Shown piece after piece: positions 1 to 64,000 of a DNA stretch of 64,000 nt. Positions within the stretch are counted from its first letter, which is position 1; each line of letters opens with the position of its first letter. The stretch lies in NCBI RefSeq assembly GCF_001677475.2, contig NZ_CP015229.1; one strand, written 5' to 3'. The DNA comes from Escherichia coli. Its GTDB lineage: Bacteria; Pseudomonadota; Gammaproteobacteria; Enterobacterales; Enterobacteriaceae. The notes below the pieces were generated by a model, which saw nothing but the letters and a program-made list of their open reading frames with translations, had not been told where the DNA came from and did no database searches. A program made the position numbers and the translations under genes.

Positions 1-13685: not shown

Positions 13686-14210
13686 TTACTGATAAGTAAA
13701 TGTTGCCTGAACCAGGCCGGTGATTGAACCAGGCATCACATTTCCTTTCGATACAGCCCGCGTACGAAGCTGAAGGTCATAGGCGTGAGAACCAGGAATA
13801 GGGGTATTATTGATTGATGAACCATTACCCAACGTTGTAGAACCATCCTGCGTAGTGAGCTCAAGAGAGAGGTTAGTTGCTGAACCAGTATTGGCGTAGT
13901 TTGTGGCAATATCACCGTCCGGCGTACCAGAGAAAGCGACGCTAAAGCTGGAGGTTGAGAGTGGGCAATTGGTTAATTGCAAAGAGAAGTCTTTCCAGGT
14001 GGATGCGCTTCCCGCAGCCGAAAGAGAATCCGCCTGAATATTATCGCCAATATTTACATTCACGGCACTATTCCCACCATTAACGACGCACGGAGATGCC
14101 AGTACTAATCCATTAATATTGATATCTACCGCATTAACGGAGGAAGCCCCCAGAAGACTGCTGGCGATAACAAATATTATAAACTTACGCTTCCATATTA
14201 TATTCATCAT
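13686..14210 (-). CDS. fimbrial minor subunit (pilin domain)
   Basis: 174 aa, signal peptide, C-terminal ATFTYQ motif. Confidence 0.8.
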   Translation of the reverse strand: MMNIIWKRKFIIFVIASSLLGASSVNAVDININGLVLASPCVVNGGNSAVNVNIGDNIQADSLSAAGSASTWKDFSLQLTNCPLSTSSFSVAFSGTPDGDIATNYANTGSATNLSLELTTQDGSTTLGNGSSINNTPIPGSHAYDLQLRTRAVSKGNVMPGSITGLVQATFTYQ

Positions 14211-14216
14211 TTTTCC

Positions 14217-15212
14217 TTAATTATATTGTACAGTAAATTGCAATGCGGATTTTACCTCGCCGGTGGTTATGTTATTAACATCGTCAATGTAATAAGCTAC
14301 TTTATATTCGGGTATTGTATAATCACCTGAGCCGATATAATTCAATGCAAAGTTATTGTTAAACTGATCGAATCCGCTTCCATCGGGGTTTTGAAATTGC
14401 ACATATACGCCTTGCGCATAACCGGTTCCGGTCTCACCGTTCATCACGCCATCCACCGAGCCGTGAGTTCCGTATAAGGCGCTAAATTTGTAAGAGATAC
14501 CCGTAATTGCGCCCGGACAATTTGTTAATGTTATTGTAGGTATTGGCGTAGCCAGTTGTGCCCCACTAACTGCATTACCGCCATAAAGTGTTGTAAGGTT
14601 CACTTCTTTTGGAGCATTTATTATGCATGGCGTCATGGTAGGCTGCGAAGAAACTCCTGAGCGTGCAAGAAATGATTTATCCGAATAAGTGCTTCCCGGC
14701 GGGTTGTGATAATTTAATGTGACGTCAGGAACAGTGACAAGAGGTCCTGGCGGTATCTGCTCTGTAAGACGAACTAATTCATACTTGATGTGTAGGTAAC
14801 CACTCTTGCTTAAACCTTCCGGGAAAGTCAGCGTGTGAGGTGCTGCTTTCGCCAAATTTGGTGTGGTATCTGTTGGGGTTGAAAAATTGAGTTGATATGC
14901 AATGCCAATACCTGGATTGCTAGTTTGATATATGGTTGCTCCGTCGCCCGTTGTTCCGACCACCGTCCCATTTACTGTAAGATCGGCATATGCACTGCCA
15001 GAACCTCCGGACGCGATATTGATCCAATAAAATTTATTCCAGTCATCAAACCAGGTTGTTCCACCTACACTCGTTGGTATGCTCCACGTTGAAAAATCAT
15101 GAGGGTAAGTGACTACCTGTGCAGTATCAGTCTGAAATTGCGATGCTGTTGTTGTTAACGGCAGTGATGCAATGCCTGAGATAAGAAAGATGATTACCCT
15201 TTGTTTATTCAT
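14217..15212 (-). CDS. two-domain fimbrial tip adhesin (F17-G/ElfG-like)
   Basis: About 330 aa with signal peptide at MNKQRVIIFLISGIASL, C-terminal pilin-like FTVQYN; position immediately after the usher as in F17/elf operons; track ORF extends to 15257. Confidence 0.7.
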   Translation of the reverse strand: MNKQRVIIFLISGIASLPLTTTASQFQTDTAQVVTYPHDFSTWSIPTSVGGTTWFDDWNKFYWINIASGGSGSAYADLTVNGTVVGTTGDGATIYQTSNPGIGIAYQLNFSTPTDTTPNLAKAAPHTLTFPEGLSKSGYLHIKYELVRLTEQIPPGPLVTVPDVTLNYHNPPGSTYSDKSFLARSGVSSQPTMTPCIINAPKEVNLTTLYGGNAVSGAQLATPIPTITLTNCPGAITGISYKFSALYGTHGSVDGVMNGETGTGYAQGVYVQFQNPDGSGFDQFNNNFALNYIGSGDYTIPEYKVAYYIDDVNNITTGEVKSALQFTVQYN

Positions 15213-15240
15213 AGCATTGTTTCCTCTTTTCTGGCTCAAT

Positions 15241-17814
15241 TTATTCGCACCTTCCATGGTTCTCTAATACACTATTTGTCGATTGCTGTTGAGTGACATT
15301 GAATTCAACCCGGCAATTTTGGTGCGCATTGTTTCCCCATTTAACGGCGAGTACACCACTGTCCGGCATACCTGTCATATAGACTTGTCCGTTATCGCCG
15401 ACGATAAAGCTGTTTGCATTTTCACTGTTAAGCAGAGTGACAATGGCTCCGAAAGGTATCGCTTCTCCCGATGGTTTATCCAGCATCATTAATACACGAT
15501 TACCTATGCGAATATTAAAGTTTGCTCGCGCAATAGCGCCACGTGTTGGCGTTACGGTACGTGAGGAGAGCTCAACATCTGCATTTTCAGGTAATGCTTC
15601 AGTGTTAAGTGAAATAGTGTTTTCACGATAGGGGCTGATATAAGGAACGATCGTGTAGCCACGAAAGTCGGTGTTTACACCGGTCTGGTTACTGATATTT
15701 ACACCGCTGGCACCTGGCGCTTCAACCAGTGCAGTGGTTTCTCCCAGGGACTGGCTTAGTGTGATGCCATTGGCATGAACAACAATACCCCCATCAATAC
15801 CATAGTTCACCCGGTGCTGGTTCTGGTCATAACTGTACGCAGCATTGACGCGACCATAGGTTCCCTGATAGTCCAGGCTGGCATAACCGCCATTACCTAC
15901 ACCGTGATCCGTTTCACTTTCCTGAATATTCCAGTTGAGGTTCTGATCGTCAAGCGCAGAACCATTCAGGCCTACAGAATGACTGGTATCGCCGTGTTTA
16001 CTGGTATTCAGACTGTAGCTCGCCCAACTGTTATTCAACCAGCGATTTAATGGAATATTGATATTAAATGAGAAAATCTGATCGCTATTGTAGTACTTAT
16101 TACGCGTTGTATTATTGTCGCGGTAATTACTATTGTCGTTGGTATTACGGTTATAACTGTAATTCAGGCTGTAAGTCATGCCGCTCCAGCTATTACTGTA
16201 GCCAACGCCAACAGAACGCATTTGTCGATCGCTGTTCCAGTAATCTTCGCTAATGGCATTAAGCGATACTGAACCAGCATTCTGTCCAAGATTTTGGTTA
16301 AGCAGGAACTCCGCTCGATTACGCCGCCGTTCTGGCATGTTTTGATTATTTTCACGCCAGGTGTCGAGCGTTTCTTGTAGTGAATAATAACCCGATGTGG
16401 AATAGCGGTAGCCCGCGATAGAAACGTTAGTCCCGGTGGCGAGAATGTTTTTACTATAGCGTACCCGTACTGACTGACCGCTGGTTTTCTCTTGTTCCTG
16501 CTGTTGGGACCAGGCCTGGGCGGTATCGATAGATAAGGCGCCCATTTCACCCAGGTTTTTACCCATACCGAAAATTAATGATTGATAATGTTGCGAGAAT
16601 TGCCCACCGCCATATAAGGTAAATCCAACGGGCAGGCCATATATGGCAGTTGCTTGCGTGAAATACTCTTTATCAACACGACTGTCATAAGAGCGGTATT
16701 TCCCGCTGGTCACGCTATATTTCAGGCGGCCTTCACGTTGCAACACGGGGAGCGATGCAAAGGGAACAACCTGGTGCTGTTCACTGCCATCCGCTTCTTT
16801 AACCGTTACGTCCAGATCGCCGCTACTTCCGGTCGGATACATATCCGTGATTTCAAATGCGCCTGGCGAAACATAAGTTTGATAAATGGTATAACCATTT
16901 TGTTTAACAATAACCTGCGCATTGGTTCTGGCGATTCCGCGTACAACAGGTGCATAACCACGCATACTGTCAGGTAACATATCGTCATCAGAAGCTAGCT
17001 GCACACCGCGAAACGGAACGCTATCAAACATATCTGACGGAGAAGAGCTTTCTCCAAGCGTGAGCTGGCTCTTGAGCGAAATGATATTTCGCTGGGCATA
17101 GGTATACAGAGAATCCCAGTTGTTCTGGGTATCACTACCAAAAGTGTTACGACTCCAGGTACTGTAATTACGTAAGCGCCATGGCCCGATATTTAATCCA
17201 GGAAGGAGATTAAGATAATAGCTGTCAGAATCAGATGAATTGCTATCACGCGATTTTGTATTAGCACCGGTGAAATTGTAGTTCAGCAGTAACGCATTTA
17301 TTCCTTCATCCAGATTTTCAGGCGCCACGTATCCACGCGGTTTCGCTTCGACTGCCGCTTGAGGTATTTCCACCATTAGCTGCTGACGGTTAAAAATGAG
17401 TTTTGCCGAGGCCATCGGAATTGCCGCGAGATTGGCGCAGCCTTCATTATTGATCAGTTGCGGGAATAACTCGGTACGAACACCAAATTGCTTTAATTTT
17501 TCCACCGATATACACGGTTGCAATATGTTCTGACCCTGAAGGTCTTTCTGCATACTGAAAGTAATATCGTGTGTACCCAGCGACATTTTGTTTAGGTAAA
17601 CGTCAACACGATAGGTTCCAGGAATCTGACCGACACCCTCTTCAAAAGCGCTAAGATCTGAAATACCTGAGCCAGGGCCGTCGATTCCCAGTAATGCGGG
17701 GTTAAAATATTCGCGTGCATATGCCGATGAGGCGAGAGACAGGGCGCATTGCAGAGCAACGAAACAGGCAATTTTGTTCCGTATCATTTTCTTTTTATTG
17801 ATTCTTGAACTCAT
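15241..17814 (-). CDS. fimbrial outer-membrane usher
   Basis: 857-aa ORF with signal peptide, usher-family length and Cys pair near C-terminus. Confidence 0.85.
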   Translation of the reverse strand: MSSRINKKKMIRNKIACFVALQCALSLASSAYAREYFNPALLGIDGPGSGISDLSAFEEGVGQIPGTYRVDVYLNKMSLGTHDITFSMQKDLQGQNILQPCISVEKLKQFGVRTELFPQLINNEGCANLAAIPMASAKLIFNRQQLMVEIPQAAVEAKPRGYVAPENLDEGINALLLNYNFTGANTKSRDSNSSDSDSYYLNLLPGLNIGPWRLRNYSTWSRNTFGSDTQNNWDSLYTYAQRNIISLKSQLTLGESSSPSDMFDSVPFRGVQLASDDDMLPDSMRGYAPVVRGIARTNAQVIVKQNGYTIYQTYVSPGAFEITDMYPTGSSGDLDVTVKEADGSEQHQVVPFASLPVLQREGRLKYSVTSGKYRSYDSRVDKEYFTQATAIYGLPVGFTLYGGGQFSQHYQSLIFGMGKNLGEMGALSIDTAQAWSQQQEQEKTSGQSVRVRYSKNILATGTNVSIAGYRYSTSGYYSLQETLDTWRENNQNMPERRRNRAEFLLNQNLGQNAGSVSLNAISEDYWNSDRQMRSVGVGYSNSWSGMTYSLNYSYNRNTNDNSNYRDNNTTRNKYYNSDQIFSFNINIPLNRWLNNSWASYSLNTSKHGDTSHSVGLNGSALDDQNLNWNIQESETDHGVGNGGYASLDYQGTYGRVNAAYSYDQNQHRVNYGIDGGIVVHANGITLSQSLGETTALVEAPGASGVNISNQTGVNTDFRGYTIVPYISPYRENTISLNTEALPENADVELSSRTVTPTRGAIARANFNIRIGNRVLMMLDKPSGEAIPFGAIVTLLNSENANSFIVGDNGQVYMTGMPDSGVLAVKWGNNAHQNCRVEFNVTQQQSTNSVLENHGRCE

Positions 17815-17843
17815 TACACATCCTTATGCAGTTAAATGGCGTC

Positions 17844-18521
17844 TTACAAAGAAGCGTTGTGTACGTCGCCTGCTGCACCGTAATCACTGATGATTGTCCA
17901 GCTTACATTTCCTGTTGTGTTGGCTGGAATTTGAAATGTCGCACTACTCATAGGAGCAACATATGTGGCATCAGGTAATGCTTTTCCGCCAATCTTGACC
18001 TGACTGAAGTTCATATAGTAAGCAGTTGGGTTGGTGACAGTGATTTGCTGTCCGCTACGTCGCCAGGTCAAATTTTTCACGACTTGTTCTGGTAATGTGG
18101 ACGAAATCTCATGTGGTCGATAAATCAATTTAATTCGCGTTTTAATGGCAATTTGCAAGGTGTTGACATTTTCCTGCTTTTCAGTTGCAGGTATCGTTTT
18201 AATATTCATCCAGTACATCGTTTCGCGATCTGTCGGCAGATTGCCGCCAGCGCGAATAATGCGCAACGCATTTTCTTCAGTGGCGCCCAGGCGGAACAGA
18301 GGGGGGGTAATAATAAAAGGGGCTTTGGCGTTGGTTTGCGGATCTCCATCGACCCATGATTGAATAAGGTAGGAGGATTTATCCGGATTTTTCAGGTGCA
18401 GAGACGTTTCTTTTTTATCGCCATTATAAATAACTCGTGTTCCTCCAACAATGACACCCGCCTGTGCAACAGAGTTGGATAATAACAATGCAGTAGCAAG
18501 AAAATAAGTCGATAATTTCAT
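17844..18521 (-). CDS. PapD-like periplasmic fimbrial chaperone
   Basis: 225 aa, signal peptide, two-domain chaperone pattern. Confidence 0.85.
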   Translation of the reverse strand: MKLSTYFLATALLLSNSVAQAGVIVGGTRVIYNGDKKETSLHLKNPDKSSYLIQSWVDGDPQTNAKAPFIITPPLFRLGATEENALRIIRAGGNLPTDRETMYWMNIKTIPATEKQENVNTLQIAIKTRIKLIYRPHEISSTLPEQVVKNLTWRRSGQQITVTNPTAYYMNFSQVKIGGKALPDATYVAPMSSATFQIPANTTGNVSWTIISDYGAAGDVHNASL

Positions 18522-18595
18522 CTCAAAAACCTTTAAAAGGTAAAACCGAGTAACTCGGTTTTACCTGACGTAATTATATTAAAATCAGGCGTATC

Positions 18596-19129
18596 TTAGT
18601 TATACGCTAACGTAAAGTTCACAGTACCATTTGCACTACCAACCGCTATGGTATCTTCTGTAGCGATATAACGTGCAAAGAAGTCCAGGTTAGTGTCGCC
18701 AGTGCTATTGAGAGCCGTGCTATCAGATTCAGTACCGAGAGGCAGCACACTACCGGAAGAATTCATGAGCTGAATTGCAACACCTTTTGCTACACCGGTT
18801 GTACCGTAATCAGTAACTTGTAAAGCATCCTGATTGATCTGATCCGGAGTACCATCGTATTTAACAGCAACATTTTTGAGCTCATTCGGGCAATTTTTTA
18901 ATACCAGTGTAAATTTGGTATTTGCAGCAGTAGTCCCAGCCGTAGCGTTAAAAGCTGTTTTAGCAATTGTGCCTAATTTCACTGTCATTGGAGATGACAG
19001 CGTACTGTTAACTTCACAGCCTGATTCAATGATATCTCCAATAAAATTTATTTTACCATCATCTGCAGAGGCGACAGAGCTAAGACCAGCGGTTGTTACT
19101 AAAACCAGAGCGGCTAGTTTGAATTTCAT
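18596..19129 (-). CDS. fimbrial major subunit
   Basis: 177 aa, signal peptide, Cys pair (ESGCEV...KNCP), C-terminal NFTLAYN. Confidence 0.85.
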   Translation of the reverse strand: MKFKLAALVLVTTAGLSSVASADDGKINFIGDIIESGCEVNSTLSSPMTVKLGTIAKTAFNATAGTTAANTKFTLVLKNCPNELKNVAVKYDGTPDQINQDALQVTDYGTTGVAKGVAIQLMNSSGSVLPLGTESDSTALNSTGDTNLDFFARYIATEDTIAVGSANGTVNFTLAYN

Positions 19130-19484
19130 TTACATTATCCTTGAGATTGCAGCAAATATGCTTACTTTGACAGTACTAAGGCACTGCCATCACTCCAGTG
19201 AATTTTAAATTCCTCAGGAAAAAATATAATATTAAAGCACGAAACGTTAAACACCTTATTTTTACTTAAATATGTTTTTAGGCATACTTAATTGATTCGT
19301 ATTGCGTATGATTGGTGGTGAAGTTTGTGAGGATTGCTGGGGGGGTGTACAATCATATTGATGATTTAAATGTGTGCTGTTGTATAAATATCTTTGGGCA
19401 ATCAAAAAGAGGCCAGTGAACAGATAAATTTGAACATAGAAGCTAAAATAATTTACTGTATTTCTTTGTTTATTGGGGAAGTGA

Positions 19485-20294
19485 ATGTTTTTAATTAATG
19501 GAAAATGTAACGATGAGTTACCGGCTTGTGACAGGAGCATACAGTTCGGTGATGGATGTTTTACAACGGCTGTGATAAACCGTGGGCAGGTAGTACTCTT
19601 GACCGCGCATTTAACACGTTTACGTGAAGCCTGCTCCCGTTTAAGCATTCCTTATTCCGACTGGTCTATACTGGAAGATGAGATGCAAAGTCTGGCACGA
19701 CAAGCTGAGCGTGGCGTTTTAAAAGTTATTATCACTCGCGGCAGCGGTGGTCGAGGATATAGCATCGCCCACTGCGAATCGCCTGGGCGCATTTTATCTG
19801 TCTCCCCCTTTCCTGAACATTACACCCGCTGGCGGCGGGAAGGTATTACTCTGGCGCTAAGTCCAGTACGCCTTGGACGTAATCCTTATCTCGCAGGAAT
19901 TAAACATCTTAATCGGCTTGAGCAAGTATTGATCCGCTCTCATCTTGAGCAGACAAACGCTGATGAGGCGCTGGTCCTTGACAGCGAAGGGTGGGTTACG
20001 GAATGCTGTGCGGCTAATTTGTTCTGGCGGAAGGGCAACGTAGTTTATACGCCGCGACTGGATCAGGCAGGTGTTAACGGCATTATGCGACAATTCTGTA
20101 TCCGTTTACTGGCACAATCCTCTTATCAGCTTGTCGAAGTACAAGCCTCGCTGGAGGAGGTGATGCAGGCAGATGAGATGGTAGTCTGTAATGCGTTGAT
20201 GCCAGTGATTCCCGTGCGTGCCTGTGGCGAAGCCTCCTTTTCGTCAACAACGCTATATGAATATTTAGCCCCACTTTGTGAGCACCCGAATTAG
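19485..20294 (+). CDS. pabC: aminodeoxychorismate lyase
   Basis: 269-aa class IV aminotransferase-fold ORF; K-12 synteny. Confidence 0.9.
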
Positions 20295-20296
20295 TC

Positions 20297-21319
20297 ATGA
20301 AAAAAGTGTTTTTGATTATCTTGTTATTGCTGGTGGTACTGGGTATCGCCGCTGGTGTGGGCGTCTGGAAGGTTCGCCATCTTGCCGACAGCAAATTGCT
20401 TATCAAAGAAGAGACAATATTTACCCTGAAGCCAGGGACCGGACGTCTGGCGCTCGGTGAACAGCTTTATGCCGATAAGATCATCAATCGTCCACGGGTT
20501 TTTCAATGGCTGCTGCGTATCGAACCGGATCTTTCTCACTTTAAAGCCGGGACTTACCGCTTTACACCGCAGATGACCGTGCGCGAGATGCTGAAATTGC
20601 TGGAAAGCGGTAAAGAAGCACAGTTCCCTCTGCGACTGGTAGAAGGGATGCGTCTGAGCGATTACCTCAAGCAATTGCGTGAGGCCCCGTATATCAAGCA
20701 TACGCTGAGCGACGATAAGTACGCCACCGTAGCGCAGGCACTTGAACTGGAAAACCCGGAGTGGATTGAAGGTTGGTTCTGGCCAGATACCTGGATGTAT
20801 ACCGCCAATACCACCGATGTCGCGTTACTCAAGCGAGCGCACAAGAAAATGGTGAAAGCGGTCGATAGCGCCTGGGAAGGGCGTGCGGACGGTCTACCTT
20901 ATAAAGATAAAAACCAGCTGGTGACGATGGCATCAATTATCGAAAAAGAAACCGCCGTTGCCAGTGAACGCGATCAGGTTGCCTCGGTATTTATCAACCG
21001 TTTACGCATTGGTATGCGCCTGCAGACCGACCCAGCCGTGATTTACGGGATGGGAGAGCGTTATAATGGCAAACTTTCTCGTGCAGACCTGGAAACGCCG
21101 ACAGCGTATAACACCTATACCATTACCGGTTTGCCGCCAGGTGCGATAGCTACGCCGGGGGCGGATTCGCTGAAGGCTGCTGCGCATCCGGCAAAAACGC
21201 CGTATCTCTATTTTGTGGCCGATGGTAAAGGTGGTCACACGTTTAATACCAATCTTGCCAGTCATAACAAGTCTGTGCAGGATTATCTGAAAGTGCTTAA
21301 GGAAAAAAATGCGCAGTAA
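20297..21319 (+). CDS. mltG: endolytic murein transglycosylase MltG (YceG)
   Basis: 340 aa, N-terminal TM anchor, YceG family. Confidence 0.9.
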
Positions 21320-21950
21320 GTATATCGTCATTGAGGGGCTGGAAGGCGCAGGCAAAACTACCGCGCGTAATGTGGTGGTTGAGACGCTCGAGCAACTGGG
21401 TATCCGCGACATGGTTTTCACTCGGGAACCTGGCGGTACGCAACTTGCCGAAAAGTTAAGAAGCCTGGTGCTGGATATCAAATCGGTAGGCGATGAAGTC
21501 ATTACTGATAAAGCCGAAGTTCTGATGTTTTATGCCGCGCGCGTTCAACTGGTAGAAACGGTCATCAAACCTGCGCTGGCTAACGGCACCTGGGTGATTG
21601 GCGATCGCCACGATCTCTCCACTCAGGCGTATCAGGGCGGCGGACGTGGTATTGACCAACATATGCTGGCAACACTGCGTGATGCTGTTCTCGGGGATTT
21701 TCGCCCCGACTTAACGCTCTATCTCGATGTTACCCCGGAAGTTGGCTTAAAACGCGCGCGTGCGCGCGGCGAGCTGGATCGTATTGAGCAAGAGTCTTTC
21801 GATTTTTTTAATCGCACCCGCGCCCGCTATCTGGAACTGGCAGCACAAGATAAAAGCATTCATACCATTGATGCCACCCAGCCGCTGGAGGCCGTGATGG
21901 ATGCAATCCGCACTACCGTGACCAAATGGGTGAAGGAGTTGGACGCATGA
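21309..21950 (+). CDS. tmk: thymidylate kinase
   Basis: 213 aa; P-loop GLEGAGKTT. Confidence 0.95.
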
Positions 21951-22951
21951 GATGGTATCCATGGTTACGACCTGATTTCGAAAAACTGGTAGCCAGCTAT
22001 CAGGCCGGAAGAGGTCACCATGCGCTGCTCATTCAGGCGTTACCGGGCATGGGCGATGATGCTTTAATCTACGCCCTGAGCCGTTATTTACTCTGCCAAC
22101 AACCGCAGGGCCACAAAAGTTGCGGTCACTGTCGTGGATGTCAGTTGATGCAGGCTGGCACGCATCCCGATTACTACACCCTGGCTCCCGAGAAAGGGAA
22201 AAATGCGCTGGGCATTGATGCGGTACGTGAAGTCACCGAAAAGTTAAATGAGCACGCACGTTTAGGTGGTGCGAAAGTTGTCTGGGTAACCGATGCTGCC
22301 TTACTGACCGACGCCGCGGCTAACGCATTGCTGAAAACGCTTGAAGAGCCACCAGCAGAAACCTGGTTTTTCCTTGCTACCCGCGAGCCTGAACGTTTAC
22401 TGGCAACATTACGTAGTCGTTGTCGGTTACATTACCTTGCGCCGCCGCCGGAACAGTACGCCGTGACCTGGCTTTCACGCGAAGTGACAATGTCACAGGA
22501 TGCACTACTTGCCGCATTGCGCTTAAGCGCCGGTTCGCCTGGCGCGGCACTGGCGTTGTTTCAGGGAGAAAACTGGCAGGCTCGTGAAACATTGTGTCAG
22601 GCGTTGGCATATAGCGTGCCATCGGGCGACTGGTATTCGCTGCTAGCGGCCCTTAATCATGAACAAGCTCCGGCGCGTTTACACTGGCTGGCAACGTTGC
22701 TGATGGATGCGCTAAAACGCCATCATGGCGCTGCGCAGGTGACCAATGTTGATGTGCCGGGCCTTGTCGCCGAACTGGCAAACCATCTTTCTCCCTCGCG
22801 CCTGCAGGCTATACTGGGGGATGTTTGCCACATTCGTGAACAGTTAATGTCTGTCACAGGCATTAACCGCGAGCTTCTCATCACCGATCTTTTACTGCGT
22901 ATTGAGCATTACCTGCAACCGGGCGTTGTGCTACCGGTTCCTCATCTTTAA
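21947..22951 (+). CDS. holB: DNA polymerase III delta' subunit
   Basis: 334 aa from [14 protein letters not shown]; Cys-rich zinc module CGHCRGC; overlaps tmk stop (ATGA). Confidence 0.92.
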
Positions 22952-22961
22952 GAGAGACATC

Positions 22962-23759
22962 ATGTTTTTAGTCGACTCACACTGCCATCTCGATGGTCTG
23001 GATTATGAATCTTTGCATAAGGACGTGGATGACGTTCTGGCGAAAGCCGCCGCACGCGATGTGAAATTTTGTCTGGCAGTCGCCACAACATTACCGGGTT
23101 ATTTACACATGCGGGATCTGGTAGGTGAACGTGACAACGTCGTATTTTCTTGTGGCGTGCATCCACTCAACCAGAATGATCCCTACGATGTAGAAGATTT
23201 ACGCCGTCTGGCGGCAGAAGAGGGTGTTGTAGCGCTGGGTGAAACCGGGCTGGATTATTATTACACACCGGAAACTAAAGTACGTCAGCAAGAGTCCTTC
23301 ATCCATCATATCCAGATTGGTCGTGAACTGAACAAGCCGGTTATCGTCCATACCCGTGACGCCCGTGCCGATACGCTGGCAATTCTGCGCGAAGAAAAAG
23401 TGACGGATTGCGGTGGCGTACTACACTGTTTTACAGAGGACAGAGAAACGGCGGGTAAATTACTGGATCTCGGATTTTACATCTCCTTTTCCGGCATTGT
23501 GACCTTCCGTAATGCGGAGCAACTGCGCGATGCTGCGCGTTATGTCCCACTGGATCGGTTACTGGTGGAAACTGACTCACCTTACCTTGCGCCGGTACCG
23601 CATCGAGGAAAAGAGAATCAACCTGCGATGGTTCGTGACGTTGCAGAATACATGGCTGTGTTGAAAGGTGTTGCCGTTGAAGAACTGGCGCAGGTAACCA
23701 CCGATAACTTCGCCCGTCTGTTTCACATCGACGCTTCCCGCCTTCAATCCATCCGTTGA
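22962..23759 (+). CDS. ycfH: TatD-family metal-dependent hydrolase YcfH
   Basis: 265 aa from [11 protein letters not shown] (TatD HxH motif). Confidence 0.9.
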
Positions 23760-24053
23760 ATGAGTTTTTTTAAAGCTCGTAATTAATGGCTAAAACGAGT
23801 AAAGTTCACCGCCGAAAATTGGGCGGTGAATAACCACGTTTGAAATATTGTGACATATGTTTTGTCAAAATGTGCAACTTCTCCAATGATCTGAAGTTGA
23901 AACGTGATAGCCGTCAAACAAATTGGCACTGAATTATTTTACTCTGTGTAATAAATAAAGGGCGCTTAGATGCCCTGTACACGGCGAGGCTCTCCCCCCT
24001 TGCCACGCGTGAGAACGTAAAAAAAGCACCCATACTCAGGAGCACTCTCAATT

Positions 24054-25487
24054 ATGTTTAAGAATGCATTTGCTAACCTGCAAAAGGTCGGTAAATCGCT
24101 GATGCTGCCGGTATCCGTACTGCCTATCGCAGGTATTCTGCTGGGCGTCGGTTCCGCGAATTTCAGCTGGCTGCCCGCCGTTGTATCGCATGTTATGGCA
24201 GAAGCAGGCGGTTCCGTCTTTGCAAACATGCCACTGATTTTTGCGATCGGTGTCGCCCTCGGCTTTACCAATAACGATGGCGTATCCGCGCTGGCCGCAG
24301 TTGTTGCCTATGGCATTATGGTTAAAACCATGGCCGTGGTTGCGCCACTGGTACTGCATTTACCTGCTGAAGAAATCGCCTCTAAACACCTGGCGGATAC
24401 TGGCGTACTCGGGGGGATTATCTCCGGTGCGATCGCAGCGTACATGTTTAACCGTTTCTACCGTATTAAGCTGCCTGAGTATCTTGGCTTCTTTGCCGGT
24501 AAACGCTTTGTGCCGATCATTTCTGGCCTGGCTGCCATCTTTACTGGCGTTGTGCTGTCCTTCATTTGGCCGCCGATTGGTTCTGCAATCCAGACCTTCT
24601 CTCAGTGGGCTGCTTACCAGAACCCGGTAGTTGCGTTTGGCATTTACGGTTTCATCGAACGTTGCCTGGTACCGTTTGGTCTGCACCACATCTGGAACGT
24701 ACCTTTCCAGATGCAGATTGGTGAATACACCAACGCAGCAGGTCAGGTTTTCCACGGCGACATTCCGCGTTATATGGCGGGTGACCCGACTGCGGGTAAA
24801 CTGTCTGGTGGCTTCCTGTTCAAAATGTACGGTCTGCCAGCTGCCGCAATTGCTATCTGGCACTCTGCTAAACCAGAAAACCGCGCGAAAGTGGGCGGTA
24901 TTATGATCTCCGCGGCGCTGACCTCGTTCCTGACCGGTATCACCGAGCCGATCGAGTTCTCCTTCATGTTCGTTGCGCCGATCCTGTACATCATCCACGC
25001 GATTCTGGCAGGCCTGGCATTCCCAATCTGTATTCTTCTGGGGATGCGTGACGGTACGTCGTTCTCGCACGGTCTGATCGACTTCATCGTTCTGTCTGGT
25101 AACAGCAGCAAACTGTGGCTGTTCCCGATCGTCGGTATCGGTTATGCGATTGTTTACTACACCATCTTCCGCGTGCTGATTAAAGCACTGGATCTGAAAA
25201 CGCCGGGTCGTGAAGACGCGACTGAAGATGCAAAAGCGACAGGTACCAGCGAAATGGCACCGGCTCTGGTTGCTGCATTTGGTGGTAAAGAAAACATTAC
25301 TAACCTCGACGCATGTATTACCCGTCTGCGCGTCAGCGTTGCTGATGTGTCTAAAGTGGATCAGGCCGGCCTGAAGAAACTGGGCGCAGCGGGCGTAGTG
25401 GTTGCTGGTTCTGGTGTTCAGGCGATTTTCGGTACTAAATCCGATAACCTGAAAACCGAGATGGATGAGTACATCCGTAACCACTAA
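24054..25487 (+). CDS. ptsG: PTS glucose-specific EIICB component
   Basis: 477 aa, polytopic EIIC domain plus EIIB with [11 protein letters not shown] phosphocysteine motif. Confidence 0.96.
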
Positions 25488-25510
25488 TCCGTAAGACGTT
25501 GGGGAGACTA

Positions 25511-25536
25511 AGGCAGCCATCTGGCTGCCTTTTTTA
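25511..25536 (+). terminator. rho-independent terminator after ptsG
   Basis: aggcagcca-tct-ggctgcct hairpin followed by T5. Confidence 0.65.
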
Positions 25537-25546
25537 CAGGTGTTAT

Positions 25547-27736
25547 TCAGAATTGATACGTGCCGGTAATGCTGAAATTACGCGGTGCGCCGTAGACGAT
25601 AGAACCTTCCACGTTGGTATCGTAGGTTTTGTCGAACAGGTTATTGACGTTCCCCTGTAACGAGAAGTTTTTCGTCACCTGGTAGCGGGTGAAGAGATCC
25701 ACCAGCGCGTAGCTACCTTGCTCGGCGCGGAAGGTGCCATACGGTGTCACGGTGTCGGTATACACGCGATTTTGCCAGTTAACACCACCGCCAACTGTCA
25801 GCTCTGGCATGACAGGCAACCGATAGCTGGTGAACATTTTAACCGTGGTGCGTGGCAGATTAGGATTAACGGCGTTTCCTTCGTTATCCTCTGCAATATA
25901 GCGCGTTGCGCCAAATGTCAGCTGCCAGTTGTCGGTAATTGCGCCGTTGAGTTCAAATTCCACCCCTTTACTGACTGTCCCATCCACCGCTTTATAGGCG
26001 GTTTCGCCGTTGCTGCCGGGGATAGGTGTACCGGTGGACTGAGCGACATTATCCTGCTCAATACGGAAGATGGCTAACGTGGTGGTCAGACGGCTATTCA
26101 TCCAGTCCGATTTCAGACCCAGCTCGTAGTTGTTACCGGTGATTGGAGCCAGATATTTGCCTGAACTGTCACGATCATTTTGCGGCTGGAAAATAGAGGT
26201 ATAGCTGGCGTAGGTCGACCAGTTGTCATTGATGTCAAACACCAGACCAGCGTAAGGCGTGGTGTGGTTTTTCTCCATACTGTAAGTCAGCGTATCAACC
26301 CGCCAGTTGGTATAACGTGCGCCGAGGATCAGATGCAGCGGATCGGCAAGGGTGACACGAGTGGCAGCATATAACGATTTCATATGTGTGGTATCGTCCT
26401 GCGCCAGGCTCTGTGGTGACCAGTCGGTTTGTGGGAAATTGCCATTAAAGTGGTAGAAACTGCCAATTTCATCCGGGAAGATGTTGGCCCATGAACTGAA
26501 GTAACGATTGTTTTGTTTGCTGTAACTGCCACCAAACATTAGATTGTGCTGACGACCAAACAATTCATAACTACCGTCAGCGAACAAATCCAGCGCATCA
26601 ACTTTACGTTTGCCGCTGTTCCAACCGGTGCCGCCGACATAATCAAAGCCAGGTCCATAATTACTGTATGGCCCAACCAGCATACCATCCGCTTTGTTTA
26701 CATAGGCATCGACATACATCATTTTGCTGTCAAATTCGACTTCAGAGTGGGTGGCATTCAGCGTCGCTTGCCAGGTATCAGCAAACCGCTGCTTCAGGGT
26801 CATAAAGACCTTGTTGATCTCTTTATCGTTATACGCCCAGTCAGGTGCGGTACTGCGTGCGCGATCGTAACTGTTGCTGCTGCCATCAGTATTCCAGCGC
26901 GGTAAACCGCCCCAGGTTGGGCTATTAACATCAATGCGCTGATATTCGTAACCGGCTGAAAGCGTCGTAAGATCGCCTAAATCAGCATCGACAATGCCGG
27001 AGAAGAAGGTCTTTTCACTGTTGTAGCGGTCCAGCCATGAGTCGTTATTCTGGTAGCCGCCGACAATTCGCGCGCGGATTTTACCATCTTCGGTGAGTGG
27101 GCTTTGTAAATCCGCCACATACCGTTCTTTGTTCCAGCTACCGTATTCCGCCGAGACATCGCCTTTAAATTCACGACTGGTCGCGTGTTTTCGAATCATA
27201 TTAATTGCCGCAGATGGATTACCCGTCCCGGTCATGAGTCCTGTCGCGCCACGCACTACTTCTACGCGTTCAAACAGTGCCATATCAGAAAGTGCGTCGC
27301 CCAGATTCCAGCGCGATTCAAAATAGGTGGGGATACCATCAACCATATAGTTATCGATCTGGAATCCGCGGGAATAGTAAAGAGCACGATCGGAATCCGC
27401 CTGACTTTTGCTGATCCCCAGCGTGTTTTCCATCACTTCGCCCAGCGTTTGCAACTGCTGATCTTCCATCCGCTGCTGGCTAACAATAGTGACCGACTGA
27501 GGAATATCACGTTGAGTCATCTGCATTTTGGTACCTGCAGAGGTAGACGTTACGCTGTAATCATTTTCGCCATCATCTGGAGCTGTGGCTGAACCCTCAA
27601 CAATCACCGTTTCTTCAGTGGCTGGTGCAGCAAAAGCGGCAGAAGGTAATAGTGCCAGTACAATGCAACCGGCAAGGAGTGACGGTTTGGTGATGACTTG
27701 ATATTGATTATCCCTGTTAAATTGTGTTGAAAGCAT
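25547..27736 (-). CDS. fhuE: TonB-dependent ferric-rhodotorulic acid/coprogen receptor
   Basis: 729 aa, signal peptide, TonB-dependent receptor plug and barrel, C-terminal aromatic residue. Confidence 0.93.
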   Translation of the reverse strand: MLSTQFNRDNQYQVITKPSLLAGCIVLALLPSAAFAAPATEETVIVEGSATAPDDGENDYSVTSTSAGTKMQMTQRDIPQSVTIVSQQRMEDQQLQTLGEVMENTLGISKSQADSDRALYYSRGFQIDNYMVDGIPTYFESRWNLGDALSDMALFERVEVVRGATGLMTGTGNPSAAINMIRKHATSREFKGDVSAEYGSWNKERYVADLQSPLTEDGKIRARIVGGYQNNDSWLDRYNSEKTFFSGIVDADLGDLTTLSAGYEYQRIDVNSPTWGGLPRWNTDGSSNSYDRARSTAPDWAYNDKEINKVFMTLKQRFADTWQATLNATHSEVEFDSKMMYVDAYVNKADGMLVGPYSNYGPGFDYVGGTGWNSGKRKVDALDLFADGSYELFGRQHNLMFGGSYSKQNNRYFSSWANIFPDEIGSFYHFNGNFPQTDWSPQSLAQDDTTHMKSLYAATRVTLADPLHLILGARYTNWRVDTLTYSMEKNHTTPYAGLVFDINDNWSTYASYTSIFQPQNDRDSSGKYLAPITGNNYELGLKSDWMNSRLTTTLAIFRIEQDNVAQSTGTPIPGSNGETAYKAVDGTVSKGVEFELNGAITDNWQLTFGATRYIAEDNEGNAVNPNLPRTTVKMFTSYRLPVMPELTVGGGVNWQNRVYTDTVTPYGTFRAEQGSYALVDLFTRYQVTKNFSLQGNVNNLFDKTYDTNVEGSIVYGAPRNFSITGTYQF

Positions 27737-28069
27737 TTGAAATCTCTTGGTTTATGTTGTCGTCAGGCTCATGCCGGAGGAGGGTGATGAGCGGTTATAT
27801 TTAGTGTGCGAATAATTTTGCATGTAAATGCAAATGAGAAATATACGCATTCATATTTGACGTGTAAACCAAACAGAGAATGTCTTTTCAGCGCATTCGC
27901 AGGCAGAAATGGGAATAATGGCGATATATACGGCAGCAAAACGATTTTTTGCTTAAGAAATCGTGAGTTAAGGTTGAAAGAGCAGGTTTAACTCGACCAT
28001 ACTCTATACTCGCAGTGTGGCGCGGCGTAGCATGGCGCAACGCATGGCTATTTGAAAAAGGAAAATGTC

Positions 28070-28429
28070 GTGGCAGAAGAAACTATATTCAGCAAAATTA
28101 TTCGTCGTGAGATCCCCTCCGATATCGTCTACCAGGATGATCTGGTAACGGCGTTTCGCGATATTTCGCCGCAAGCGCCAACGCATATTCTGATCATTCC
28201 GAATATCCTCATTCCGACTGTGAACGACGTGTCAGCTGAGCATGAGCAGGCGCTGGGACGCATGATCACCGTAGCGGCAAAAATTGCTGAGCAAGAAGGT
28301 ATTGCCGAAGATGGCTATCGTCTGATCATGAATACCAACCGCCATGGCGGACAAGAGGTTTACCACATCCATATGCACTTGTTGGGTGGCCGTCCGCTGG
28401 GACCAATGCTGGCGCATAAAGGTCTGTAA
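28070..28429 (+). CDS. hinT: HIT-family purine nucleoside phosphoramidase
   Basis: 119 aa from GTG ([11 protein letters not shown]); HIT motif HIHMHLLGG; track ORF starts 18 nt upstream at TTG. Confidence 0.9.
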
Positions 28430-28431
28430 CG

Positions 28432-28809
28432 ATGAGAAAAGGATGCTTTGGGCTGGTGTCTCTGGCGTTGTTATTGCTGGTGGGCTGTCGTTCACATCCG
28501 GAAATTCCGGTGAATGATGAGCAATCGCTGGTGATGGAGTCATCTTTATTGGCTGCGGGCATCAGTGCAGAAAAGCCCGTCCTTTCGACGTCTGATATTC
28601 AACCTTCAGCATCCTCAACGCTTTATAACGAAAGGCAAGAACCCGTTACCGTTCATTATCGTTTTTACTGGTATGACGCCAGAGGGCTGGAGATGCATCC
28701 TCTGGAAAGGCCACGCAGCGTTACCATTCCTGCACATTCGGCGGTAACGCTGTACGGCAGCGCCAATTTTCTGGGGGCGCACAAAGTCAGACTTTATCTA
28801 TATTTGTAA
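28432..28809 (+). CDS. ycfL: lipoprotein YcfL
   Basis: 125 aa with lipobox LLLVGC. Confidence 0.88.
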   Translation: MRKGCFGLVSLALLLLVGCRSHPEIPVNDEQSLVMESSLLAAGISAEKPVLSTSDIQPSASSTLYNERQEPVTVHYRFYWYDARGLEMHPLERPRSVTIPAHSAVTLYGSANFLGAHKVRLYLYL

Positions 28810-28819
28810 GGGGTGAATC

Positions 28820-29444
28820 TTGATGACAAAAATGAGTCGCTACGCCTTGATTACCGCGCTGGCGATGTTTCTCGCCGGGTGTGTGGGGCAACGTGAACCT
28901 GCACCGGTAGAAGAAGTGAAACCAGCGCCGGAACAACCAGCCGAGCCACAACAGCCTGTCCCCACAGTGCCCTCGGTGCCGACGATCCCGCAGCAGCCAG
29001 GCCCAATTGAGCACGAAGATCAAACTGCACCGCCTGCGCCGCATATTCGCCATTATGACTGGAATGGCGCAATGCAGCCGATGGTCAGTAAGATGCTTGG
29101 GGCTGACGGGGTGACTGCGGGTAGCGTCCTGCTGGTTGATAGCGTTAACAACCGTACTAACGGTTCGCTGAATGCCGCAGAAGCGACCGAAACGCTGCGA
29201 AATGCGCTGGCTAATAACGGGAAATTTACCCTGGTTTCCGCCCAGCAGCTGTCGATGGCTAAGCAACAGTTAGGTTTGTCGCCGCAGGACAGTTTAGGCA
29301 CCCGTAGTAAAGCCATAGGCATTGCCCGCAATGTCGGCGCTCATTACGTGCTGTACTCCAGCGCCTCTGGCAACGTTAACGCACCGACCCTACAAATGCA
29401 GCTGATGCTGGTGCAGACGGGCGAAATTATCTGGTCAGGTAAAG

Positions 29445-29464
<20 letters not shown>
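28820..29464 (+). CDS. lpoB: PBP1b activator lipoprotein LpoB
   Basis: 214 aa, lipobox LAGC, Pro-rich linker then globular domain. Confidence 0.9.
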
Positions 29465-31305
<1,841 letters not shown>

Positions 31306-31327
31306 CCCTGGCTTATGTGAGGAAGCG

Positions 31328-31870
31328 ATGATTATCTATTTACACGGTTTTGACTCTAACAGTCCGGGTAACCACGAGAAAGTCTTACAATTGCAGTTTA
31401 TTGACCCGGATGTACGCTTGATAAGCTACAGTACGCGGCATCCGAAACATGATATGCAGCATCTGCTTAAAGAAGTGGACAAAATGTTACAACTAAACGT
31501 CGACGAGCGTCCGCTAATTTGCGGCGTTGGTCTGGGCGGATACTGGGCGGAACGGATTGGTTTTCTTTGCGACATCCGCCAGGTAATCTTCAACCCTAAT
31601 TTGTTCCCTTATGAGAACATGGAAGGCAAGATTGATCGCCCGGAAGAGTATGCCGATATTGCCACTAAGTGTGTGACCAACTTCCGTGAGAAGAATCGCG
31701 ATCGTTGCCTGGTGATTTTGTCGCGTAATGATGAAGCGCTTAACAGCCAGCGGACATCTGAAGAGCTGCATCATTATTACGAGATTGTCTGGGACGAAGA
31801 GCAGTCGCACAAATTCAAGAATATCTCCCCGCATTTGCAGCGCATTAAAGCGTTCAAAACCCTCGGGTAA
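31328..31870 (+). CDS. ycfP: alpha/beta hydrolase-fold protein YcfP
   Basis: 180 aa from [15 protein letters not shown]. Confidence 0.88.
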
Positions 31871-31960
31871 ATGCCCTCGTCGCATCAGGTAACCTTGCCG
31901 GTACCTGATGCGCCTCTTATCAGGCCTACCAAACGCCCTCCATACACCCCTCACGCTATA
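31871..31960. repeat. REP element
   Basis: tcgcatcaggtaacc...cctgatgcgc...cttatcaggcctac REP-like palindromes. Confidence 0.5.
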
Positions 31961-32200
31961 CCACTCTCACAAATTCGCTCAAATAATAAACAATAAACTC
32001 TGTTTTTTGATCTCACCCGGTAAAGTCGCCTATCTTTTCAGCAACAAAACTTGATTAACATCAATTTTGGTATGACCAATGCACCATTCATGTTATTCTC
32101 AATAGCGAAGAACATTTTCATTGCTGTAACCTGTTGTTAATTAAGAGCTATGTTAATAATCATTAATTAACAATTGGTTAATAAATTTAAGGGGGTCACG

Positions 32201-33505
32201 TTGACTACGCCATTGAAAAAAATTGTGATTGTCGGCGGCGGTGCTGGTGGGCTGGAAATGGCAACACAGCTGGGGCATAAGCTGGGACGCAAGAAAAAAG
32301 CCAAAATTACGCTGGTCGATCGTAACCACAGCCACCTGTGGAAACCGCTGCTGCACGAAGTGGCGACTGGCTCGCTTGATGAAGGCGTCGATGCGTTGAG
32401 CTATCTGGCACATGCGCGCAATCATGGTTTCCAGTTCCAGCTGGGTTCCGTCATTGATATTGATCGTGAAGCGAAAACAATCACTATTGCAGAACTGCGC
32501 GACGAGAAAGGTGAACTGCTGGTTCCGGAACGTAAAATCGCCTATGACACCCTGGTAATGGCGCTGGGTAGCACCTCTAACGATTTCAATACGCCAGGTG
32601 TCAAAGAGAACTGCATTTTCCTCGATAACCCGCACCAGGCGCGTCGCTTCCACCAGGAGATGCTGAATCTGTTCCTGAAATACTCCGCCAACCTGGGCGC
32701 GAATGGCAAAGTGAACATTGCGATTGTCGGCGGCGGCGCGACGGGTGTAGAACTCTCCGCTGAATTGCACAACGCGGTCAAGCAACTGCATAGCTATGGT
32801 TACAAAGGCCTGACCAACGAAGCCCTGAACGTAACGCTGGTAGAAGCGGGAGAACGTATTTTGCCTGCATTACCGCCACGTATCTCTGCTGCGGCCCACA
32901 ACGAGCTAACGAAACTTGGCGTTCGCGTGCTGACGCAAACCATGGTCACCAGTGCTGATGAAGGCGGCCTGCACACTAAAGATGGCGAATATATTGAGGC
33001 TGATCTGATGGTATGGGCAGCCGGGATCAAAGCGCCAGACTTCCTGAAAGATATCGGTGGTCTTGAAACCAACCGTATCAACCAGCTGGTGGTGGAACCG
33101 ACGCTGCAAACCACCCGTGATCCAGACATTTACGCTATTGGCGACTGCGCGTCATGCCCGCGTCCGGAAGGGGGCTTTGTTCCGCCGCGAGCTCAGGCTG
33201 CACACCAGATGGCGACCTGCGCAATGAACAACATTCTGGCGCAGATGAACGGTAAGCCGCTGAAAAATTATCAGTATAAAGATCATGGTTCACTGGTATC
33301 GCTGTCGAACTTCTCCACCGTCGGTAGCCTGATGGGTAACCTGACGCGCGGCTCAATGATGATTGAAGGACGAATTGCGCGCTTTGTATATATCTCGCTA
33401 TACCGAATGCATCAGATTGCGCTGCATGGTTACTTTAAAACCGGATTAATGATGCTGGTGGGGAGTATTAACCGCGTTATCCGTCCACGTTTGAAGTTGC
33501 ATTAA
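32201..33505 (+). CDS. ndh: type II NADH:quinone oxidoreductase (NDH-2)
   Basis: 434 aa from TTG start preceded by SD aggggg; two GxGxxG dinucleotide-binding motifs. Confidence 0.93.
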
Positions 33506-33650
33506 TCGGCTTGTACTGGCGGATGCGGCGCAAACGCCTTATCCGCCCTGGACAAATGGTATGAGCGGTAGGCCTGATAAGACGCGTTAAGCGTCGCATC
33601 AGGCATTCCTTCAGACTCCTCCGAATCCTTAAGTATTTCCAGCCATTCCC
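33506..33650. repeat. REP/BIME cluster
   Basis: gcggatgcggcg, gcctgataagacgcg...cgtcgcatcaggc palindromic units. Confidence 0.6.
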
Positions 33651-33731
33651 GCGCTTTTCATCTTCTGTCTGATAGCTGCTTTTCTCCTTCGCTTGCATGA
33701 TTGGCATAACTGCAAAGAAGGAGGTGTTCCC

Positions 33732-34271
33732 GTGAATAAATCAATGTTGGCGGGTATCGGGATTGGTGTCGCAGCTGCGCTGGGCGTAGCGGCAGTGGCC
33801 AGTCTGAACGTGTTTGAACGGGGCCCGCAATACGCTCAGGTTGTTTCTGCAACCCCAATCAAGGAAACGGTTAAAACACCGCGTCAGGAGTGTCGCAACG
33901 TCACAGTGACCCATCGTCGACCGGTGCAGGATGAAAATCGCATTACCGGGTCGGTGCTCGGCGCTGTTGCTGGCGGCGTGATAGGGCATCAGTTTGGTGG
34001 TGGTCGTGGTAAAGATGTCGCCACTGTTGTGGGGGCGCTGGGGGGGGGATATGCCGGTAACCAGATCCAGGGCTCTCTCCAGGAAAGCGATACTTACACG
34101 ACTACGCAACAGCGTTGTAAAACGGTGTATGACAAGTCAGAAAAAATGCTCGGTTATGATGTGACCTATAAGATTGGCGATCAGCAGGGCAAAATCCGCA
34201 TGGACCGCGATCCGGGTACGCAAATCCCACTAGATAGCAACGGGCAACTGATTTTGAATAACAAAGTATAA
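33732..34271 (+). CDS. ycfJ: Gly-rich outer-membrane lipoprotein-like protein YcfJ
   Basis: 179 aa from GTG; N-terminal hydrophobic segment, Gly-zipper repeats. Confidence 0.85.
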   Translation: MNKSMLAGIGIGVAAALGVAAVASLNVFERGPQYAQVVSATPIKETVKTPRQECRNVTVTHRRPVQDENRITGSVLGAVAGGVIGHQFGGGRGKDVATVVGALGGGYAGNQIQGSLQESDTYTTTQQRCKTVYDKSEKMLGYDVTYKIGDQQGKIRMDRDPGTQIPLDSNGQLILNNKV

Positions 34272-34332
34272 CAAGGCTGTACTCTGCAATTTAGCCCCTC
34301 ATTCGCTCAGGCTGAGGGGCTTTTTTTGCGAC

Positions 34333-34965
34333 TTATTTCACCAGTTCGGGCCATAAACGCAAAGTCGTTCCGGCAATCTGCATCAGTTTTTCCAGCGATG
34401 CACCTTCGCGTGCGCTGATCGACATCCCCTGAATAATACAATTAAGGAATTCTGCCAGATGTGTCACGTCACAGTGGGTCGGGATTTCCCCGCGCGCTTG
34501 TCGTTGACATAAAAACTGCTGCAAAGTGCGCTCTTGCATCGCATGGCGTGATTTCAACGTATTGGCGATATCTCCTGAATCCGGGGAGAGGGTGGTGCAG
34601 TTGTTGATCATGAAGCAGCCTGCCGGGGTGTCTTTGCTGGTAAAGCAGTTGGCGATGGCAGCAAAATAGTCAGCCAGCGCAGACTCCACGCTTTTCTCTT
34701 CACAAAACAGCTGTGCTTCATGCTTAGCGGCAAAACGATCGATATAGCGGTCGAGTACGGCGCGGAATAACCCCTCTTTGTTGGTAAATTCCGCGTATAG
34801 CGTGGGCGCTTTGGCTCCGGTCGCTTCGACGAGGTCCGCAAGAGAAGTCGCTTCATAACCATGCTGCCAGAACAATTTCATGGCCTTATCAAGCGCGGCA
34901 TCCCTGTCGAACACTTTTGGGCGGCCACGGCTTTTTTTTACACATTGTGTTGAGTCAGTTGCCAT
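34333..34965 (-). CDS. comR: TetR-family repressor ComR (YcfQ)
   Basis: 210 aa from MATDSTQCVKKSRGRPK; TetR HTH; track ORF extends 26 codons upstream. Confidence 0.88.
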   Translation of the reverse strand: MATDSTQCVKKSRGRPKVFDRDAALDKAMKLFWQHGYEATSLADLVEATGAKAPTLYAEFTNKEGLFRAVLDRYIDRFAAKHEAQLFCEEKSVESALADYFAAIANCFTSKDTPAGCFMINNCTTLSPDSGDIANTLKSRHAMQERTLQQFLCQRQARGEIPTHCDVTHLAEFLNCIIQGMSISAREGASLEKLMQIAGTTLRLWPELVK

Positions 34966-35205
34966 GATGCCGTTGTACCTGGTGACTGTGAATGGAAGGT
35001 TATTATAAAAATAATCACCTCCGTTCACCAGTCCAGAAACCATAAAAATAATTGCTTTCTATTTAACTGAAATTTAAAGGTTTTTAAATTAATTAATGAT
35101 TGTTATAAAAAATATCTTGTATGTGATCCAGATCACATCTATCATTTAGTTATCGATCGTTAAGTAATTGCTTACGACGCCATTCATCTGCATAAGGCCA
35201 CTATT

Positions 35206-35463
35206 ATGAAAAACGTAAAAACCCTCATCGCTGCGGCGATTTTAAGCTCCATGTCATTTGCCAGCTTTGCGGCTGTCGAAGTTCAGTCAACGCCAGAAGG
35301 CCAACAAAAAGTCGGTACTATCAGTGCTAACGCGGGGACAAATCTGGGATCGCTGGAAGAGTAGCTGGCGCAAAAAGCGGATGAGATGGGCGCAAAATCT
35401 TTCCGTATTACTTCTGTAACCGGTCCGAATACCCTCCATGGAACAGCAGTAATTTATAAATAA
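35206..35463 (+). pseudogene. bhsA: bhsA/ycfR (YhcN/DUF1471 family stress protein) interrupted by in-frame amber codon
   Basis: 85-codon frame MKNVKTLIAAAILSSMSFASFA...GSLEE-TAG-LAQKADEMGAKSFRITSVTGPNTLHGTAVIYK; TAG at 35362-35364 (codon 53); absent from the >=60-aa ORF track for this reason. Confidence 0.8.
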
Positions 35464-35544
35464 GCATTAACCCTCATTAATGCCTGCTACTGCTGATTTT
35501 TTCCCCGCGACATGCCGTGTCGCGGGGATTTTTTTATCCGGGCT

Positions 35545-36510
35545 TTACAGAGTTTGTGGGCTCACTTGATGACGGCGGACATCCACCGGCATCCCGGAAC
35601 GGACATCCATGACATGTTGCATCACTTCAGCGTCAGTTTGTGCTGCATCTTTAAATGATTGCATTGCGCTATTCAGCGTAATTGGCAGCAGCTGCGGATC
35701 GTCATCAATCTTCTCTGACAGCGGCTGATGTACTTCAACCAGACGCGCACCGTTTGGTTCGGCAGAGACTTTAATCGGGGTGTTGATGATATTTACTTTG
35801 GTACCTGGGGTGACCTGGCTAAAGAGTGTTTTGATATCGTCATCCCGCAGACGAATACAGCCAGAACTTACCCGCATGCCAATGCCGAAATCGGCGTTCG
35901 TACCGTGAAGCAAATAAACGCCGCCATAGGCCGCCAGGCGAATCGCATGATGGCCCATTGGGTTATCCGGTCCAGCCGGAACTACCGCAGGCAACTCAAT
36001 TCCCTGTGCCTTATACCGCGCGCGGATGTTTGCCGTTGGCGTCCAGGTTGGGTTTGCACGTTTGTCTGAAACGGTGGTCACCATTGTCGGTGTCAGCGTG
36101 TCACCACCCAACTGACCAATGCCGATGGGATACACGGTTACCGAATTTTTACCCGGCGGGTAGTAATAGAGACGCAGCTCCGCAATGTTGATCACAATGC
36201 CTTCGCGCGGCGCGTCTGGAAGTAGGGTTTGCAACGGGATCGTTAACACGCTACCCGCGCGCGGTACGTAAGGATCAACGCCGGGGTTAGCCTGTAACAG
36301 AGCGAGAAAGCCGACGTTATATTTTTTGGCGATGGCTTCCAGAGAACCACCGTCATTTTCCACCACATGAAATTTGTTTTCACCAACCAGACGACTGCCC
36401 GCTGGTGGCAGCGGCCAGGTGTTGGCTTTTGCCGGTAGCGCCAGCGCCACGGCAGCGGCGAACGTAAAAAACGTTAGCCAGCGAGAAAAACGCGTTTTGA
36501 TCATCACCAA
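35545..36510 (-). CDS. ldtC: L,D-transpeptidase LdtC (YcfS)
   Basis: About 320 aa, signal peptide, YkuD domain with catalytic Cys in SSGCIRL; start may be GTG at 36507. Confidence 0.9.
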   Translation of the reverse strand: MVMIKTRFSRWLTFFTFAAAVALALPAKANTWPLPPAGSRLVGENKFHVVENDGGSLEAIAKKYNVGFLALLQANPGVDPYVPRAGSVLTIPLQTLLPDAPREGIVINIAELRLYYYPPGKNSVTVYPIGIGQLGGDTLTPTMVTTVSDKRANPTWTPTANIRARYKAQGIELPAVVPAGPDNPMGHHAIRLAAYGGVYLLHGTNADFGIGMRVSSGCIRLRDDDIKTLFSQVTPGTKVNIINTPIKVSAEPNGARLVEVHQPLSEKIDDDPQLLPITLNSAMQSFKDAAQTDAEVMQHVMDVRSGMPVDVRRHQVSPQTL

Positions 36511-36650
36511 AAATCCATAATAAATATAAGGTTATTGTAATAAACAGATAAGCCTGAATTATGGATGGTGACAGTGTCGGATAGTGCAGGGAAGTGCAAA
36601 GAATTTGTAAATGTTGCAGATGGGGGCGCAGAAACGCCCCCGATTTACCA

Positions 36651-39600
36651 TTAAGCGATCGCGTTCTCTTCCAGTTCACGCATAAACTGGCGTACCCATT
36701 CGATACGCGTTTTCCGCTCACTCAAATCCTGAATAAATTTCAGACGCGTCGGACCATCAAGGCGGTAATGCTGCGGCTGTTTTTGCAGCAAACCAATCAA
36801 CCAGGCCGGATTAACGTGATTCTTCTCGGCAAATTCGATCACGCCGCCTTTCTCATTACCTTCCAGCTTCTTGATCCCCAGTTTCTGCGCTTGCTGGCGC
36901 AGACGGGCAATATCCAGCAGGGTACGCGCCGGATCCGGCAGCAAGCCGAAGCGATCGATAAGCTCGACTTTGATCTCTTCCAGTTCGTTTTCCGTTTTGG
37001 CGCTGGCAATACGTTTATAGAACGACAAACGCGTATTCACGTCAGGAATGAAATCATCTGGCAATAGCGACGGCATCCGCAGCTCGACTTCTGTTTGCTG
37101 GCTGGTGAGATCTTCCAGCGACGGCTCGCGTCCGGCTTTCAGCGCATCGACGGCGTTTTCCAGCAACTCCATATACAGCGAGAAACCGATGGTTTCCATT
37201 GAGCCGCTTTGTTCTTCGCCAAGCAGTTCACCCGCGCCGCGGATCTCCAGATCGTGCGTTGCCAGCGCAAAACCTGCACCGAGATCTTCCAGCGAGGCAA
37301 TCGCTTCAAGACGTTTTTGTGCATCGGTAGTCATCGCTTTTGGATGCGGCGTCAGCAGCCATGCATATGCCTGATGATGTGAACGTCCGACGCGACCGCG
37401 CAACTGGTGCAGCTGCGCCAGACCGAAGTGATCCGCGCGTTCAATGATAATGGTGTTGGCTGTCGGGATGTCGATCCCGGTTTCGATTATGGTGGTACAA
37501 ACCAGCACGTTGAAACGTTGATGATGGAAATCATTCATCACCCGTTCCAGTTCGCGCTCACGCATCTGCCCGTGACCGATGGCAATCCGTGCTTCAGGCA
37601 CCAGTTCTGCCAGCCGTTCGGCAGCTTTCTGGATGTTTTCCACATCATTGTAGAGATAATAAACCTGCCCCCCGCGCAAAATTTCACGCAGGATCGCCTC
37701 CCGGACCACCAGACTGTCATACTCACGGACGAAGGTTTTAACTGCCAGACGACGGGCGGGCGGCGTGGCGATAATCGACAGGTCACGCATTCCGCTCATA
37801 GCCATATTCAGCGTACGAGGGATCGGCGTTGCGGTAAGCGTCAGAATATCCACGTTCGCGCGCATCGCTTTAATGCGCTCTTTATGACGCACCCCGAAGC
37901 GGTGTTCTTCATCGACAATCAGCAGACCTAAATCTTTAAACTTGACGTCATTTTGCAGCAGTTTGTGCGTACCGATCAGAATATCGATTTTCCCTTCCGC
38001 CACTTCCGCAAGGATTTGCGTCTGCTCTTTGGCGCTGCGGAAACGGGAGATCATTTCGATACGTACCGGCCAGTTGGCGAAACGGTCGCGGAAGTTGTCG
38101 TAATGCTGCTGCGCGAGAAGGGTGGTAGGCACCAGCACCGCCACCTGCTTGTGGTTATCTACCGCCAGGAAAGCGGCGCGCATCGCCACTTCTGTTTTAC
38201 CAAAGCCAACATCGCCGCACACCAGACGATCCATTGCCAGCGGCTGGCTCATGTCGCTAAGCACCGCATTAATGGCCTGCGCCTGATCCGGCGTGGTTTC
38301 AAACGGGAAGCTGTCGCAGAACAACTGATACTGCTCACGATCGTGTTTAAACGCGAAGCCCTCTTTGGCGGCGCGTTGCGCGTAGATATCCAGCAATTCT
38401 GCCGCCACATCACGCACTTTTTCCGCCGCTTTCTGCCGCGCGCGTGACCACGCATCGCCGCCAAGTTTATGCAGCGGGGCATTTTCTTCCGCGCCACCTG
38501 CGTAACGGCTAATCAGATGCAGTGACGACACCGGAACATACAGTTTGGCGTCGTTGGCATAGGTGAGCATCAAGTACTCGCCAGTAATGCCGCCAGCTTC
38601 CAGCGTGGTCATTCCGGCATAGCGCCCGACGCCGTGCTCCAGATGGACCACCGGCTGACCAATATGCAGCTCCGCGAGGTTGCGGATCAGTGTATCGGGG
38701 TTGATGGTGCGGCGAGAGTCCTGACGACGGCGGGCAACGCGTTCACCGAGCAGATCGCTTTCGCAAATCAGCGCCAGGTTACGCACCGTATCGACAAAAC
38801 CATGTTCGGCAGCGCCAATCATCAGATAACGCCCACGGTCGCTGGCTTCATCAAGACGCATAATGCGTTGCGGAGCAATTTTAATTCGTGCGAGCAGTTC
38901 ACCCAGCGCTTCACGGCGACCTTCACTTTCTACCGAGAATACCACCGGACCGTCGAAAGTCTCGAGGAACTTACGCAGCGTATCCAGCGGCGCTTTTTGT
39001 TGTGCCTGAACGGCCAGGTCTGGCAGTTTCTGGAAACCTAAATTGGAATTCGCGGCTTTTGTCGGTAAATGTTCAGTTTTTAGTTGCACTCGGGGCCAGT
39101 TTTTCAGCTCTGAGAAGAGCTCGTCCACCCGCAGCCAGAGCGATTGTGGTGGCAACAGTGGGCGCATCGGATCGACGCCGCGATTCTCAAAACGCGCCAG
39201 CGTGTCAGCCTGGAAACGTTCGGCACTGTTTTCCAGATCGCCAGTATTCACCAGCAAGGTATTGGCAGGGAAATAACTGAACAGCGGCGGCAGTGGTTCG
39301 CTGAAGAACAATGGCTGCCAGTACTCGATCCCGGCAGGTAATGTGCCTTTACTCACTTGCTGGTAAATATGTTCCGGATCGCGCTTCACTTCGAAGGTAT
39401 CGCGCCACTGGCTGCGGAACAGTTCAATTGCCGCTTTATCGGTCGGAAATTCGTGTGCGGGCAGCAGATTGATCGCTTCTACTTCCTCCAGCGTGCGCTG
39501 GCTGTCGACGTCAAACACCCGCAGGCTGTCGATTTCATCATCAAAGAAATCAAGACGATAAGGCAGCTCACTCCCCATCGGGAAGAGATCCAGCAACGCG

Positions 39601-40097
39601 CCGCGCGTGGCGTATTCGCCGTGCTCCATCACCTGGTCAACATGGCGATAACCGGCGCTGTCCAGTTGGGTTCGTAATGCATCTCGTGACAGGCGCTGAC
39701 CTTTTTTCATCACCAGCGCATGGCCGTGGAGAAAACTGTGCGGGCAAACGCGCTGCATAAGCGTATTCACCGGAACAATCAGTACGCCACGCTGCATCGT
39801 CGGTAGCTGGTAAAGGGTGGAAAGGCGCGAGGAGATAATGTCCTGATGAGGCGAAAAACTGTCGTAAGGGAGGGTTTCCCAGTCCGCCAGATTCATCACC
39901 ATCTGATCGGTGAACTGGCTGATTTCATCATGCAAACGCAGAGCATTTTGCATATCTGGTGCAATGAGTACCACCGGACCGGCGTGACGTTCGGCAATTT
40001 CCGCCACCAGCGTCGCGCAGGCAGCGCCAGTTAACTCGCCCAGCAGACGCTGCTCACCCGCTTTGACGGGCAGCGTATAACGATATTGTTCAGGCAT
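36651..40097 (-). CDS. mfd: transcription-repair coupling factor
   Basis: 1148 aa from MPEQYRYTLP; superfamily-2 helicase motifs GDVGFGKTEVA and DEEHRFG; track ORF extends 21 codons upstream. Confidence 0.95.
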   Translation of the reverse strand: MPEQYRYTLPVKAGEQRLLGELTGAACATLVAEIAERHAGPVVLIAPDMQNALRLHDEISQFTDQMVMNLADWETLPYDSFSPHQDIISSRLSTLYQLPTMQRGVLIVPVNTLMQRVCPHSFLHGHALVMKKGQRLSRDALRTQLDSAGYRHVDQVMEHGEYATRGALLDLFPMGSELPYRLDFFDDEIDSLRVFDVDSQRTLEEVEAINLLPAHEFPTDKAAIELFRSQWRDTFEVKRDPEHIYQQVSKGTLPAGIEYWQPLFFSEPLPPLFSYFPANTLLVNTGDLENSAERFQADTLARFENRGVDPMRPLLPPQSLWLRVDELFSELKNWPRVQLKTEHLPTKAANSNLGFQKLPDLAVQAQQKAPLDTLRKFLETFDGPVVFSVESEGRREALGELLARIKIAPQRIMRLDEASDRGRYLMIGAAEHGFVDTVRNLALICESDLLGERVARRRQDSRRTINPDTLIRNLAELHIGQPVVHLEHGVGRYAGMTTLEAGGITGEYLMLTYANDAKLYVPVSSLHLISRYAGGAEENAPLHKLGGDAWSRARQKAAEKVRDVAAELLDIYAQRAAKEGFAFKHDREQYQLFCDSFPFETTPDQAQAINAVLSDMSQPLAMDRLVCGDVGFGKTEVAMRAAFLAVDNHKQVAVLVPTTLLAQQHYDNFRDRFANWPVRIEMISRFRSAKEQTQILAEVAEGKIDILIGTHKLLQNDVKFKDLGLLIVDEEHRFGVRHKERIKAMRANVDILTLTATPIPRTLNMAMSGMRDLSIIATPPARRLAVKTFVREYDSLVVREAILREILRGGQVYYLYNDVENIQKAAERLAELVPEARIAIGHGQMRERELERVMNDFHHQRFNVLVCTTIIETGIDIPTANTIIIERADHFGLAQLHQLRGRVGRSHHQAYAWLLTPHPKAMTTDAQKRLEAIASLEDLGAGFALATHDLEIRGAGELLGEEQSGSMETIGFSLYMELLENAVDALKAGREPSLEDLTSQQTEVELRMPSLLPDDFIPDVNTRLSFYKRIASAKTENELEEIKVELIDRFGLLPDPARTLLDIARLRQQAQKLGIKKLEGNEKGGVIEFAEKNHVNPAWLIGLLQKQPQHYRLDGPTRLKFIQDLSERKTRIEWVRQFMRELEENAIA

Positions 40098-40224
40098 AAC
40101 GGTTGTCAGATTCTCGTTAGGATATGCCTCAACATATGGGGGCATATCTCTGATAAGCAATGCTGTTCATTATCCGTAATCGACATGGTTTAGCAAATTG
40201 AATCGCCCCGGCTGGGGCGATGGC

Positions 40225-41298
40225 TTAGCGGGAGTAACTGACGGCAGCGGGCAGTGAAGGCGGGGAGAACAACAGATCGCTGAATGCACGCTGTGAAAGT
40301 TTTCTTACCAGCAAGCCCGCAACAGTACAGATGAACAAACTGACAAAGGGATAAACCAGCAGGAGTGTCAGTTCGACTTGCGGCGACCAGCGTGCTGCGT
40401 TCATTTGCGCAAGCAGAGTTAAGCTGAATATTTCAACCAGAATGCGATGGGAGGTGTAGATAGCAATGGTGTTGGAGCCAATCACATTCAGCAGGCTGGT
40501 GGAGCGCATACCGAATCGTTGCTCGTATTGATAAAACAGCTTCATGATCACCACAATCGATACCAGCGACAACAGCAGCGAGATAGTAAACAACCAGGCA
40601 CCGACCGCCAGAACGGTCAGCAAAGAAGCCATCAGTAGATGGCGGCGCAACGGCACCTCTTTAACACAGGTCATTAATGTTGCGCCAAACCATGCACCAA
40701 GGCTGTAATAAGGCAAATTGCGGATCACACTGTTCATTCCCCACCACGGCGTGGGAACGAAATTAACCGCCACACTCATCAGTACAAACAAGGCGAATAG
40801 TGGCAGCGCCAGACGGCTAAAAATTTTACATACCACGAAATAGACAATTAACGCATACAGATACCACAAGCTGGTGCTGGCGGTGATCATCCCGTGCAGG
40901 AACTCACCGGTGGAATCGGCATAAGCGGCATTGGAGGCATTGCTTAAATCGCGCTCAGGTGCCAGCCACTGGTTCAGCACACTTAACGCCAGCCACTGCA
41001 CCACGCCCCAAAGCGCCAGCACCCAGAAGATGTTCCAGACCCGTTTATCAAGACAATTTCCCCACGGTACGCTGTCGATATAGCGGCGAATCAAATAGCC
41101 GGATATAAAGAAAAAAACCGGCATACGAAAGGGTGCAAGGTAAAGGTTGAAATAGATCCAGCATTTGCTCAGGACTTCCGATAACGGATGCTGAAAAGTG
41201 GTCATATGCGGATAAAAGGTAATGACCGAGTGATAAATCACCACCAGGCAAATACATAACCCTTTGATCTGGTTAATCCATAGCTCTTTTTGTTTCAT
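40225..41298 (-). CDS. ycfT: inner-membrane acyltransferase-family protein YcfT
   Basis: 357-aa polytopic membrane ORF. Confidence 0.85.
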   Translation of the reverse strand: MKQKELWINQIKGLCICLVVIYHSVITFYPHMTTFQHPLSEVLSKCWIYFNLYLAPFRMPVFFFISGYLIRRYIDSVPWGNCLDKRVWNIFWVLALWGVVQWLALSVLNQWLAPERDLSNASNAAYADSTGEFLHGMITASTSLWYLYALIVYFVVCKIFSRLALPLFALFVLMSVAVNFVPTPWWGMNSVIRNLPYYSLGAWFGATLMTCVKEVPLRRHLLMASLLTVLAVGAWLFTISLLLSLVSIVVIMKLFYQYEQRFGMRSTSLLNVIGSNTIAIYTSHRILVEIFSLTLLAQMNAARWSPQVELTLLLVYPFVSLFICTVAGLLVRKLSQRAFSDLLFSPPSLPAAVSYSR

Positions 41299-41448
41299 CA
41301 GGACAACACGCTCTTTTTTAATTTACATGCGGTTGATCCTGCGGGTTATGACCCTATGTGTAATGGGTATCTGTCTGTATTGGATGATTTTTCAGATTAA
41401 GATCAGGCGGCAAGATTGATGATAAAACATGGCACTTTAGCCGATTGA

Positions 41449-44697
<3,249 letters not shown>

Positions 44698-44725
44698 AGG
44701 CAGTACATTAAAACAAGGAGCGGCA

Positions 44726-45637
44726 ATGTATTACGGGTTTGATATTGGTGGAACAAAAATTGCGCTTGGCGTATTTGATAGCAGTCGGCAGTTGCAGTGG
44801 GAAAAGCGGGTGCCGACACCGCGTGACAGCTATGATGCTTTTTTAGATGCAGTATGCGAGCTGGTAGCCGAAGCCGATCAGCGTTTTGGTTGTAAAGGTT
44901 ATGTCGGCATCGGTATTCCGGGAATGCCGGAAACAGAAGATGGCACGCTGTATGCCGCCAATGTCCCCGCTGCCAGCGGTAAACCGCTGCGTGCCGACCT
45001 GAGCGCACGTCTTGAGCGCGATGTACGCCTTGATAACGATGCCAACTGTTTTGCCCTTTCAGAAGCCTGGGATGATGAATTTACCCAATATCCGCTGGTG
45101 ATGGGGTTAATTCTCGGCACCGGCGTTGGCGGTGGACTGGTGTTTAACGGTAAAGCGGTGACGGGTAAAAGCTATATTACCGGCGAGTTTGGTCATATGC
45201 GTCTGCCGGTCGATGCGTTAACCATGATGGGGCTTGATTTCCCATTACGCCGCTGCGGCTGTGGTCAGCATGGCTGCATTGAAAATTATCTGTCTGGTCG
45301 CGGTTTTGCGTGGCTGTATCAACACTATTATCATCAACCGTTGCAGGCTCCCGAAATTATTGCGCTTTATGATCAAGGCGATGAGCAGGCAAGGGCGCAC
45401 GTTGAGCGTTATCTGGATTTATTAGCGGTTTGTCTGGGAAATATCCTGACCATTGTTGACCCTGATTTGCTGGTCATTGGCGGTGGCTTATCGAATTTCC
45501 CGGCAATCACAACGCAACTGGCGGACAGGCTGCCTCGTCATCTCTTACCTGTAGCTCGTGTTCCGCGCATTGAACGCGCGCGCCACGGTGATGCGGGAGG
45601 AATGCGTGGTGCGGCTTTCCTACATCTAACCGATTAA
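44726..45637 (+). CDS. nagK: N-acetyl-D-glucosamine kinase (ROK family)
   Basis: 303 aa from [11 protein letters not shown]; ROK zinc motif [10 protein letters not shown]. Confidence 0.92.
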
Positions 45638-45652
45638 ACAACAGAGGTTGCT

Positions 45653-46474
45653 ATGCTGTCGCGTCGGGGTCATCGGTTAAGTCGTTTTCGTAAAAATAAA
45701 CGCCGCCTGCGCGAGCGTTTGCGTCAGCGTATTTTTTTCAGAGATAAAGTGGTGCCGGAAGCAATGGAAAAACCAAGAGTACTCGTACTGACAGGGGCAG
45801 GGATTTCTGCGGAATCAGGTATTCGTACCTTTCGCGCCGCAGATGGCCTGTGGGAAGAACATCGGGTTGAAGATGTGGCAACGCCGGAAGGTTTCGATCG
45901 CGATCCTGAACTGGTGCAAGCGTTTTATAACGCCCGTCGTCGACAGCTGCAGCAGCCAGAAATTCAGCCTAACGCCGCGCATCTTGCGCTGGCTAAACTG
46001 CAAGACGCCCTCGGCGACCGCTTTTTGCTGGTGACGCAGAATATCGATAACCTGCATGAACGCGCAGGCAATACCAATGTGATTCATATGCATGGAGAAT
46101 TGCTGAAAGTACGTTGTGCGCAAAGCGGGCAGGTTCTCGACTGGACTGGTGATGTTACGCCAGAAGATAAATGTCATTGCTGCCAGTTTCCGGCTCCGCT
46201 GCGCCCGCACGTGGTGTGGTTTGGCGAAATGCCGCTTGACATGGATGAAATTTATATGGCACTGGCGATGGCGGATATTTTCATTGCCATTGGCACATCC
46301 GGGCATGTTTATCCGGCTGCCGGTTTTGTTCATGAAGCAAAATTGCATGGCGCGCACACCGTGGAACTCAATCTTGAGCCGAGCCAGGTTGGTAACGAAT
46401 TTGCCGAGAAATATTACGGCCCGGCAAGCCAGGTGGTGCCAGAGTTTGTTGAAAAGTTGCTGAAGGGATTATAA
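45653..46474 (+). CDS. cobB: NAD-dependent protein deacylase (sirtuin) CobB, long isoform
   Basis: 273 aa; [14 protein letters not shown] Rossmann motif and CxxC...CxxC zinc module; internal alternative start MEKPRVLVL. Confidence 0.92.
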
Positions 46475-46477
46475 AGC

Positions 46478-46600
46478 AGGAAGCATTGCCTGATGCGCTA
46501 CGCTTATCAGGCCTACAAGGGGACGCAATTAATTGAATTTGCGGGTTTTGTGGGCCGGATAAGGCGTTCGCGCCGCATCCGGCATAATACACGCGCATTT
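46478..46600. repeat. REP/BIME cluster
   Basis: gcctgatgcgctacgcttatcaggcctac and ggccggataaggcgttcgcgccgcatccggc units. Confidence 0.6.
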
Positions 46601-46611
46601 TACTGCCTCTT

Positions 46612-47400
46612 TTACCGTTTACTCGTCAATAACAACGCGGCAATAAACGTACAGACACCAATCAGCCCTGCCCAGAGTGGCGATATTCTGGTAATTGCAA
46701 AGCTATTATCGATATACAGGCATAAAGCCTGATAGCCCATATTGGCAACAGTCATCGCCACTGCAAATTTTAATGCATAAATAAAACGAGTCGTGTAGTA
46801 AAAGACCGAGGAAAATAAGATAAACGTCGCAGCCCAGGCGATAAAACCTAATGTGTTGGTACTGCCGGGGGGATCATTTTCATGCTGTTGTCCTGGATGC
46901 GGATAATACGTCAGTGGCGGCGTCGGTTGTTTTAATATCTGTACTTGTAGAACAGCCAATGCATTATTGATTCCCTGATACCATAGGCCAGCATGTAAAT
47001 AAGCCAGCGTGTGATTTTCTATCAGAAGGCCGAGATGTTTATCGTCCAGACCGCTTTCAACCTGGCCATTGGTGATCATAATTAACCGTGGTTCGCGGGT
47101 AGTAAATAGTAACAGAACACTTCCTTTTACATCACTCAATGAAGATGACGCATGCGCCAGCATCGCTTTACCATTTTGTCTGAGACTGGCTTCATTATTA
47201 ATGTCGGGTAAAACCACAATAAACGGTGCAACTCCGGTTTGTTGGCGAAAAAGCTCGGCTTTATGCGCGATCTCTTCAGCATCTGGTACAGTACCGGTAA
47301 CATCCGTAAAAAGTGTCTTCATTATTGGAATTAATGGTTTGCTGGCTGCTGTCAGAGGCAGGAGTATCAGTAAACTGAGCAGTATTATGATTTTTTTCAT
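46612..47400 (-). CDS. ycfZ: TPM-domain membrane-associated protein YcfZ
   Basis: 262 aa, signal peptide and C-terminal TM segments; K-12 synteny. Confidence 0.85.
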
Positions 47401-47900
47401 GGGCGGGACTTCCGTTTCCTGCGAGATTTTTTGGTGGAGGGGAGAGTGATTATCAGACCGACACTACCGAAAATAATGCCTGCTATGCCAACAAAGCCCC
47501 ATTTAAAAAAATTAACCCAGGGATTGTTTATTTCGGCTTGTTCTGGATGCCCTGGCGGATAATAGACATTGACTCTGCCACCTTCGCTATCTTCATAAAA
47601 ATCACTACCGATACTCGAATTGAAAATTAGCGTGTAATCTGGCGTAGGGCGAAAGGCAACCACTGGATACCAGGAGCCATTATCACCGACGTCGTTTGAG
47701 TGATTGTTGTACCAAACGACATCAACAATGATTCCTTCTGTATGAACCGCGCTTTTGGTAAAAGTAAAATGGTAACAAAAGATAATTGCAGAAATAACGA
47801 GCAATATCAGACCGATACCGAGAAAAGCGTGGGATAACACTTTACTGTCCTGACTCATTAGCCACATCCTTGCTAAATAAAAAACGGGCGGTAATACCAC
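47397..47900 (-). CDS. ymfA: inner-membrane protein YmfA
   Basis: Small TM protein overlapping ycfZ start; the true start may be about 14 codons inside the track ORF. Confidence 0.8.
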
Positions 47901-47915
47901 CGCCCGTTTGCTGAA

Positions 47916-48962
47916 TTAACGTCCTGCTTTCAGCTTCTGATAATACTCTTCATAAATGCTGCTGGCTGCGCCAACGTCATTCTGCCATTCACCATTTTTA
48001 ATGGTTTCAGCATCCGGGTAGAGCGTTTTATCGTTCGCCACTTCCGGGCTTAACAGCTTACGCGCCGCAAGGTTTGGCGTTGGATAACCGATAGTTTCGG
48101 CAACCTGTTTTGCCACATCCGGGCGCAGCAGGAAGTTGATCAGTTTCAGCGCGCCTTCTTTGTTTTTGGCATTCGCCGGAATTGCCAGGCTGTCCATCCA
48201 GAAAATGCCGCCTTCTTTCGGCCACACGACGTCAATTGGTGTACCCGCCTGGCGTGCAACGAAAGCAGAACCGTTCCAGATCATGCCGAGGTTAACTTCG
48301 CCTTCCATGTACGGGTTAGCCGGGTTATCGGAGTTAAACGCTGCGACGTTTGGCATCAGTTTTTTCAGCTCGTTATATGCAGCTTCAATCTCTTTCGGAT
48401 CGGTGGTGTTACCGGAATAGCCCAGCTTACGCAGCGCCATCTGGAACACTTCACGGGCATCGTCGGTCAGCAGCAGGCTGCCTTTGTACTCAGGCTTCCA
48501 CAGATCGGCCCAGCTGGTAACGGATTTCGGATCCACCGCATCACCGTTAACGCCAATCGCCGTCGCACCCCAGATATACGGAATGGAGTAGTCGTTATTC
48601 GGGTCAAAAGGCTTGTTGAGCATGTCTGGATCGAGATTGCTGAAGTTCGTTAACTTCGACTTGTCGATCTTCTGGATCATCCCTTCTTTACGCATTTTAT
48701 CGACGTAATAGGTTGAAGGAACCACCAGGTCATAGGCACCGTCTTTGTACGTTTTCAGCTTGGCATACATGGTTTCGTTCGACTCGTAAGTCGAATAGAT
48801 AACCTTAATACCGGTTTCTTTGGTGAACTGTTCAAGCAGTCCTGGCGGCACGTACTCGGTCCAGTTGTAGAAATACAGCGTGTTGTTGTCATCGGCGTGA
48901 GCGGCGCTCATGCCCAGTGCCAGAGCACCCGCCGCGAGCAGGTGGCGTGACCATTTTTTCAT
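47916..48962 (-). CDS. potD: spermidine/putrescine ABC transporter periplasmic binding protein
   Basis: 348 aa with signal peptide. Confidence 0.95.
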   Translation of the reverse strand: MKKWSRHLLAAGALALGMSAAHADDNNTLYFYNWTEYVPPGLLEQFTKETGIKVIYSTYESNETMYAKLKTYKDGAYDLVVPSTYYVDKMRKEGMIQKIDKSKLTNFSNLDPDMLNKPFDPNNDYSIPYIWGATAIGVNGDAVDPKSVTSWADLWKPEYKGSLLLTDDAREVFQMALRKLGYSGNTTDPKEIEAAYNELKKLMPNVAAFNSDNPANPYMEGEVNLGMIWNGSAFVARQAGTPIDVVWPKEGGIFWMDSLAIPANAKNKEGALKLINFLLRPDVAKQVAETIGYPTPNLAARKLLSPEVANDKTLYPDAETIKNGEWQNDVGAASSIYEEYYQKLKAGR

Positions 48963-49753
48963 TTAACGTCCCCTGTGTTACCTTTCGTTTTATCACGAGC
49001 AATAAGCTGGCTGGCAATAACCATCACCAGCGACAGCACCAGTAATATGGTTGCCAGCGCGTTAACTTCCGGCGATACGCCGACTTTGACCATCGAATAA
49101 ATTTTTAACGGCAGAATTTCATAACTTGGTCCGGTGACGAACGAAGAAACTACCACATCGTCCATCGACAGGGTAAAGCTTAACACCCAGCCCGCCGCTA
49201 CCGCTGGCATTGCCAGTGGCAGAATGATTTTTCGCAGAATGGTAAATTCGCTGGCACCGAGATCTTTCGCCGCTTCCAGCATTCGCACGTCAAAACCTTT
49301 CAGGCGCGAATACACTGTCACCACCACAAATGGCAGGCAGAAGGTGATATGCGAGAACAGCAGCGACCAGAAGCCAAGCTGAATACCCAGCAGCATAAAC
49401 AGCACCAGCAGCGAAATCGCCATCACGATATCTGGTGACATCATCACTACAAACAGCATTCCGCTAACGAACGGCTTACCACGAAAGCGATAACGGTACA
49501 GTGCAACTGCCGTCAGTGAACCGATAAGCGTAGCAAACGTCGCCGAAAACACCGCCATTGTTAGTGAATGCTGCGCTGCCTGTAACAGGCTGTCGTTGTT
49601 CATCAGCAGGCTATACCATTTGGTGGTAAAACCCTGCCAGTTGATGCCAAAGCGCGAGCTGTTAAAGGAGTTCACAATCAAAATAATGATTGGGATATAC
49701 AGGTACGCGTAGATAGCGGTCATAAAACCGCCGCGAAGCAGTCGACCGATCAT
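48959..49753 (-). CDS. potC: spermidine/putrescine ABC transporter permease
   Basis: 264 aa, six-TM permease with ABC EAA-loop region. Confidence 0.95.
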   Translation of the reverse strand: MIGRLLRGGFMTAIYAYLYIPIIILIVNSFNSSRFGINWQGFTTKWYSLLMNNDSLLQAAQHSLTMAVFSATFATLIGSLTAVALYRYRFRGKPFVSGMLFVVMMSPDIVMAISLLVLFMLLGIQLGFWSLLFSHITFCLPFVVVTVYSRLKGFDVRMLEAAKDLGASEFTILRKIILPLAMPAVAAGWVLSFTLSMDDVVVSSFVTGPSYEILPLKIYSMVKVGVSPEVNALATILLVLSLVMVIASQLIARDKTKGNTGDVK

Positions 49754-49788
49754 TCGAGTTCCACCTTCTTATTCATAAGGCGGGACAC
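49750..49788 (-). other. potB: potB 3'-terminal codons (…SRLMNKKVELE-stop) retained next to potC; probable prophage att core / junction
   Basis: Minus-strand frame upstream of potC reads …KVSRLMNKKVELE with TGA overlapping the potC ATG, matching the remembered PotB C-terminus; the frame closes about 40 codons upstream with non-PotB sequence. Confidence 0.55.
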
Positions 49789-49919
49789 TTTCAGGATTTT
49801 GAATTTATTCAATTTTTTCCTTTCTCCAAAATCTCTCCAAAACGTTTCCCCAAAACTAGGCCACGCATTTTACAACACTTTTTTCCTGAGATGGTGACGG
49901 ATATTCCATATGGTGTTTG

Positions 49920-51038
49920 TCAAATAACCAACTTAACCCATTCCTGACCTCGAGTATCGTTATAGCGATCGGTGGTTGCCTGGACTTTATGTCCTAGTAA
50001 TGTTTTTGTATCGATACCCTGTGCACGGTACAGCCGTTCTGATAGAGAGCGTTGTTCATGAAATGTTGGCGGAGTTTTTCCTGCTGGTGGAATTATCCCA
50101 GCCAGATCCCGTGCTTTGGCAAAGTAGTCGCTCAGGTTGTCTTTACTCATCGACTTCGGTTGTTTCTGGTGCCGACTATGGATTAGATATGGACTTAATA
50201 TTCTGTCTCGGCACCCATCAATAACTTCTTTTAACGTTATCCCAATGGCATCACAGCGTAGTGTAAGCGGTAACGCCAGACGCATTCCGGTTTTTCCTTG
50301 GGTGATATGCAAGTGTTCGTTCCACACATCTGAAAAACGCATGTGGCAAATGTCATCACGGCGCTGACCAGTAACAATCGCAAGAAGCATTGCGTTACGG
50401 ATAAAGTGTTTTTCAGGCGTTGCGTTGTAAATTTTTTGCCAGTCTTCCAGGGTGAGTCTGGCTCTGGTTACTTTAGGGATTGGTTTACGGGTAGCCTCCG
50501 GAGGATTCCATCCAGGAGGAACTTCCCCTGCATGCTGTGCTTCTTTATAAATATCAAGCCATAATCCGCGATTTACTCTCGCTGTGCTGACCATGTCTTT
50601 ATCCAGCCACTCATCCAGTATTAATGCAAAGTCTCTTACTTCCAGTTCTTTCAATGGGTGGTTTCCCAGACGGGAAACCAGGAATGCAGCCATTCGCGCT
50701 TTTTCTTTGTGGGTTGTAGCTGCAATATCTCCATTTTTCAGGCGCGCGTCCTGTATTTTCAGATATCGATCAACCCATGCCTTTAATCTGATACCCCGAC
50801 GTTTTGTTGCTGATGGACTTTCATCAATTTTGCGCATGAAATATTCAGCTTCTGCTGCAGCTATTCGCTGATTGGCTGTGGAAGCGATTTTTTCTGCCTT
50901 ACCTTTGTCTGTTCCGAGTCCGTGAAATTTTCCAGTCACAGGATTTTTATACTGGTAGTAAACTCTGCCAGTTCTGCGATCAAACTTTTCGTAAAGACCG
51001 GCTACGTCAGTGCTGTTTTTTCGTGGCCTCGGTGACAT
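49920..51038 (-). CDS. int: lambda-family tyrosine integrase
   Basis: 372 aa; C-terminal catalytic region HEQRSLSERLY…LLGHKVQATTDRYNDTRGQEW resembling lambda Int. Confidence 0.93.
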   Translation of the reverse strand: MSPRPRKNSTDVAGLYEKFDRRTGRVYYQYKNPVTGKFHGLGTDKGKAEKIASTANQRIAAAEAEYFMRKIDESPSATKRRGIRLKAWVDRYLKIQDARLKNGDIAATTHKEKARMAAFLVSRLGNHPLKELEVRDFALILDEWLDKDMVSTARVNRGLWLDIYKEAQHAGEVPPGWNPPEATRKPIPKVTRARLTLEDWQKIYNATPEKHFIRNAMLLAIVTGQRRDDICHMRFSDVWNEHLHITQGKTGMRLALPLTLRCDAIGITLKEVIDGCRDRILSPYLIHSRHQKQPKSMSKDNLSDYFAKARDLAGIIPPAGKTPPTFHEQRSLSERLYRAQGIDTKTLLGHKVQATTDRYNDTRGQEWVKLVI

Positions 51039-51285
51039 GAGTTAAAATCTCCTTCAGTGCATCATCATCGCCAGTATGAATTTCCGGCGCAATTCCCGTT
51101 TCACCAGGCCCAACAAATACTGCTCGGCGATCTATCAGCCAACGCCCACGAATTTTTTGTGGTCTTGGAACGATGTATCCTAGTTTTCCGTATTTCACCA
51201 GGGTAGTGTTTGTTATTGGGAGACTGAACCGTTTTGGTTTCCACTCGTCGAGCGTTATCAGGTACTGTTCGCTCATGGCTATCAC
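51007..51285 (-). CDS. xis: excisionase (Xis-like)
   Basis: Small basic ORF overlapping int start; LITLDEW…VFVGP pattern resembling lambda Xis; start may be at MSEQYL (51276). Confidence 0.7.
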   Translation of the reverse strand: MIAMSEQYLITLDEWKPKRFSLPITNTTLVKYGKLGYIVPRPQKIRGRWLIDRRAVFVGPGETGIAPEIHTGDDDALKEILTHVTEATKKQH

Positions 51286-51337
51286 TCCGGAACGCGCCAG
51301 TTGCAGAATATCAACGACAACTGGCGACGGTTGAACA

Positions 51338-53809
51338 TTAAAAATCAGCCTGATTCGGGATCAGTTTTTGCCAGATAGCTGAAACGTATTTTGCCTGGTG
51401 ACGAGCGTCATCAAGTGCATTATGGCGCTCACCTTCGAATGGGATAGCAGTTCTGGCATCGAAGTCTATGGTTTTCCCCAGCTCAACGATTGTGCGTACA
51501 TCGCGATCGTTGTAGTAACGCCACGGGCAGGGGATCCCCTGCCGTTCGTATGAACGGCGCAAAATCGTGTTGTCGAAGTTGGCTCCATTTCCCCAGACCT
51601 GAACAAAAAACTCACCGGAGTTTTCGGCGATAAATTCCCGCAATTGCAGTAGTGCATCATCTAACGGGATTTCATCGGTCATAATGGCAGACTGCGCTTC
51701 ACGTGATTGCTTCAGCCACCATTTAATGACGTCACGATCAATGACTCCGCCAGCAGTATCCAGATCGATGGTCTTGCTAAATTCCGGTCCCATATCACCG
51801 GTTTGCGGATCGAAAAATATTGCACCTATTGAGATAATCGGGGCATCAGGATTTTTTCCCATGGTTTCAAGGTCGATCATCAGATGAATCCCCGCTCTGC
51901 TGGTGGATGTGAGATTATGATGACTGTTCATCTTAATTAAGGGATCTGTCGCCTCGCCAGTTTTATTATCGCTGGCGTGATGCTGATTGCCGCCAGGGTT
52001 CTCCTTGTGTGGATGTTCAGCGCCTTCCATTTCCTCCGGATCATTTTCCTGAACTTCAGGCTGATTCTCTTCATCGAATATTTCCTGGTATGTTGCGTCA
52101 CCCATCACCGCGCCACAATCAGGGCAGTTGCCGCCACCGCTCTGACCGCAGGCTGTGCAGACTTTTTCCGGTTCCTGTTGCGCTACTGGCTCAGGTTGTT
52201 TCGTTTCTGGCTCGTTTTGTTGCGTATTTGGGCTGTTTTGTTCCGCTTTCTGGTCGTTCTGTTCCGTTTCTTGCTGGTTCTGGTTCACAGAATCGCGGGT
52301 TTCAATCCCCTTCACCCATTTCGGATCATTCGGATCGCTAATCCCTGCAACAAATTCACCACGTGATACTGCAAGCAGTTCATCGGCGTCATGCTGGCTG
52401 ATATTGGCTGCCTGCATAATTTTGTTTACTTCGTCAGCGGTAACTTTTACCGGCCCTGGTTGTGCGGTCGTGTCAGATGCACCAGTATTTTGTTGTGAAC
52501 CTGAGTATGTACCGTTTTTGCGGGCGAAATATTCTTCTTTCGTGATTTCAGTAGCCCCGGCAGCCAGTGCCTTATCCAGACCAGAAAGTTTGTTTGCGCG
52601 ACCGTATTTTTCGCCATCCTTGTCGGTGAAGAGGAAGTAGAATGGCCCCTCACGCTCTACAGATGGTTCGACTTCCACTTTGCATTCGGTTTTTTCGTTG
52701 TCCGGAATTGCCGTTTCCACTGCATCAGTTTCTGGTACTGGCGACGAGAGAGTATCAGTTGCGCTCTGATTTCTTCCTTCATCTTCAAACACGCCCTTTG
52801 TAGTCAGGTATTCAGTAATGTATTTGTTCAGTGCCACAGGGTCTTTGTGAATGTCGATCGGACGTTCACGAACAAGGCCAAAAATAGTCTGGCGGTCGTA
52901 GCGAAGGGCATCAGGCTGTTTGCGCATTGATGCCGAGATACGCTTCCAGTCTTCGCGGTCGTTGTCGATAACTTCATTTTTTGCCCAGCGATGGATGCTG
53001 CCATCAATGTTTCCGACATCCACATCACCAGGCCAGAGAGCGTAGGCCAGTTCGTCATCCAGTGTTTTCCATGTCTGCTTGTATTCGCGATGAGTGGCAG
53101 CAATGACCGGGCTGATTTTTCCTGTTGAATTTTCAGTGTGCTGTTGATTGGCTCTGGCGCGGGCGAGATCAACAACAGACGTGTATTTTCCGGTTTCCTT
53201 GCGTTCACCTTCGCGACGTTTTTTCCAGATGCGCATCTCTGCCTGAATTTCGGGCCATTTGGCACCAGGCTTACATTTATGCTTAACCCACCCGATGGCA
53301 TGCAGCTTAAGCTCCGGATACATGGCGTTAACTTCTGGCATTTTCATCAACGCTTCAACGATATGTCCGTCGAATGTTGCCATGTCTTCCTGCAACAATT
53401 CCTGCGCGCTAATCACCATATCAACGGTGATGTTTTCACATGTACCGAACTTAACCAGGACCGCGTTCTGTACTTCAAGGGACAGCTTGTCAAAATTGAC
53501 GTTAATAGGATCGGATTCTGGTTCGACCGGAATAAAGGAAGCGGATTCCTCATCCCAGCGGTTTTCCTGCATATATTCGGTATCCCAGGAGTCGATAGCA
53601 GGGCGGGGCATGCCGGGTTTATCTTCGCAGACAAGAAATTTATAAGCGCAGTCCTGAGCAGCAGGATATTGCTCCAGGAATTGCCAGGTAAATTTGGCAC
53701 GGGCGCGGCGTTCATCACCGGCTTCAATGGCAGTGGCTACAGCAACTGCGCCCTCTTCTTTTATTGCCTGTTCGTCCGGAATGGCGGCGCAAATAAAGAC
53801 TTTACTCAT
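51338..53809 (-). CDS. large phage protein with C-terminal DEDDh 3'-5' exonuclease domain (often annotated exonuclease VIII-like)
   Basis: 823 aa; C-terminal IHLMIDLETMG…GNGANFDNTIL…HNALDDARH (DnaQ-like Exo I/II/III motifs); central CTACGQSGGGNCPDCG zinc ribbon; Q/E-rich linker. Confidence 0.8.
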   Translation of the reverse strand: MSKVFICAAIPDEQAIKEEGAVAVATAIEAGDERRARAKFTWQFLEQYPAAQDCAYKFLVCEDKPGMPRPAIDSWDTEYMQENRWDEESASFIPVEPESDPINVNFDKLSLEVQNAVLVKFGTCENITVDMVISAQELLQEDMATFDGHIVEALMKMPEVNAMYPELKLHAIGWVKHKCKPGAKWPEIQAEMRIWKKRREGERKETGKYTSVVDLARARANQQHTENSTGKISPVIAATHREYKQTWKTLDDELAYALWPGDVDVGNIDGSIHRWAKNEVIDNDREDWKRISASMRKQPDALRYDRQTIFGLVRERPIDIHKDPVALNKYITEYLTTKGVFEDEGRNQSATDTLSSPVPETDAVETAIPDNEKTECKVEVEPSVEREGPFYFLFTDKDGEKYGRANKLSGLDKALAAGATEITKEEYFARKNGTYSGSQQNTGASDTTAQPGPVKVTADEVNKIMQAANISQHDADELLAVSRGEFVAGISDPNDPKWVKGIETRDSVNQNQQETEQNDQKAEQNSPNTQQNEPETKQPEPVAQQEPEKVCTACGQSGGGNCPDCGAVMGDATYQEIFDEENQPEVQENDPEEMEGAEHPHKENPGGNQHHASDNKTGEATDPLIKMNSHHNLTSTSRAGIHLMIDLETMGKNPDAPIISIGAIFFDPQTGDMGPEFSKTIDLDTAGGVIDRDVIKWWLKQSREAQSAIMTDEIPLDDALLQLREFIAENSGEFFVQVWGNGANFDNTILRRSYERQGIPCPWRYYNDRDVRTIVELGKTIDFDARTAIPFEGERHNALDDARHQAKYVSAIWQKLIPNQADF

Positions 53810-53902
53810 TTTGTTTTAACCTCATTACAGATTTAAGGGTGAACAAATCCCTGCCATTGCTGGCATATAAAAATGAAACCGGATATTAATTACGGTGCTG
53901 TT

Positions 53903-54094
53903 TTAAAGTCCTGCCGGTATTTCGTTATTATTAGTGTGAGTAGTTTTATCTACCGGATAACAGTTACCGGGAATTTTTTGTTCTGCTGCTGCAGCCATGC
54001 ATTCTTTCATTGAACCGTATAAGCCAGTCACCAGCTCAAGAGATTCGCCGGAAACAAGATAAACTGTCAGAACGAGTGCAAATGTTGTATTCAT
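53903..54094 (-). CDS. small membrane-anchored protein (kil-position), unknown function
   Basis: 63 aa with N-terminal hydrophobic helix; start overlaps upstream gene stop (ATGA). Confidence 0.55.
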   Translation of the reverse strand: MNTTFALVLTVYLVSGESLELVTGLYGSMKECMAAAAEQKIPGNCYPVDKTTHTNNNEIPAGL

Positions 54095-54279
54095 TGTTTA
54101 TATCCTTTTTGCAGCAGGTCCAGACGAGCCAGCATTGAAGGAATGCATACTTCATTTAACAGGTCCTGCTCGAGTTTTCTCTGCTTAATGGCGTCTTCAA
54201 TAAATGTTTTGTCTCCAGTGATAACGCCAATTTCGAAACGAAGTTCAGACGTGCTGGCATTACATGATAACTTTTCCAT
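54091..54279 (-). CDS. small hypothetical protein (kil-position)
   Basis: 62 aa from MEKLSCNASTSEL with GAGGA SD 9 nt upstream; the track's 97-aa version lacks an RBS and overlaps an inverted repeat. Confidence 0.55.
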   Translation of the reverse strand: MEKLSCNASTSELRFEIGVITGDKTFIEDAIKQRKLEQDLLNEVCIPSMLARLDLLQKGYKQ

Positions 54280-54296
54280 TATCGCGTCCTCAACAA

Positions 54297-54444
54297 TGAA
54301 TTTTGTGATGCGGTGCCTGGTGCCTCCAGGTGACGTTAACCAGTTAACAATTAACGCAGGATACAGAGAATCCACCCATAACACTGTTTTTGGTTTTTAC
54401 TGTTCCGCGTGCGCTGAGCCGCATTCACCGCATCACAAAATTCA
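54297..54444. repeat. perfect 19-bp inverted repeat pair (tgaattttgtgatgcggtg / caccgcatcacaaaattca) flanking a 110-bp palindrome-rich spacer
   Basis: Arms at 54297-54315 and 54426-54444 checked base by base; spacer contains cctggtgcctccagg and gttaaccagttaac palindromes. Confidence 0.85.
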
Positions 54445-54856
54445 CTTTTAAAAAAGGGCGGCAGAGCAGTCACGGAGTAAAACTGATACCGCCAAATGTC
54501 ACCAGAATATTGATAACAGAGGGCGTTGTAGCGGGGTTGTCACTTAAGCGTATGGTCAACCTGACAACCCGGTGTCCTCAACGGGGAAAGGCGTCCCTCC
54601 CACCCCCGCCATACTTACCGCCGCGCCATTTCGCGGGTCGCCACAACCGGAAGCGCACGGTCGAATTAAATTTAACGACACCGTGCAGTGAGACGAACTT
54701 CGCCGTGCGCTTTCGTGTTGTGTGCCTGCTTTTAACCACGTCAGGCGAGGTGGTTTCCGTCATTCCCCAACGACAGGAAATCTGTATAATCTGGGTATCC
54801 CCAACGATCCAAGGAAATCATATGACAGAGCAAAGAGCACAAGCAGGTGATGGTGT

Positions 54857-55303
54857 ATGGACCGGGATGATATTCTTGACAGAATTTTTTATGGCTATTT
54901 TCTTGAGCAACTGTTTTCTGTAGCGACTGGTCGTCTCGATAAACTTCTCTCAGTAGTGAGTATTATCCTCGGTTCATCTGTCATTGGCGGATTCATTCCG
55001 GAAATTTCTGGCGTTTTTATTGTTGTGATCGCAACCGTCCAAACGATTTATGGATTCGGACAAAAGTCAGGTAATACCATGAGAAAATCCGCAGAATATT
55101 TGCAGCTTTTTGATGATGCAGAAAAATATTCTGATTCGGAATTGAAAATTCAGTTAAAAACTCTGGAAAAAACAGATGATCATATTTGGTCATCACTTAA
55201 AGATATTGCGATCTTAAAAACACAGATCAAAATAGGCGTCTCCATCGAACAACAAGAGAAGTTGCCCACAAAATCCAAATTGATGCGATTTCTTTGTGGT
55301 TAG
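54857..55303 (+). CDS. 2-TM membrane protein on opposite strand at the Rac sieB position; candidate superinfection-exclusion / abortive-infection effector
   Basis: 148 aa, SD AGGTGA 6 nt upstream; two adjacent hydrophobic helices (LSVVSIILGSSVIGGFIP / ISGVFIVVIATVQTIYGF) then charged C-terminal tail; convergent with flanking minus-strand genes. Confidence 0.65.
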   Translation: MDRDDILDRIFYGYFLEQLFSVATGRLDKLLSVVSIILGSSVIGGFIPEISGVFIVVIATVQTIYGFGQKSGNTMRKSAEYLQLFDDAEKYSDSELKIQLKTLEKTDDHIWSSLKDIAILKTQIKIGVSIEQQEKLPTKSKLMRFLCG

Positions 55304-55392
55304 GAATATCCAGATTGTTAAAGAGCATGCCGGAGGTTTATCCGTGTCCGGCGCACGCACTTCATCTGCGGAGAACTACTTGAGCTCATTGG

Positions 55393-55608
55393 TCAGTAGT
55401 TTTCAATCACTCGCGAAACGTTTAATGCCGCGCTTTTTGCCAGAGTGGTAATATCCTGCTCCGCTGACACCAGTTCTTTAGAGAGGCGCTCTTTGTAGTC
55501 AGCGGCCTGCTTCAGGTCATTAATGGCGCGTATCTTTCCGCACATCCATTCGTAAATTTCATCCTCGGTATAGTCTGGTGCGATGATGACGGGTTCTCGT
55601 TTCTGCAT
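55393..55608 (-). CDS. hypothetical protein
   Basis: 71-aa ORF MQKREPVIIAPDYTEDEIYEWM…; hairpin gccggag…tccggc between it and the convergent 2-TM gene. Confidence 0.5.
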   Translation of the reverse strand: MQKREPVIIAPDYTEDEIYEWMCGKIRAINDLKQAADYKERLSKELVSAEQDITTLAKSAALNVSRVIENY

Positions 55609-55637
55609 ACTGATTCCTCGCGGTGCCGCTTCGCTTA

Positions 55638-55766
55638 TCAGCCGTTAGATTTTGCCGAACTGGAAAGCGCCTGTTTAAACTCACTGAAGCTGAGAGCTTC
55701 TTCGCCTTCGGCAAGGTCTTCGAAGTATTCTTCGTAAGCCTTTTCCATGATTGCGTCGAAATCCAT
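55638..55766 (-). CDS. small acidic hypothetical protein (42 aa), ydaF-position
   Basis: Hand translation MDFDAIMEKAYEEYFEDLAEGEEALSFSEFKQALSSSAKSNG; starts 2 nt after stop of upstream gene; not in track (<60 aa). Confidence 0.5.
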   Translation of the reverse strand: MDFDAIMEKAYEEYFEDLAEGEEALSFSEFKQALSSSAKSNG

Positions 55767-55767
55767 A

Positions 55768-56010
55768 TCACTCACCTGAATTTCTTTCCAGCCAGCGACG
55801 AGCGCCAGTTTCGGTTTTAAACGTTTTACTTTTGGTATACGTCATCGCGGTGAATGTGCCGTCCTGGTTGGGAAACACGCCGTACACCAGAGATTCGTTG
55901 TTGCCAAGATCGATAGTATCCATGTTGACCTCATTTCCCCTTAACGCTGGGGTAGCGGAACTAAAAACCTGCTGCGCTGTTATACAAAGTGTTCCCGCCG
56001 TCATGTTCAT
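55768..56010 (-). CDS. small hypothetical protein, ydaG-position
   Basis: 80-aa track ORF; real start may be the internal Met (MDTIDLGNNESL…). Confidence 0.45.
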   Translation of the reverse strand: MNMTAGTLCITAQQVFSSATPALRGNEVNMDTIDLGNNESLVYGVFPNQDGTFTAMTYTKSKTFKTETGARRWLERNSGE

Positions 56011-56126
56011 ACGCCTCGGGCTGGCTACTTAATCCCTGACCACTACCGGGTAACTCTAGGTATTGCCCTGTATTGTGTGGGACGGGATGGGTTGGTATGG
56101 GAAAACTATAGGAAATGCCTAATTGC

Positions 56127-56147
56127 TTGTCAATAGGCTATGCCTAA
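56127..56147. promoter_or_regulatory. operator-like site, downstream copy of 21-bp inverted repeat flanking repressor gene
   Basis: ttgtcaataggctatgcctaa is the exact reverse complement of 56772-56792; additional tgcctaat half-sites at 56114-56124 and 56160-56170. Confidence 0.6.
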
Positions 56148-56241
56148 TGATTTGGGTGCGACCTAATAGGTGATGGTTTGTGGGAGAGGTAGTAGGAGTT
56201 AACTAACGGGAACTAGGAATTTCCCGTCGGACCATATAAGT

Positions 56242-56718
56242 TTAAGTTCCTGTCTTGGTGATGTTCTGGCTTTTCCGTTTTGATTCTTGATTTTTCAGAT
56301 AGTTAGCTACCTTCATTTCCATTGCGGCAATGTAGGCGCGAACGTCATGATCAACCCAACTAGGCTCCGTAGCATTTCCAGATAAGAGGAAAGCCACAAT
56401 TGCTCTTTTTTCATCAGAGGCGGCTTGATAAAGGCTGTTTATGTCTAAAAGTTCACTTTTTGTATCTGAAGTGGATGGGGTTGGTATGGGGTATTCGTTA
56501 AGCCCCCAATGCTCTGGACCAACCACATCAGAAAAGAAACGCCATAGTTCTGGAAGTTTGTCTTTACTTATCGAACCTTTCTTAATCCAGTCATGGATTG
56601 ATGGTGGTTGGACTTTGAAATGACGTGCGATTTCCGCCTTTGATTTGACGGCTCCTGATGCAATTTTTTTGTTAATGGCCTGCTCTATCGCTCGGCCTAA
56701 GTCTTTACCACTAAGCAT
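56242..56718 (-). CDS. prophage repressor, RacR-like (HTH, no S24 peptidase domain)
   Basis: 158 aa with N-terminal HTH (KAEIARHFKVQPPSIHDWIKKG); divergent from Cro-like gene; same length and position as Rac RacR. Confidence 0.75.
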   Translation of the reverse strand: MLSGKDLGRAIEQAINKKIASGAVKSKAEIARHFKVQPPSIHDWIKKGSISKDKLPELWRFFSDVVGPEHWGLNEYPIPTPSTSDTKSELLDINSLYQAASDEKRAIVAFLLSGNATEPSWVDHDVRAYIAAMEMKVANYLKNQESKRKSQNITKTGT

Positions 56719-56771
56719 TGCTTAATAGTCTCCTATGCGCATCGCGTTAGGCAATACCTACTCTCGAAGCG

Positions 56772-56792
56772 TTAGGCATAGCCTATTGACAA
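56772..56792. promoter_or_regulatory. operator-like site in divergent repressor/cro promoter region
   Basis: ttaggcatagcctattgacaa plus neighbouring ttaggca and attaggctaagcctaat near-palindromes between repressor and cro-like genes. Confidence 0.6.
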
Positions 56793-56842
56793 TCACATTA
56801 GGCTAAGCCTAATATTATTGTGTGTTTTTTGGAGTTCATTCG

Positions 56843-57166
56843 ATGAAAAAAGATAACTATTCATTCAAACGAGCTTGTGCTGTTGTCGGTGGGCAATCAG
56901 CAATGGCTAGGCTTTTAGGTGTATCTCCTCCAAGCGTAAATCAATGGATCAAAGGTGTACGTCAGTTGCCTGCTGAGAGATGTCCTGCGATTGAACGAGC
57001 AACAAAAGGTGGTGTCCTGTGTGAAGAACTTCGTCCTGATGTTGATTGGACATACTTACGACGCTCGTCATGTTATTCGCAGAATATGTCGATGAAGCAA
57101 CCAAATGACGAAAACGATCATACCCGAAGCATCAAGAGGCAAATGATTCATGAAAATCAAACATGA
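56843..57166 (+). CDS. Cro-like HTH regulator (YdaS family)
   Basis: 107 aa from ATG with GGAG SD; HTH ARLLGVSPPSVNQWIKGVRQLP; divergent from repressor. Confidence 0.75.
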   Translation: MKKDNYSFKRACAVVGGQSAMARLLGVSPPSVNQWIKGVRQLPAERCPAIERATKGGVLCEELRPDVDWTYLRRSSCYSQNMSMKQPNDENDHTRSIKRQMIHENQT

Positions 57167-57575
57167 GCATATCCGCATGGCGATGAATGCCTGGGCATAC
57201 CCTGATGGTGAGAAAGTTCCTGCAGCTGAAATAGCCCGGACTTATTTCGAACTGGGAATGACGTTCCCGGAACTGTACGACGACAGCCATCCGGAAGCCC
57301 TGGCCCGTAATACCCAGAAAATTTTCCGTTGGCTGGATAAAGACACCCCTGATGCTGTTGAAAAAATGCAGGCTCTGTTACCGGCGATCGAAAAGGCGAT
57401 GCCGCCTTTGCTGGTGGCCCGTATGCGCAGCCACAGTTCTGAGTATTACCGTGAGATTGTCGAACGGAGGGATCGGTTGGTGAAAGATGTCGACGATTTT
57501 GTTGCGTCAGCGGTTGTTTTGTATGACCAGATGAATCGCGGCGGCCCGGCAGGAAATGCCGTGGTGATGCACTAA
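57150..57575 (+). CDS. YdaT-like (CII-like) regulatory protein
   Basis: 141-aa ORF immediately after the Cro-like gene with overlapping start, as ydaS-ydaT in Rac. Confidence 0.65.
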   Translation: MKIKHEHIRMAMNAWAYPDGEKVPAAEIARTYFELGMTFPELYDDSHPEALARNTQKIFRWLDKDTPDAVEKMQALLPAIEKAMPPLLVARMRSHSSEYYREIVERRDRLVKDVDDFVASAVVLYDQMNRGGPAGNAVVMH

Positions 57576-57582
57576 CAGCACG

Positions 57583-58566
57583 GTGTTCGGGGGTTTTATG
57601 AGCAGCAAGCTTCATGGTCTTGTCTGGGAAGGATGCGCCTTCACCGGCATGATCTTATCCCGGGTGGCAGTGATGGCCCGTCTTGCAGACTACAGCAATG
57701 ACGAGGGCGTGTCATGGCCTGCTATTGAAACTATCCGGCGTCAGATCGGTGCAAGAAGTGAATCCACAGTGAAATCGGCTATTGCAGAACTGGCGAAAGA
57801 GGGCTGGCTGACGAAGGAAGAGCGTAAGGTCGGTGGGCGTAATGTAAGCAATATCTATCGGCTTAATGTGGAAAAACTCGAAGCAGCAGCTGCGGCGGCG
57901 CGTGAGTCATATAAACCGAAAAGAAAAATTAGCCCGGCAAAAAATGACCCGTTAACAGTTGACCCGTCAAATATTGACCCCTCAACGGTTGACCCGTCAA
58001 ATTTTGATGGATCAACTGTTGATAAAAAACTGCCGATTAGGGGGACGATGATTGACCCCGATCAGTCAGTATTAAAACCTGATCCGTCAGATGAAAGATC
58101 TTCTTGTCCTGACGTTTCACTGCCGGACAAAAAACAATCATCACCAGTTGAGCGATTTCTGGAGAAACACCCGGATGCGCATACCTGGAATGTGCAGAAG
58201 CGACAGTGGGGTACCCGTGAGGATGTCGCCTGTGCGCAGTGGATTTGGGGACGGGTTGTTGCGTTGTATGAACAGGCCGCCAGTGATGATGGTGAGGTAT
58301 CACGCCCCAGAGAACCTAACTGGACGACCTGGGCGAATGATGTGCGCATGATGCGTATGCTGGATGGACGTAGTCACCGGCAGATTTGTGAAATGTTTGG
58401 GCGTGTCCAGCGGGATTCGTTCTGGGTAAAAAACATCATGAGTCCGGCAAAACTCCGGGAAAAATGGGATGAGCTGGTTATTCGTCTGGGGCGTTCGCCT
58501 GTACAGCGTTGCGTGAATCACATTTCTGAACCGGATACCGAAATTCCGCCGGGGTTCAGGGGGTAA
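57583..58566 (+). CDS. phage replication initiation protein (O-like, winged-HTH N-terminus)
   Basis: About 322-327 aa (ATG at 57598 has GGGGG SD); N-terminal HTH region; internal iteron array encoding repetitive linker PLTVDPSNIDPSTVDPSNFDGSTVD. Confidence 0.75.
   Translation: MFGGFMSSKLHGLVWEGCAFTGMILSRVAVMARLADYSNDEGVSWPAIETIRRQIGARSESTVKSAIAELAKEGWLTKEERKVGGRNVSNIYRLNVEKLEAAAAAARESYKPKRKISPAKNDPLTVDPSNIDPSTVDPSNFDGSTVDKKLPIRGTMIDPDQSVLKPDPSDERSSCPDVSLPDKKQSSPVERFLEKHPDAHTWNVQKRQWGTREDVACAQWIWGRVVALYEQAASDDGEVSRPREPNWTTWANDVRMMRMLDGRSHRQICEMFGRVQRDSFWVKNIMSPAKLREKWDELVIRLGRSPVQRCVNHISEPDTEIPPGFRG
57945..58090. repeat. iteron array (putative prophage origin of replication) inside replication gene
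   Basis: Direct repeats tgacccgttaac, ttgacccgtcaa (x2), ttgacccctcaa, ttgaccccgatc, tgatccgtcaga at 14-16 bp spacing. Confidence 0.7.
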
Positions 58567-58608
58567 GTGCTGATTTGAGGTCATGAAGTTATTTTCTCAG
58601 GAGAGTTT

Positions 58609-59010
58609 ATGGGGGCTATTTATACCGAAGAACAGCGGGAAAGGTTACAGCGTCACATCGTTGACCTTGTACGTAAAAACGGGCGTATGACAATGCCACA
58701 ACTGGCATCGGCAACATATGCTTCACATGATTCCATTCGCCGGTACCTGAAGATGCTGGTGAGCCAGGGCGAAGTGTATGTTGTCAGCGGAAAAGGGGTA
58801 TTCCTTTCAGAGAGAGTTTACCGTGAATGGCTGGCAAGTTCGGCAAAAAAATCAAGGGTTATCCGCAAACCAGCACAAAAACAGGGTAAGGCCGGAGTAC
58901 AACCCTACGACCGGCACCAGAACGTAATTTGCCGGGAATGTCGTAACAGCGAATCAATGCAGCGGGTACTGGCTTTTTACAGGGGTGGATTTCAGGAGCT
59001 CGTATCGTGA
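58609..59010 (+). CDS. hypothetical DNA-binding protein (winged-helix-like N-terminus)
   Basis: 133-aa ORF, translationally coupled to next ORF. Confidence 0.5.
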   Translation: MGAIYTEEQRERLQRHIVDLVRKNGRMTMPQLASATYASHDSIRRYLKMLVSQGEVYVVSGKGVFLSERVYREWLASSAKKSRVIRKPAQKQGKAGVQPYDRHQNVICRECRNSESMQRVLAFYRGGFQELVS

Positions 59011-59315
59011 AAAAGTGGGTGCGTGCCGAGATACTGATTCTACGGCAGTGTGCGGGAACAATGACGGTGGAATGCATCGGGATGCTTATTGGTCGTAGTG
59101 AGGCTGCGGTCAGAACGAAAGCGCGGGAACTGGGTATTAGTATGATGTTACGGGGTGATTATCACCAGTCAGCAAAATATCCGCAGAGTGATATTGAGCT
59201 GGCGCGACAGCTGCATCAACGTGGCGTGTCCAGGAGAGAAATCGCCAGAAAATTTGGAATGCCGCTGCGCACAGTGAATAACTACGTTTATTTCGACAGG
59301 AGGGTGTCTGCGTGA
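59007..59315 (+). CDS. hypothetical protein with two HTH-like segments
   Basis: 102 aa; RSEAAVRTKARELGIS and VSRREIARKFGMPLRTV helix-turn-helix-like motifs. Confidence 0.5.
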   Translation: MKKWVRAEILILRQCAGTMTVECIGMLIGRSEAAVRTKARELGISMMLRGDYHQSAKYPQSDIELARQLHQRGVSRREIARKFGMPLRTVNNYVYFDRRVSA

Positions 59316-59557
59316 AAATCCTGTATCAGGATTACGGCCCGGTGGGACAGGTGGTTATCAGCAGTACTGTAATGGAGTTCCGGAAGCATAACCGTGTGGT
59401 GGATGCAGTGCTGTTAGCCTGTCCGGGGATATCGGCGAGCCGTGCAGGTGTGTTTTTTATGAAGACGAAGTTATATGGCAGTACAGCGTGGATAAAGAAG
59501 GCGTACCGGGTAGCGTTGCAGGAGGTAAACAGTGAGCGAATCGGCAACCATTCTTGA
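59312..59557 (+). CDS. hypothetical protein
   Basis: 81-aa ORF overlapping neighbours at both ends. Confidence 0.4.
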   Translation: MKILYQDYGPVGQVVISSTVMEFRKHNRVVDAVLLACPGISASRAGVFFMKTKLYGSTAWIKKAYRVALQEVNSERIGNHS

Positions 59558-60020
59558 TATGTCCTGTGGCAGTCGTATGTTCTGGTTCGATAAGAATGAC
59601 GACCGGGCGATATTTAGCGATATCAGAAAAGAAGAGCACACATTATGTGATGGACGACGCCTGATAATTAGCCCTGACCTGATAGCAGATTTTCGTGCAT
59701 TACCATTTGCAGACGCATCGTTTCCGGTTGTTGTATTCGACCCTCCGCATCTTGAGCGTGTTGGTGATAACGCCTGGATGGGAAAGAAATATGGACGGCT
59801 GAATAAAGATACCTGGCGTGATGATTTGCGGCAGGGATTTAAAGAAGCCTTTCGTGTGTTGTGGCCACACGGTGTTCTGATTTTTAAATGGAATGAAACG
59901 CAAATACCTGTCCGCCAGATATTGGCACTAACCGACGCGAAACCAATCATCAGCCAGCGCACCGGTAAGAACGATAAAACACATTGGATTATTTTTGTGA
60001 AGGAAGCGACCAGTGGGTAA
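59532..60020 (+). CDS. orphan DNA methyltransferase (amino-MTase, DPPH motif)
   Basis: 162 aa from GTG with GGAGG SD; motif I-like DMSCGSRMFW and motif IV VVVFDPPH; no adjacent restriction endonuclease gene. Confidence 0.7.
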   Translation: MSESATILDMSCGSRMFWFDKNDDRAIFSDIRKEEHTLCDGRRLIISPDLIADFRALPFADASFPVVVFDPPHLERVGDNAWMGKKYGRLNKDTWRDDLRQGFKEAFRVLWPHGVLIFKWNETQIPVRQILALTDAKPIISQRTGKNDKTHWIIFVKEATSG

Positions 60021-60267
60021 ATCAAAATGCCAGGTTTATGGCAACAAGATAGAACCGTGTACGGCACTGGCAAACTCCCTTGAGCATGATGCTGAATACA
60101 CGACGCGAAAAGGTCTGCTGATATACGAAATCTGGAATGAGAGTTTAACTCGCGGCCCTGATTTGGTGATGTTGCGATCCGGTGAATTTTCTAAATCACC
60201 AGTTCGGGTTTCATTTTTCCCGTTCTGCGGTGAAAGTCTGAAAACGTGGGAGAACAGAAATGAATGA
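60013..60267 (+). CDS. hypothetical small Cys-containing protein
   Basis: 84-aa ORF from GTG, overlapping MTase stop. Confidence 0.45.
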   Translation: MGKSKCQVYGNKIEPCTALANSLEHDAEYTTRKGLLIYEIWNESLTRGPDLVMLRSGEFSKSPVRVSFFPFCGESLKTWENRNE

Positions 60268-60571
60268 AATTAGAGAAATACCAGTAGAACGTGATGAATA
60301 TGGCTGCTGGACACATCCAGAATATGAAAAATTCTGTGACGGTCGGGAATATATTTCAACGGAAGAGTTTAACGCCTGGATGAAGGAAAATAATCTTCAG
60401 TGGACTATTTGCAGCATGGATGAAGATTATTTAAATCCGGTTGCAGATGACCCCGATATTTCCGCCTGGGAACCGGAACGACCAGAGGGCGAAGGCTGGT
60501 TTATTAGCTCCATTCATGATACTGAAGATGGTCCGGTTTGTGTCTGGTTGCGAAACAAGGTGATGGCATAG
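60260..60571 (+). CDS. hypothetical protein
   Basis: 103-aa acidic ORF, overlapping starts/stops in array. Confidence 0.5.
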   Translation: MNEIREIPVERDEYGCWTHPEYEKFCDGREYISTEEFNAWMKENNLQWTICSMDEDYLNPVADDPDISAWEPERPEGEGWFISSIHDTEDGPVCVWLRNKVMA

Positions 60572-60874
60572 ATGAGAATAGAAAAAGCGAAAGCACAGCT
60601 CAGGATAATGCTTGCTGGTCCGGCTGCGAGTTATATGACACATTCACCAGCCATAAAGAAGGTTCTTGATGAACTGGAAGCCAAAGACAAGCGCATTGCA
60701 GAACTGGAGGCGAGGGAAATCCAGTTACCTGCTGGCTTCGACCTTCGATATGGACACCCGATAAATGCTGATGAGCGACATGTGATGATACCTAAAGAAA
60801 ATGGCAACTGGATTTATCGGACTGACTTAGAGCACGTACTACGTGTTGCAGGGATTCGAATTAAAGGAGACTAA
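60572..60874 (+). CDS. hypothetical protein
   Basis: 100-aa ORF starting at stop of previous gene. Confidence 0.5.
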   Translation: MRIEKAKAQLRIMLAGPAASYMTHSPAIKKVLDELEAKDKRIAELEAREIQLPAGFDLRYGHPINADERHVMIPKENGNWIYRTDLEHVLRVAGIRIKGD

Positions 60875-60875
60875 C

Positions 60876-61232
60876 GTGGAAATAAAACCAGAAGATGAGT
60901 TAAGTAATATTGTTTTATTTCCGGTAAAAGAGGATGACCCACGTAATCAGGTTAATTTTCTTTATGAGCCATCGGAAAGACCATATTGTCATCACGCCTC
61001 TGTCCGGGTTGACGAAAAAGAGCGTCAGGTCCGCTGTAAAATCTGCGGTGCAGTTGTGGAGCTATTTGACTGGATGCTCTCTGTGGCGAAAAGAGAAACC
61101 AGACTGGCAGATGATGTAAGGATCTTGCGCCAGGAGGAACGGGAAAGGCGGAGAAATATAGAAAAGCTAATTCAGATTGAGCGTAACGTGAAAGCGCGGA
61201 TACGCAGGGTGACAAAATCCAGAACTGAATAA
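60876..61232 (+). CDS. hypothetical zinc-ribbon protein
   Basis: 118 aa from GTG with AAGGAG SD; CHH…CKICG motif; basic C-terminus. Confidence 0.5.
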   Translation: MEIKPEDELSNIVLFPVKEDDPRNQVNFLYEPSERPYCHHASVRVDEKERQVRCKICGAVVELFDWMLSVAKRETRLADDVRILRQEERERRRNIEKLIQIERNVKARIRRVTKSRTE

Positions 61233-61280
61233 TTAAATTTAGCTCTGTTAAAAATTTAATCCTTAACCGGAGGTATATCA

Positions 61281-61493
61281 ATGTCAAACGCACAGAAAGT
61301 TATTAACGCTGAAAAATATAACGAGTGGGTGAAAAAGTTCTCAGAGCAGATTTTTAAAATTACTGGCGACGAGAATGCGGCAAAAAATGAATTAGAGCCG
61401 TGGACACCTGAAGGTGTCGACCCAAATTATTGCTGGTGGGATGTTGATCCAGTTGATGCTGCAAATGAAGCTATGAGTTATCACAACGATTAA
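61281..61493 (+). CDS. hypothetical protein
   Basis: 70-aa ORF with GGAGG SD. Confidence 0.5.
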   Translation: MSNAQKVINAEKYNEWVKKFSEQIFKITGDENAAKNELEPWTPEGVDPNYCWWDVDPVDAANEAMSYHND

Positions 61494-61528
61494 TGTCAGG
61501 AGGCCGCCCGAAAGGGCGGTAATGAAAA

Positions 61529-62362
61529 GTGACTGAATTAACCAAAGAGCAATTAATCGAAGAAGCCAAATTAAAAATAGCGATTGCGAAATGCTACCCC
61601 AGTTCAGGGATGGCACGGGTAGAGGGCGAGTTATTCAAAATTGCACTGGCATCGCTGGAAGCAGAACCAATAGGTGCTTTCCACATTGTAGAACAGCAAG
61701 TTGACGGAACAAGTTACTATATCAAGGATGGGGAATGGCCTATTGATACTGGGATTATTGAAGTCTACGCCGCCTCACCGATGACGGTAGTGCTGAACGA
61801 TGTATCTGGACCTCTTGCTCTTGCTTACAAAGAGCTTACACCTGCGATTATGCGCAACCATATCGCTGTATTCGAACGATACGGAATAACCCCAAACGAT
61901 AGCATTACTACAATTCATGCGCTTCGAATTGCGCTGGATGGCATAGAGCGGAGCGACGCCATGCTTCATGGACGTCAGCCATGCCATCAAATTACCGCCT
62001 CAATGGCAAAAGCTATTGCGCTTAAACTTGGTGCCGAACTGAATAACGAAGAAGCAGAGATTTTCGCGGATGGGTATAACACCGCCATGCTTCATGCCGA
62101 AAACTTTCGGGAAAATAAGAATTCGTCAACCAATAATTTTCGGATAACCTCGGAAACGTCAACCAACTCTCCGGCAATCCCTGATGAGGTGTTGTCCGCA
62201 ATCCTGAAGGTCGCCAGGCTTCGTGCAGATTTCGATGCTTCTGAAGGTGACAGGCGAGGTATCGGTGGTTGTCTGGATGAGGCCGAGCAAGAACTTATCG
62301 TTACCATTAACAAATACGCCAGTCAGATCGCAGTAGAAGCGATACAGGGGGCGCACCAATGA
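61529..62362 (+). CDS. hypothetical phage protein (277 aa), function unknown
   Basis: Largest ORF of nin-like array, GTG start after hairpin ggccgcccgaaagggcgg; no recognisable catalytic motif. Confidence 0.6.
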   Translation: MTELTKEQLIEEAKLKIAIAKCYPSSGMARVEGELFKIALASLEAEPIGAFHIVEQQVDGTSYYIKDGEWPIDTGIIEVYAASPMTVVLNDVSGPLALAYKELTPAIMRNHIAVFERYGITPNDSITTIHALRIALDGIERSDAMLHGRQPCHQITASMAKAIALKLGAELNNEEAEIFADGYNTAMLHAENFRENKNSSTNNFRITSETSTNSPAIPDEVLSAILKVARLRADFDASEGDRRGIGGCLDEAEQELIVTINKYASQIAVEAIQGAHQ

Positions 62363-62471
62363 GCCGGCCCGATGCATTTGCAGGCGTTGCTATAGCTATT
62401 GCTTTTCCAGTATATGTTATTTGTCGGTGGGGGTAAAAACGTTCGCCGGAATTCACACCAAGGGAGGGAAT

Positions 62472-62576
62472 ATGTCGGATGATATTTCACTGGTAATGGA
62501 AGGCGCTCTGGCTGTTATTGCTGTTGTGGGTGTTTACTGCCTGGTTGTGTTTTTGATGGATCGCCTGGGGAACTGA
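62472..62576 (+). CDS. 34-aa single-TM hydrophobic peptide
   Basis: MSDDISLVMEGALAVIAVVGVYCLVVFLMDRLGN with strong SD AGGGAGGG 3-4 nt upstream; not in track (<60 aa). Confidence 0.5.
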   Translation: MSDDISLVMEGALAVIAVVGVYCLVVFLMDRLGN

Positions 62577-62820
62577 ATTCATTCCGTATGGGAATTCCCA
62601 TATCGGGCAAAAACGGTTTGCTGTAAAGCGAGAGTTAAGTAGAATTGCTGCGGGTGCTTGAGGCTATCTGCCTCGGGCATGCCGCCGTAAGGCAGACAGA
62701 GAAAAGCCCCAGTTAACATTACGCGTCCTGCAAGACGCTTAACATTAATCTGAGGCCATATCTATGACTTGCACACGTAGGTTAGCCTCTTACGTGCCGA
62801 AAGGCAAGGAGAAGCAGGCT

Positions 62821-62976
62821 ATGAAGCAGCAAAAGGCGATGTTAATCGCCCTGATCGTCATCTGTTTAACCGTTATAGTGACGGCACTGGTAACGAGGAA
62901 AGACCTCTGCGAGGTACGAATCCGAACCGGCCAGACGGAGGTCGCTGTCTTCACAGCTTACGAACCTGAGGAGTAA
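62821..62976 (+). CDS. hok: Hok/Gef-family type I toxin (HokD/RelF-like)
   Basis: 51 aa MKQQKAMLIALIVICLTVIVTALVTRKDLCEVRIRTGQTEVAVFTAYEPEE; AAGGAG SD; in-frame upstream ATG at 62764 gives a 70-aa mok-like extension. Confidence 0.85.
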   Translation: MKQQKAMLIALIVICLTVIVTALVTRKDLCEVRIRTGQTEVAVFTAYEPEE

Positions 62977-63014
62977 GAGACCTGGCGGGGGAGAAATCCC
63001 TCGCCACCTCTGAT

Positions 63015-63422
63015 GTGTCAGGCTTCCTCAACGCACCCGCACTTAACCCGCTTCGGCGGGTTTTGTTTTTTCTGTGCATTCTGGTTTACAATTCGCACGC
63101 CAGCCTGAACAACTGGCACCTGCTGCGCCAGCAGAGACAACCGATGGCGCACGATACCAAATTACACAATTCTGATGATTCTGCCGTTTTTGCCAGCAGG
63201 CACGGGCTGCGTTCTCACGCATTCAAATATGACTGGTATCAGCACGATCCCTGCACTGAAGAACAGGCCGAATGGCTGATTCATAACTACCGCAGACGTG
63301 GGTATGAGTTTAAGAAAGCCCTCAGTCTCGATTATCGTCACTGGATAATCTACGTCAGACTCCCTTATTCCGAACGCCCGCCGCGTCCATCCCGCACATT
63401 CCAGCAACGGATCTGGAGGTAA
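63015..63422 (+). CDS. hypothetical protein (Rem-position), start uncertain
   Basis: ORF after hok; likely start at ATG 63144 (92 aa). Confidence 0.45.
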   Translation: MSGFLNAPALNPLRRVLFFLCILVYNSHASLNNWHLLRQQRQPMAHDTKLHNSDDSAVFASRHGLRSHAFKYDWYQHDPCTEEQAEWLIHNYRRRGYEFKKALSLDYRHWIIYVRLPYSERPPRPSRTFQQRIWR

Positions 63423-63423
63423 C

Positions 63424-64000
63424 GTGCGGGTATTACTTCGACCTGTTCCGGTGCCGGAACTCGGGCTGGTGGTCCTTAAGCCGGGCCGTGAATCCATGCA
63501 GGTATTTCATAACCCTCGAGTGCTGGTGGAGCCGGAACCGAAAAGCATGCGCGGTCTGCCGTCCGGAGTTGTTCCTGCCGTTCGCCAGCCGCTGGCGGAA
63601 GATAAATCATTGCTGCCATTTTTCAGCGACGAACGGGTGATTCGTGCTGCCGGCGGCGCTGGTGCACTGTCTGACTGGCTCCTGCGTCATGTTAAATCCT
63701 GCCAGTGGCCTCATGGTGACTACCATCACAGTGAAACCGTCATACATCGTTACGGTACCGACGCGATGGTGTTGTGCTGGCACTGCGACAACCAGCTGCG
63801 TGACCAGACCTCAGAATCACTTGAGCAACTTGCTCAACAAAACCTGACAGCATGGATGATTGACGTCATCCGTCACGCAATAAGCGGTGCGCAGGAGCGG
63901 GAATTATCGCTGGCTGAATTATCCTGGTGGGCTGTCTGCAATCAGGTGGCGGACGCACTACCGGAGGTAGTATTACGTCGTTCTCTGGGGTTACGTGCGG
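63424..64000 (+). CDS. hypothetical Cys/His-rich protein (possibly DUF968/YdfU-like), 3'-truncated by window end
   Basis: GTG start 1 nt after previous stop; CQWPHGDYHH…CWHCDNQ motif; open to window edge. Confidence 0.5.
   Translation, partial: MRVLLRPVPVPELGLVVLKPGRESMQVFHNPRVLVEPEPKSMRGLPSGVVPAVRQPLAEDKSLLPFFSDERVIRAAGGAGALSDWLLRHVKSCQWPHGDYHHSETVIHRYGTDAMVLCWHCDNQLRDQTSESLEQLAQQNLTAWMIDVIRHAISGAQERELSLAELSWWAVCNQVADALPEVVLRRSLGLRA

Follow-up and report, generated by a model that had tools for sequence, protein, structure and literature searches.

A Fur operator over the predicted -10 hexamer of the fhuE promoter of Escherichia coli

Fur is an iron repressor, and the siderophore receptor gene fhuE is off when iron is plentiful. 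The promoter of fhuE carries a Fur operator that is real, ordinary, and already known, and this operator is centered at 27836 to 27842, over the predicted -10 hexamer (positions are those of the window, the whole stretch of 64,000 nucleotides that was analyzed). A preliminary description of this DNA had flagged 27737 to 27860 as containing a candidate Fur box of fhuE and had quoted an AT-rich 36-mer as the site. The flagged span does contain the Fur operator of fhuE, as indicated by a published prediction, ChIP-exo data, derepression in fur deletions, and conservation across genera. However, the operator does not lie in the middle of the quoted string. We consider it very probable that the span holds the Fur operator of the fhuE promoter and that a cluster of Fur boxes at approximately 27827 to 27857 acts by occlusion. 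The site had been regarded as expected biology, an apt reading, as a 2007 study had already predicted a Fur site at fhuE and ChIP-exo studies of 2014 and 2023 had mapped it. Fur repression of fhuE is established, and beyond a correct annotation the result carries little weight; the annotation is that the operator is placed precisely, at 27827 to 27857 with its primary box at 27833 to 27851 over the -10 hexamer, and not at the quoted string.

Locus and promoter layout

The window contains the ptsG–fhuE–hinT region of E. coli, as judged from the list of open reading frames and a K-12 record with the same layout. The gene ptsG is on the plus strand at 24054 to 25487. The fhuE coding sequence, for the ferric coprogen/rhodotorulic acid outer-membrane receptor of 729 amino acids, is on the minus strand at 25547 to 27736 (open reading frame list and K-12 annotation), and its divergent neighbor hinT starts at 28070 on the plus strand. 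A 501-bp query over the region matched 5,425 of 5,426 complete E. coli genomes, and the annotation was always fhuE/hinT. Read on the minus strand, the flagged span 27737 to 27860 is the whole fhuE leader plus the core promoter. The quoted 36-mer occurs in a single copy, at 27807 to 27842, within that span.

Only one promoter-like site was found on the minus strand between 27600 and 28200, with 10 of 12 matches to the consensus hexamers and a 17-nt spacer. Its predicted sigma-70 -35 hexamer, TTTACA, is at 27863 to 27868 and is 98% conserved in 21 species; its predicted -10 hexamer, TATATT, is at 27840 to 27845, in alignment columns that are invariant or nearly so (alignment A1, described below). 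We infer this promoter assignment because literature searches found no usable mapped transcription start for fhuE.

The primary Fur box, with a 9-1-9 geometry, is AATGCGTATATTTCTCATT on the minus strand at 27833 to 27851 (center 27842). It scored 10.8 bits, rank 5 among 63,982 window positions, and encloses the predicted -10 hexamer, so that box and core promoter overlap. A second box, TATATTTCTCATTTGCATT on the minus strand at 27827 to 27845 (center 27836), overlaps the first 6 bp out of register and scored 7.4 bits (rank 27). A third, weak Fur-like position at 27839 to 27857 (center 27848; 2.6 bits) takes the predicted cluster as far as 27857, where the published MG1655 ChIP-exo footprint has its edge. 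The positive-scoring centers, 27836, 27842, and 27848, thus form a cluster with 6-bp phasing, an arrangement of Fur sites that has been reported in the literature. With the 9-1-9 matrix this cluster, 27827 to 27857, ranked third among 45-bp windows across the 64 kb.

This layout suggests how repression would work. When iron is sufficient, Fe2+-Fur dimers, probably two or more on overlapping sites offset by 6 bp, would bind the phased boxes at about 27827 to 27857. The bound cluster would cover the -10 hexamer TATATT and the likely transcription start, about 97 to 100 nt upstream of the ATG (about 27831 to 27835), which would fall inside the second box. Because Fur would sit over both the -10 hexamer and the likely start, RNA polymerase would be kept off the only good sigma-70 promoter, a classical promoter occlusion. 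When iron is scarce, Fur would be released and fhuE transcribed.

Matrix scores and the classical consensus

Palindromic matrices were trained on 18 classical Fur-controlled K-12 regions, from which fhuE was excluded (fhuA, fepA-fes, fepD-entS, fepB-entC, fiu, cirA, exbB, feoA, ryhB, fecI, tonB, fur, sodA, fhuF, sufA, mntH, yncD-yncE, and ydiE), and they recovered the textbook Fur consensus. The best fhuE promoter site depended on the matrix. It was 27835 to 27849 with the 15-bp (7-1-7) matrix (5.7 bits; P = 0.39 against shuffles of the intergenic region), 27830 to 27848 with the 19-bp matrix in the classical register (6.0 bits; P = 0.33), and 27833 to 27851 with the 19-bp 9-1-9 matrix, built from 30 sites (10.8 bits; P = 0.038). 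The 9-1-9 geometry is that of the M9 model of Chen et al. (PMC2189734). In the matrix scan that the preliminary description had proposed, the site thus rose above shuffles with the 9-1-9 model but not with the 15-bp or classical 19-bp models, and the P value of 0.038 comes from one of three models tried and is lost on correction for three. For comparison, the leave-one-out medians of the 18 control regions were 15 to 17 bits.

Matches to the classical consensus GATAATGATAATCATTATC were similarly modest. The fhuE promoter site agrees with it at 10 to 11 of 19 positions. The 11-of-19 matches are the 19-mers at 27830 to 27848 and 27836 to 27854, which run past the end of the quoted string; at least 11 of 19 matches were found at 349 of the 63,982 window positions. 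A search of the 64-kb window for GATAATGATAATCATTATC with up to three mismatches returned no site. The statement that the quoted string partly matches the Fur consensus thus holds to the letter, with 10 of 19 positions matched inside the string, but such a match is not above chance.

Four sites elsewhere in the window outscored the fhuE box with the 9-1-9 matrix yet have no published Fur peak. Matrix scores similar to or above that of the fhuE operator, up to 14.3 bits, were obtained at 19718 to 19736, 53872 to 53890, 32149 to 32170, and 35010 to 35110, and one of these high-scoring clusters is upstream of ndh. The window matches outside fhuE are probably false positives in AT-rich DNA, because published ChIP-exo data show no Fur peak in the matching K-12 interval.

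Sequence evidence alone is therefore modest to weak and model dependent. It makes the site plausible without proving it, because the P value is uncorrected for three models and four sites elsewhere score higher. It could even be argued, from the two matrices of three that did not rise above shuffles and from unbound sites that outscore the promoter box, that the Fur likeness is a chance feature of an AT-rich promoter and that Fur controls fhuE indirectly. However, direct iron-dependent Fur occupancy exactly at the fhuE box has been published for at least five strains, distant genera carry better Fur boxes at fhuE, and fhuE belongs to a tightly co-regulated set of Fur genes, which makes a chance resemblance with indirect control extremely unlikely. 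The case for the operator is decided by this outside evidence, published data and conservation, rather than by the matrix score.

Published Fur binding and fhuE expression

For fhuE, Chen et al. (2007; PMC2189734) had reported a predicted Fur site of 12.4 bits, placed at position 1160880 of U00096.2. The coordinates were transferred with the fhuE start at 1161551 in NC_000913.3 and a 777-bp offset between the two K-12 versions. The prediction falls 106 bp ahead of the fhuE ATG, at window position 27842, the center of the best box, and its score agrees with the 10.8 bits of the 9-1-9 matrix.

In vivo occupancy was taken from published coordinates for other E. coli strains and mapped onto the window. 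Offsets from the ATG transfer directly, because all mapped strains have an intergenic region of 333 bp. For MG1655, Gao et al. (2023; PMC10164565, Dataset 2, with the data of Seo et al.) give a 33-bp Fur ChIP-exo footprint (P31) at 1160863 to 1160895, found in iron-replete cells only. It lies 89 to 121 bp upstream of the ATG, or window 27825 to 27857, and the predicted three-box cluster at 27827 to 27857 matches it almost base for base. The 13-bp peaks of W3110 (93 to 105 bp upstream of the ATG), BL21(DE3) (99 to 111 bp), ATCC 8739 (96 to 108 bp), and CFT073 (89 to 101 bp) map to window 27825 to 27847. The ChIP-exo summits of the five strains center at 27831 to 27841, and the fhuE footprints were mostly restricted to iron-replete cells. 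Strains W, KO11FL, and Sakai also have a Fur peak in the fhuE intergenic region (PMC10164565). The strain of the window would be expected to behave like the assayed strains, and the 19-bp box is identical in all six strains compared.

The positions of the peaks were checked because the ryhB peak lay approximately 125 bp from the established ryhB box and those of fecI/fecA appeared out of place. Among the control regions, 14 of 16 had a peak within 28 bp of an 11- to 24-bit box. The fhuE peak was accepted because of this proximity of control peaks to strong boxes.

Expression data point in the same direction. In fur deletions of eight E. coli strains, fhuE was derepressed by a log2 of 3.0 to 8.4 (8- to 330-fold), and the value was 5.0 in MG1655 relative to the wild type; hinT was unchanged in the fur deletion (PMC10164565). 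A fhuE promoter-lacZ fusion was repressed by Fur (Beauchene et al. 2015), and fhuE is a published member of the tightly co-regulated Fur-1 gene set. The searchable literature yielded neither footprinting nor a gel shift of fhuE DNA in vitro, and fhuE is absent from the sites tested by Chen et al. (PMC2189734).

The same MG1655 data include a Fur peak (P32, 1161165 to 1161198) that is labeled hinT "intergenic" and maps inside the hinT coding sequence, at about 28127 to 28160 of the window. This peak is iron independent, and hinT is not Fur regulated.

The quoted string and the downstream Fur-like cluster

The quoted string holds the Fur site only in part. Its upstream end, the last 10 bases, overlaps the best box, but the rest is weak as a Fur site, polymorphic, and poorly conserved, and the true Fur site is about 10 to 25 bases upstream of the center of the string. 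The first half of the string, 27807 to 27825, is not the operator.

A weak Fur-like cluster nevertheless covers much of the string, at 27805 to 27829, with centers at 27814 and 27820. If the main operator were here, around tgcgaataattttgcatgta, it would lie downstream of the transcription start. In favor of this reading, the K-12 version of this stretch has two centers phased by 6 bp at 6.7 and 4.0 bits (9-1-9 matrix) and scores 5.4 bits with the 15-bp matrix, and a position adjoining the main cluster could extend occupancy at high Fur concentrations, like published secondary footprints. However, in the window the two centers score only 2.4 and 0.8 bits. The cluster is weaker here than in K-12 because of a change to CA at 27821 to 27822, where K-12, BL21, and ATCC 8739 have TT. 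In addition, the stretch carries polymorphisms at 27820 to 27822, the part of the string outside the conserved core is only 45% conserved across species, and the five-strain ChIP-exo summits center at 27831 to 27841 rather than at 27814 to 27820. It is thus very unlikely that the main operator is at the center of the quoted string, and the downstream cluster is at most a low-affinity extension of the operator over the -10 hexamer.

The CA change also creates a perfect, strain-specific palindrome, TTGCAT-GTAA-ATGCAA, at 27818 to 27833, likely the 5' end of the fhuE transcript.

A Fur-like box within the fhuE coding sequence

The best match to the classical consensus in the window, 14 of 19 positions at 27700 to 27718, is not in the promoter. 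It belongs to a Fur-like box, ...AACAGGGATAATCAATATCAAG on the minus strand, at 27697 to 27721, +16 to +40 from the ATG within fhuE codons 6 to 13. With the 15-bp matrix this box scored 11.8 bits (rank 2), and both this matrix and the classical 19-bp one ranked it above the promoter site; its 9-1-9 scores were 9.5 and 7.9 bits. It is conceivable that it is a second functional operator, a roadblock or looping partner, or even the main one. The high rank by classical consensus and by matrix would agree with such a role, as would the presence of a Fur-like box near the fhuE start codon in several other genera, and we estimate at 1% or so the probability that so strong a site would lie by chance no more than 150 bp from a Fur-regulated promoter.

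However, ChIP-exo revealed no peak at the intragenic box in the eight strains that have a fhuE intergenic peak, even though the same data report intragenic Fur peaks elsewhere, such as in fhuA. The promoter peak is 130 bp from the intragenic match and is not attributable to it, because control peaks lay within 28 bp of their boxes in 14 of 16 regions. The box has disappeared from Escherichia sp. MOD1 and E. coli SCPM, and in CFT073 there is an amino acid change within it. Its conservation, 48%, does not exceed that of the surrounding coding sequence, and it is not conserved beyond E. coli and its nearest relatives. We therefore consider it unlikely that the intragenic box is a functional operator; it is probably not part of the fhuE operator at 27827 to 27857.

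Conservation of the promoter and operator across genera

A protein-guided scan covered 54 fhuE loci from Escherichia, Citrobacter, Klebsiella, Kluyvera, Raoultella, Enterobacter, Leclercia, Lelliottia, Buttiauxella, Mangrovibacter, Pantoea, Rahnella, and other genera, and positions -200 to +60 of fhuE were aligned for 21 enterobacterial species (alignment A1). Only two upstream blocks were deeply conserved in the alignment, the -35 region (TGTTTACA) and a 26-bp core, AATGCGTATATTTC[T/G]CATTTGCATTT, on the minus strand from 27851 to 27826. The core was retained at 23 or more of its 26 positions in 48 of 51 orthologous fhuE promoters, drawn from more than 15 genera (plus the window, by construction). 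The mean identity to the E. coli base among the 21 species was 0.98 for the -35 hexamer, 0.95 for the 19-bp box, and 0.93 for the core, versus 0.33 to 0.36 for the flanks of the core; the bases of the quoted string that lie beyond the core reached 0.45, and the intragenic box 0.48. The alignment across genera thus outlines the fhuE promoter and operator cleanly, and the limits of the core, 27826 to 27851, agree with the combined extent of the two best phased boxes, 27827 to 27851.

In distant genera that differ from E. coli, the orthologous box fits the Fur matrix better than that of E. coli does, with 9-1-9 scores of 15.2 bits in Buttiauxella and Pantoea ananatis, 15.8 bits in Rahnella, and 17.6 bits in Mangrovibacter. 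In the Citrobacter/Enterobacter group the equally conserved box scored only 6.4 bits, so that its conservation there is greater than Fur recognition alone would predict.

One possibility is that the core is kept by a further constraint in addition to Fur and the -10 hexamer, for example a second dimeric regulator that recognizes AATG[C/A]G-N7-C[G/T]CATT. The strictness of the core (at least 23 of 26 positions in 48 of 51 loci) is well beyond what a degenerate Fur matrix needs. At the variable positions of the dyad, 21 loci have C..G (a perfect dyad, the 6.4-bit box), 5 have A..T (also perfect), and 23 have C..T (one mismatch), so two different substitutions each perfect the dyad, which hints at selection for symmetry beyond Fur recognition. 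However, the commonest state, C..T, is imperfect, and the pattern rests on two variable positions only. The core limits are those of the two top phased Fur boxes, and the -10 hexamer, discriminator, and start site impose overlapping constraints on the same bases. There are no Rfam family matches. No candidate for a second factor at the core is known, and the NsrR, NikR, TyrR, ArgR, CpxR, and PhoP motifs are not known to fit it in spacing. An additional constraint of this kind is improbable, and the overlapping demands of the -10 hexamer, the start site, and two Fur dimers are enough to explain why the core is conserved. Taken together, there is only a small chance that either a second dimeric factor or constraint acts at the fhuE promoter or the intragenic box at +16 to +40 serves as an E. 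coli-specific auxiliary operator.

RNA structure was also considered as a reason for the conservation. An Rfam scan of the fhuE leader and intergenic region gave no match, and the fold of the leader (z = -1.1) was not better than those of shuffles. This explanation was dropped because the fold is unremarkable and the conserved block is mostly upstream of the likely transcription start; explanations at the RNA level are unlikely.

Variation within E. coli

Relative to the published K-12 fhuE site (U00096.2 position 1160880; peak at 1160863 to 1160895), the window has the same locus, position, box, and footprint sequence. Its fhuE promoter differs from that of K-12 at 27794, at 27821 to 27822 (CA rather than TT), at 27860, and at 27862, all outside the box. 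In BLAST searches the 36-bp footprint region was 100% identical in 4,064 of 5,422 genomes; with 36-bp queries, the alignments of control segments were trimmed at the ends and were uninformative there. One example of the one-mismatch class has its change at 27855, outside the box. The two-mismatch class comprised 137 of the 5,422 genomes, and in one example, E. coli FCI48 (L078), the changes are inside the box, at 27846 and 27848. The FCI48 box is AATACTTATATTTCTCATT, and the effect of its substitutions on the score, as estimated from the matrix weights, is roughly neutral.

Comparison with other Fur sites

The fhuE operator shares with those of fiu, cirA, fhuA, fepA-fes, entC, sodA, and ryhB the 9-1-9/7-1-7 inverted repeat, overlap with 6-bp phasing, and overlap with the core promoter, and it shares the TTCTCATT half-site variant with the boxes of entC, feoA, ryhB, and exbB. 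Its centers at 27842 and 27836, 6 bp apart, fit the overlapping-dimer model (7-1-7 of Baichoo and Helmann; M9 of Chen et al.), in which the two predicted dimers would sit on opposite faces of the helix.

Unlike in classical Fur boxes, most of the left half-site has given way to the -10 hexamer. The fhuE box is also much weaker than classical boxes (5.7 to 10.8 bits versus leave-one-out medians of 15 to 17 bits), although fhuE ranks with the genes whose derepression is strongest. This calls for caution in annotation with matrices: the operator of this strongly repressed gene scores weakly, its significance is set by the width of the model, and a better-looking match 130 bp away in the gene, together with several others in the window, is unbound in published data.

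Other features of fhuE upstream regions

Two further features were observed in the orthologous loci. Most fhuE promoters outside Escherichia have a palindrome, CTGAAAC-N3/4-ATTTCAG, approximately 20 bp upstream of the -35 hexamer (loci L027, L031, L032, L050, L052, L059, L060, and others; alignment A1 columns 48 to 66), and it is absent in Escherichia. It could be a candidate binding site for a regulator.

Several genera have an extra, good Fur-like box beside the fhuE start codon, at -19 (L029, L031, L033 to L035, and L071), -23 (L039 and L058), or +2 (L050 and L055). It is TATTAATAATTATCA in the Citrobacter braakii group (13.8 bits), GAATAACAATTATCA in Klebsiella, and TGATAATGTCTTTCA in Leclercia/Lelliottia (12.8 bits). 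These start codon boxes are partly in lineages in which the promoter box is the weaker T-to-G variant.

Follow-up and report, generated by a model that had tools for sequence, protein, structure and literature searches.

A predicted bhsA (ycfR/comC) null allele with an amber codon at position 53 in a natural Escherichia coli lineage

The gene bhsA is among the most strongly stress-induced genes of E. coli in laboratory studies. In the 64-kb stretch of E. coli DNA analysed here (the window), its frame at 35206–35463 (+), 85 codons followed by TAA, contains one interruption. This raises the question of whether the interruption is a genuine, inherited inactivation of the gene and, if so, whether it is an ordinary loss or the result of selection, recombination or an error. 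A passage in PMC3579871, citing Zhang 2007 and Deng 2011, states that ycfR/bhsA influences stress resistance and biofilm of E. coli via surface hydrophobicity, and the function of the intact gene is also covered in PMC3909829.

Translation of 35206–35463 on the plus strand gives MKNVKTLIAAAILSSMSFASFAAVEVQSTPEGQQKVGTISANAGTNLGSLEE*LAQKADEMGAKSFRITSVTGPNTLHGTAVIYK*, in which the lone internal stop is the amber codon TAG at codon 53 (35362–35364) and the terminal TAA lies at 35461–35463. The gene is identical to that of K-12 at 256 of 258 nucleotides, and 84 of the 85 codons give the K-12 residue. The two differences are the C>T transition at 35362, which places TAG where K-12 has CAG (Gln53), and a synonymous ACA>ACT change at codon 38, a codon that is ACT in other wild strains as well. 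Codon 53 is CAG in all three sequences of the bhsA alignment (MG1655 and two wild strains). When a 59-nt probe with the SNP in the middle was searched, 5,423 complete RefSeq E. coli genomes were matched, none of them at 100%. The identity was 98.3% (one mismatch) among the matches listed, and the T is therefore absent from those complete genomes. The initial annotation had placed an in-frame amber codon at codon 53 where CAG was expected from the BhsA peptide (...GSLEEQLAQKADEMG...); this peptide is right, and translation, alignment and probe all bear out the amber codon. Two further ORFs, 35258–35419 (+) and 35287–35439 (−), were rejected as genes, being short, out of frame inside bhsA and unsupported. 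A Dcm (CCWGG) deamination hotspot was also rejected as the source of the transition, since the sequence context, GAGCAGCTGG, is no Dcm site.

The position of the frame is that of the orthologous gene. The order ndh-ycfJ-comR-bhsA-ldtC-mfd is the same in the window, in K-12 and in wild strains, bhsA is annotated in the orthologous loci, and the frame is divergent from comR (ycfQ) and convergent with ldtC (ycfS). Its full-length identity is that of a bhsA/ycfR orthologue, a member of the YdgH/BhsA/McbA-like family (PF07338). A Pfam search of the repaired BhsA finds PF07338 as the sole domain, at residues 34–85 (model positions 2–55 of 55, E=3.5e-20; 35305–35460, +), and two homologues of solved structure, 2NOC and 2MA4, align from residue 29/33 to residue 85, the last one. 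The bhsA locus of the window thus lacks an unbroken ORF with a complete PF07338 domain: codons 34–52 precede the stop, so that 19 of the 52 domain residues are kept and 33 are lost. It had been claimed that the C-terminal half of the domain would be missing, which is correct in that most of the domain is gone but understates a loss of this size.

The stop lies downstream of a putative Sec signal peptide, MKNVKTLIAAAILSSMSFASFA, read from the sequence at codons 1–22 (35206–35271, +). We take this peptide to be cleaved after residue 22, as in the curated E. coli BhsA entry. Translation would end at the TAG and release a 52-residue precursor, in which the signal peptide is followed by about 30 residues of the mature protein. 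This fragment should be unable to fold, and the truncated product should be non-functional. The next in-frame ATG (Met61) would yield a peptide of 25 residues that lacks the signal sequence. With a lone in-frame stop relative to intact orthologues and the remaining frame kept, the locus is, judged from its sequence, a bhsA pseudogene or null allele and no functional member of the family.

The elements around the gene are intact. The bhsA intrinsic terminator (35502–35538, +), common to the convergent ldtC, has a 12-bp stem with 8 G-C pairs, the stem part lying at 35502–35528 and the T run after it. Since bhsA is monocistronic with its own terminator and ldtC is convergent, the stop has no polar effect. 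The neighbouring comR (ycfQ), a TetR-family repressor gene (34333–34965, −), and ldtC (ycfS; 35545–36507, −) each match K-12 over the full length with 1 amino acid difference, and both are without an internal stop. A reading of the comR-bhsA intergenic sequence reveals a perfect 8-bp inverted repeat, ATGTGATC-CA-GATCACAT, at 35121–35138, 68 nt upstream of the bhsA ATG and the same in K-12 and wild strains; it is a candidate ComR operator, intact in the window. Alignment also locates two leader substitutions (35174–35180, +), G>A at 35174 and T>C at 35180, 26–32 nt upstream of the ATG. Among the sequences compared, both occur only in the window and in two other assemblies, L006 (GCA_002516285.1) and L015 (GCA_019141265.1). 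Compared to the intact K-12 bhsA/ycfR/comC (WP_000800153.1, 'multiple stress resistance protein BhsA'), the window has the gene at the same position and of the same length, with the same inverted repeat, start codon and terminator, whereas the TAG at codon 53, the product ending at residue 52 and the two lineage-specific leader substitutions set it apart. In the ndh-ycfJ gap, sub-threshold Rfam naRNA4 matches on both strands (33513–33608) are typical of REP elements.

The Q53* allele is already present in public assemblies, and bhsA itself is well known. A search for exact copies of the 52-aa product turned up calls on 80 contigs, from 122 blocks (NCBI isolates, ENA metagenomes, Logan), and all named sources label the carriers E. 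coli. L006 matches the window without a single difference over 10,159 nt, including the TAG, and may be the window's own genome. L015, which was reached through the lineage-specific YcfT protein as an assembly independent of the window, carries the TAG as well; 1 SNP in 14,074 nt (99.993% identity) separates it from the window, and no bhsA protein is called in it. The presence of the TAG in both L015 and L006 indicates that it is inherited. The proteins ANO88409 (fimbrial chaperone), ANO88410 (major fimbrial subunit) and ANO88429 (YcfT) belong to one E. coli chromosome, and the numbering from ANO88410 to ANO88429 fits the gene order only with bhsA given no protein accession. This accession arithmetic suggests that the depositor's annotation already treats bhsA as a pseudogene. 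The complete RefSeq set that was searched seems to be without the chromosome record bearing these ANO884xx proteins. It is noted that exact-protein look-ups merge similar contigs, and 23 further contigs match YcfT.

The closest complete RefSeq E. coli genome reaches at most 98.1% identity in the 24 kb and at most 98.6% in the 14 kb surrounding the locus, and no close relative with an intact allele was found among the complete genomes (none >98.6%). A scan of JGI metagenomes for the lineage haplotype with Y at the SNP gave 0 matches. The missing complete-genome match prompted us to consider Shigella-type decay, which was rejected: the carriers are labelled E. coli, no IS elements were seen in the window, and bhsA is the only gene with an internal stop among ~40 K-12 orthologues in the window (~35 others are full-length and gap-free). 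The many pseudogenes and IS elements of reductive decay are thus not found, the large insertions being a fimbrial operon and a prophage only. The initial annotation had also raised a laboratory-acquired change. That view is not sustained, because the lambdoid prophage by potC and the private fimbrial operon mark a wild lineage and no K-12 derivative, and L015 and L006 share the allele; a laboratory origin is therefore ruled out.

These two insertions are more unusual than the bhsA allele. The six-gene chaperone-usher fimbrial operon (13144–19129, −) lies between fabF (11844–13085) and pabC (19485–20294), and the 5' third of pabC beside it is too diverged for K-12 alignment. It encodes a 177-aa major subunit, a 225-aa chaperone, an 857-aa usher, a protein of 346 aa and two minor subunits that resemble FimG. 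The NCBIfam matches of the operon are all under the curated cut-offs; the 346-aa protein, a possible tip adhesin, is without an NCBIfam match. Megablast against 5,426 complete RefSeq E. coli genomes gave no match to the operon; with blastn, the only matches were to paralogous ushers, with about 70% identity and 20% of the gene covered. Exact copies of the major subunit are present on 222 Escherichia-labelled public contigs. The lambdoid prophage (~49754–64000) is inserted directly upstream of potC and continues past the window end, with an integrase at 49920–51038 (−) and an 823-aa exonuclease-like ORF at 51338–53809 (−). It separates potCD from potAB, potB and potA not being found in the window. 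One complete genome, that of strain 08-00022, matches 95% of the prophage stretch at 96.3% identity, and other strains, including Res13-Lact-PEA14-20, match about two-thirds of it at roughly 91–94% identity. In addition, the K-12 identity falls from about 98–99.9% to 95–97% over 41560–47858 (lolC, lolD, lolE, nagK, cobB, ycfZ, ymfA), with ymfA only 79% identical; this looks like an imported diverged segment. An indel is present near the 3' end of cobB, for which a 273-aa product is called in L015.

We consider that bhsA in the window is very probably a genuine, inherited null allele, ordinary in origin, of a dispensable gene in a natural lineage of E. coli. A spontaneous C>T change would have turned the Gln53 codon CAG into the amber TAG, with the promoter region, leader, start codon and terminator left apparently intact and the other codons undamaged. 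As no further damage is found, the lesion appears to be young. The allele would persist because bhsA is dispensable in nature, and the same type of mutation is recurrent in E. coli, affecting codon 53 as well as three of the other four Gln codons.

Recurrence at codon 53 itself is suggested by a second, K-12-like background (phylogroup-A-like; GCA_003604345.1, GCA_004054315.1 and gut metagenomes), in which the C>T change and the 52-aa product are the same as in the window and the flanks are diverged. Its loci L004, L005 and L007–L010 form one clone, 1–9 SNPs per 10 kb apart, and differ from the window by 177–184 substitutions per 10 kb (about 1.8%) and from MG1655 by 2–9. Complete genomes nearly identical to this background all have C. 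A metagenome contig, L011, is 15–18 SNPs in 6.4 kb from the clone and 17 from MG1655, and its bhsA-flank haplotype is that of the clone. On this ENA metagenome scaffold, mfd (2740–6245) is called as two ORFs of 379 and 782 aa, which points either to a further disruption or to an artefact of metagenome assembly. A K-12 laboratory origin of the second background was considered and not adopted; the background is seen in isolates and gut metagenomes, at 2–9 SNPs per 10 kb from MG1655, which is not decisive. The lineage of the window is not affected by this point.

Other codons of bhsA have also been hit. Of 27 single-base routes to a stop, 5 are transitions, all of them C>T at Gln codons, and four of these five codons have been seen mutated (the product of Q27* is too short for listing). 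Among the short forms in the 90% cluster of the truncated product (loci L016–L031), Q33* (CAA>TAA) was found on 5 haplotypes, Q34* (CAA>TAA) on 3 and Q56* (CAA>TAA) on 2–3, inside long contigs. These alleles of wild E. coli share the gene and the C>T class with Q53*, but are ochre and not amber. The cluster also contains a 53-aa form (43 contigs) and 51-aa and 47-aa forms, which could be contig breaks at IS insertions or transversion stops. A search of the literature turned up no description of natural bhsA nonsense alleles.

As controls, matching Gln>stop products were built for neighbouring genes, with raw counts of 0–135 contigs. Such raw counts were rejected as a measure of nonsense frequency, since contig-end fragments account for all of the yceD Q56* products shown and for most of those of hinT, ycfJ and ycfP; the counts below are restricted to stops verified to lie within a contig. 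In-contig C>T stops were found on 1 background for hinT Q60*, 2 for hinT Q75*, 1 for ycfJ Q66*, 2 for ycfP Q55* and 0 for yceD Q56*. The four bhsA sites, with 2, 3, 5 and 3 backgrounds, exceed the controls (one-sided Mann-Whitney p=0.016), in a crude comparison of 4 vs 5 sites based on the 24 longest contigs per allele and affected by clonal sampling and contig-end fragments. Like bhsA Q53*, the alleles of the non-essential hinT, ycfJ and ycfP are single C>T stops in otherwise intact genes; they occur on fewer backgrounds and fewer contigs than the bhsA alleles. This modest excess is compatible with purifying selection being weaker on bhsA than on the genes around it, and positive selection is not established.

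The alternative that deserves the most weight is that loss of bhsA is selected in some niches (aggregative, high-biofilm surface), Q53* being one of many convergent losses. The same C>T change on two backgrounds this far apart, the stops at four of the five transition-accessible codons on 2–5 haplotypes each, and the clonal expansion of several alleles (23 of the 24 longest Q53* contigs being real alleles) are in favour of this reading, and the excess of backgrounds per site over the neighbouring controls leaves room for a mild positive effect. However, the controls hinT, ycfJ and ycfP show the same phenomenon, the test has the small and uneven sampling given above, Q53* is rare (0 of 5,423 complete genomes), and relaxed constraint accounts for the data equally well. 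We therefore regard selection as unlikely, and the adaptive change envisaged in the initial annotation is not shown.

It is still less likely that Q53* arose once and then passed from one background to the other through homologous recombination. E. coli does recombine, and the window has imported segments of its own (lolC-ycfZ, ymfA). However, the nearest markers that separate the two Q53* backgrounds are at 35319 and 35551, so that a transferred tract with the T would be confined to 231 nt and would have to carry this change alone, and the C>T changes at other Gln codons on several haplotypes indicate that recurrent mutation is common in bhsA. Independent mutation on the window and K-12-like backgrounds is the simpler explanation.

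Continued function of bhsA through amber readthrough, whether natural or due to a suppressor tRNA (supE-type or phage-borne), is highly improbable. ARAGORN found no tRNA genes in the 64-kb window; as the window amounts to about 1% of the genome and the prophage runs beyond its end, there is space elsewhere for a suppressor, and the glnV locus of K-12 is located well away from this region. In contrast, supE-type suppressors are laboratory mutations of K-12 and the lineage of the window is wild, UAG readthrough without a suppressor is generally low in E. coli, and an Rfam scan of 33.5–37 kb found no recoding signal or RNA family at the locus, only sub-threshold REP-like or terminator-like matches. 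A sequencing or assembly error at 35362 in a strain with an intact bhsA, which a single-base difference in one window might have suggested, can be set aside, as the same T is found in L006 and in the independent L015, which differs elsewhere by 1 SNP, the 52-aa product is called across NCBI, ENA and Logan contigs, and 35362 is outside any homopolymer run.

With an inherited and ordinary null allele as the preferred reading, the phenotype predicted by analogy with the literature would match a bhsA/ycfR deletion: changes in aggregation, hydrophobicity and biofilm, reduced tolerance of some stresses, and an outer membrane more permeable to copper. The strain and its lineage should be regarded as a natural bhsA (ycfR/comC) null in work on biofilm, produce attachment, chlorine and oxidative stress, and copper; outside strain annotation the allele is of little consequence. 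The recurrent bhsA nulls in wild E. coli argue that there are niches in which the gene can be dispensed with.

Follow-up and report, generated by a model that had tools for sequence, protein, structure and literature searches.

The 64,000 nucleotides of Escherichia coli DNA analyzed here, referred to as the window, very likely contain one end of a prophage that has integrated at the potB/potC junction and split the spermidine-uptake operon into potAB and potCD, so that potCD would now be transcribed from the prophage side. The preliminary description of this DNA had proposed such a prophage splitting potABCD, and the proposal is upheld by an exact attL in the window, by empty sites in other genomes and by far prophage ends in three relatives. 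The segment 49762-64000 is the left end, with attL, int and xis, of a prophage that resembles Rac and lambda and has the 'Sp6' type of attachment. The arrangement is already known: it is annotated as Sp6 in the Sakai genome and has been reported in several papers. With that annotation, and with roughly 30% of complete E. coli genomes showing it, the finding is right but not unusual.

The attL junction and its two flanks

The features on either side of the junction, from the host genes through the attachment site to the end of the window, are as follows.

47916..48962, minus strand: potD, spermidine/putrescine-binding periplasmic protein, intact (NCBIfam NF007048)
48959..49753, minus strand: potC, ABC transporter permease, intact (NCBIfam NF007047)
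49750..49775, minus strand: bacterial 3' end of potB (..NKKVELE + TGA), the B-side half of attL
49762..49775, minus strand: common core TGAATAAGAAGGTG, shared by attL, attB, attR and attP (three-way alignment)
49776..49919, minus strand: phage P'-type arm of attL, from the int stop codon to the core (144 bp)
49821..49855, minus strand: three tandem TTTTGGAGAAA-like repeats, putative arm-type Int-binding sites, spaced 11 and 13 bp
49920..51038, minus strand: int, tyrosine integrase of the lambda family (372 aa), in the same direction as potC (Pfam PF09003, PF00589)
51007..51285, minus strand: xis, excisionase, overlapping the int start (PHROG 629, E=5e-26; excisionase in the annotation of relatives)
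51338..53809, minus strand: intact prophage exonuclease (823 aa), in part similar to RecE/exo VIII
54456..54507, minus strand: DicF sRNA gene of the prophage (Rfam RF00039, 77 bits; gathering score 48)
56242..56718, minus strand: prophage repressor, RacR type
56822..59010, plus strand: rightward early operon (PHROGs 35, 163, 391, 142)
59007..64000, plus strand: further prophage early and accessory genes, running off the window (PHROG matches)
62652-62826: sok antitoxin RNA (Rfam RF01794, 110.6 bits)

Both host genes were correctly described as intact. PotD scores 791 bits against NF007048 (curated equivalog cut-off 582) and PotC 485 bits against NF007047 (cut-off 326), and each protein is identical to that of K-12 over its whole length (349/349 and 265/265 residues). 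The potD gene differs from its K-12 counterpart at 25 nucleotides, all synonymous, and the two genes together differ at 30, none of them non-synonymous. The translated frame 5' of potC reads ...KVSRLMNKKVELE*, its TGA overlapping the potC ATG, and a 30-nt string of this frame occurs once in the window versus 0 occurrences expected by chance. Compared with K-12 base by base, the window shows no difference between potC and 49775, and its divergence starts at 49776; because the identity ends there, only the last 26 nt of 'potB' (..NKKVELE*) are bacterial or core DNA. The SRLM codons that precede these 26 nt are phage DNA resembling the native PotB SRLL, and 9 of the first 20 phage bases past the junction match K-12. 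The statement that roughly 12 PotB-like codons stand before potC therefore holds as a description, but about five of those codons are a phage mimic.

In K-12, where the empty site was read, potB directly precedes potC, in agreement with the preliminary description. No intact potB was found directly upstream of potC in the window, where tblastn with K-12 PotB and PotA matched only a 13-residue remnant and paralogues (PotC, LolD), so that neither potA nor most of potB lies in this stretch. An SD-like AAGGTGG motif 7 nt before the potC ATG falls partly within the core, so both this motif and the native start codon of potC are retained.

Aligning the window with the K-12 empty site and with the far end of the prophage of ETEC H10407 defined the 14-bp core TGAATAAGAAGGTG, which lies in the last potB codons (N-K-K-V), a few bases 5' of the potC start. 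Alignment to an empty-site potABCD sequence had been suggested as the way to define attL, and it yielded an exact junction: bacterial DNA on the potC side, the core at 49762-49775, then the phage arm. The core occurs once in the 64-kb window, with no second copy; the matching core that was expected at the far prophage end is present in the attR of H10407, 08-00022 and Sakai, but not within the window itself.

Apart from one A in an A-run, the phage arm of attL is the same as the arm of an attP-bearing IMG/VR contig and the same as the attL arms of H10407 and Sakai. Its three tandem TTTTGGAGAAA-like repeats (repeat family D2) are concentrated here: allowing at most one mismatch, three matches fall at 49821-49855 versus one other in the whole 64 kb, and the far-end (P) arm of H10407 carries a perfect copy of TTTTGGAGAAA as well. 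By position and number, these putative sites recall the arm-type sites P'1-P'3 of lambda.

The position of strand exchange may be narrowed further. The attL of Sakai and of 08-00022 reads TGAATAAAAAGGTG, and the attR has G at the corresponding position, a difference that would bound the crossover on the right. AAA and AAG being lysine codons alike, the A may represent a silent polymorphism of the host, with G coming from the phage. With A as the host base and G as the phage base, exchange would fall within TGAATAA, which is probably the location of the crossover and whose 7 bp equal the overlap length of lambda-type integrases. Should relatives of the O157:H7 and 08-00022 lineages that have an empty site carry AATAAAAAG in potB, the crossover would be confined to TGAATAA.

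The preliminary description had also recognized a tyrosine integrase upstream of potC and co-directional with it, and the Pfam domains and the alignment to lambda Int confirm one at 49920-51038, separated from potC by a gap of 166 bp. An Arm-DNA-bind_1 domain (PF09003) spans residues 1-64 (E=7e-21) and a Phage_integrase domain (PF00589) residues 194-363 (E=3e-17), and the protein aligns to solved lambda Int structures (1z1b) with E=9e-54. All six catalytic residues are conserved: R226, K249, H327, R330, H350 and Y359 align with R212, K235, H308, R311, H333 and Y342 of lambda Int. With both domains and the R-K-H-R-H-Y set present, the protein is classified, on its sequence, as a lambda-family arm-binding tyrosine integrase.

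The genes beyond xis are likewise those of a prophage early region. The exonuclease gives a partial match to NCBIfam NF007259, below the cut-off, and its homologue is annotated as an exonuclease in H10407 and 08-00022. The repressor is identical at 159/159 residues to the protein annotated as RacR in 08-00022 and to the 'phage repressor' ECs_1506 of Sakai Sp6. The operon at 56822-59010 encodes a Cro/YdaS-like regulator, a YdaT/CII-like protein, an O-like replication initiator and a DUF977/Ren-like protein, and the Rac-like early region extends to the end of the window. The visible 14 kb of the element contain no stx genes, which would sit in the late region beyond the window.

Empty sites, occupied sites and the far prophage end

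Comparison across complete E. coli genomes places the junction in its population context. The potB-potC junction is uninterrupted in 3,800 of the 5,426 genomes (~70%), as it is in K-12, and this integrase adjoins potC in 1,600 (~30%), counting as occupied any site with a match over at least 80% of the 2.2-kb query. In H10407, 08-00022 and Sakai, a lambdoid prophage of 43-48 kb lies between potC and potB/potA, and the attR of H10407 is shared by 963 genomes (at least 80% of 401 bp). We also reconstructed the attP, using the core to link the arm in the window with the far-end arm of H10407. In IMG/VR this string had an exact match in one 45-kb contig, 2534681703_000014 (L006). On this contig int, the P' arm with its three repeats, the core and the P arm are contiguous, as in an unintegrated attP. 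The empty site, the occupied site, the far end in relatives and attP fit the Campbell model in full.

These same four observations bear on the reading in which the adjacency of int and potC is an assembly artefact or an ancestral arrangement and no integration took place. The same junction recurs in 1,600 independently assembled complete genomes, the breakpoint with K-12 is exact to the base, and both the reciprocal junction and the unintegrated attP exist; taken together they exclude an artefact. Nothing was found in favor of this reading, which we regard as vanishingly improbable. The possibility that int belongs to a non-integrated remnant, raised in the preliminary description, is excluded by the exact junction, the empty sites, the far ends and attP.

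Integration at potB/potC would have proceeded by recombination, through a lambda-family integrase, of attP with the 14-bp core in the last potB codons, and the fate of potB can be followed at the other end of the prophage in relatives. The native PotB ends in ...NKKVELE*. At attR its tail reads ...NKKVSELDD* in H10407, ...NKKVSEIGD* in 08-00022 and ...NKKATEIDN* in Sakai, and RefSeq annotates a full-length potB at the far prophage end of relatives. In these genomes potB is a complete ORF because the phage arm supplies a substitute tail of 5-6 residues and a stop codon. The potB gene is therefore not truncated in the three relatives, and by analogy of sequence the same would apply to the genome of the window, for which the state of potB is taken from the relatives since the core is single in the window. 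Here, too, potA and potB would lie at attR, 43-48 kb away, with the phage arm giving potB its substitute tail and stop. The expectation that potA and the bulk of potB lie past the far end is accordingly consistent with their absence from the window and with their position in all three relatives. As the phage arm re-closes potB in the relatives, the operon there is cut into potAB and potCD and no gene is destroyed; the same is expected for the genome of the window.

None of the complete E. coli genomes in the collection contains this exact prophage. The closest complete genome to the prophage part reaches 96.3% identity over 94% of the query, the early region is closest to strain 08-00022 (96%), and matches in complete E. 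coli genomes to the backbone at 11000-34000 of the window cover at most 71%. As candidates for a free phage, the close matches in the GenBank phage collection, ON470612 and ON470619, were rejected: both are prophage-derived, carry attL and not attP, and still include potC, potD and ycfZ. All other integrases of GenBank phages are less than 60% identical to Int, the best being 50%.

A further reading concerns the state of the element, which could be a defective, non-excisable remnant that makes the split of the operon permanent. The visible part amounts to only 14 kb, and IS elements, truncated genes and effector cargo are found in relatives integrated at the same position, as exemplified by Sakai Sp6 with its exonuclease remnant and IS2 and by the H10407 prophage with its ISCro1 insertion. 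The prophage pool of O157:H7 is largely defective, and Sp6 in Sakai is regarded as defective as well. Within the window, however, no ORF is broken among int (which has all its catalytic residues), xis, the 823-aa exonuclease, the repressor and the replication genes, and the attL arm matches that of the unintegrated attP apart from one A in the A-run. We consider a defective remnant possible, though less likely than not.

Transcription of potCD in lysogens

In K-12 the pot operon is not known to have a promoter other than the one upstream of potA. Cut off from this promoter by the prophage, potCD would be transcribed from the prophage side, and the likeliest sources would be read-through from the co-directional int or a weak promoter in the 3' end of int or in the P' arm, since the minus strand showed no terminator-like site from the int stop to the start of potC. 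The predicted int-to-potC transcript has no unusual structure or stability (z=-0.08). A consensus scan of 48900-51500 found no sigma-70-like promoter (0 sites versus 3.4 expected), and a looser scan between xis and potC yielded no more than three matches at 8 of 12 positions, including one at 49839-49812 in the P' arm, too little for a promoter to be named. If the prophage were induced, its leftward early transcript would enter potCD with the geometry of gal 'escape synthesis', in which leftward transcripts of induced lambda run into flanking host genes. The suggestion that potCD depend on phage transcription is plausible, as it fits both the orientation of int and the absence of a terminator.

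Two hairpins were evaluated alongside these scans. In the first, the phage sequence CCGCCUU pairs with the SD-like AAGGUGG of potC over 7 bp (-7.6 kcal/mol), but the K-12 junction folds about as well (-10.3 versus -12.0 kcal/mol), so no conclusion is drawn from it. The second, located in the far-end P arm and resembling sib or tI, was rejected as a general feature: only Sakai Sp6 has a strong version (z=-3.3), and in L006 and 08-00022 it does not reach significance.

Our literature search found no study of potCD transcription in these lysogens, and two expression data sets touch on the question. In Sakai, which is lysogenic for Sp6, potC (ECs1500) is listed among the genes with significant regulation by growth phase (PMC2241611), and in a microarray of O157:H7 EDL933 the potABCD genes as a group are higher in rpoS mutants (PMC2907692). 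Together with the conservation of the proteins, the Sakai listing and the EDL933 microarray suggest indirectly that potCD remain in use.

It could instead be that potCD are effectively silent in the lysogen, with spermidine uptake through PotABCD lost and PotFGHI and biosynthesis compensating. Such silence would agree with the separation of potCD from the presumed promoter upstream of potA, with the lack of a sigma-70 consensus promoter between xis and potC, and with the behavior of a lambda-type lysogen, which normally expresses neither the leftward early transcript nor the CII-dependent int transcript. It is difficult to reconcile with proteins that are 100% identical to those of K-12 despite 30 synonymous nucleotide differences, with the annotation of potC and potD as full genes in the best 30 of the 1,600 matching lysogen genomes, or with the presence of the insertion in some 30% of complete E. 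coli genomes. The regulation of potC in Sakai, which implies that its transcript was detected (PMC2241611), and the higher levels of the four pot genes in rpoS mutants of EDL933 (PMC2907692), provided that this strain is likewise occupied at potB/potC, also speak against it. The conservation of PotC and PotD largely predates the insertion and so is no proof of later expression. On balance, silent potCD genes seem to us rather unlikely.

The P' arm might also compensate for the split by providing an outward promoter and a leader ORF, with potC translationally coupled to the latter and potCD controlled by the prophage. An ORF of 20 codons does begin at a TTG (49812-49810), with GGAGAAAGGA in front of it, and terminates where the native TGA and ATG overlap. 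We judge a dedicated arrangement of this kind quite improbable; if it were real, spermidine uptake would come under prophage control, with a burst of expression on induction. The reading we favor remains transcription of potCD from the prophage side by read-through or a weak promoter.

Relation to known phages and significance

The closest described counterpart is the Sakai element, which RefSeq annotates as 'prophage Sp6; lambda-like phage' at 1541611-1590033, between potC and potB. Sp6 resembles the element in the window in attachment site and orientation, its Int is identical at 365/372 residues, its repressor is identical, and its attL arm differs from that of the window at a single core base. 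The two are set apart by the exonuclease, a 345-bp remnant in Sp6 and an intact protein of 823 aa in the window, and by the P arm, which in Sp6 encodes a different PotB tail (ATEIDN). The part of the element in the window shows neither the late region nor any cargo such as the T3SS effectors of Sp6.

The site is also well represented in the literature. That of Sp6 has been given as potC or potB/potC (PMC8190617), as has that of prophage J of O104:H4 (PMC3486847); phages at the potB/potC site have been found to share one highly homologous integrase type (PMC9453080), and a review lists potC as an insertion site of Stx phages (PMC8065619). Stx2 phages and prophages at potC or potB/potC in O113:H21, O2:H25, O157:H7 and O104:H4 thus have the same insertion site as the element in the window. 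The attribution of potC to Steyert et al. 2012 rests on PMC8065619 and PMC9453080, the word 'potC' being absent from the PMC text of that paper.

Several better-characterized phages offer instructive parallels. Phage 21 and e14 integrate in icd, and their phage arm carries a substitute 3' end of the target gene; the potB site is similar in that the interrupted gene stays a complete ORF, as judged from the potB tails of the three relatives. It differs from icd in that potB exchanges only 3 native codons for 5 (6 in Sp6), and in that the insertion lies inside an operon, parting the downstream genes from their promoter. As in lambda, int adjoins attL and is transcribed toward the bacterial flank, three tandem repeats occupy the int-proximal arm, and leftward transcripts would, by analogy, enter flanking host genes; unlike in lambda, Int is only ~45% identical and the core and arm sequences differ. 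In active lysogeny as at comK of Listeria, the lysogen has an inactivated target gene that regulated, non-lytic excision restores. Here potC and potD are intact, and in the three relatives potB has not lost its function as an ORF, so we do not class the element as an active lysogeny or regulatory switch.

The structure itself adds nothing new, as the potB/potC site has been annotated since the Sakai genome and is used by Stx2-converting phages. Its value for annotation is twofold: the left boundary of the prophage falls at 49762-49776, and the short 'potB fragment' beside potC is a duplicate of the att site and not a pseudogene. Across the species, a prophage of 40-50 kb sits inside a four-gene ABC-transporter operon in about 30% of complete genomes, and yet potCD are perfectly conserved.

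Genomic setting of the prophage

The prophage part of the window (49754-64000) is matched most closely in the complete-genome collection by strain 08-00022, at 96.3% identity over 94% of the query. The backbone was compared with the same collection over 11000-34000, where coverage is at most 71% in every complete genome and the top identity is 98.7%. Within this backbone stretch lies a fimbrial locus flanked by fabF (11844-13085) and pabC (19485-20294):

13144-19129, minus strand, six-gene chaperone-usher fimbrial operon

Its genes encode a major subunit, a chaperone, an usher, a putative adhesin of 346 aa and two FimG-like minor subunits; all NCBIfam scores fall under the equivalog cut-offs, and the putative adhesin has no NCBIfam match. 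Megablast with the fimbrial region (13050-19500) returned no match among the 5,426 complete E. coli genomes, and the operon is either a rare accessory locus or the mark of a genome that lies outside mainstream E. coli.

The prophage itself carries two small RNA genes of a kind typical for Rac/Qin-type prophages, and relatives have an annotated hok gene at the equivalent position:

54456-54507, minus strand, DicF sRNA gene (77 bits)
62652-62826, plus strand, sok antitoxin RNA (110.6 bits)

Site occupancy and phage records

About 1,626 genomes of the collection (5,426 minus 3,800) lack an uninterrupted potB-potC junction, and this int adjoins potC in only 1,600 genomes (at least 80% of the query), leaving 26 or so. 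In these the integrase may be disrupted by an IS, H3 being an example in which int carries ISVsa5, or the site may be occupied by other elements.

An unintegrated attP was found on the IMG/VR contig 2534681703_000014, a UViG of 45,442 bp from an isolate genome project, at 123-149 nt from one contig end; this contig probably represents a phage, excised or circular, that was assembled separately. Two GenBank records, ON470612.1 and ON470619.1, are deposited as the phage genomes vB_EcoS-640R1 and vB_EcoS-813R8. Both contain the host genes ycfZ, ymfA, potD and potC, which rules them out as packaged genomes and identifies them as prophage excerpts with host flanks.

Attachment site and its likeness to the potB/potC junction

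The attL cores of O157:H7 Sakai and 08-00022 read TGAATAAAAAGGTG, compared here with the window core at 49762-49775, and the attR cores of these two strains have G where their attL cores have A. If the attL A is a host polymorphism, crossover would be limited to the 7-bp TGAATAA. A short reading frame runs up to potC:

49750-49812, minus strand, 20-codon ORF with a TTG start, encoding LNKFKILKVSRLMNKKVELE and a stop

The start of this ORF is preceded by GGAGAAAGGA, located within putative arm-type repeats, and its stop is the TGA overlapping the potC start codon. The ORF may keep potC translationally coupled, or its presence may be due to chance.

The far ends of the prophages in relatives show three different phage P arms, each with its own substitute PotB tail: VSELDD, VSEIGD or ATEIDN. 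All three tails are acidic, and each lengthens PotB by two residues relative to the native VELE. The tail sites are:

about 1643-1670, far end in ETEC H10407 (L002)
about 45331-45350, strain 08-00022 (L005)
about 5014-5035, far end in Sakai (L009)

The P arm also mimics the potC start (GATGATTAA versus GAATGATCGG), which suggests that attP is the descendant of a potB/potC junction from another host.

What the first reader, a model, noticed from the sequence alone, without database searches (positions are those of the whole stretch)
51338..53809. Stand-alone 823-aa DEDDh exonuclease protein with no annealase partner in the window
The C-terminal roughly 180 aa carry DnaQ-like Exo I/II/III motifs. 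The N-terminal roughly 600 aa are unassigned and contain a CxxC-x-CxxC zinc ribbon and a Q/E-rich low-complexity linker. No RecT/Bet/Erf-like recombinase is visible between xis and the immunity region, unlike lambda exo-bet or Rac recE-recT. The protein may work in anti-defence or DNA processing rather than classical Red-type recombination.
Basis: partly seen in the sequence, partly recalled or inferred. Interest (0 to 1): 0.45.

Follow-up and report, generated by a model that had tools for sequence, protein, structure and literature searches.

The report
RecE-like prophage protein with swapped nuclease
This is the intact form of the common E. coli prophage gene ydfE: a relative of the RecE recombination nuclease whose cutting domain has been replaced by a different, opposite-direction exonuclease that needs no annealing partner. 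The gene is ordinary and already catalogued, but its role is still untested.

Summary
The ORF is real: 51338-53809, minus strand, 823 aa. Its C-terminus is a DEDDh exonuclease and it carries a CxxC-x7-CxxC knuckle. No annealase lies between xis and the repressor.

It is not an orphan. PHROG 2082 matches it end to end. Sequences at least 80% identical to its nuclease-domain DNA occur in 4088 of 5426 complete E. coli genomes, and full-length copies occur in isolated lambdoid phages.
- aa 1-256 are 92% identical to the K-12 Qin pseudogene ydfE.
- aa 262-625 align with the non-catalytic part of RecE (aa 278-591).
- aa 642-813 are Rv2179c/T4-DexA-like, with all five catalytic residues present.

Among relatives, the same N-terminal scaffold carries one of several alternative ends:
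- the RecE nuclease, with a RecT-family gene directly downstream in 3 of 3 loci;
- this DEDDh domain, with no recT in 8 of 8 loci;
- a fourth tail that I could not assign.

The missing annealase is therefore a regular consequence of a domain swap. The most likely activity is annealase-independent 3'-to-5' trimming of DNA ends or oligonucleotides after induction. The biological role is inferred, not shown. The residues proposed for 5hmC-directed defence in DexA/EcD are not conserved here.

The parts
51338..53809 (-). Whole gene: 823-aa YdfE-type exonuclease, the intact counterpart of the K-12 Qin pseudogene ydfE
   Evidence: ORF. phrog_2082 matches 1-823 of 823. Homologues are 92-95% identical and named exonuclease or 3'-5' exoribonuclease.
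53042..53809 (-). Module A (aa 1-256): YdfE_N-type head, with an alpha/beta subdomain at aa 1-100 and a helical subdomain at aa 108-222
52400..53041 (-). Module B (aa 257-470): a helical domain at aa 245-340 and a small beta-hairpin/helix domain at aa 388-432, joined by disordered linkers
   Evidence: AlphaFold2 model. aa 262-340 align with RecE aa 278-355. Module B recurs across relatives.
51887..52399 (-). Module C (aa 471-641): the conserved motif SRGEFVAGISDPNDPKWVKG, a Q/E-rich acidic linker, the zinc knuckle and an acidic tail. This is the part most similar to RecE
   Evidence: BLASTP against RecE aa 463-591 is close to 80% identical by eye in this stretch. The DNA is 82.9% identical to Rac-SA53 recE (H25). 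dN/dS is 0.35-0.49.
52115..52159 (-). CxxC-x7-CxxC zinc-knuckle motif (aa 551-565, CTACGQSGGGNCPDC)
   Evidence: Regex on the translation. Conserved in RecE as CNACGQTGGDNCPDC. The Pfam double zinc ribbon hit is weak, E 0.13.
51341..51886 (-). Module D (aa 642-823): DEDDh 3'-5' exonuclease domain of the Rv2179c/T4 DexA type
   Evidence: PF16473 at E 4.5e-66. The only solved relative found by sequence is DexA, 8KEL/8KEN. Catalytic residues are D646, E648, D746, H796 and D801.
51007..51285 (-). Excisionase, directly downstream of the exonuclease gene
   Evidence: PF07825 and phrog_629.
49920..51038 (-). Integrase at the prophage end, next to potC
   Evidence: ORF. The homologous locus L001 annotates it as a phage integrase.
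53903..54094 (-). YdfD-like DUF1482 gene, directly upstream of the exonuclease gene
   Evidence: PF07358 at E 2.8e-19.
54091..54384 (-). ORF whose C-terminal 62 aa are DicB, the cell-division inhibitor
   Evidence: PF05358 at E 3.6e-38.
54456..54507 (-). DicF small RNA in the same operon
   Evidence: Rfam RF00039, 77 bits against a gathering score of 48.
56105..56133 (-). Best sigma-70-like site (TTGACA-17-TATAGT, 11 of 12). I read it as the early-left promoter for ydfA through the exonuclease gene, xis and int
   Evidence: Consensus scan. The role is inferred from position, and site counts were not enriched over shuffled sequence.
56242..56718 (-). RacR-type repressor of the immunity region
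   Evidence: The homologous gene in L001 is annotated racR.

Best explanation
The gene is the intact YdfE-type exonuclease of a Qin/Rac-like lambdoid prophage. It is a domain-swapped paralogue of RecE.

**Anatomy.** It keeps the RecE-type central region, the acidic linker and the zinc knuckle. Its head is the YdfE_N type. In place of RecE's PD-(D/E)XK 5'-to-3' nuclease it carries a DexA/Rv2179c-type DEDDh domain.

**Inferred mechanism.** The gene is transcribed from the early-left promoter after the repressor is lost. The N-terminal scaffold takes the catalytic end to the same target that RecE and the fused Rad52-like annealases of sister proteins act on, most plausibly linear DNA ends or a host factor bound there. 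The DEDDh domain then removes nucleotides from 3' ends of single-stranded DNA, overhangs or oligonucleotides in a Mg-dependent reaction.

**Why there is no annealase.** RecT partners the RecE nuclease, so this variant neither needs nor has an annealase. Strand pairing, if it is required, would be left to host RecA pathways.

**Shown and inferred.** The domain composition, the catalytic residues, the modular swaps, the genomic context and purifying selection are shown. The polarity and substrate of the nuclease, the targeting role of the scaffold and the timing of expression are inferred.
For: **Domains of the protein**
- PF16473 at E 4.5e-66.
- All five DEDDh residues are conserved against DexA.
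- The only solved relative found by sequence is T4 DexA, a 3'-5' DNA exonuclease.
- RecE homology is confined to aa 262-625 and stops at the nuclease boundary.
- The NCBIfam RecE model hits only its positions 260-603, at 275 bits against a cutoff of 1269.

**Modular shuffling among relatives**
- Among the representatives of at least 450 aa from the 50%-identity library, heads (A or RecE_N) and tails (DEDDh, RecE nuclease, a third tail, a fourth tail) combine freely.

**Context rule**
- The RecE-nuclease tail is followed by a RecT-family gene in K-12 Rac, L033 and L039.
- The DEDDh tail is followed by xis/int, or by int alone, with no recT called between the repressor and int. This holds in the window, L001, mEp460, HannyBb, L034, L037, L038 and L040. 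L037 is a short contig that does not reach the repressor.
- No annealase is annotated in the whole mEp460 genome or in the non-structural half of HannyBb, and tblastn finds none.

**The gene is maintained**
- dN/dS is 0.13-0.34 in the folded domains.

**Operon position**
- The gene lies downstream of an 11-of-12 promoter-like site, with no comparable site directly upstream of it.
Against: - No experiment on this protein, or on any full-length member of its family, was found in the searched literature.
- The scaffold has no informative structural relative, so 'targets DNA ends' is an argument by association with its sister proteins.
- NCBI and Pfam name the domain an exoribonuclease, so RNA is not excluded as a substrate.
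- A 3'-5' exonuclease destroys the 3' tails that RecA or annealases use, so a direct pro-recombination role is not obvious.
- Only eight DEDDh-type and three RecE-type loci were inspected, not the whole population.
- Annealases of types for which I had no query (Erf, Red-beta, Sak4, gp2.5) were excluded only through annotations and family scans.
Confidence: 0.6

Rival explanations
1. Counter-defence enzyme. After induction or infection the DEDDh domain degrades host immune nucleic acids, such as retron msDNA, DNA made by defence reverse transcriptases, or signalling oligonucleotides. Alternatively it acts as an anti-restriction function, as has been claimed for RecE.
For: - The gene is in an early operon.
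- RecE, which shares the scaffold, degrades msDNA in vivo and is described as an anti-restriction gene (bioRxiv 10.1101/2020.06.22.160242).
- The supplement of Kang et al. 2025 overlays DexA on the dinucleotide-degrading enzyme REXO2 (PMC12153337).
Against: - There is no direct evidence.
- A 640-aa scaffold shared with recombination effectors, namely the RecE nuclease with RecT and a fused Rad52-like annealase, points to DNA-end metabolism.
- RecE's effect on msDNA activates the retron toxin, so for the phage it is a liability rather than a counter-defence.
Confidence: 0.2
2. Prophage-encoded defence of the HREX type. Like the E. coli DexA homologue EcD, the protein would spare unmodified DNA and destroy the 5hmC-modified DNA of incoming T-even phages.
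For: - Kang et al. 2025 (PMC12153337) report that plasmid-borne EcD digests T4 DNA and protects E. coli.
- The window domain belongs to the same DexA-like family.
- The gene is widespread in prophages.
Against: - EcD is a separate stand-alone protein, starting MIDTET... and ending ...TIPETY (primers). The 189-aa proteins of that type are only 35% identical to aa 644-823.
- The proposed 5hmC-recognition residues are not conserved: DexA W152 aligns with Y766 and D169 with K779. The tetramer residue D90, which EcD has lost, is retained here as D718.
- The gene sits inside the repressed early-left operon with no strong promoter-like site directly upstream, unlike typical lysogen-expressed exclusion genes.
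- PADLOC gives only a weak generic DEDDh hit, E 3e-5.
Confidence: 0.12
3. Exoribonuclease. As the Pfam and NCBI names suggest, the domain trims RNA 3' ends, for example in processing or turnover of DicF or other phage and host RNAs.
For: - The Pfam family is named after the M. tuberculosis exoribonuclease Rv2179c.
- Many database names read '3'-5' exoribonuclease'.
- DicF is encoded about 650 bp upstream in the same operon.
Against: - The only solved relative found by sequence is the DNA exonuclease DexA.
- All identified alternative ends on the same scaffold are DNA-recombination proteins.
- DEDDh-type genes also occur in operons where no dicB gene was called and no dicF search was made, such as L034 and L040.
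Confidence: 0.08
4. Classical two-component recombinase whose annealase has simply been missed, because it is either a novel small ORF nearby or encoded elsewhere in the phage.
For: - Several small ORFs between the gene and the repressor have unknown function.
- The window ends before the prophage does.
Against: - Every neighbouring ORF is 148 aa or shorter and belongs to a known non-annealase family, or to a family of unknown function that recurs in these operons.
- The whole mEp460 genome and the non-structural half of HannyBb have no annealase annotated, and tblastn finds none.
- A DEDDh enzyme has the wrong polarity to feed an annealase.
Confidence: 0.04

Closest known systems
RecE (exodeoxyribonuclease VIII) of the Rac prophage, E. 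coli K-12
   Same: - The position is the same: early-left operon of a lambdoid prophage, upstream of xis and int.
- The central helical region, the SRGEFV.GISDPNDPKWVKG motif, the acidic linker and the CxxC..CxxC knuckle are homologous (aa 262-625 against RecE 278-591, E 3e-61).
- The overall size is similar.
   Different: - There is no PF06630 Exonuc_VIII head and no PD-(D/E)XK nuclease domain.
- There is no adjacent recT.
- The score is far below the NCBIfam equivalog cutoff, 275 against 1269 bits.
- The predicted polarity is opposite.
YdfE, a pseudogene of the Qin prophage in E. coli K-12 (Pfam YdfE_N / YdfE_C)
   Same: - 92% identity over aa 1-256.
- The same operon order: ydfA-ydfB-ydfC-dicF-dicB-ydfD-ydfE.
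   Different: The K-12 copy is cut off by IS2 after about 256 codons and has lost modules B, C and D. The window copy is complete.
T4 DexA (exonuclease A; PDB 8KEL/8KEN) and the E. coli stand-alone homologue EcD ('HREX', PMC12153337)
   Same: They share the DEDDh fold family and the catalytic residues.
   Different: - DexA and EcD are 190-230 aa stand-alone proteins, whereas this domain is the end of an 823-aa multidomain protein.
- It lacks DexA's insertions.
- The proposed hmC-recognition residues are replaced by Y766 and K779.
- Identity to EcD-type proteins is 35%.
Sister proteins with a fused Rad52-type annealase (phrog_2489 / phrog_7838, labelled 'exonuclease')
   Same: They have the same YdfE_N/YdfE_C scaffold and the same operon position.
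   Different: - In L035 and L036 the gene is followed by a Sipho_Gp157 gene.

Membership tests
DEDDh (DnaQ-like) exonucleases, Pfam PF16473 Rv2179c-like | Profile match above the curated threshold | tested here: met
   222.4 bits against a cutoff of 27, covering 2-177 of the 177 profile positions.
DEDDh (DnaQ-like) exonucleases, Pfam PF16473 Rv2179c-like | The acidic residues of Exo I/II/III plus His five residues before the last Asp | tested here: met
   D646, E648, D746, H796 and D801 align with DexA D7, E9, D119, H186 and D191.
DEDDh (DnaQ-like) exonucleases, Pfam PF16473 Rv2179c-like | Metal-dependent 3'-to-5' exonuclease activity | not testable with these tools
   This needs an enzyme assay.
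RecE / exodeoxyribonuclease VIII (NCBIfam NF007259 equivalog) | Full-length match above the curated cutoff | tested here: not met
   275 bits against a cutoff of 1269, and only model positions 260-603 of 877 are matched.
RecE / exodeoxyribonuclease VIII (NCBIfam NF007259 equivalog) | C-terminal PD-(D/E)XK nuclease domain (RecE aa 564-866) | tested here: not met
   BLASTP homology ends at RecE aa 591. phmmer with RecE aa 600-866 gave no hit on P0024, the 92%-identical cluster representative used as a proxy for the query.
RecE / exodeoxyribonuclease VIII (NCBIfam NF007259 equivalog) | N-terminal Exonuc_VIII domain (PF06630) | tested here: not met
   There is no PF06630 hit. The head is the YdfE type.
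RecE / exodeoxyribonuclease VIII (NCBIfam NF007259 equivalog) | Central region, acidic linker and zinc knuckle | tested here: met
   aa 262-625 against RecE aa 278-591 at E 3e-61, and close to 80% identity by eye from aa 470 onwards.
Two-component exonuclease/annealase recombinases (Red, RecET) | An annealase gene adjacent to the exonuclease gene | tested here: not met
   None in the window and none in seven other DEDDh-type loci.
Two-component exonuclease/annealase recombinases (Red, RecET) | A 5'-to-3' double-strand exonuclease that leaves 3' tails | tested here: not met
   The catalytic domain belongs to the DEDDh class, whose characterised members work 3'-to-5'. The polarity itself was not assayed.
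YdfE family (Pfam PF27430 YdfE_N + PF27432 YdfE_C) | Match to both domain families | tested here: inconclusive
   These models are not in the local Pfam copy. Proteins 92-95% identical to the query carry both as precomputed hits, with the names taken. aa 1-256 are 92% identical to K-12 YdfE.
HREX: hmC-recognising DexA/EcD exonucleases (PMC12153337) | Trp equivalent to DexA W152 and an acidic residue equivalent to D169 | tested here: not met
   The aligned residues are Y766 and K779. The EcD-type 189-aa protein has W132 and E145 at these positions. The alignment has only four sequences, so the exact register carries some uncertainty.
HREX: hmC-recognising DexA/EcD exonucleases (PMC12153337) | For the defensive, dimer-only form: loss of the tetramer residue D90 | tested here: not met
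   D718 is retained. The EcD type has A78.
HREX: hmC-recognising DexA/EcD exonucleases (PMC12153337) | Protection against T-even phages | not testable with these tools
   This needs plaque assays.

The most novel reading that the evidence does not exclude
The YdfE/RecE N-terminal region is a general docking platform of lambdoid phages. Onto it are plugged alternative DNA-end effectors: a 5'-3' nuclease working with RecT, a fused Rad52-type annealase, or this 3'-5' DEDDh nuclease. On this reading the DEDDh version defines an uncharacterised, annealase-independent pathway of end-processing or counter-defence. That pathway would be present in most E. coli genomes, and it would explain what the long-mysterious N-terminal two-thirds of RecE is for.
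Probability: 0.3. Interest if true: 0.6.

Novelty: already known. Interest (0 to 1): 0.3.

Why it matters
The gene itself is catalogued and very common, so finding it is not news. What could matter is the pattern around it.
- The same roughly 450-640-aa scaffold, whose function in RecE has been unknown since the 1990s (review PMC11611040), carries nucleases of predicted opposite polarity or a Rad52-like annealase.
- That pattern gives a concrete handle for asking what the scaffold binds, through domain swaps and pull-downs.
- It also suggests that at least one PHROG family labelled 'exonuclease' is really an annealase fusion.
- Many lambdoid phages evidently do without their own annealase.
- For recombineering, natural scaffold-annealase fusions may be useful parts.

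Tried and rejected
- **Pfam, NCBIfam and PADLOC on the N-terminus.** The local Pfam copy has no model for aa 1-640. PADLOC gives only a generic DEDDh hit.
- **Third-tail annealase idea.**
  - A sequence profile against the PDB found nothing.
  - Foldseek against the PDB found nothing with E at or below 0.001.
- **Transfer of the HREX defence mechanism.** I rejected this as a direct assignment after reconstructing the start and end of EcD from the paper's primers, finding EcD-type 189-aa proteins in viral contigs, and finding the key residues not conserved. The exact EcD sequence was not recovered.
- **Literature.** Searches for ydfE with exonuclease, for Rv2179c with phage, and for exodeoxyribonuclease VIII with DEDD found no study of this protein.
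- **Pseudogene or decaying remnant.** Rejected by dN/dS and by intact copies in isolated phages.
- **Hidden annealase.** Rejected by the scans listed under the observation check.
- **Promoter scan.** Overall counts were below the shuffled expectation, so only the two near-consensus sites were used, and only as positional hints.
Full report
**1.

One search lists an ATG-started 823-aa ORF at 51338-53809 on the minus strand. Pfam places PF16473 (Rv2179c-like 3'-5' exoribonuclease domain) at aa 642-813, with E 4.5e-66 and 222 bits against a cutoff of 27.

Aligned with T4 DexA, fetched as L006, the five DEDDh residues are all present. D646, E648, D746, H796 and D801 correspond to DexA D7, E9, D119, H186 and D191. 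The motif CTAC-x7-CPDC lies at aa 551-565, and aa 471-545 are rich in Q, E and N.

**2. Setting**

The window is Escherichia-type chromosome (lolE, nagK, cobB, potD, potC) followed by a lambdoid prophage that starts next to potC. On the minus strand, reading from the repressor side, the order is:
- a RacR-type repressor (56242-56718);
- a near-consensus promoter-like site (56133-56105);
- ydfA/DUF1391, ydfB and a ydfC-like gene;
- the DicF small RNA (54456-54507, Rfam 77 bits);
- dicB, then ydfD/DUF1482;
- the 823-aa gene, then xis and int.

This is the dic operon of the K-12 Qin prophage, here with a Rac-type immunity region. In K-12 the gene after ydfD is the pseudogene ydfE, cut off by IS2. 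The first 256 aa of the window protein are 92% identical to it. The window therefore holds the intact form of ydfE.

**3. It is a common, catalogued protein**

- phrog_2082 matches residues 1-823 of 823.
- The large protein database returned 7828 clusters at E at or below 1e-5. The top hits are 92-95% identical 823-aa E. coli proteins named 'exonuclease' or '3'-5' exoribonuclease'. They carry three precomputed Pfam families: PF27430, PF16473 and PF27432. name the two new ones YdfE_N and YdfE_C. They are not in the local Pfam copy, which is why one search showed nothing for the N-terminus.
- The DNA of the nuclease domain alone is found in 4088 of 5426 complete E. coli genomes, with up to 7 copies per genome.
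- Full-length copies at 90-96% DNA identity are present in isolated phages, including mEp460_ev081, Tritos, HannyBb, PhiR42_1, Evi and the PPompW series.
- dN/dS against three homologues is 0.13-0.34 for the folded modules and 0.35-0.49 for the linker module. The whole gene is therefore maintained by selection.

**4. Relation to RecE**

BLASTP against K-12 RecE (L004) aligns aa 262-625 with RecE aa 278-591 at E 3e-61. From about aa 470 the two are close to 80% identical by eye. That stretch includes the motif SRGEFV.GISDPNDPKWVKG, the zinc knuckle and the acidic tail.

Homology stops where the RecE nuclease domain begins. NCBIfam's RecE equivalog matches only its positions 260-603, at 275 bits against a cutoff of 1269. 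There is no PF06630 head and no PD-(D/E)XK domain.

A 2023 review states that the RecE N-terminal region is of unknown function. It adds that the nuclease domain suffices genetically, and that full-length RecE improves linear-linear recombination (PMC11611040).

**5. The scaffold is modular**

An exhaustive HMMER search with aa 1-640 against 1.84 billion representatives found only 255 proteins at E at or below 0.001. This is a narrow family.

I mapped six query modules onto the 51 hits of at least 450 aa. Every combination occurs:
- the head is either YdfE_N-type (A) or RecE_N-type;
- the middle is B, with or without C;
- the end is one of several alternatives.

The alternative ends are:
- the DEDDh domain (the query and P0122, P0128, P0138, P0142, P0249);
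- the RecE nuclease (P0130, P0187, P0216, P0251, P0252, P0262, P0268 and others);
- a third domain of about 280 aa that has no Pfam hit at E at or below 0.001 in the members scanned and is shared by at least 14 representatives;
- a fourth tail (P0125, P0224, P0243, P0134).

**6. The third tail is a Rad52-type annealase**

Its conserved motif, KKSLTDAIKKALS.LGFSADV.LGLYD, reminded me of Rad52/Sak proteins, so I tested the idea.
- Pfam Rad52_Rad22 matches below threshold in 9 of 14 members, with a best E of 0.0029, over exactly that motif.
- An AlphaFold2 model (pLDDT 80.6) shows a helix, long beta-hairpins and a helix.

PHROGs labels these families (2489, 7838) 'exonuclease', which is probably a carried-over name.

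**7. Context rule**

| Tail type | Loci examined | Next gene(s) downstream |
|---|---|---|
| RecE nuclease | K-12 Rac; L033 (PF03837, E 2e-36); L039 (E 1e-86 to the L033 protein) | a RecT-family gene, in 3 of 3 |
| DEDDh | window; L001; mEp460; HannyBb; L034; L037; L038; L040 | xis/int or int alone, with no recT in 8 of 8 |

In the DEDDh loci no recT is called anywhere between the repressor and int, except that L037 is a short contig that does not reach the repressor. These loci include both head types.
- The complete mEp460 genome has no annotated annealase, though it does encode RusA.
- The non-structural half of HannyBb has none either.
- tblastn with two RecT proteins and the 14 Rad52-like tails found nothing in the window, mEp460 or HannyBb.

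The missing annealase is a regular property of this tail type, not a local loss.

**8. The N-terminal fold**

AlphaFold2 on aa 1-470, with a 36-sequence alignment, gave pLDDT 84.7. The confident subdomains are aa 1-100 (alpha/beta), 108-222 (helical), 245-340 (helical) and 388-432 (small hairpin/helix). The linkers at aa 223-235, 347-381 and 439-453 are disordered.

**9. The defence lead**

The only solved relative found by sequence is T4 DexA (8KEL/8KEN). Kang et al. 2025 (PMC12153337) report that an E. coli DexA homologue, EcD, cleaves hmC DNA, spares unmodified DNA and protects against T4.

EcD is not this protein. Its cloning primers encode MIDTET... at the start and ...TIPETY at the end. 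Stand-alone 189-aa proteins of that type, from viral contigs, carry the features the paper describes: A78, W132 and E145. They are only 35% identical to aa 644-823.

In the window protein the proposed hmC-recognition residues are Y766 and K779, and the tetramer residue D90 is retained as D718. The gene also lies in the repressed early operon, with no strong promoter-like site directly upstream. The HREX mechanism is therefore not supported here, although a defence role is not excluded.

**10. Most likely mechanism**

Shown:
- an intact DEDDh active site;
- a scaffold shared with RecE and with annealase fusions;
- an early-left operon position;
- no annealase;
- purifying selection.

Inferred:
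- after induction, the scaffold brings the domain to DNA ends or to a host factor there;
- the domain trims 3' ends of DNA or oligonucleotides without any annealase;
- any strand pairing is left to host pathways.

I put 0.6 on this description. It is high for the anatomy and for annealase independence, and much lower for the biological purpose.

The rivals are:
- counter-defence (0.2; RecE degrades msDNA and is called anti-restriction in bioRxiv 10.1101/2020.06.22.160242);
- HREX-like defence (0.12);
- an RNase role (0.08);
- a missed annealase (0.04).

**11. Verdict**

The protein is an already catalogued, very common prophage gene whose N-terminus is assigned to known, though functionally uncharacterised, families. 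The more interesting result is a by-product: the scaffold carries interchangeable ends, including a fused Rad52-like annealase.

Noticed in passing
[not shown]
   Followed up: yes
window 54456-54507 (-): A DicF small RNA (Rfam RF00039, 77 bits) lies in the same early-left operon, between the ydfC-like gene and dicB, as in K-12 Qin.
   Followed up: partly
window 62652-62826 (+): A sok antitoxin RNA of a hok/sok-type toxin-antitoxin locus (Rfam RF01794, 110.6 bits) lies in the late-early region of the prophage.
   Followed up: no
window 54857-55303 (+): A 148-aa ORF is encoded opposite to the early-left operon (phrog_6315, unknown function). By eye it has a long hydrophobic stretch. It sits where Rac and L034 carry the superinfection-exclusion gene sieB, so it may be a lysogen-expressed exclusion gene.
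   Followed up: partly
window 49754-51038 and L001:1455-2739: The prophage is integrated directly beside an intact potC, at the same site as in E. coli 08-00022. The best full-length match of the 7.4-kb region in 5426 E. coli genomes is only 93.5% identical, so this exact prophage variant is not in that collection.
   Followed up: partly
window 52020-52399 (aa 471-597), compared with K-12 recE: The linker and zinc-knuckle module is far more similar to RecE (close to 80% protein identity by eye, 83% DNA identity to Rac-SA53 recE) than the flanking modules are. It looks like a recent mosaic exchange, and it may be the recombination joint that lets nuclease ends be swapped.
   Followed up: partly
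Proteins P0125, P0224, P0243 and P0134 (phrog_26058): A fourth kind of C-terminal tail occurs on the same scaffold. It has no Pfam hit at E at or below 0.001 in the two members scanned and no detectable similarity to the other three tails. Its function is unknown.
   Followed up: no
window 61529-62362 (+): A 277-aa ORF in the nin-like region has no Pfam hit and matches only PHROGs of unknown function.
   Followed up: partly

Follow-up and report, generated by a model that had tools for sequence, protein, structure and literature searches.

The described systems closest to the locus considered here are the dicBF operon of the Qin prophage of Escherichia coli K-12 and the sieB/sas module of lambdoid phages. 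DicF, DicB and YdfD, all encoded by the former, have been characterised experimentally. DicF is an antisense regulator of ftsZ and other mRNAs, and in K-12 RNase III yields a 190-nt DicF species from the stretch upstream of dicF (PMC10448788). K-12 DicB binds MinC, inhibits formation of the FtsZ ring and blocks ManYZ-dependent entry of phage DNA (PMC6832061), and YdfD of K-12 Qin is a lysis protein and an inhibitor of IspG (PMC8835842). SieB is described as an abortive-infection function that acts midway through the lytic cycle, and sas as its antisense switch. For the predicted fold of one protein discussed below, the comparison is with SLATT proteins. Those that have been characterised act with a sensor or partner (RT, SMODS or SLOG), and membrane permeabilisation or cell death on activation is a prediction in that literature too.

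The block analysed occupies positions 53,903 to 56,010 of the window, the whole 64,000-nt stretch of E. coli DNA (contig NZ_CP015229.1) to which all coordinates refer. An earlier note on this DNA had listed overlapping small genes, a segment of ~470 bp, an opposite-strand gene for a protein with two transmembrane segments (2-TM) and three minus-strand ORFs, all of which are present. It had also placed the block where lambdoid phages carry exclusion and host-killing genes and had drawn a parallel with kilR-sieB of Rac. The early-left accessory position is confirmed and the parallel is exact: DicB is a kil-type division inhibitor, and the 2-TM gene occupies the sieB slot behind a sieB-type leader. 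Taken as a whole, the block is probably best explained as accessory DNA in the early-left (PL) operon of a lambdoid prophage of the Rac/Qin type, which has integrated beside potC. The features are collected in Table 1.

Table 1. Coordinates of features in the block and of its adjoining control elements, with the basis for each assignment
Feature	Positions	Strand	Basis
ydfD homologue (63 aa, DUF1482)	53903-54094	-	PHROG 1092, E 3.5e-34; 40/63 identical to K-12 YdfD
dicB (62 aa, cell-division inhibitor)	54091-54279	-	NCBIfam NF049927, 123.7 bits (curated cut-off 100), residues 1-62; 34/62 identical to K-12 DicB
DicF sRNA	54456-54507	-	Rfam RF00039, 77 bits (gathering score 48), full length, model positions 1-52 of 52
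DicF precursor/processing region, GC-rich, non-coding	54508-54720	-	Alignment with K-12 Qin
P22 sas antisense RNA homologue	54721-54819	-	77/95 (81%) identical to published P22 sas (54819-54721)
Proline-rich upstream ORF remnant	54822-54923	+	Comparison with loci L124 and L003
148-aa two-TM protein, predicted SLATT fold, PHROG 6315, in sieB slot	54857-55303	+	AF2, Foldseek, dN/dS
Hairpin GCCGGA-N12-TCCGGC, right border of cargo slot	55329-55352		Read from sequence
ydfC-like gene (71 aa)	55393-55608	-	PHROG 1744, E 2.3e-27; 40/68 identical to K-12 YdfC
ydfB (42 aa)	55638-55766	-	PHROG 2061; 40/42 identical to K-12 YdfB; RefSeq annotation in relatives
ydfA (51 aa, DUF1391)	55768-55923	-	PHROG 751, E 3.5e-36; 50/51 identical to K-12 YdfA
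PL-type operon promoter, TTGACA-17-TATAGT	56105-56133	-	11/12 consensus positions
RacR-type repressor, operon control	56242-56718	-	145/158 identical to K-12 RacR; RefSeq annotation in relatives

A dicBF operon on the minus strand

Homology identifies the minus strand as an early-left operon of the Qin dicBF type, controlled by a repressor of the RacR type. Gene order, strand and a PL-like promoter beside the repressor gene are shared with ydfABC-dicF-dicB-ydfDE of K-12 Qin, and the two loci are co-linear at 84-95% nucleotide identity, with the exception of 54734-55404; window positions 53800-54733, which run from ydfD to 220 bp upstream of dicF, align at 84%. DicF differs from its K-12 counterpart by one base and lies, with its putative upstream processing region, between ydfC and dicB, co-linear with Qin. 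The PL-type promoter is situated upstream of ydfA and adjoins the repressor gene, which is the position of dicBp in Qin (PMC10448788). The K-12 Qin proteins are 55-98% identical to those of the window, and RacR is 92% identical. YdfA and YdfB are nearly unchanged (YdfA is also identical to Rac YdaF at 43 of 49 positions), whereas DicB, YdfC and YdfD are diverged alleles, recognisable at 55-63% identity, with DicB at only 55%. The repressor also differs, being of the RacR type and not DicA.

All of the small proteins have PHROG matches, and RefSeq annotation of near-identical loci agrees with the identity of the operon. The ydfD product combines its PHROG match with a length of 63 aa and a hydrophobic N-terminus; PF07358 is recorded for its equivalent in the related locus L049, and RefSeq relatives are annotated as DUF1482 family proteins. 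Its gene and dicB overlap by 4 nt at their stop and start codons. Some of the ORFs had been drawn too long. The 97-aa ORF at 54091-54384 is an over-extension of the 62-aa dicB from a GTG, the 80-aa ORF at 55768-56010 is an over-extension of the 51-aa ydfA, and the ORF at 55638-55775 was trimmed to the 42 aa of ydfB from its ATG. For annotation, the gain is the correction of two ORF boundaries and the placing of DicF and a sas homologue in a segment that had been read as lacking ORFs.

Two claims of the earlier note did not survive this comparison, namely that no gene carried an assignable motif and that the whole block was undescribed. DicF, DicB and YdfD are characterised, YdfA, YdfB and YdfC are named families at 59-98% identity to K-12, and by the same homology most of the block is the already studied dicBF cell-division and phage-exclusion operon. 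MinC binding, inhibition of the FtsZ ring and the ManYZ-dependent phage block are carried over to the window's DicB from its K-12 homologue; by this analogy, a known anti-phage function, that of DicB against ManYZ-dependent phages, would already be present in the block. The note had also allowed that all proteins might match characterised homologues with no extra component. This is nearly the case, except that a 148-aa 2-TM protein, which is not SieB, is left over. This protein has no Pfam, NCBIfam or PADLOC assignment at threshold. The remaining uncharacterised candidate is therefore a single gene, narrower than had been proposed; the search for a new function can be confined to it, and it offers clear borders, a structural model of high confidence and a hypothesis for its regulation.

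Leader and antisense RNA of the plus-strand cassette

The GC-rich segment of about 470 bp (54385-54856; GC 0.52-0.565 versus 0.34-0.43 in the flanks) contains no credible ORF, as the earlier note stated, but DicF and a sas-type antisense RNA both map to it. Read on the plus strand, the latter is the sieB-type leader that precedes the 148-aa gene. Lambda, a P22-like phage and K-12 Rac all have this leader element of ~100 nt immediately before sieB, opposite to PL. Within the sas homologue, the hairpin at 54754-54783 shows compensatory changes in 7 of its 11 pairs; 96.6% of cells are paired, compared with 34-54% in slid-partner controls, and the covariation score was reached by 0 of 500 shuffles. 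Its G-U pairs are valid on the minus strand only. By analogy with P22 sas, the homologue is predicted to be a stable RNA of ~105 nt that acts as a switch on translation of the sense mRNA. A boxA-like run and a hairpin (GCGCTTTCG ... GCCTG-N13-CAGGC) had suggested a nut site on the plus strand; this was dropped in view of the element's homology to the sieB leader and sas and of the G-U pairs, which favour the minus strand. A sigma-70 consensus scan called no promoter for the plus-strand gene; a TATAAT at 54785-54790 inside the leader, read directly from the sequence, is a match to the -10 element only.

The slot in the PL operon, the orientation opposite PL, the homologous leader and the hairpins of its complement are all shared with the sieB/sas modules of P22, lambda and Rac. 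The cargo differs: in those modules it is SieB (162-221 aa, PHROG 6399), in the window a 148-aa protein of PHROG 6315. Also, sieB is without the proline-rich upstream ORF that relatives of the 148-aa gene have, and the window protein is without the conserved internal Esc-type start. The possibility that the leader is specific to the 148-aa family was rejected, as only 22 of 119 loci with the motif carry the family. Among leader loci in viral contigs the count is 22 of 96, the remaining loci having cargoes from at least three unrelated families. PHROG 1244, PHROG 5286 and a 98-aa family are among the other cargoes.

We place the plus-strand cassette at 54716-55352. In the space between ydfC and dicF, the window has this cassette (671 bp), whereas K-12 Qin has only 135 bp, a remnant of the leader with the right-border hairpin, which the cassette replaces. 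The 148-aa relatives always lie in lambdoid prophages, usually between early-left genes and a CI-type repressor and opposite PL; in locus L006 the family member is downstream of Q. The cassette is an independently mobile insert, and in prophages of Enterobacter, Proteus and others its early-left neighbours are of quite another kind. Note that the hairpin at 55329-55352 is found after the leader remnant in the empty slot of K-12 Qin, and in L049 as well.

The 148-aa two-TM protein

The 148-aa ORF is intact, has a good Shine-Dalgarno sequence and encodes two hydrophobic segments at approximately residues 30-47 and 50-67. The protein's family comprises about 136 homologous clusters (all ~150-165 aa), is conserved in length and motifs and has no Pfam model. 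Conserved residues include R26, G52, Y81 and D107; a search with a shallow alignment of the family returned E. coli copies only. Pfam scans of the protein and 73 family members gave nothing specific, and searches of defence libraries gave no match at threshold. In position the gene corresponds to sieB, lying in the PL region, opposite to PL and behind a sas-complementary leader. Homology to SieB was rejected, the family profile reaching an hhalign probability of 0.2% against SieB of lambda, the P22-like phage and Rac. An Esc-like internal start was rejected as well: M75, the sole internal methionine after the TM hairpin, is not conserved, and relatives that are 60-66% identical have G, S or R in its place.

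AF2 prediction from seven close sequences only gave an unusable model (pLDDT 54). Distant homologues were then collected, and with these included the model reached a pLDDT of 95.2; in it a two-TM hairpin is flanked by a helix on the N-terminal side and by further helices on the C-terminal side. A Foldseek search of AFDB50 returned full-length matches with TM scores of about 0.9 (0.89-0.95) at probability 1.0, approximately half of them annotated as SLATT (~20 proteins); matches in BFVD were weak and also mostly SLATT-labelled. No SLATT HMM reached threshold in Pfam or NCBIfam. Below threshold, NCBIfam SLATT_4, SLATT_1 and SLATT_fungal matched 13 of 30 family members in the correct register, at 11.9-18 bits against cut-offs of 35-55 (the best being 18 versus 55), and the PADLOC RTasSLATT profile matched with an E value of 0.013. 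The 148-aa protein is thus predicted to be a SLATT-fold two-TM protein. It would share overall size and fold with 2-TM effectors annotated as SLATT. Unlike those, its gene is embedded in a phage regulatory slot and has no adjacent sensor, standing alone apart from an upstream micro-ORF in relatives; searches of the window and 10 related contexts found no gene for an RT, SMODS, SLOG or TIR sensor within 5-6 kb.

The upstream ORF of these relatives is conserved and proline-rich (consensus DY-E-K/R-H-M-P..RP.P.PKP) and is full in L124 and L003. In the window it has suffered an internal deletion between 10-bp repeats (CAAGCAGGTG) and is frame-shifted, and the remnant overlaps the start of the 148-aa gene. 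The leader repeat and the ATG are 51 nt apart in the window; among 37 related loci the spacing is 169 or 183 nt in 30. Copies without the upstream ORF recur: 6 of these 37 viral loci have one, as do several complete genomes. Between such copies there are 0 synonymous and 2-5 non-synonymous substitutions; because these few substitutions are all non-synonymous, the window copy may be deregulated or decaying.

Proposed action and alternative explanations

We infer that the 148-aa protein is most likely a membrane effector of abortive infection or exclusion, expressed in the lysogen and silenced by an antisense RNA derived from PL. A dicBF operon joined to such a SLATT-fold effector in the sieB slot is the best overall explanation, and we hold it to be reasonably probable. 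The RacR-repressed promoter at ~56105-56133 would produce a single leftward transcript that covers ydfA, ydfB and the ydfC-like gene, runs antisense across the plus-strand cassette and continues through DicF, dicB and ydfD to the exonuclease gene. If the K-12 homologues are a guide, DicF and DicB would stop cell division, DicB would block phages that inject through ManYZ and YdfD would act as a lysis protein. In the lysogen, the cassette would be expressed alone; its product, a SLATT-like effector able to permeabilise membranes, would lie latent in the inner membrane and would abort or exclude superinfecting phages in the manner of SieB. Firing of the resident PL would bring convergent transcription and pairing of the sas-like RNA with the leader; the effector would then be shut off and the lytic growth of the resident phage spared. 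Points that weigh against this reading are the SLATT HMM scores below threshold, the lost upstream ORF, the leader promoter that matches at -10 only, the internal Met75 that is not conserved and the absence of an RT, SMODS or SLOG partner.

That missing sensor would also fit a constitutive blocker, and the 148-aa protein could be a true superinfection-exclusion factor that prevents DNA entry at the inner membrane, not an abortive pore. Models would be P22 SieA, an inner-membrane injection blocker (PMC10461980), T4 Imm, HK97 gp15, or DicB acting via ManYZ. The small size, the inner-membrane location and the pair of TM helices would suit such a factor, as would the placing of the gene as a prophage moron opposite the lytic operon. 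However, the predicted fold matches SLATT effectors and not known injection blockers, the slot and leader belong to sieB, an abortive system acting midway through the lytic cycle, and antisense self-silencing suits a function harmful to the resident phage's own lytic growth. We regard a block of DNA entry as rather unlikely. It is quite improbable that the gene has no anti-phage role and serves another lysogenic-conversion or phage-internal purpose (lysis timing or stress tolerance, for example), or that it is here a remnant in decay, deregulated when the upstream ORF was lost. The lack of a defence-library match at threshold, the deleted upstream ORF, the exclusively non-synonymous recent substitutions, the rarity of the gene among complete E. 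coli genomes (71-88 of 5426) and a slot that is empty in K-12 Qin without known consequence all point that way. Against it stand strong purifying selection in diverged copies (dN/dS 0.09-0.17), the conservation of length and motifs across the 136 clusters, the intact ORF with its good Shine-Dalgarno sequence and the recurrence of the copy that lacks the upstream ORF.

Adjacency of the genes and the known anti-phage effect of DicB (PMC6832061) might suggest one novel multi-gene defence system, as the framing of the earlier note implied, in which the 2-TM protein cooperates with the small proteins of the minus strand. This is very improbable: the cassette moves independently, dicBF operons occur in 4756 of the 5426 complete E. 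coli genomes, mostly without the 2-TM gene, and convergent strands would be expected to interfere rather than be co-expressed. The 148-aa gene, the sole uncharacterised part of the block, is accordingly a testable anti-phage candidate in its own right. If it is anti-phage, a stand-alone SLATT-fold protein can act without the RT or cyclic-nucleotide partners of the systems studied so far, and the sieB slot of lambdoid phages is a hotspot of cargo exchange, with effectors replaced behind a constant leader and antisense RNA; such a hotspot could be used for mining defence genes in enterobacterial prophages.

A broader reading, which we consider speculative and improbable, is that the sieB leader and sas-type RNA form a portable platform for expression and self-immunity behind which unrelated toxic cargoes are swapped, and that the SLATT-fold protein and the polyproline micro-ORF make up a new two-part abortive-infection module. 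At least five cargo families were seen; on this reading the lysogen would express its cargo, and antisense RNA from PL would silence it whenever a phage of that type entered the lytic cycle. The two-part module might be triggered not by a nucleotide signal but by disturbed translation, for instance when ribosomes stall on the proline run.

Genes and RNAs of the minus strand

Parts of 53800-56250 were matched by megablast in 4,756 of 5,426 complete E. coli genomes, with annotations of DUF1482, dicB, ydfB and DUF1391, and phage records matching the block also annotate “DicF antisense sRNA”. DicF and dicB scored above the thresholds of their models (table), and each of the other small minus-strand proteins gave a strong match to one PHROG. 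Judged by these matches, the minus strand carries the dicBF operon, and the block (53903-56010) corresponds to the dicBF operon of Qin combined with immunity of the RacR type and a cassette in the sieB slot, an identification that we regard as nearly certain. In K-12, DicB inhibits division via MinC and protects from ManYZ-dependent phages (PMC6832061), and the lysis protein YdfD inhibits IspG (PMC8835842). Experimental characterisation exists for DicF, DicB and YdfD, but not for YdfA, YdfB or YdfC.

The layout described in the earlier note was recovered: two overlapping small minus-strand ORFs, a GC-rich segment of ∼470 bp with no credible ORF (GC up to 0.52-0.565, versus 0.34-0.43 in the flanks), an opposite-strand gene with two hydrophobic segments, and three further small minus-strand ORFs. 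The gene-by-gene identification thus resolves the supposed translationally coupled pair into dicB-ydfD and the trio of small ORFs into ydfA, ydfB and ydfC; two of the ORFs had been drawn too long (table). The statement that no motif could be assigned does not stand, as five of the six block proteins and DicF fall in already named families. Nor is the GC-rich segment empty. Its left half holds DicF and the DicF precursor region, which is 84% identical to K-12 as far as 54733, and its right half is treated with the leader below. A weak match to STnc100, a Salmonella sRNA family, covers the DicF-dicB spacer together with the 5′ end of dicB as first drawn, and is probably due to chance or a distant relative.

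Features of the block and its surroundings (window coordinates; identities are to K-12 proteins)
Feature	Position	Strand	Details
rne 5′ UTR element	4297-4633		host part
SraB sRNA	6494-6662		host part
potD-potC and integrase	47916-51038		integrase 49920-51038, directly after potD-potC
exonuclease	51338-53809	-	823 aa, YdfE type; adjoins block
ydfD	53903-54094	-	40/63 residues identical
dicB	54091-54279	-	62-aa conserved product (earlier 54091-54384); NCBIfam 123.7 bits, cut-off 100; 34/62 residues identical
STnc100 match	54302-54442	-	28.7 bits, gathering score 47, E 0.0027
ORF-less stretch	54385-54856		
DicF sRNA	54456-54507	-	Rfam 77 bits, gathering score 48
sieB-slot segment	54734-55404		671 bp
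sas-type hairpin	54754-54783	-	11 bp, GGGG loop
micro-ORF remnant	54822-54923	+	33 codons, out of frame, overlaps main start
148-aa two-transmembrane gene	54857-55303	+	
right-border hairpin	55329-55352		GCCGGA-N12-TCCGGC; also K-12 Qin (CCGGA..TCCGG GCGCACGCAC)
ydfC	55393-55608	-	40/68 residues identical
ydfB	55638-55766	-	starts at its own ATG (earlier 55638-55775); 40/42 residues identical
ydfA	55768-55923	-	51-aa conserved product (earlier 55768-56010); 50/51 residues identical
promoter	56133-56105	-	TTGACA-17-TATAGT, strong match at expected dicBp / PL position
repressor (RacR)			145/158 residues identical
sok antitoxin RNA	62652-62826	+	Rfam RF01794, 110.6 bits

The sieB slot, its leader and its cargo

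The slot segment stands in place of 135 bp of K-12 Qin. In Qin the sieB slot (L002 2528-2700, between ydfC and dicF) is empty: a variant of the leader hairpin is retained along with the right-border hairpin, with nothing between them. By this alignment the plus-strand 148-aa gene has been inserted into the sieB slot. Its ORF was found in only 71-88 of the 5,426 E. coli genomes, and the corresponding site of another E. coli prophage (L049) is occupied by a paralogue with 26% identity.

The ∼100 nt 5′ of the ORF are conserved as DNA between loci whose proteins are only ∼30% identical. Within this leader, a hairpin (GCCTG-N13-CAGGC) and the direct repeats TTCCCCAACGAC and ATCCCCAACGA are followed by a Shine-Dalgarno sequence. 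The same element lies directly 5′ of sieB, opposite the PL-gene strand, in phage lambda, a P22-like phage and K-12 Rac, and the P22 sas antisense RNA is its reverse complement. P22 sas, the sequence of which is printed in PMC13397905, is identical at 77 of 95 positions to window minus strand 54819-54721. When 22 diverse leaders were aligned in the sas orientation, the sas-type hairpin had compensatory changes at 7 pairs and 96.6% of cells paired (versus 34-54% with partners slid), and its covariation score was reached by none of 500 shuffles. Many of its pairs are G-U, a pairing that is valid on the minus strand only. From the sas homology and the covariation, the right half of the GC-rich segment is therefore a sas-type antisense RNA, the complement of the sieB-type leader.

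A pattern scan of viral contigs yielded 96 true leader copies, at loci among L053-L171 (for example L055, L065 and L113); a further leader locus was surveyed in L175 (3001-3094). The cargo behind the leader was SieB (PHROG 6399; lambda, P22 and Rac), a PHROG 1244 coiled-coil protein (about 150-173 aa), a 144-aa protein (PHROG 5286), a 98-aa protein, or a member of the window-protein family (22 loci). Besides SieB and the window-protein family there are thus at least three unrelated cargo families, PHROG 1244, PHROG 5286 and the 98-aa family, all of unknown function. The slot exchanges its cargo, and the survey suggests that the leader marks a hotspot of such exchange in enterobacterial lambdoid prophages.

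K-12 Rac has an annotated sRNA, kilS (L172 1906-2003, minus strand), at the position equivalent to DicF, between kilR and the sieB leader, with a 3′ part similar to the terminator stem of DicF. The order kil-type gene, sRNA, sieB slot, ydaF/ydfA is thus common to Rac and Qin.

Family, fold and possible function of the 148-aa protein

The protein had no match in Pfam and nothing at threshold in NCBIfam or PADLOC; it falls in PHROG 6315, of unknown function. Homology to SieB was ruled out (hhalign probability 0.2%). When 1.84 billion cluster representatives were searched with a profile, 136 homologous clusters were found, nearly all of 150-165 aa, with R26, G52, Y81, L84, D107, A118 and a C-terminal LAG motif conserved. 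In the AlphaFold model built from this family alignment (pLDDT 95.2), a long N-terminal helix continues into TM1; TM2 comes next and is followed by four cytoplasmic helices. Foldseek gave full-length matches in AFDB50 (TM 0.89-0.97), about half of them annotated SLATT; the BFVD matches were weak and mostly bore that label as well. SLATT_4, SLATT_1 or SLATT_fungal models matched 13 of 30 family members, in the correct register but at only 11.9-18 bits versus cut-offs of 35-55, so that we do not count the protein as a SLATT member on HMM grounds. From the fold matches and these sub-threshold matches, we therefore call it SLATT-fold and probably a distant member of the superfamily. Ten related contexts were all lambdoid prophages, with the gene nearly always between early-left genes and a CI-type repressor, on the strand opposite PL. 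Neither these contexts nor the window had an RT, SMODS, SLOG or TIR gene nearby.

An upstream ORF rich in proline and lysine (25-53 codons; consensus DY-E-K/R-H-M/L-P..K/Q-RP.P.PKP, often with PPP or PPK) was present in every relative examined except a deletion variant, with or without the sieB leader, and its stop lay 4-10 nt before the two-transmembrane gene start in every intact copy (L003 3340-3500; L004 1583-1684; L045, L049 and L050, just 5′ of position 6001; L005; L006). It had no PHROG match; it may act as a sensor of translation or as a small protein partner. The window has lost it through a deletion bounded by two copies of CAAGCAGGTG, common to 6 of 37 related viral loci. Deletion-bearing copies differ from the window by 0 synonymous and 2-5 non-synonymous changes, which are small numbers; because the changes are non-synonymous only, caution is needed on the regulation of the window copy, which may be deregulated. 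In a distant relative (L006 4526-4696) the gene and micro-ORF lie 3′ of the Q antiterminator, beside isrK and C4 antisense RNA genes, so movement of this two-gene unit is not confined to the sieB slot.

In secondary sources, sas is described as switching sieB translation and SieB as aborting superinfecting phages midway in the lytic cycle. By analogy with this precedent and the SLATT literature, the cassette would be expressed in the lysogen, and its product would be a latent permeabilising effector, located in the inner membrane, that aborts or excludes superinfecting phages. Resident PL transcription, which crosses the entire cassette in antisense and includes the sas-like RNA, would silence the effector during the prophage's own lytic growth. 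We hold this account as a whole, operon identity together with an antisense-silenced anti-phage cassette, with moderate confidence; for the anti-phage function of the 148-aa gene by itself the case is about evenly balanced.

Action as an injection blocker is unlikely. That the gene serves a non-defence role or is decaying is distinctly unlikely; dN/dS against diverged E. coli copies was 0.09-0.17, showing purifying selection. A single multi-gene system spanning both strands is very improbable. Prophage exclusion or abortive-infection genes and SLATT-type two-transmembrane effectors are known kinds that cover the gene. It differs from known SLATT-type effectors in standing alone; its position behind a sieB/sas leader and the pairing of its family with a polyproline micro-ORF in relatives are also new. 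The gene is a clean, testable candidate, and searching behind sas-type leaders is a possible rule for mining lambdoid prophages.

Wider surroundings

The rne 5′ UTR element and SraB, both in the host part, locate the window to the rne-potABCD region of the E. coli chromosome. In 1,610 of the 5,426 complete genomes, at least 80% of window 47000-51300 (potD, potC, integrase, excisionase) was matched, and the potC-adjacent site looks like one that is often used for integration. The exonuclease is not of the RecE (exonuclease VIII) type seen in K-12 Rac; the equivalent gene in L049 has Pfam YdfE_N and YdfE_C and an Rv2179c-like 3′-5′ exonuclease domain. Further right in the same prophage, the sok match indicates a hok/sok-type toxin-antitoxin locus.

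Follow-up and report, generated by a model that had tools for sequence, protein, structure and literature searches.

We identify the overlapping genes at positions 53903 to 54279 of the window, the window being the whole 64,000-nucleotide stretch of Escherichia coli DNA analysed here, with high confidence as the dicB-ydfD pair at the distal end of the dicBF operon of a lambdoid prophage that lies beside potC. The region as a whole is then correctly labelled as the early-left dicBF operon of that prophage, with its copy of DicF. The identities of the genes, the anatomy of the operon, its conservation and the purifying selection acting on the pair are observed directly in the sequences compared. 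The locus is already known, being annotated in public genomes and covered by a substantial literature: work on dicB goes back to the 1980s and work on ydfD to 2016, and the allele present in the window is already named in RefSeq. The functional work has all been done on the K-12 allele, while the window carries an O157-type allele whose products are 55% (DicB) and 63% (YdfD) identical to those of K-12. In O157-type strains, DicF copies reportedly matter for the regulation of virulence (PMC6832061).

Anatomy and family membership of the overlapping pair

Both genes are encoded on the minus strand. As read from the sequence, the first (ORF A, dicB, 54091..54279) runs from 54279 to 54091 and specifies a protein of 62 amino acids, MEKLSCNASTSELRFEIGV...KGYKQ, and the second (ORF B, the ydfD-family gene, 53903..54094) runs from 54094 to 53903 and specifies one of 63 amino acids, MNTTFALVLTVYLVSGES...IPAGL. 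The TGA stop codon of dicB and the ATG start codon of ydfD share the tetranucleotide ATGA at 54091..54094. A Shine-Dalgarno sequence, GAGGA (54287..54291, minus strand), is positioned 7 nt 5' of the dicB ATG at 54279, and a second one, AAGGA (54103..54107, minus strand), is found within the end of ORF A, 8 nt 5' of the ydfD ATG. Because of this overlap and of the internal Shine-Dalgarno sequence, co-translation of dicB and ydfD is plausible, and the overlap suggests that the two genes are translationally coupled. The dicB frame is open further upstream, to a GTG at 54384 that would give a 97-residue version; however, the DicB domain begins at the internal ATG, and in the 97-residue version the Pfam match is confined to residues 36-97. 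A start at the internal ATG agrees with the title of Cam et al. The end of ORF B is separated by 93 nt from the start, at 53809, of a gene for an 823-residue exonuclease. The first-pass annotation had described a 62-residue and a 63-residue ORF overlapping by ATGA just upstream of an exonuclease gene, and both its coordinates and this anatomy were confirmed on reading the sequence.

ORF A matches the Pfam family DicB (PF05358) over profile positions 1-62 of 62, with an E-value of 7e-39 and a score of 131.8 bits (cut-off 27), and the NCBIfam model NF049927, "cell division inhibition protein DicB", at 123.7 bits, the cut-off being 100. At E ≤ 1, Pfam-A returned one further match, a chance one to PH_28, and NCBIfam returned the DicB model alone. 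In BLASTP the protein aligns with K-12 DicB over its full length without gaps, 34 of 62 residues (55%) being identical, and in a near-identical genome (99.8% over an 801-nt query) RefSeq names the matching gene dicB (WP_000413705.1). By these matches ORF A is DicB and not an anonymous peptide. The motifs FEIGV and EDAI are kept in the window protein; across the alleles compared the invariant elements are FxIGV, ExxAI and LLN. The window DicB also retains the near-invariant columns of a 14-sequence alignment, and a further 27 columns are invariant across six DicB alleles, although these are present in the window protein by construction. A search with DicB of sequences in the PDB gave no relative and one chance match at E 0.85. 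A word-indexed protein search gave 22 clusters, a number that does not measure the size of the family because other allele classes share few exact 5-mers.

The first-pass annotation had placed the pair at the position of kil and proposed FtsZ inhibitors of the Kil/KilR type. The position is indeed equivalent: dicB-ydfD is part of the early-left operon, with the immunity region on one side and the recombination, xis and int genes on the other, and lambda kil and Rac kilR likewise precede the recombination genes in their early-left operons. FtsZ is the described target of Kil and KilR. The proposal of a division inhibitor survives in so far as ORF A belongs to a prophage family of division inhibitors, but that family is DicB, and neither ORF gave a Kil or KilR match in Pfam-A (E ≤ 1) or in NCBIfam. 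The shared position would suit a Kil/KilR-type peptide that inhibits FtsZ directly, accompanied by a membrane peptide as an accessory, and filamentation would be expected of DicB as well; however, the database models found for ORF A are those of DicB, and the characterised DicB of K-12 binds MinC and is targeted to the septum through ZipA, with no direct targeting of FtsZ (PMC6832061). We consider the Kil/KilR alternative very improbable.

ORF B matches DUF1482 (PF07358) over profile positions 2-57 of 57, with an E-value of 2.8e-19 and 69.2 bits (cut-off 25), as the only Pfam-A family at E ≤ 1, and phrog_1092 over positions 1-63 of 63 (E 3.5e-34); NCBIfam gave no family at E ≤ 1. Aligned with K-12 YdfD by BLASTP, it is identical at 40 of 63 residues (63%), full length and ungapped. 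RefSeq labels the window allele as a DUF1482 family protein (WP_001098307.1) and K-12-like alleles as "lysis protein YdfD". On the evidence of these matches ORF B is a DUF1482/YdfD-family protein. It keeps the EQKIPG motif and the two cysteines, C32 and C45, that are invariant across the family; in the YdfD alleles, invariance extends to these cysteines, to Q-x-I-x(3)-C-x-P at the core of EQKIPGNCYP and to ExPA at the C-terminus. Its DUF1482 homologues form 239 clusters at 90% identity and, among the top 120 listed, every named one comes from Escherichia or Shigella. A PDB sequence search with the YdfD-like protein gave no match, and the PADLOC defence models matched neither this protein nor DicB.

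The N-terminus of ORF B had been read as a hydrophobic helix. A hydrophobic stretch is present, but it spans only about 10 residues (F5-V14), with a mean Kyte-Doolittle value of 2.35 over 11 residues and 1.51 over 19, and AlphaFold2 models it as a strand (residues 4-12), followed by a second strand (18-26), a helix (29-39) and a third strand (44-48). The model has a mean pLDDT of 79.9 and was built from an alignment of 26 sequences, the five models ranging from 49 to 80. It gives a weak indication that the hydrophobic N-terminus may be a buried strand rather than a membrane helix. A Foldseek comparison of the model with the PDB gave no match with E below 1 (best E 1.0, TM approximately 0.3-0.4), and we assign no fold.

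In all ten loci that we compared, which represent three allele classes, both frames are intact and overlap by 4 nt, the shared sequence being either ATGA or GTGA, and dN/dS is below 1 for both genes. We also considered whether the pair are chance open frames, or whether the true gene is encoded on the plus strand. Opposite dicB-ydfD that strand is unusually open, with a 102-residue ORF at 54143..54451 in the window and ORFs of 181-196 residues in some alleles (L004 and L005), the longest, of 196 residues, being in L004. However, the plus-strand ORFs (53873..54013, 54010..54138 and 54143..54451) match no family, and they vary in length and break up between alleles, while the minus-strand ORFs give full-length matches to curated families at E 7e-39 and 2.8e-19. 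We rejected both forms of this reading, whose probability is close to nil, and the pair is taken to be dicB-ydfD in what follows.

The dicBF operon and the surrounding prophage

The small RNA DicF, with its hairpin and U-tract, is encoded on the minus strand at 54456..54507, 177 nt upstream of dicB. It matches Rfam RF00039 over model positions 1-52 of 52 at 77 bits (gathering score 48, E 4.9e-16) and is identical to K-12 dicF at 51 of 52 positions. DicF was absent from the first-pass annotation; its presence would have identified the locus. Between dicF and dicB lies a leader (54288..54453, minus strand) that RNA folding predicts to be structured, with a closing stem of approximately 22 bp (AAAAGUGAAUUUUGUGAUGCGGUG ... 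CACCGCAUCACAAAAUUCAUUGUU) that ends directly 5' of the dicB Shine-Dalgarno sequence. The fold of 54260..54520 (minus strand) has an energy of -94 kcal/mol and a z-score of -5.25, and none of 200 shuffled sequences was as stable. The leader is 96% identical to that of K-12 and 96-100% identical across allele classes, and it could be an element for processing or for translation control. It also gives a sub-threshold match to the Rfam family STnc100 (28.7 bits, where the gathering score is 47); membership of that family was rejected on this score, and we read the match as hinting that Salmonella prophages have a related leader.

Upstream of dicF, on the same strand, are a ydfC-like gene (55393..55608), a ydfB-like gene (55638..55775) and a ydfA-like gene with an open frame (55768..56010), the last of which belongs to DUF1391 (PF07151, E 6.6e-28). 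The three genes, which together span 55393..56010, match phrog_751, phrog_2061 and phrog_1744, and ydfA and ydfB are named by RefSeq in a collinear genome. A consensus scan places a sigma-70-like promoter at 56105..56133 (minus strand), TTGACA and TATAGT with a 17-nt spacer, matching the consensus at 11 of 12 positions, and by analogy this putative promoter sits at the position of dicBp or PL. In K-12, dicBp lies upstream of ydfA, the pair is transcribed from the promoter there, and no promoter is evident within the operon (PMC10448788). The same consensus scan, applied directly upstream of dicB-ydfD in the window, found weak matches of 9 of 12 positions at best. The order promoter, ydfA, ydfB, ydfC, dicF, dicB, ydfD, exonuclease, xis, int agrees gene for gene with that of the K-12 Qin prophage, and conservation of the dicBF operon across prophages has been described (PMC5069750).

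At the other end of the pair, between ydfD and the exonuclease gene, a weak terminator-like hairpin (TGCCAGCAATGGCA then GGGATTTGTT) was indicated at 53852..53865 (minus strand) by a consensus scan alone; the sequence is conserved in K-12. Of the transcripts detected in K-12, the longest stops after ydfD (PMC10448788).

An insertion at approximately 54700..55390, between ydfC and the DicF precursor region, contains a plus-strand ORF of 148 residues (54857..55303) with two hydrophobic segments, and K-12 has no gene at this slot. The ORF has no Pfam match; it matches phrog_6315, of unknown function, and weakly the PADLOC models RTasSLATT (E 0.013) and Csx1 (E 0.008). It is present at full length in 71 of 5426 E. 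coli genomes. Since the slot is occupied in other prophages by different hypothetical genes on the plus strand, it looks like a variable moron site.

The exonuclease gene downstream of the pair (51338..53809, minus strand) matches phrog_2082 over its full length, and residues 642-813 of its 823-residue product form a Rv2179c-like 3'-5' exonuclease domain (PF16473, E 4.5e-66). Residues 237-626 resemble the middle of RecE, exodeoxyribonuclease VIII (NF007259 positions 260-603, far below the cut-off); the protein appears to be a hybrid in which the Rv2179c-like domain at the C-terminus replaces the nuclease domain of RecE. Downstream of it follow xis (51007..51285) and then int (49920..51038). 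On the other side of the operon, a candidate helix-turn-helix repressor of 158 residues (56242..56718, minus strand) adjoins the promoter and is followed, in divergent orientation, by a YdaS/Cro-like gene (56822..57166, plus strand; PF15943, E 4.6e-30) and a YdaT-like gene (57150..57575, plus strand). This immunity region (56242..57575) is of the YdaS/YdaT (Rac-like) type and not of the DicA/DicC type, so the details of regulation may differ from those in K-12.

Over 8.3 kb the prophage is collinear with genome NZ_AP042495 at 94.9% identity, and this collinearity places potD and potC directly to the left of the integrase gene (approximately 47916..51038). From this arrangement the lambdoid prophage would adjoin the pot operon at its potC end and extend rightwards past the region examined. 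A segment at approximately 56100..57143 is not shared with NZ_AP042495.

Distribution, allele classes and selection

When positions 53800..54600 were searched by megablast, 4653 of 5426 complete E. coli genomes contained a match, at a median of two and at most nine places per genome. The complete genomes carry roughly 10,800 copies of dicB-ydfD, and the genes under these matches are named by RefSeq as dicB and either "DUF1482 family protein" or "lysis protein YdfD". The allele class of the window, taken as at least 95% identity over the 801-nt query, accounts for approximately 640 records, many of them from O157, O145, O103 and other Shiga-toxin-associated lineages. The locus is also found in sequenced temperate phages, and some of these records annotate DicF, DicB and YdfD. 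Of the ten loci compared in detail, one is that of the window, one is that of K-12, seven come from other E. coli genomes and one from an Stx2a phage; they fall into a K-12 type, a window/O157 type and a PPompW/Stx2-phage type, and the protein search revealed a further DicB allele class. In comparisons of one class with another, dN/dS ranges from 0.23 to 0.54 for dicB and from 0.34 to 0.49 for ydfD, and these values indicate purifying selection on both genes.

Against K-12, nucleotide identity is 95.5% in the ydfA-ydfB region, 96% upstream of dicF, 98% in dicF and 96% in the leader; it falls to 72% in the dicB coding sequence and 76% in that of ydfD and returns to 91% in the 3' flank. In the comparison with the K-12 locus (L002) the drop starts at the dicB start codon, and the recovery occurs within the last 20 or so nucleotides of ydfD. 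Synonymous divergence within this block is 0.56-0.64 against K-12 and, for dicB, reaches 1.9 against the PPompW class. Two mosaic DicB proteins (P0126 and P0129) combine a K-12-type N-terminus with a middle and C-terminus of the window type, which points to recombination between allele classes inside dicB. The simplest reading of the diverged block is ordinary lambdoid mosaicism, in which old alleles are exchanged through conserved flanks. It is a possible but unlikely alternative that dicB-ydfD is an anciently diverged allelic cassette and that diversifying or balancing selection maintains its classes. If this were true, the classes could, for example, be co-adapted as pairs or differ in the incoming phages or host targets on which they act, and the pair would be a variable exclusion or abortive module instead of a fixed combination of division inhibitor and lysis protein.

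A two-component arrangement, toxin and modulator, had also been suggested for the pair, and in its strict form this would mean mutual binding of DicB and YdfD and allele classes that are co-adapted cognate pairs. The genes do overlap and are co-inherited, the class of dicB being that of ydfD in all ten loci, and the divergent block extends over the two coding sequences at 72-76% nucleotide identity, its edges falling at or just inside their ends, between flanks of 91-98%. Moreover, K-12 YdfD lyses cells when expressed, and co-expression of DicB prevents this lysis, as recounted in the part of PMC8835842 that cites Masuda 2016. The suggestion holds to the extent that DicB suppresses YdfD lysis. 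However, the same account, again citing Masuda 2016, has co-expression of the unrelated SulA likewise abolishing the lysis, so that a block of division suffices. Since lysis is blocked by SulA as well as by DicB, it would be division-dependent, and since SulA protects too, a dedicated antidote role for DicB is unlikely. DicB is itself toxic, each product being toxic alone, and the pair, with no promoter of its own in K-12 (PMC10448788) and only the 9/12 matches here, does not look like a self-contained module. In addition, adjacent overlapping genes should stay linked even without co-adaptation, recombination has occurred inside dicB, and PADLOC recognises neither protein. A dedicated toxin/modulator pair is therefore quite unlikely, and we retain the dicBF reading, in which a division inhibitor and a lysis protein are made from one operon.

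It was also asked of the diverged allele whether it has changed or lost activities of the K-12 proteins, be it the host partner, the phage-exclusion spectrum or the targeting of IspG. The N-terminal 13-14 residues of DicB are reported to be critical for activity, in a study that also includes a MinC pull-down (PMC4967827), and 7 of the first 14 positions differ between the window and K-12; together with the 55% and 63% protein identities and a dN/dS of 0.35-0.54 against the K-12 allele, indicative of moderate constraint, this would be consistent with altered function. However, the frames are intact, the lengths and the overlap are unchanged, the family-invariant residues are kept in both proteins, and the allele is common. 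We judge such a change improbable. Among the papers searched, none describes an experiment on the O157-type allele class.

Expected action of the operon and comparison with known systems

Taking into consideration the homology of the two proteins to their K-12 counterparts, and the K-12 operon as the analogue for expression, the following course of events would be expected. The operon would be the early-left transcript of the prophage, held off by the prophage repressor. [quoted passage not shown] DicB would then be translated from its internal ATG behind the long structured leader, and YdfD, with its own Shine-Dalgarno sequence and a start codon overlapping the dicB stop, would be translated with or after it.

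DicB is predicted to bind MinC and to carry it to the septum through ZipA, where septal MinC would dismantle the FtsZ ring and cause filamentation. By the same MinC interaction DicB would block ManYZ and so exclude phages that inject their DNA through it; for K-12 DicB, the inhibition of ManYZ, and hence of lambda and 434 infection, requires this interaction (PMC6832061). YdfD would act as a lysis protein by inhibiting IspG of the MEP isoprenoid pathway, which one study reports it to bind and inhibit (PMC8835842). This lysis would require ongoing division, so that DicB made from the same message would delay or prevent it.

The closest counterpart is the Qin (Kim) prophage of K-12, in which dicF, dicB (189 nt) and ydfD (192 nt) are followed by ydfE and intQ, in the same order as in the window. 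K-12 DicB (b1575) is also 62 residues long, lies downstream of dicF and the same structured leader, overlaps the next gene by 4 nt, and has an in-frame upstream extension with an internal start. K-12 YdfD (b1576) shares with the window protein its length of 63 residues, both cysteines, the EQKIPGNCYP core, the EIPAG C-terminus and the overlap with the dicB stop codon, whereas residues 18-28 and 51-56 have diverged. At 55% protein and 72% nucleotide identity, the two dicB genes differ far more than their flanks (91-98%). The window prophage has an intact int, xis and exonuclease gene and a YdaS/YdaT immunity region, whereas Qin is decayed, and the K-12 counterpart of the exonuclease gene is the pseudogene ydfE, cut by IS2.

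Lambda Kil and Rac KilR resemble DicB as small early-left prophage proteins that block division and cause filamentation from an equivalent map position, but Pfam and NCBIfam revealed no sequence-family relationship between them and DicB. YebW, the second DUF1482 protein of K-12, belongs to the same Pfam family as ORF B, some of whose close homologues carry the label "YebW family protein" at NCBI; the window protein is set apart from YebW by its dicB-linked position, which is typical of YdfD. In its proposed mode of action YdfD resembles single-gene lysis proteins of small phages such as E of phiX174 and A2 of Qbeta (listed in PMC8835842), which lyse growing, dividing cells by blocking a step of biosynthesis rather than by breaking down the wall. 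These two inhibit the synthesis of cell-wall precursors, whereas the proposed target of YdfD is IspG, and YdfD, unlike them, belongs to the early operon of a tailed temperate phage that has a separate lysis cassette of its own.

Follow-up and report, generated by a model that had tools for sequence, protein, structure and literature searches.

What does a stretch of prophage DNA do when it carries a perfect inverted repeat, a palindrome-rich spacer and a GC-rich segment with no convincing open reading frame (ORF)? We addressed this question for a locus in a 64,000-nt window of an Escherichia coli genome (here and below, the window is that whole stretch of analysed DNA). The original prediction had left three readings: a structured noncoding RNA, a paired operator for the early-left promoter, or a recombination site. 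The striking hairpins and the missing ORF are already explained: this is the known DicF locus, and the opposite strand had been read. The palindrome-rich spacer belongs to this well-studied locus and the hairpins coincide with RNase III cuts mapped in K-12, which removes a false lead. What stands of the structured noncoding RNA reading is the untranslated, structured RNA itself, comprising both the repeat and the GC-rich segment, together with a frame that is no gene; the strand, the dicBF operon and DicF had been missed. On the basis of sequence comparison, we consider it very probable that the interval 54292-54856 corresponds to the ydfC–dicF–dicB segment, itself untranslated, of a dicBF operon carried by a Qin-like lambdoid prophage, an operon encoded on the minus strand whose transcription runs right to left from dicBp. 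This degree of confidence applies to the whole explanation, namely the identity of the operon, the conserved RNA helices and the role of RNase III.

Operon context and the DicF gene

Comparison of the ORF list with RefSeq annotation gave the K-12 order of genes (ydfA, ydfB, ydfC, dicB and ydfD, plus a DicA-like repressor), with DicF located between ydfC and dicB in a lambdoid prophage operon under dicA/dicC. All of these features lie on the minus strand. The ORF list and the K-12 order place the DicA-like repressor at 56718→56242 and ydfA, ydfB and ydfC upstream of dicF, ending at 55393. A promoter scan found a strong dicBp-like promoter (TTGACA-17-TATAGT) at 56133-56105, and ydfD and then a large exonuclease gene follow downstream of dicB. 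Gene order and strand logic are the same as in the K-12 Qin dicBF operon (ydfABC-dicF-dicB-ydfD), as are DicF, its terminator and the two long helices found downstream and upstream of it. DNA identity to K-12 is 91% over positions 54227-54680 of the window.

The window differs from K-12 in carrying a divergent DicB variant and an extra gene of 148 codons, which runs on the opposite strand and separates ydfC from the DicF leader. For this neighbouring ORF we found no Pfam match, and its PADLOC matches were weak. The inserted gene might change the amount of transcription reaching dicF.

In a RefSeq genome with 99.5% identity across the query, no gene is annotated between dicB and position 54857, and 4708 of 5426 complete E. 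coli genomes match the query. GC content is 0.52-0.565 across 54400-54800 and 0.34-0.43 in the flanks, so the GC-rich segment is where it had been described.

The gene for the DicF sRNA occupies 53 nt at 54456-54508 (minus strand; Rfam RF00039). A covariance search matched RF00039 to 54456-54507 on the minus strand with 77 bits (E 2.7e-16), covering model positions 1-52 of 52, above the gathering score of 48 bits and over the full model. The Rho-independent terminator of DicF consists of a hairpin contained in the Rfam alignment followed by UUUUUU at 54450-54455; a simple terminator scan missed it because its loop is longer than 8 nt. Phage Tritos has a misc_RNA annotated as DicF at the homologous place. 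A member of the DicF family would be expected to appear in the cell at a length of 53 nt and to repress ftsZ and manX. A permissive Rfam search of 52-58 kb returned DicF and a sub-threshold match to STnc100 (see below) only; matches to snoR12 and Rev39 were discarded as chance (E 0.86 and 0.11).

On the other side of the spacer lies dicB, the gene that the leader serves (54091-54291, minus strand), with a Shine-Dalgarno sequence GAGGA at 54287-54291, an ATG at 54277-54279 and 62 codons plus a stop. It matches the DicB family NF049927.1 with 123.7 bits (cutoff 100) and is also annotated as dicB in the 99.5% identical RefSeq genome. The encoded protein is the divergent variant mentioned above, and DNA homology to K-12 begins about 50 nt inside dicB.

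Two long helices flank DicF

A repeat finder located the arms of the inverted repeat at 54292-54315 and 54426-54449 (24 nt, 92% complementary, 110 nt apart), with a perfect 19-nt core at 54297-54315 and 54426-54444, and so bore out the perfect 19-bp repeat and 110-nt spacer of the original prediction. By our own rough estimate, chance would yield a 19-bp inverted repeat this perfect within about 150 nt only about 3e-5 times per 64 kb, and is thereby excluded. In the RNA sense (minus strand), repeat finder, fold and alignment agree on 54426-54449 as the 5' arm (perfect core 54426-54444) and 54292-54315 as the 3' arm (perfect core 54297-54315) of a long closing helix. The 5' arm starts directly after the U-tract of the DicF terminator, in the minus-strand sequence CCC UUUUUU AAAAGUGAAUUUUGUGAUGCGGUG, and the 3' arm stops one base short of the dicB Shine-Dalgarno GAGGA. 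Folding of the 191-nt minus-strand RNA gave -69.5 kcal/mol (z -5.2), a value that 0 of 200 shuffles equalled, and predicted a 21-bp helix closing a four-branch interior.

We collected relatives by a pattern scan of viral contigs and by BLAST matches independent of the pattern; the retrieval pattern, used for part of the relatives, fixes the innermost 4 bp and hairpin P5 of the interior. Among 25 distinct long-helix relatives, the 21-bp helix is 99.4% paired, with only 3 cells unpaired. Three pairs have changed on both sides, for example GUGAA/UUCAC to GCGAA/UUCGC, and AUGCGGUG/CACCGCAU to AUGUGGUG/CACCACAU. Where a cell departs from the commonest pair on one side only (17 cells), it always remains a standard pair (12 G·U and 5 G-C), and G·U is the commonest state at one position. 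In a slid control, with the partner shifted by 1-3 columns, pairing dropped to 35-44%. K-12 itself has two G·U pairs where the window has G-C, so that the core that is perfect here is not so in K-12; the window also differs in a U/A tract that is 2 nt longer, an 8-nt insertion in the leader and a different tip of the upstream hairpin. A covariance model that we built from the relatives scored the window at 153.6 bits on the minus strand versus 21.1 bits on the plus strand. Since 12 of the 21 pairs never vary, the support for the closing helix comes mostly from conservation and less from co-variation. The arms are nevertheless both kept and co-varying in related prophages; their lack of conservation had been named as grounds for abandoning the element.

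The upstream long hairpin of the dicF leader, found by repeat finder and fold, lies at 54642-54722 on the minus strand, about 140 nt upstream of DicF, whereas the long closing helix is directly downstream of DicF. Its helix of about 22 bp consists of segments of 6, 2, 10 and 4 bp with three single-nucleotide interruptions, below a variable apical region. The hairpin potential noted earlier as ggaagcgcacgg…ccgtgcgcttt is present and forms the core of this interrupted helix (repeat I9, arms 54648-54660 and 54703-54715, 13 nt at 92%). The stem is kept in 11 relatives, where three changes on one side only yield G·U or C-G and a single break occurs; over the apical 40 nt, the same 11 relatives have at least four unrelated versions of the tip. 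Both helices are thus maintained at the RNA level in relatives.

Fold and alignment indicate a structured leader between the upstream helix and DicF (54509-54641, minus strand), which contains the hairpin GGGUUGUCAGG…GUGACAACCC. It is nearly identical to the leaders of K-12 Qin and phage Tritos except for the 8-nt insertion. An AU-rich stretch, AUCAAUA, adjoins DicF on its 5' side; according to the K-12 literature, this is where RNase E generates the 5' end of the 53-nt form.

Proposed processing by RNase III

RNase E and RNase III processing of K-12 DicF was reportedly described by Faubladier et al. in 1990. RNase III cuts leave a 2-nt 3' overhang. More recent accounts of this processing in K-12 are those of Balasubramanian et al. 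2016 and Ragunathan et al. 2023. In K-12, termination sets the 3' end of the 53-nt DicF (PMC5069750; PMC9438474, both citing Faubladier et al. 1990), and RNase E trims RNAs ending at the DicF terminator down to that size. A 72-nt DicF is described as the RNase III product of the full-length mRNA (PMC5069750; PMC9438474), made when RNA that has read through is cut by RNase III 19 nt past the terminator; this mapping is second-hand, taken from papers that cite Faubladier et al. 1990, and the two later papers differ in the RNase III products that they emphasise. A review counts the intergenic regions of dicA-dicF-dicB as substrates of RNase III (PMC2777011). Finally, a 190-nt DicF is reported to be lost without RNase III, with a 5' end placed by primer extension "between positions 813 and 814" (bioRxiv 10.1101/2023.04.14.536235).

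We transferred these positions to the window. By alignment to K-12, 19 nt past the end of the 53-nt DicF maps to the middle of the 5' arm, at about 54435-54437 (UUUUGU^GAUG). Position +813 counted from K-12 dicBp falls in GUGCGCUUC^CGG, which belongs to the 3' arm (RNA sense) of the upstream helix, and an RNA starting there would measure 184-188 nt; the K-12 promoter used for this count has the -35 box TTGACC and the -10 box TAATCT, and the transcription start was inferred from the -10 box. The cut responsible for the 5' terminus of the 190-nt DicF precursor would accordingly lie at about 54648-54653 in the window, as judged by this transfer of coordinates. If an RNase III substrate is expected to comprise about two turns of double-stranded RNA (20 bp or more), both structures are long enough, with 21-24 bp in the downstream helix and about 22 bp in the upstream one. 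The cut positions reported for K-12, taken from secondary sources, land inside both of these conspicuous helices, and both are therefore identified as the RNase III helices that flank DicF.

We propose the following model. The 19-24 bp inverted repeat would serve as an RNase III processing helix that forms only on read-through of the DicF terminator, and RNase III would cut the upstream helix to give the 190-nt DicF precursor. If both arms of the downstream helix were cut, DicF would be separated from the dicB message. The partner cut in the 3' arm, modelled from the rule of 2-nt 3' overhangs, would fall at 54305|54304; the remaining dicB leader of about 25 nt would begin near 54304, and the 3' end of the 72-nt DicF would lie near 54435. 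Cutting both arms would also release a structured fragment of about 130 nt. A plain hairpin is enough for RNase III, and processing alone therefore leaves the conserved 110-nt multi-branch interior unexplained.

The spacer interior resembles STnc100

Fold, consensus structure and covariance models place a multi-branch interior with an STnc100-like core at 54316-54425 on the minus strand. Hairpin P2 (54407-54422) adjoins the junction AAU. P4 (54333-54357) contains gttaaccagttaac at 54336-54349, and P5 (54316-54330) has a 5-bp stem and a 5-nt loop, reading cctggtgcctccagg in the DNA and CACCUGGAGGCACCAGGCACC in the RNA; these are the two palindromes first noticed in the spacer, both of them present. 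The outline of the interior is kept among relatives: GGUG-AAU, P2, a P3 stem around a hypervariable region, P4 and P5. In a consensus structure of 31 sequences, seven pairs have changed on both sides.

The STnc100 family (RF02076) matched the window with 28.7 bits (E 0.0023, model positions 21-154 of 206), below the gathering score of 47 bits. Similar sub-threshold matches, of 32.9-43.8 bits, were found at all six loci searched (five related phages or genomes and the record of Aeromonas phage AP1). In the reciprocal direction, a model built from spacer-type copies only matched canonical STnc100 over its full length with 40-62 bits, including copies without the retrieval pattern; part of this score is guaranteed by the retrieval pattern, and we therefore take it as supporting evidence and not as proof.

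The window copy has in common with STnc100, PasD and EcOnc27 the closing helix, GGUGAAU, the P2 hairpin, a variable region and the hairpin CACCNGGAGGCACCNGGCACC. Canonical members, however, are free-standing late-region genes with their own promoter and Rho-independent terminator and a closing helix of 8-12 bp, whereas the window copy is set between dicF and dicB, has a closing helix of 21-24 bp and no terminator, and stays below the Rfam threshold. A scan for an internal promoter or terminator in the spacer gave only weak matches (9 of 12 consensus positions), no more than in shuffles. Because it falls below the RF02076 threshold and is without a promoter and terminator of its own, we describe the spacer as a relative of STnc100 and not as a member. 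That the dicF–dicB spacer fold appears related to STnc100/PasD adds something new, if modest, to the comparison; neither DicF nor dicB comes up in the preprint on Pas sRNAs. No second copy was found in the 64-kb window, either with the pattern at 3 mismatches or with our own model.

The cassette recurs before different early-left genes

In the survey of other lambdoid phages, the cassette following a DicF-like terminator precedes dicB variants in 19 copies, kil/kilR in six (Rac-like and Stx phages), a Rha-like gene in five and one other gene. A U/A-tract (terminator) lies directly before the long helix in 34 of 34 long-helix copies, where in most copies it belongs to a recognisable DicF-type hairpin, and before none of the 14 short-helix copies. 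What Rac-like and Stx phages have in common with the window is confined to about 54295-54461, and kil replaces dicB downstream; the cassette is therefore a mosaic joint. At three loci (L093, L105 and L008) the module lies upstream of the DicF-like RNA, after the leader sequence that in the window precedes the upstream RNase III hairpin. This arrangement suggests that the module and the upstream RNase III hairpin are interchangeable processing cassettes. The presence of one cassette before two unrelated cell-division inhibitors, DicB and Kil, leaves knowledge of the locus itself unchanged and offers a testable idea of how a single transcript in lambdoid prophages links an sRNA to a toxic protein.

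Alternative readings of the repeat and spacer

We regard it as very improbable that the inverted repeat acts as DNA, either as a paired early-left operator or as a recombination site. It does form a near-perfect palindrome in the window and sits at a mosaic joint, where kil or dicB follows. However, such a site would be expected to show symmetry of the DNA on both strands and to lie beside a promoter or a recombinase gene. The promoter, instead, is about 1.7 kb upstream of the repeat, which occupies a transcribed intercistronic region separating dicF from dicB, and neither the ORF list nor the RefSeq annotation has a recombinase or repressor gene adjacent to the repeat. Furthermore, the one-sided changes to G·U, 12 of 17, would turn into A·C mismatches in the opposite strand or a DNA cruciform, which argues that selection acts on the minus-strand RNA and not on the DNA; the position at which G·U is commonest, the two G·U pairs of K-12 and the strand specificity of the covariance model point the same way. 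The proposed operator is thus in the wrong place and has pairs that exist in the minus-strand RNA only. The proposed recombination site lacks site-specific support and retains a sense only as a mosaic joint between different downstream genes, and ordinary homologous recombination in any conserved sequence explains such mosaicism equally well. We give practically no credence to a protein encoded by the plus-strand frame. An open frame of 177 codons is indeed present at 54390-54923 (ORF list), as originally described under the label of low quality. It has a TTG start, runs antisense to a repeat arm, DicF, the leader and the conserved RNA helices, and contains 2-nt and 8-nt indels relative to K-12. 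No PHROG or NCBIfam family matched it, and it is unannotated in the records of K-12, OkiPb01678 and Tritos; the conserved, expressed protein that would have overturned a noncoding reading did not appear. The ORF is not a gene, in keeping with the first impression that no convincing ORF was there.

Two further readings accept the minus-strand RNA and assign it a different main function. One, which we find possible but doubtful, is that the helix chiefly restrains the toxic dicB in cis, its base and the U-tract masking the ribosome-binding site until RNase III or melting frees it. The 3' arm ends next to the Shine-Dalgarno sequence, the predicted unpaired probability of GAGGA rises from 0.12 in the read-through RNA to 0.80 after the modelled cut, and the module also precedes kil, itself a division inhibitor, a Rha-like gene and other early-left operon genes. 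On the other hand, the 4 bp that extend the helix over the Shine-Dalgarno sequence are only 76% paired among the relatives, with no pair changed on both sides, and the predicted unpaired probability of the dicB AUG moves in the opposite direction, from 0.63 in the read-through RNA to 0.01 in the cut RNA, all of these probabilities being thermodynamic predictions. Given the opposite signs for GAGGA and AUG and the 76% pairing, we propose no direction of effect on DicB, and we rejected masking of the dicB ribosome-binding site by the helix base as a general rule. The other reading, which we judge unlikely, is that the repeat-bounded element is a second sRNA of the operon, a fragment of about 130 nt (54434→54305) freed by RNase III and acting in trans. 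The core features held in common with canonical STnc100 and the ability of the spacer-type model to find canonical copies, some of them outside the search pattern, are in its favour. The cut fragment would also retain a closing helix of 9-10 bp, like the 8-12 bp of free-standing members. STnc100-type RNAs are expressed, and EcOnc27, which partly overlaps a predicted STnc100 downstream of stx2, is reported as Hfq-binding. Against a second sRNA stand the sub-threshold score of the window copy and the lack of a promoter, terminator or 3' U-tail of its own; Hfq-dependent sRNAs normally need a 3' U-tail. No such sRNA is reported for K-12 in the literature that we searched. We also tried and rejected the spacer as a sponge for DicF, as the predicted duplex of -42 kcal/mol was equalled by 11 of 300 shuffles and DicF-spacer pairing is thus no better than in shuffles. 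A broader proposal, to which we likewise assign a low probability, goes beyond a cutting site: the spacer would belong to a modular prophage RNA family, built on the STnc100/PasD/EcOnc27 core and placed repeatedly beside DicF-like sRNAs before dicB, kil and Rha-like or TerB-like early-left genes, and it might either be released by RNase III cuts in the long closing helix, as a third and hitherto unrecognised RNA of dicBF, or serve as a platform that sets the amount of DicB or Kil. We continue to favour the RNase III helices of the dicBF operon as the account of this locus.

Comparison with known leaders and RNase III sites

Outside the dicBF operon, the kil/kilR leader of Rac-like and Stx prophages resembles the arrangement in the window: it has a DicF-like hairpin and terminator, a long closing helix, the core and the ribosome-binding site of a division inhibitor. 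It differs in that the downstream Kil is unrelated to DicB, the helix has a one-base bulge and more G·U pairs, and the DicF-like part scores 41 bits, below the Rfam threshold. Sites in the T7 early region and in the lambda N-leader are intercistronic double-stranded RNase III sites that separate or activate products. These are simple hairpins with internal loops, whereas the helix in the window closes a conserved 110-nt multi-branch domain and abuts the terminator of an sRNA.

A candidate exclusion or defence gene opposite dicBF

Between ydfC and the dicF leader, on the strand opposite to the dicBF operon, lies an AT-rich ORF of 148 codons (54857-55303, + strand; GC content, 0.34). Its product contains two hydrophobic segments and matches phrog_6315, a family of unknown function; a Pfam search with the product returned no match, and a comparison with PADLOC gave a weak match to the RT-associated SLATT model (E = 0.013). 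The sequence upstream of the ORF (54760-54856) contains an extended -10 box, TGTATAAT (approximately 54782-54789), which is flanked on either side by copies of a direct repeat, TCCCCAACGA, at 54764 and 54798. The part of the query holding the ORF was covered only by approximately 91 E. coli records. In the Rac prophage (L131), sieB lies beside the division inhibitor gene kilR in the same place and orientation as this ORF. The 148-codon ORF may be an exclusion or defence gene that is expressed in the lysogen.

Start and divergence of dicB

The annotated dicB start at 54279, to which the Shine-Dalgarno sequence belongs, gives a product of 62 codons. The frame is open upstream as far as a GTG at 54384, or 97 codons (54091-54384, - strand), and in this longer form crosses both the 3' arm of the closing helix and the spacer core. 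An in-phase internal start was reportedly discussed for K-12 dicB in 1988. The window encodes a variant DicB (MEKLSCNASTSELRFEIGV…; 54091-54279) that has diverged from its K-12 counterpart (MKTLLPNVNTSEGCFEIGV…; L001). Because DNA homology to K-12 sets in only approximately 50 nt into the gene, we place a mosaic boundary within dicB.

Related modules and RNA elements

Among the comparison loci from related phages and genomes, tandem STnc100-like copies, several within a few kilobases, occur in the late region of L078 (5007-7885; at least five copies), L017, L091, L108, L116, and L119. In three others, L093 (6187-6392), L105, and L008, the module lies directly 5' of a DicF-like sRNA, the reverse of the window order, and is preceded by the leader sequence that in the window comes before the upstream RNase III hairpin.

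The 254-kb record of the T4-like Aeromonas phage AP1 (L007, MT713136.1) carries DicF and the spacer at its end (L007 2980-3244), 96% identical to E. coli; downstream of them is a fragment that resembles a major capsid protein of the lambda type. Rather than a genuine gene of the phage, this segment appears to reflect chimeric assembly or contamination. The stated host of Actinobacillus phage vB_Apl-pPE4 (L006, PP818812.1) appears doubtful, since its recE–kil–dicA–ydaT DNA is approximately 88% identical to E. coli Rac-like prophages.

Elsewhere in the window, Rfam matches the rne 5' UTR element (4297-4633, -), SraB (6494-6662, +), and the sok antitoxin RNA (62652-62826, +). The window therefore covers both core chromosome and prophage, and the sok match places a hok/sok-type locus close to its right end.
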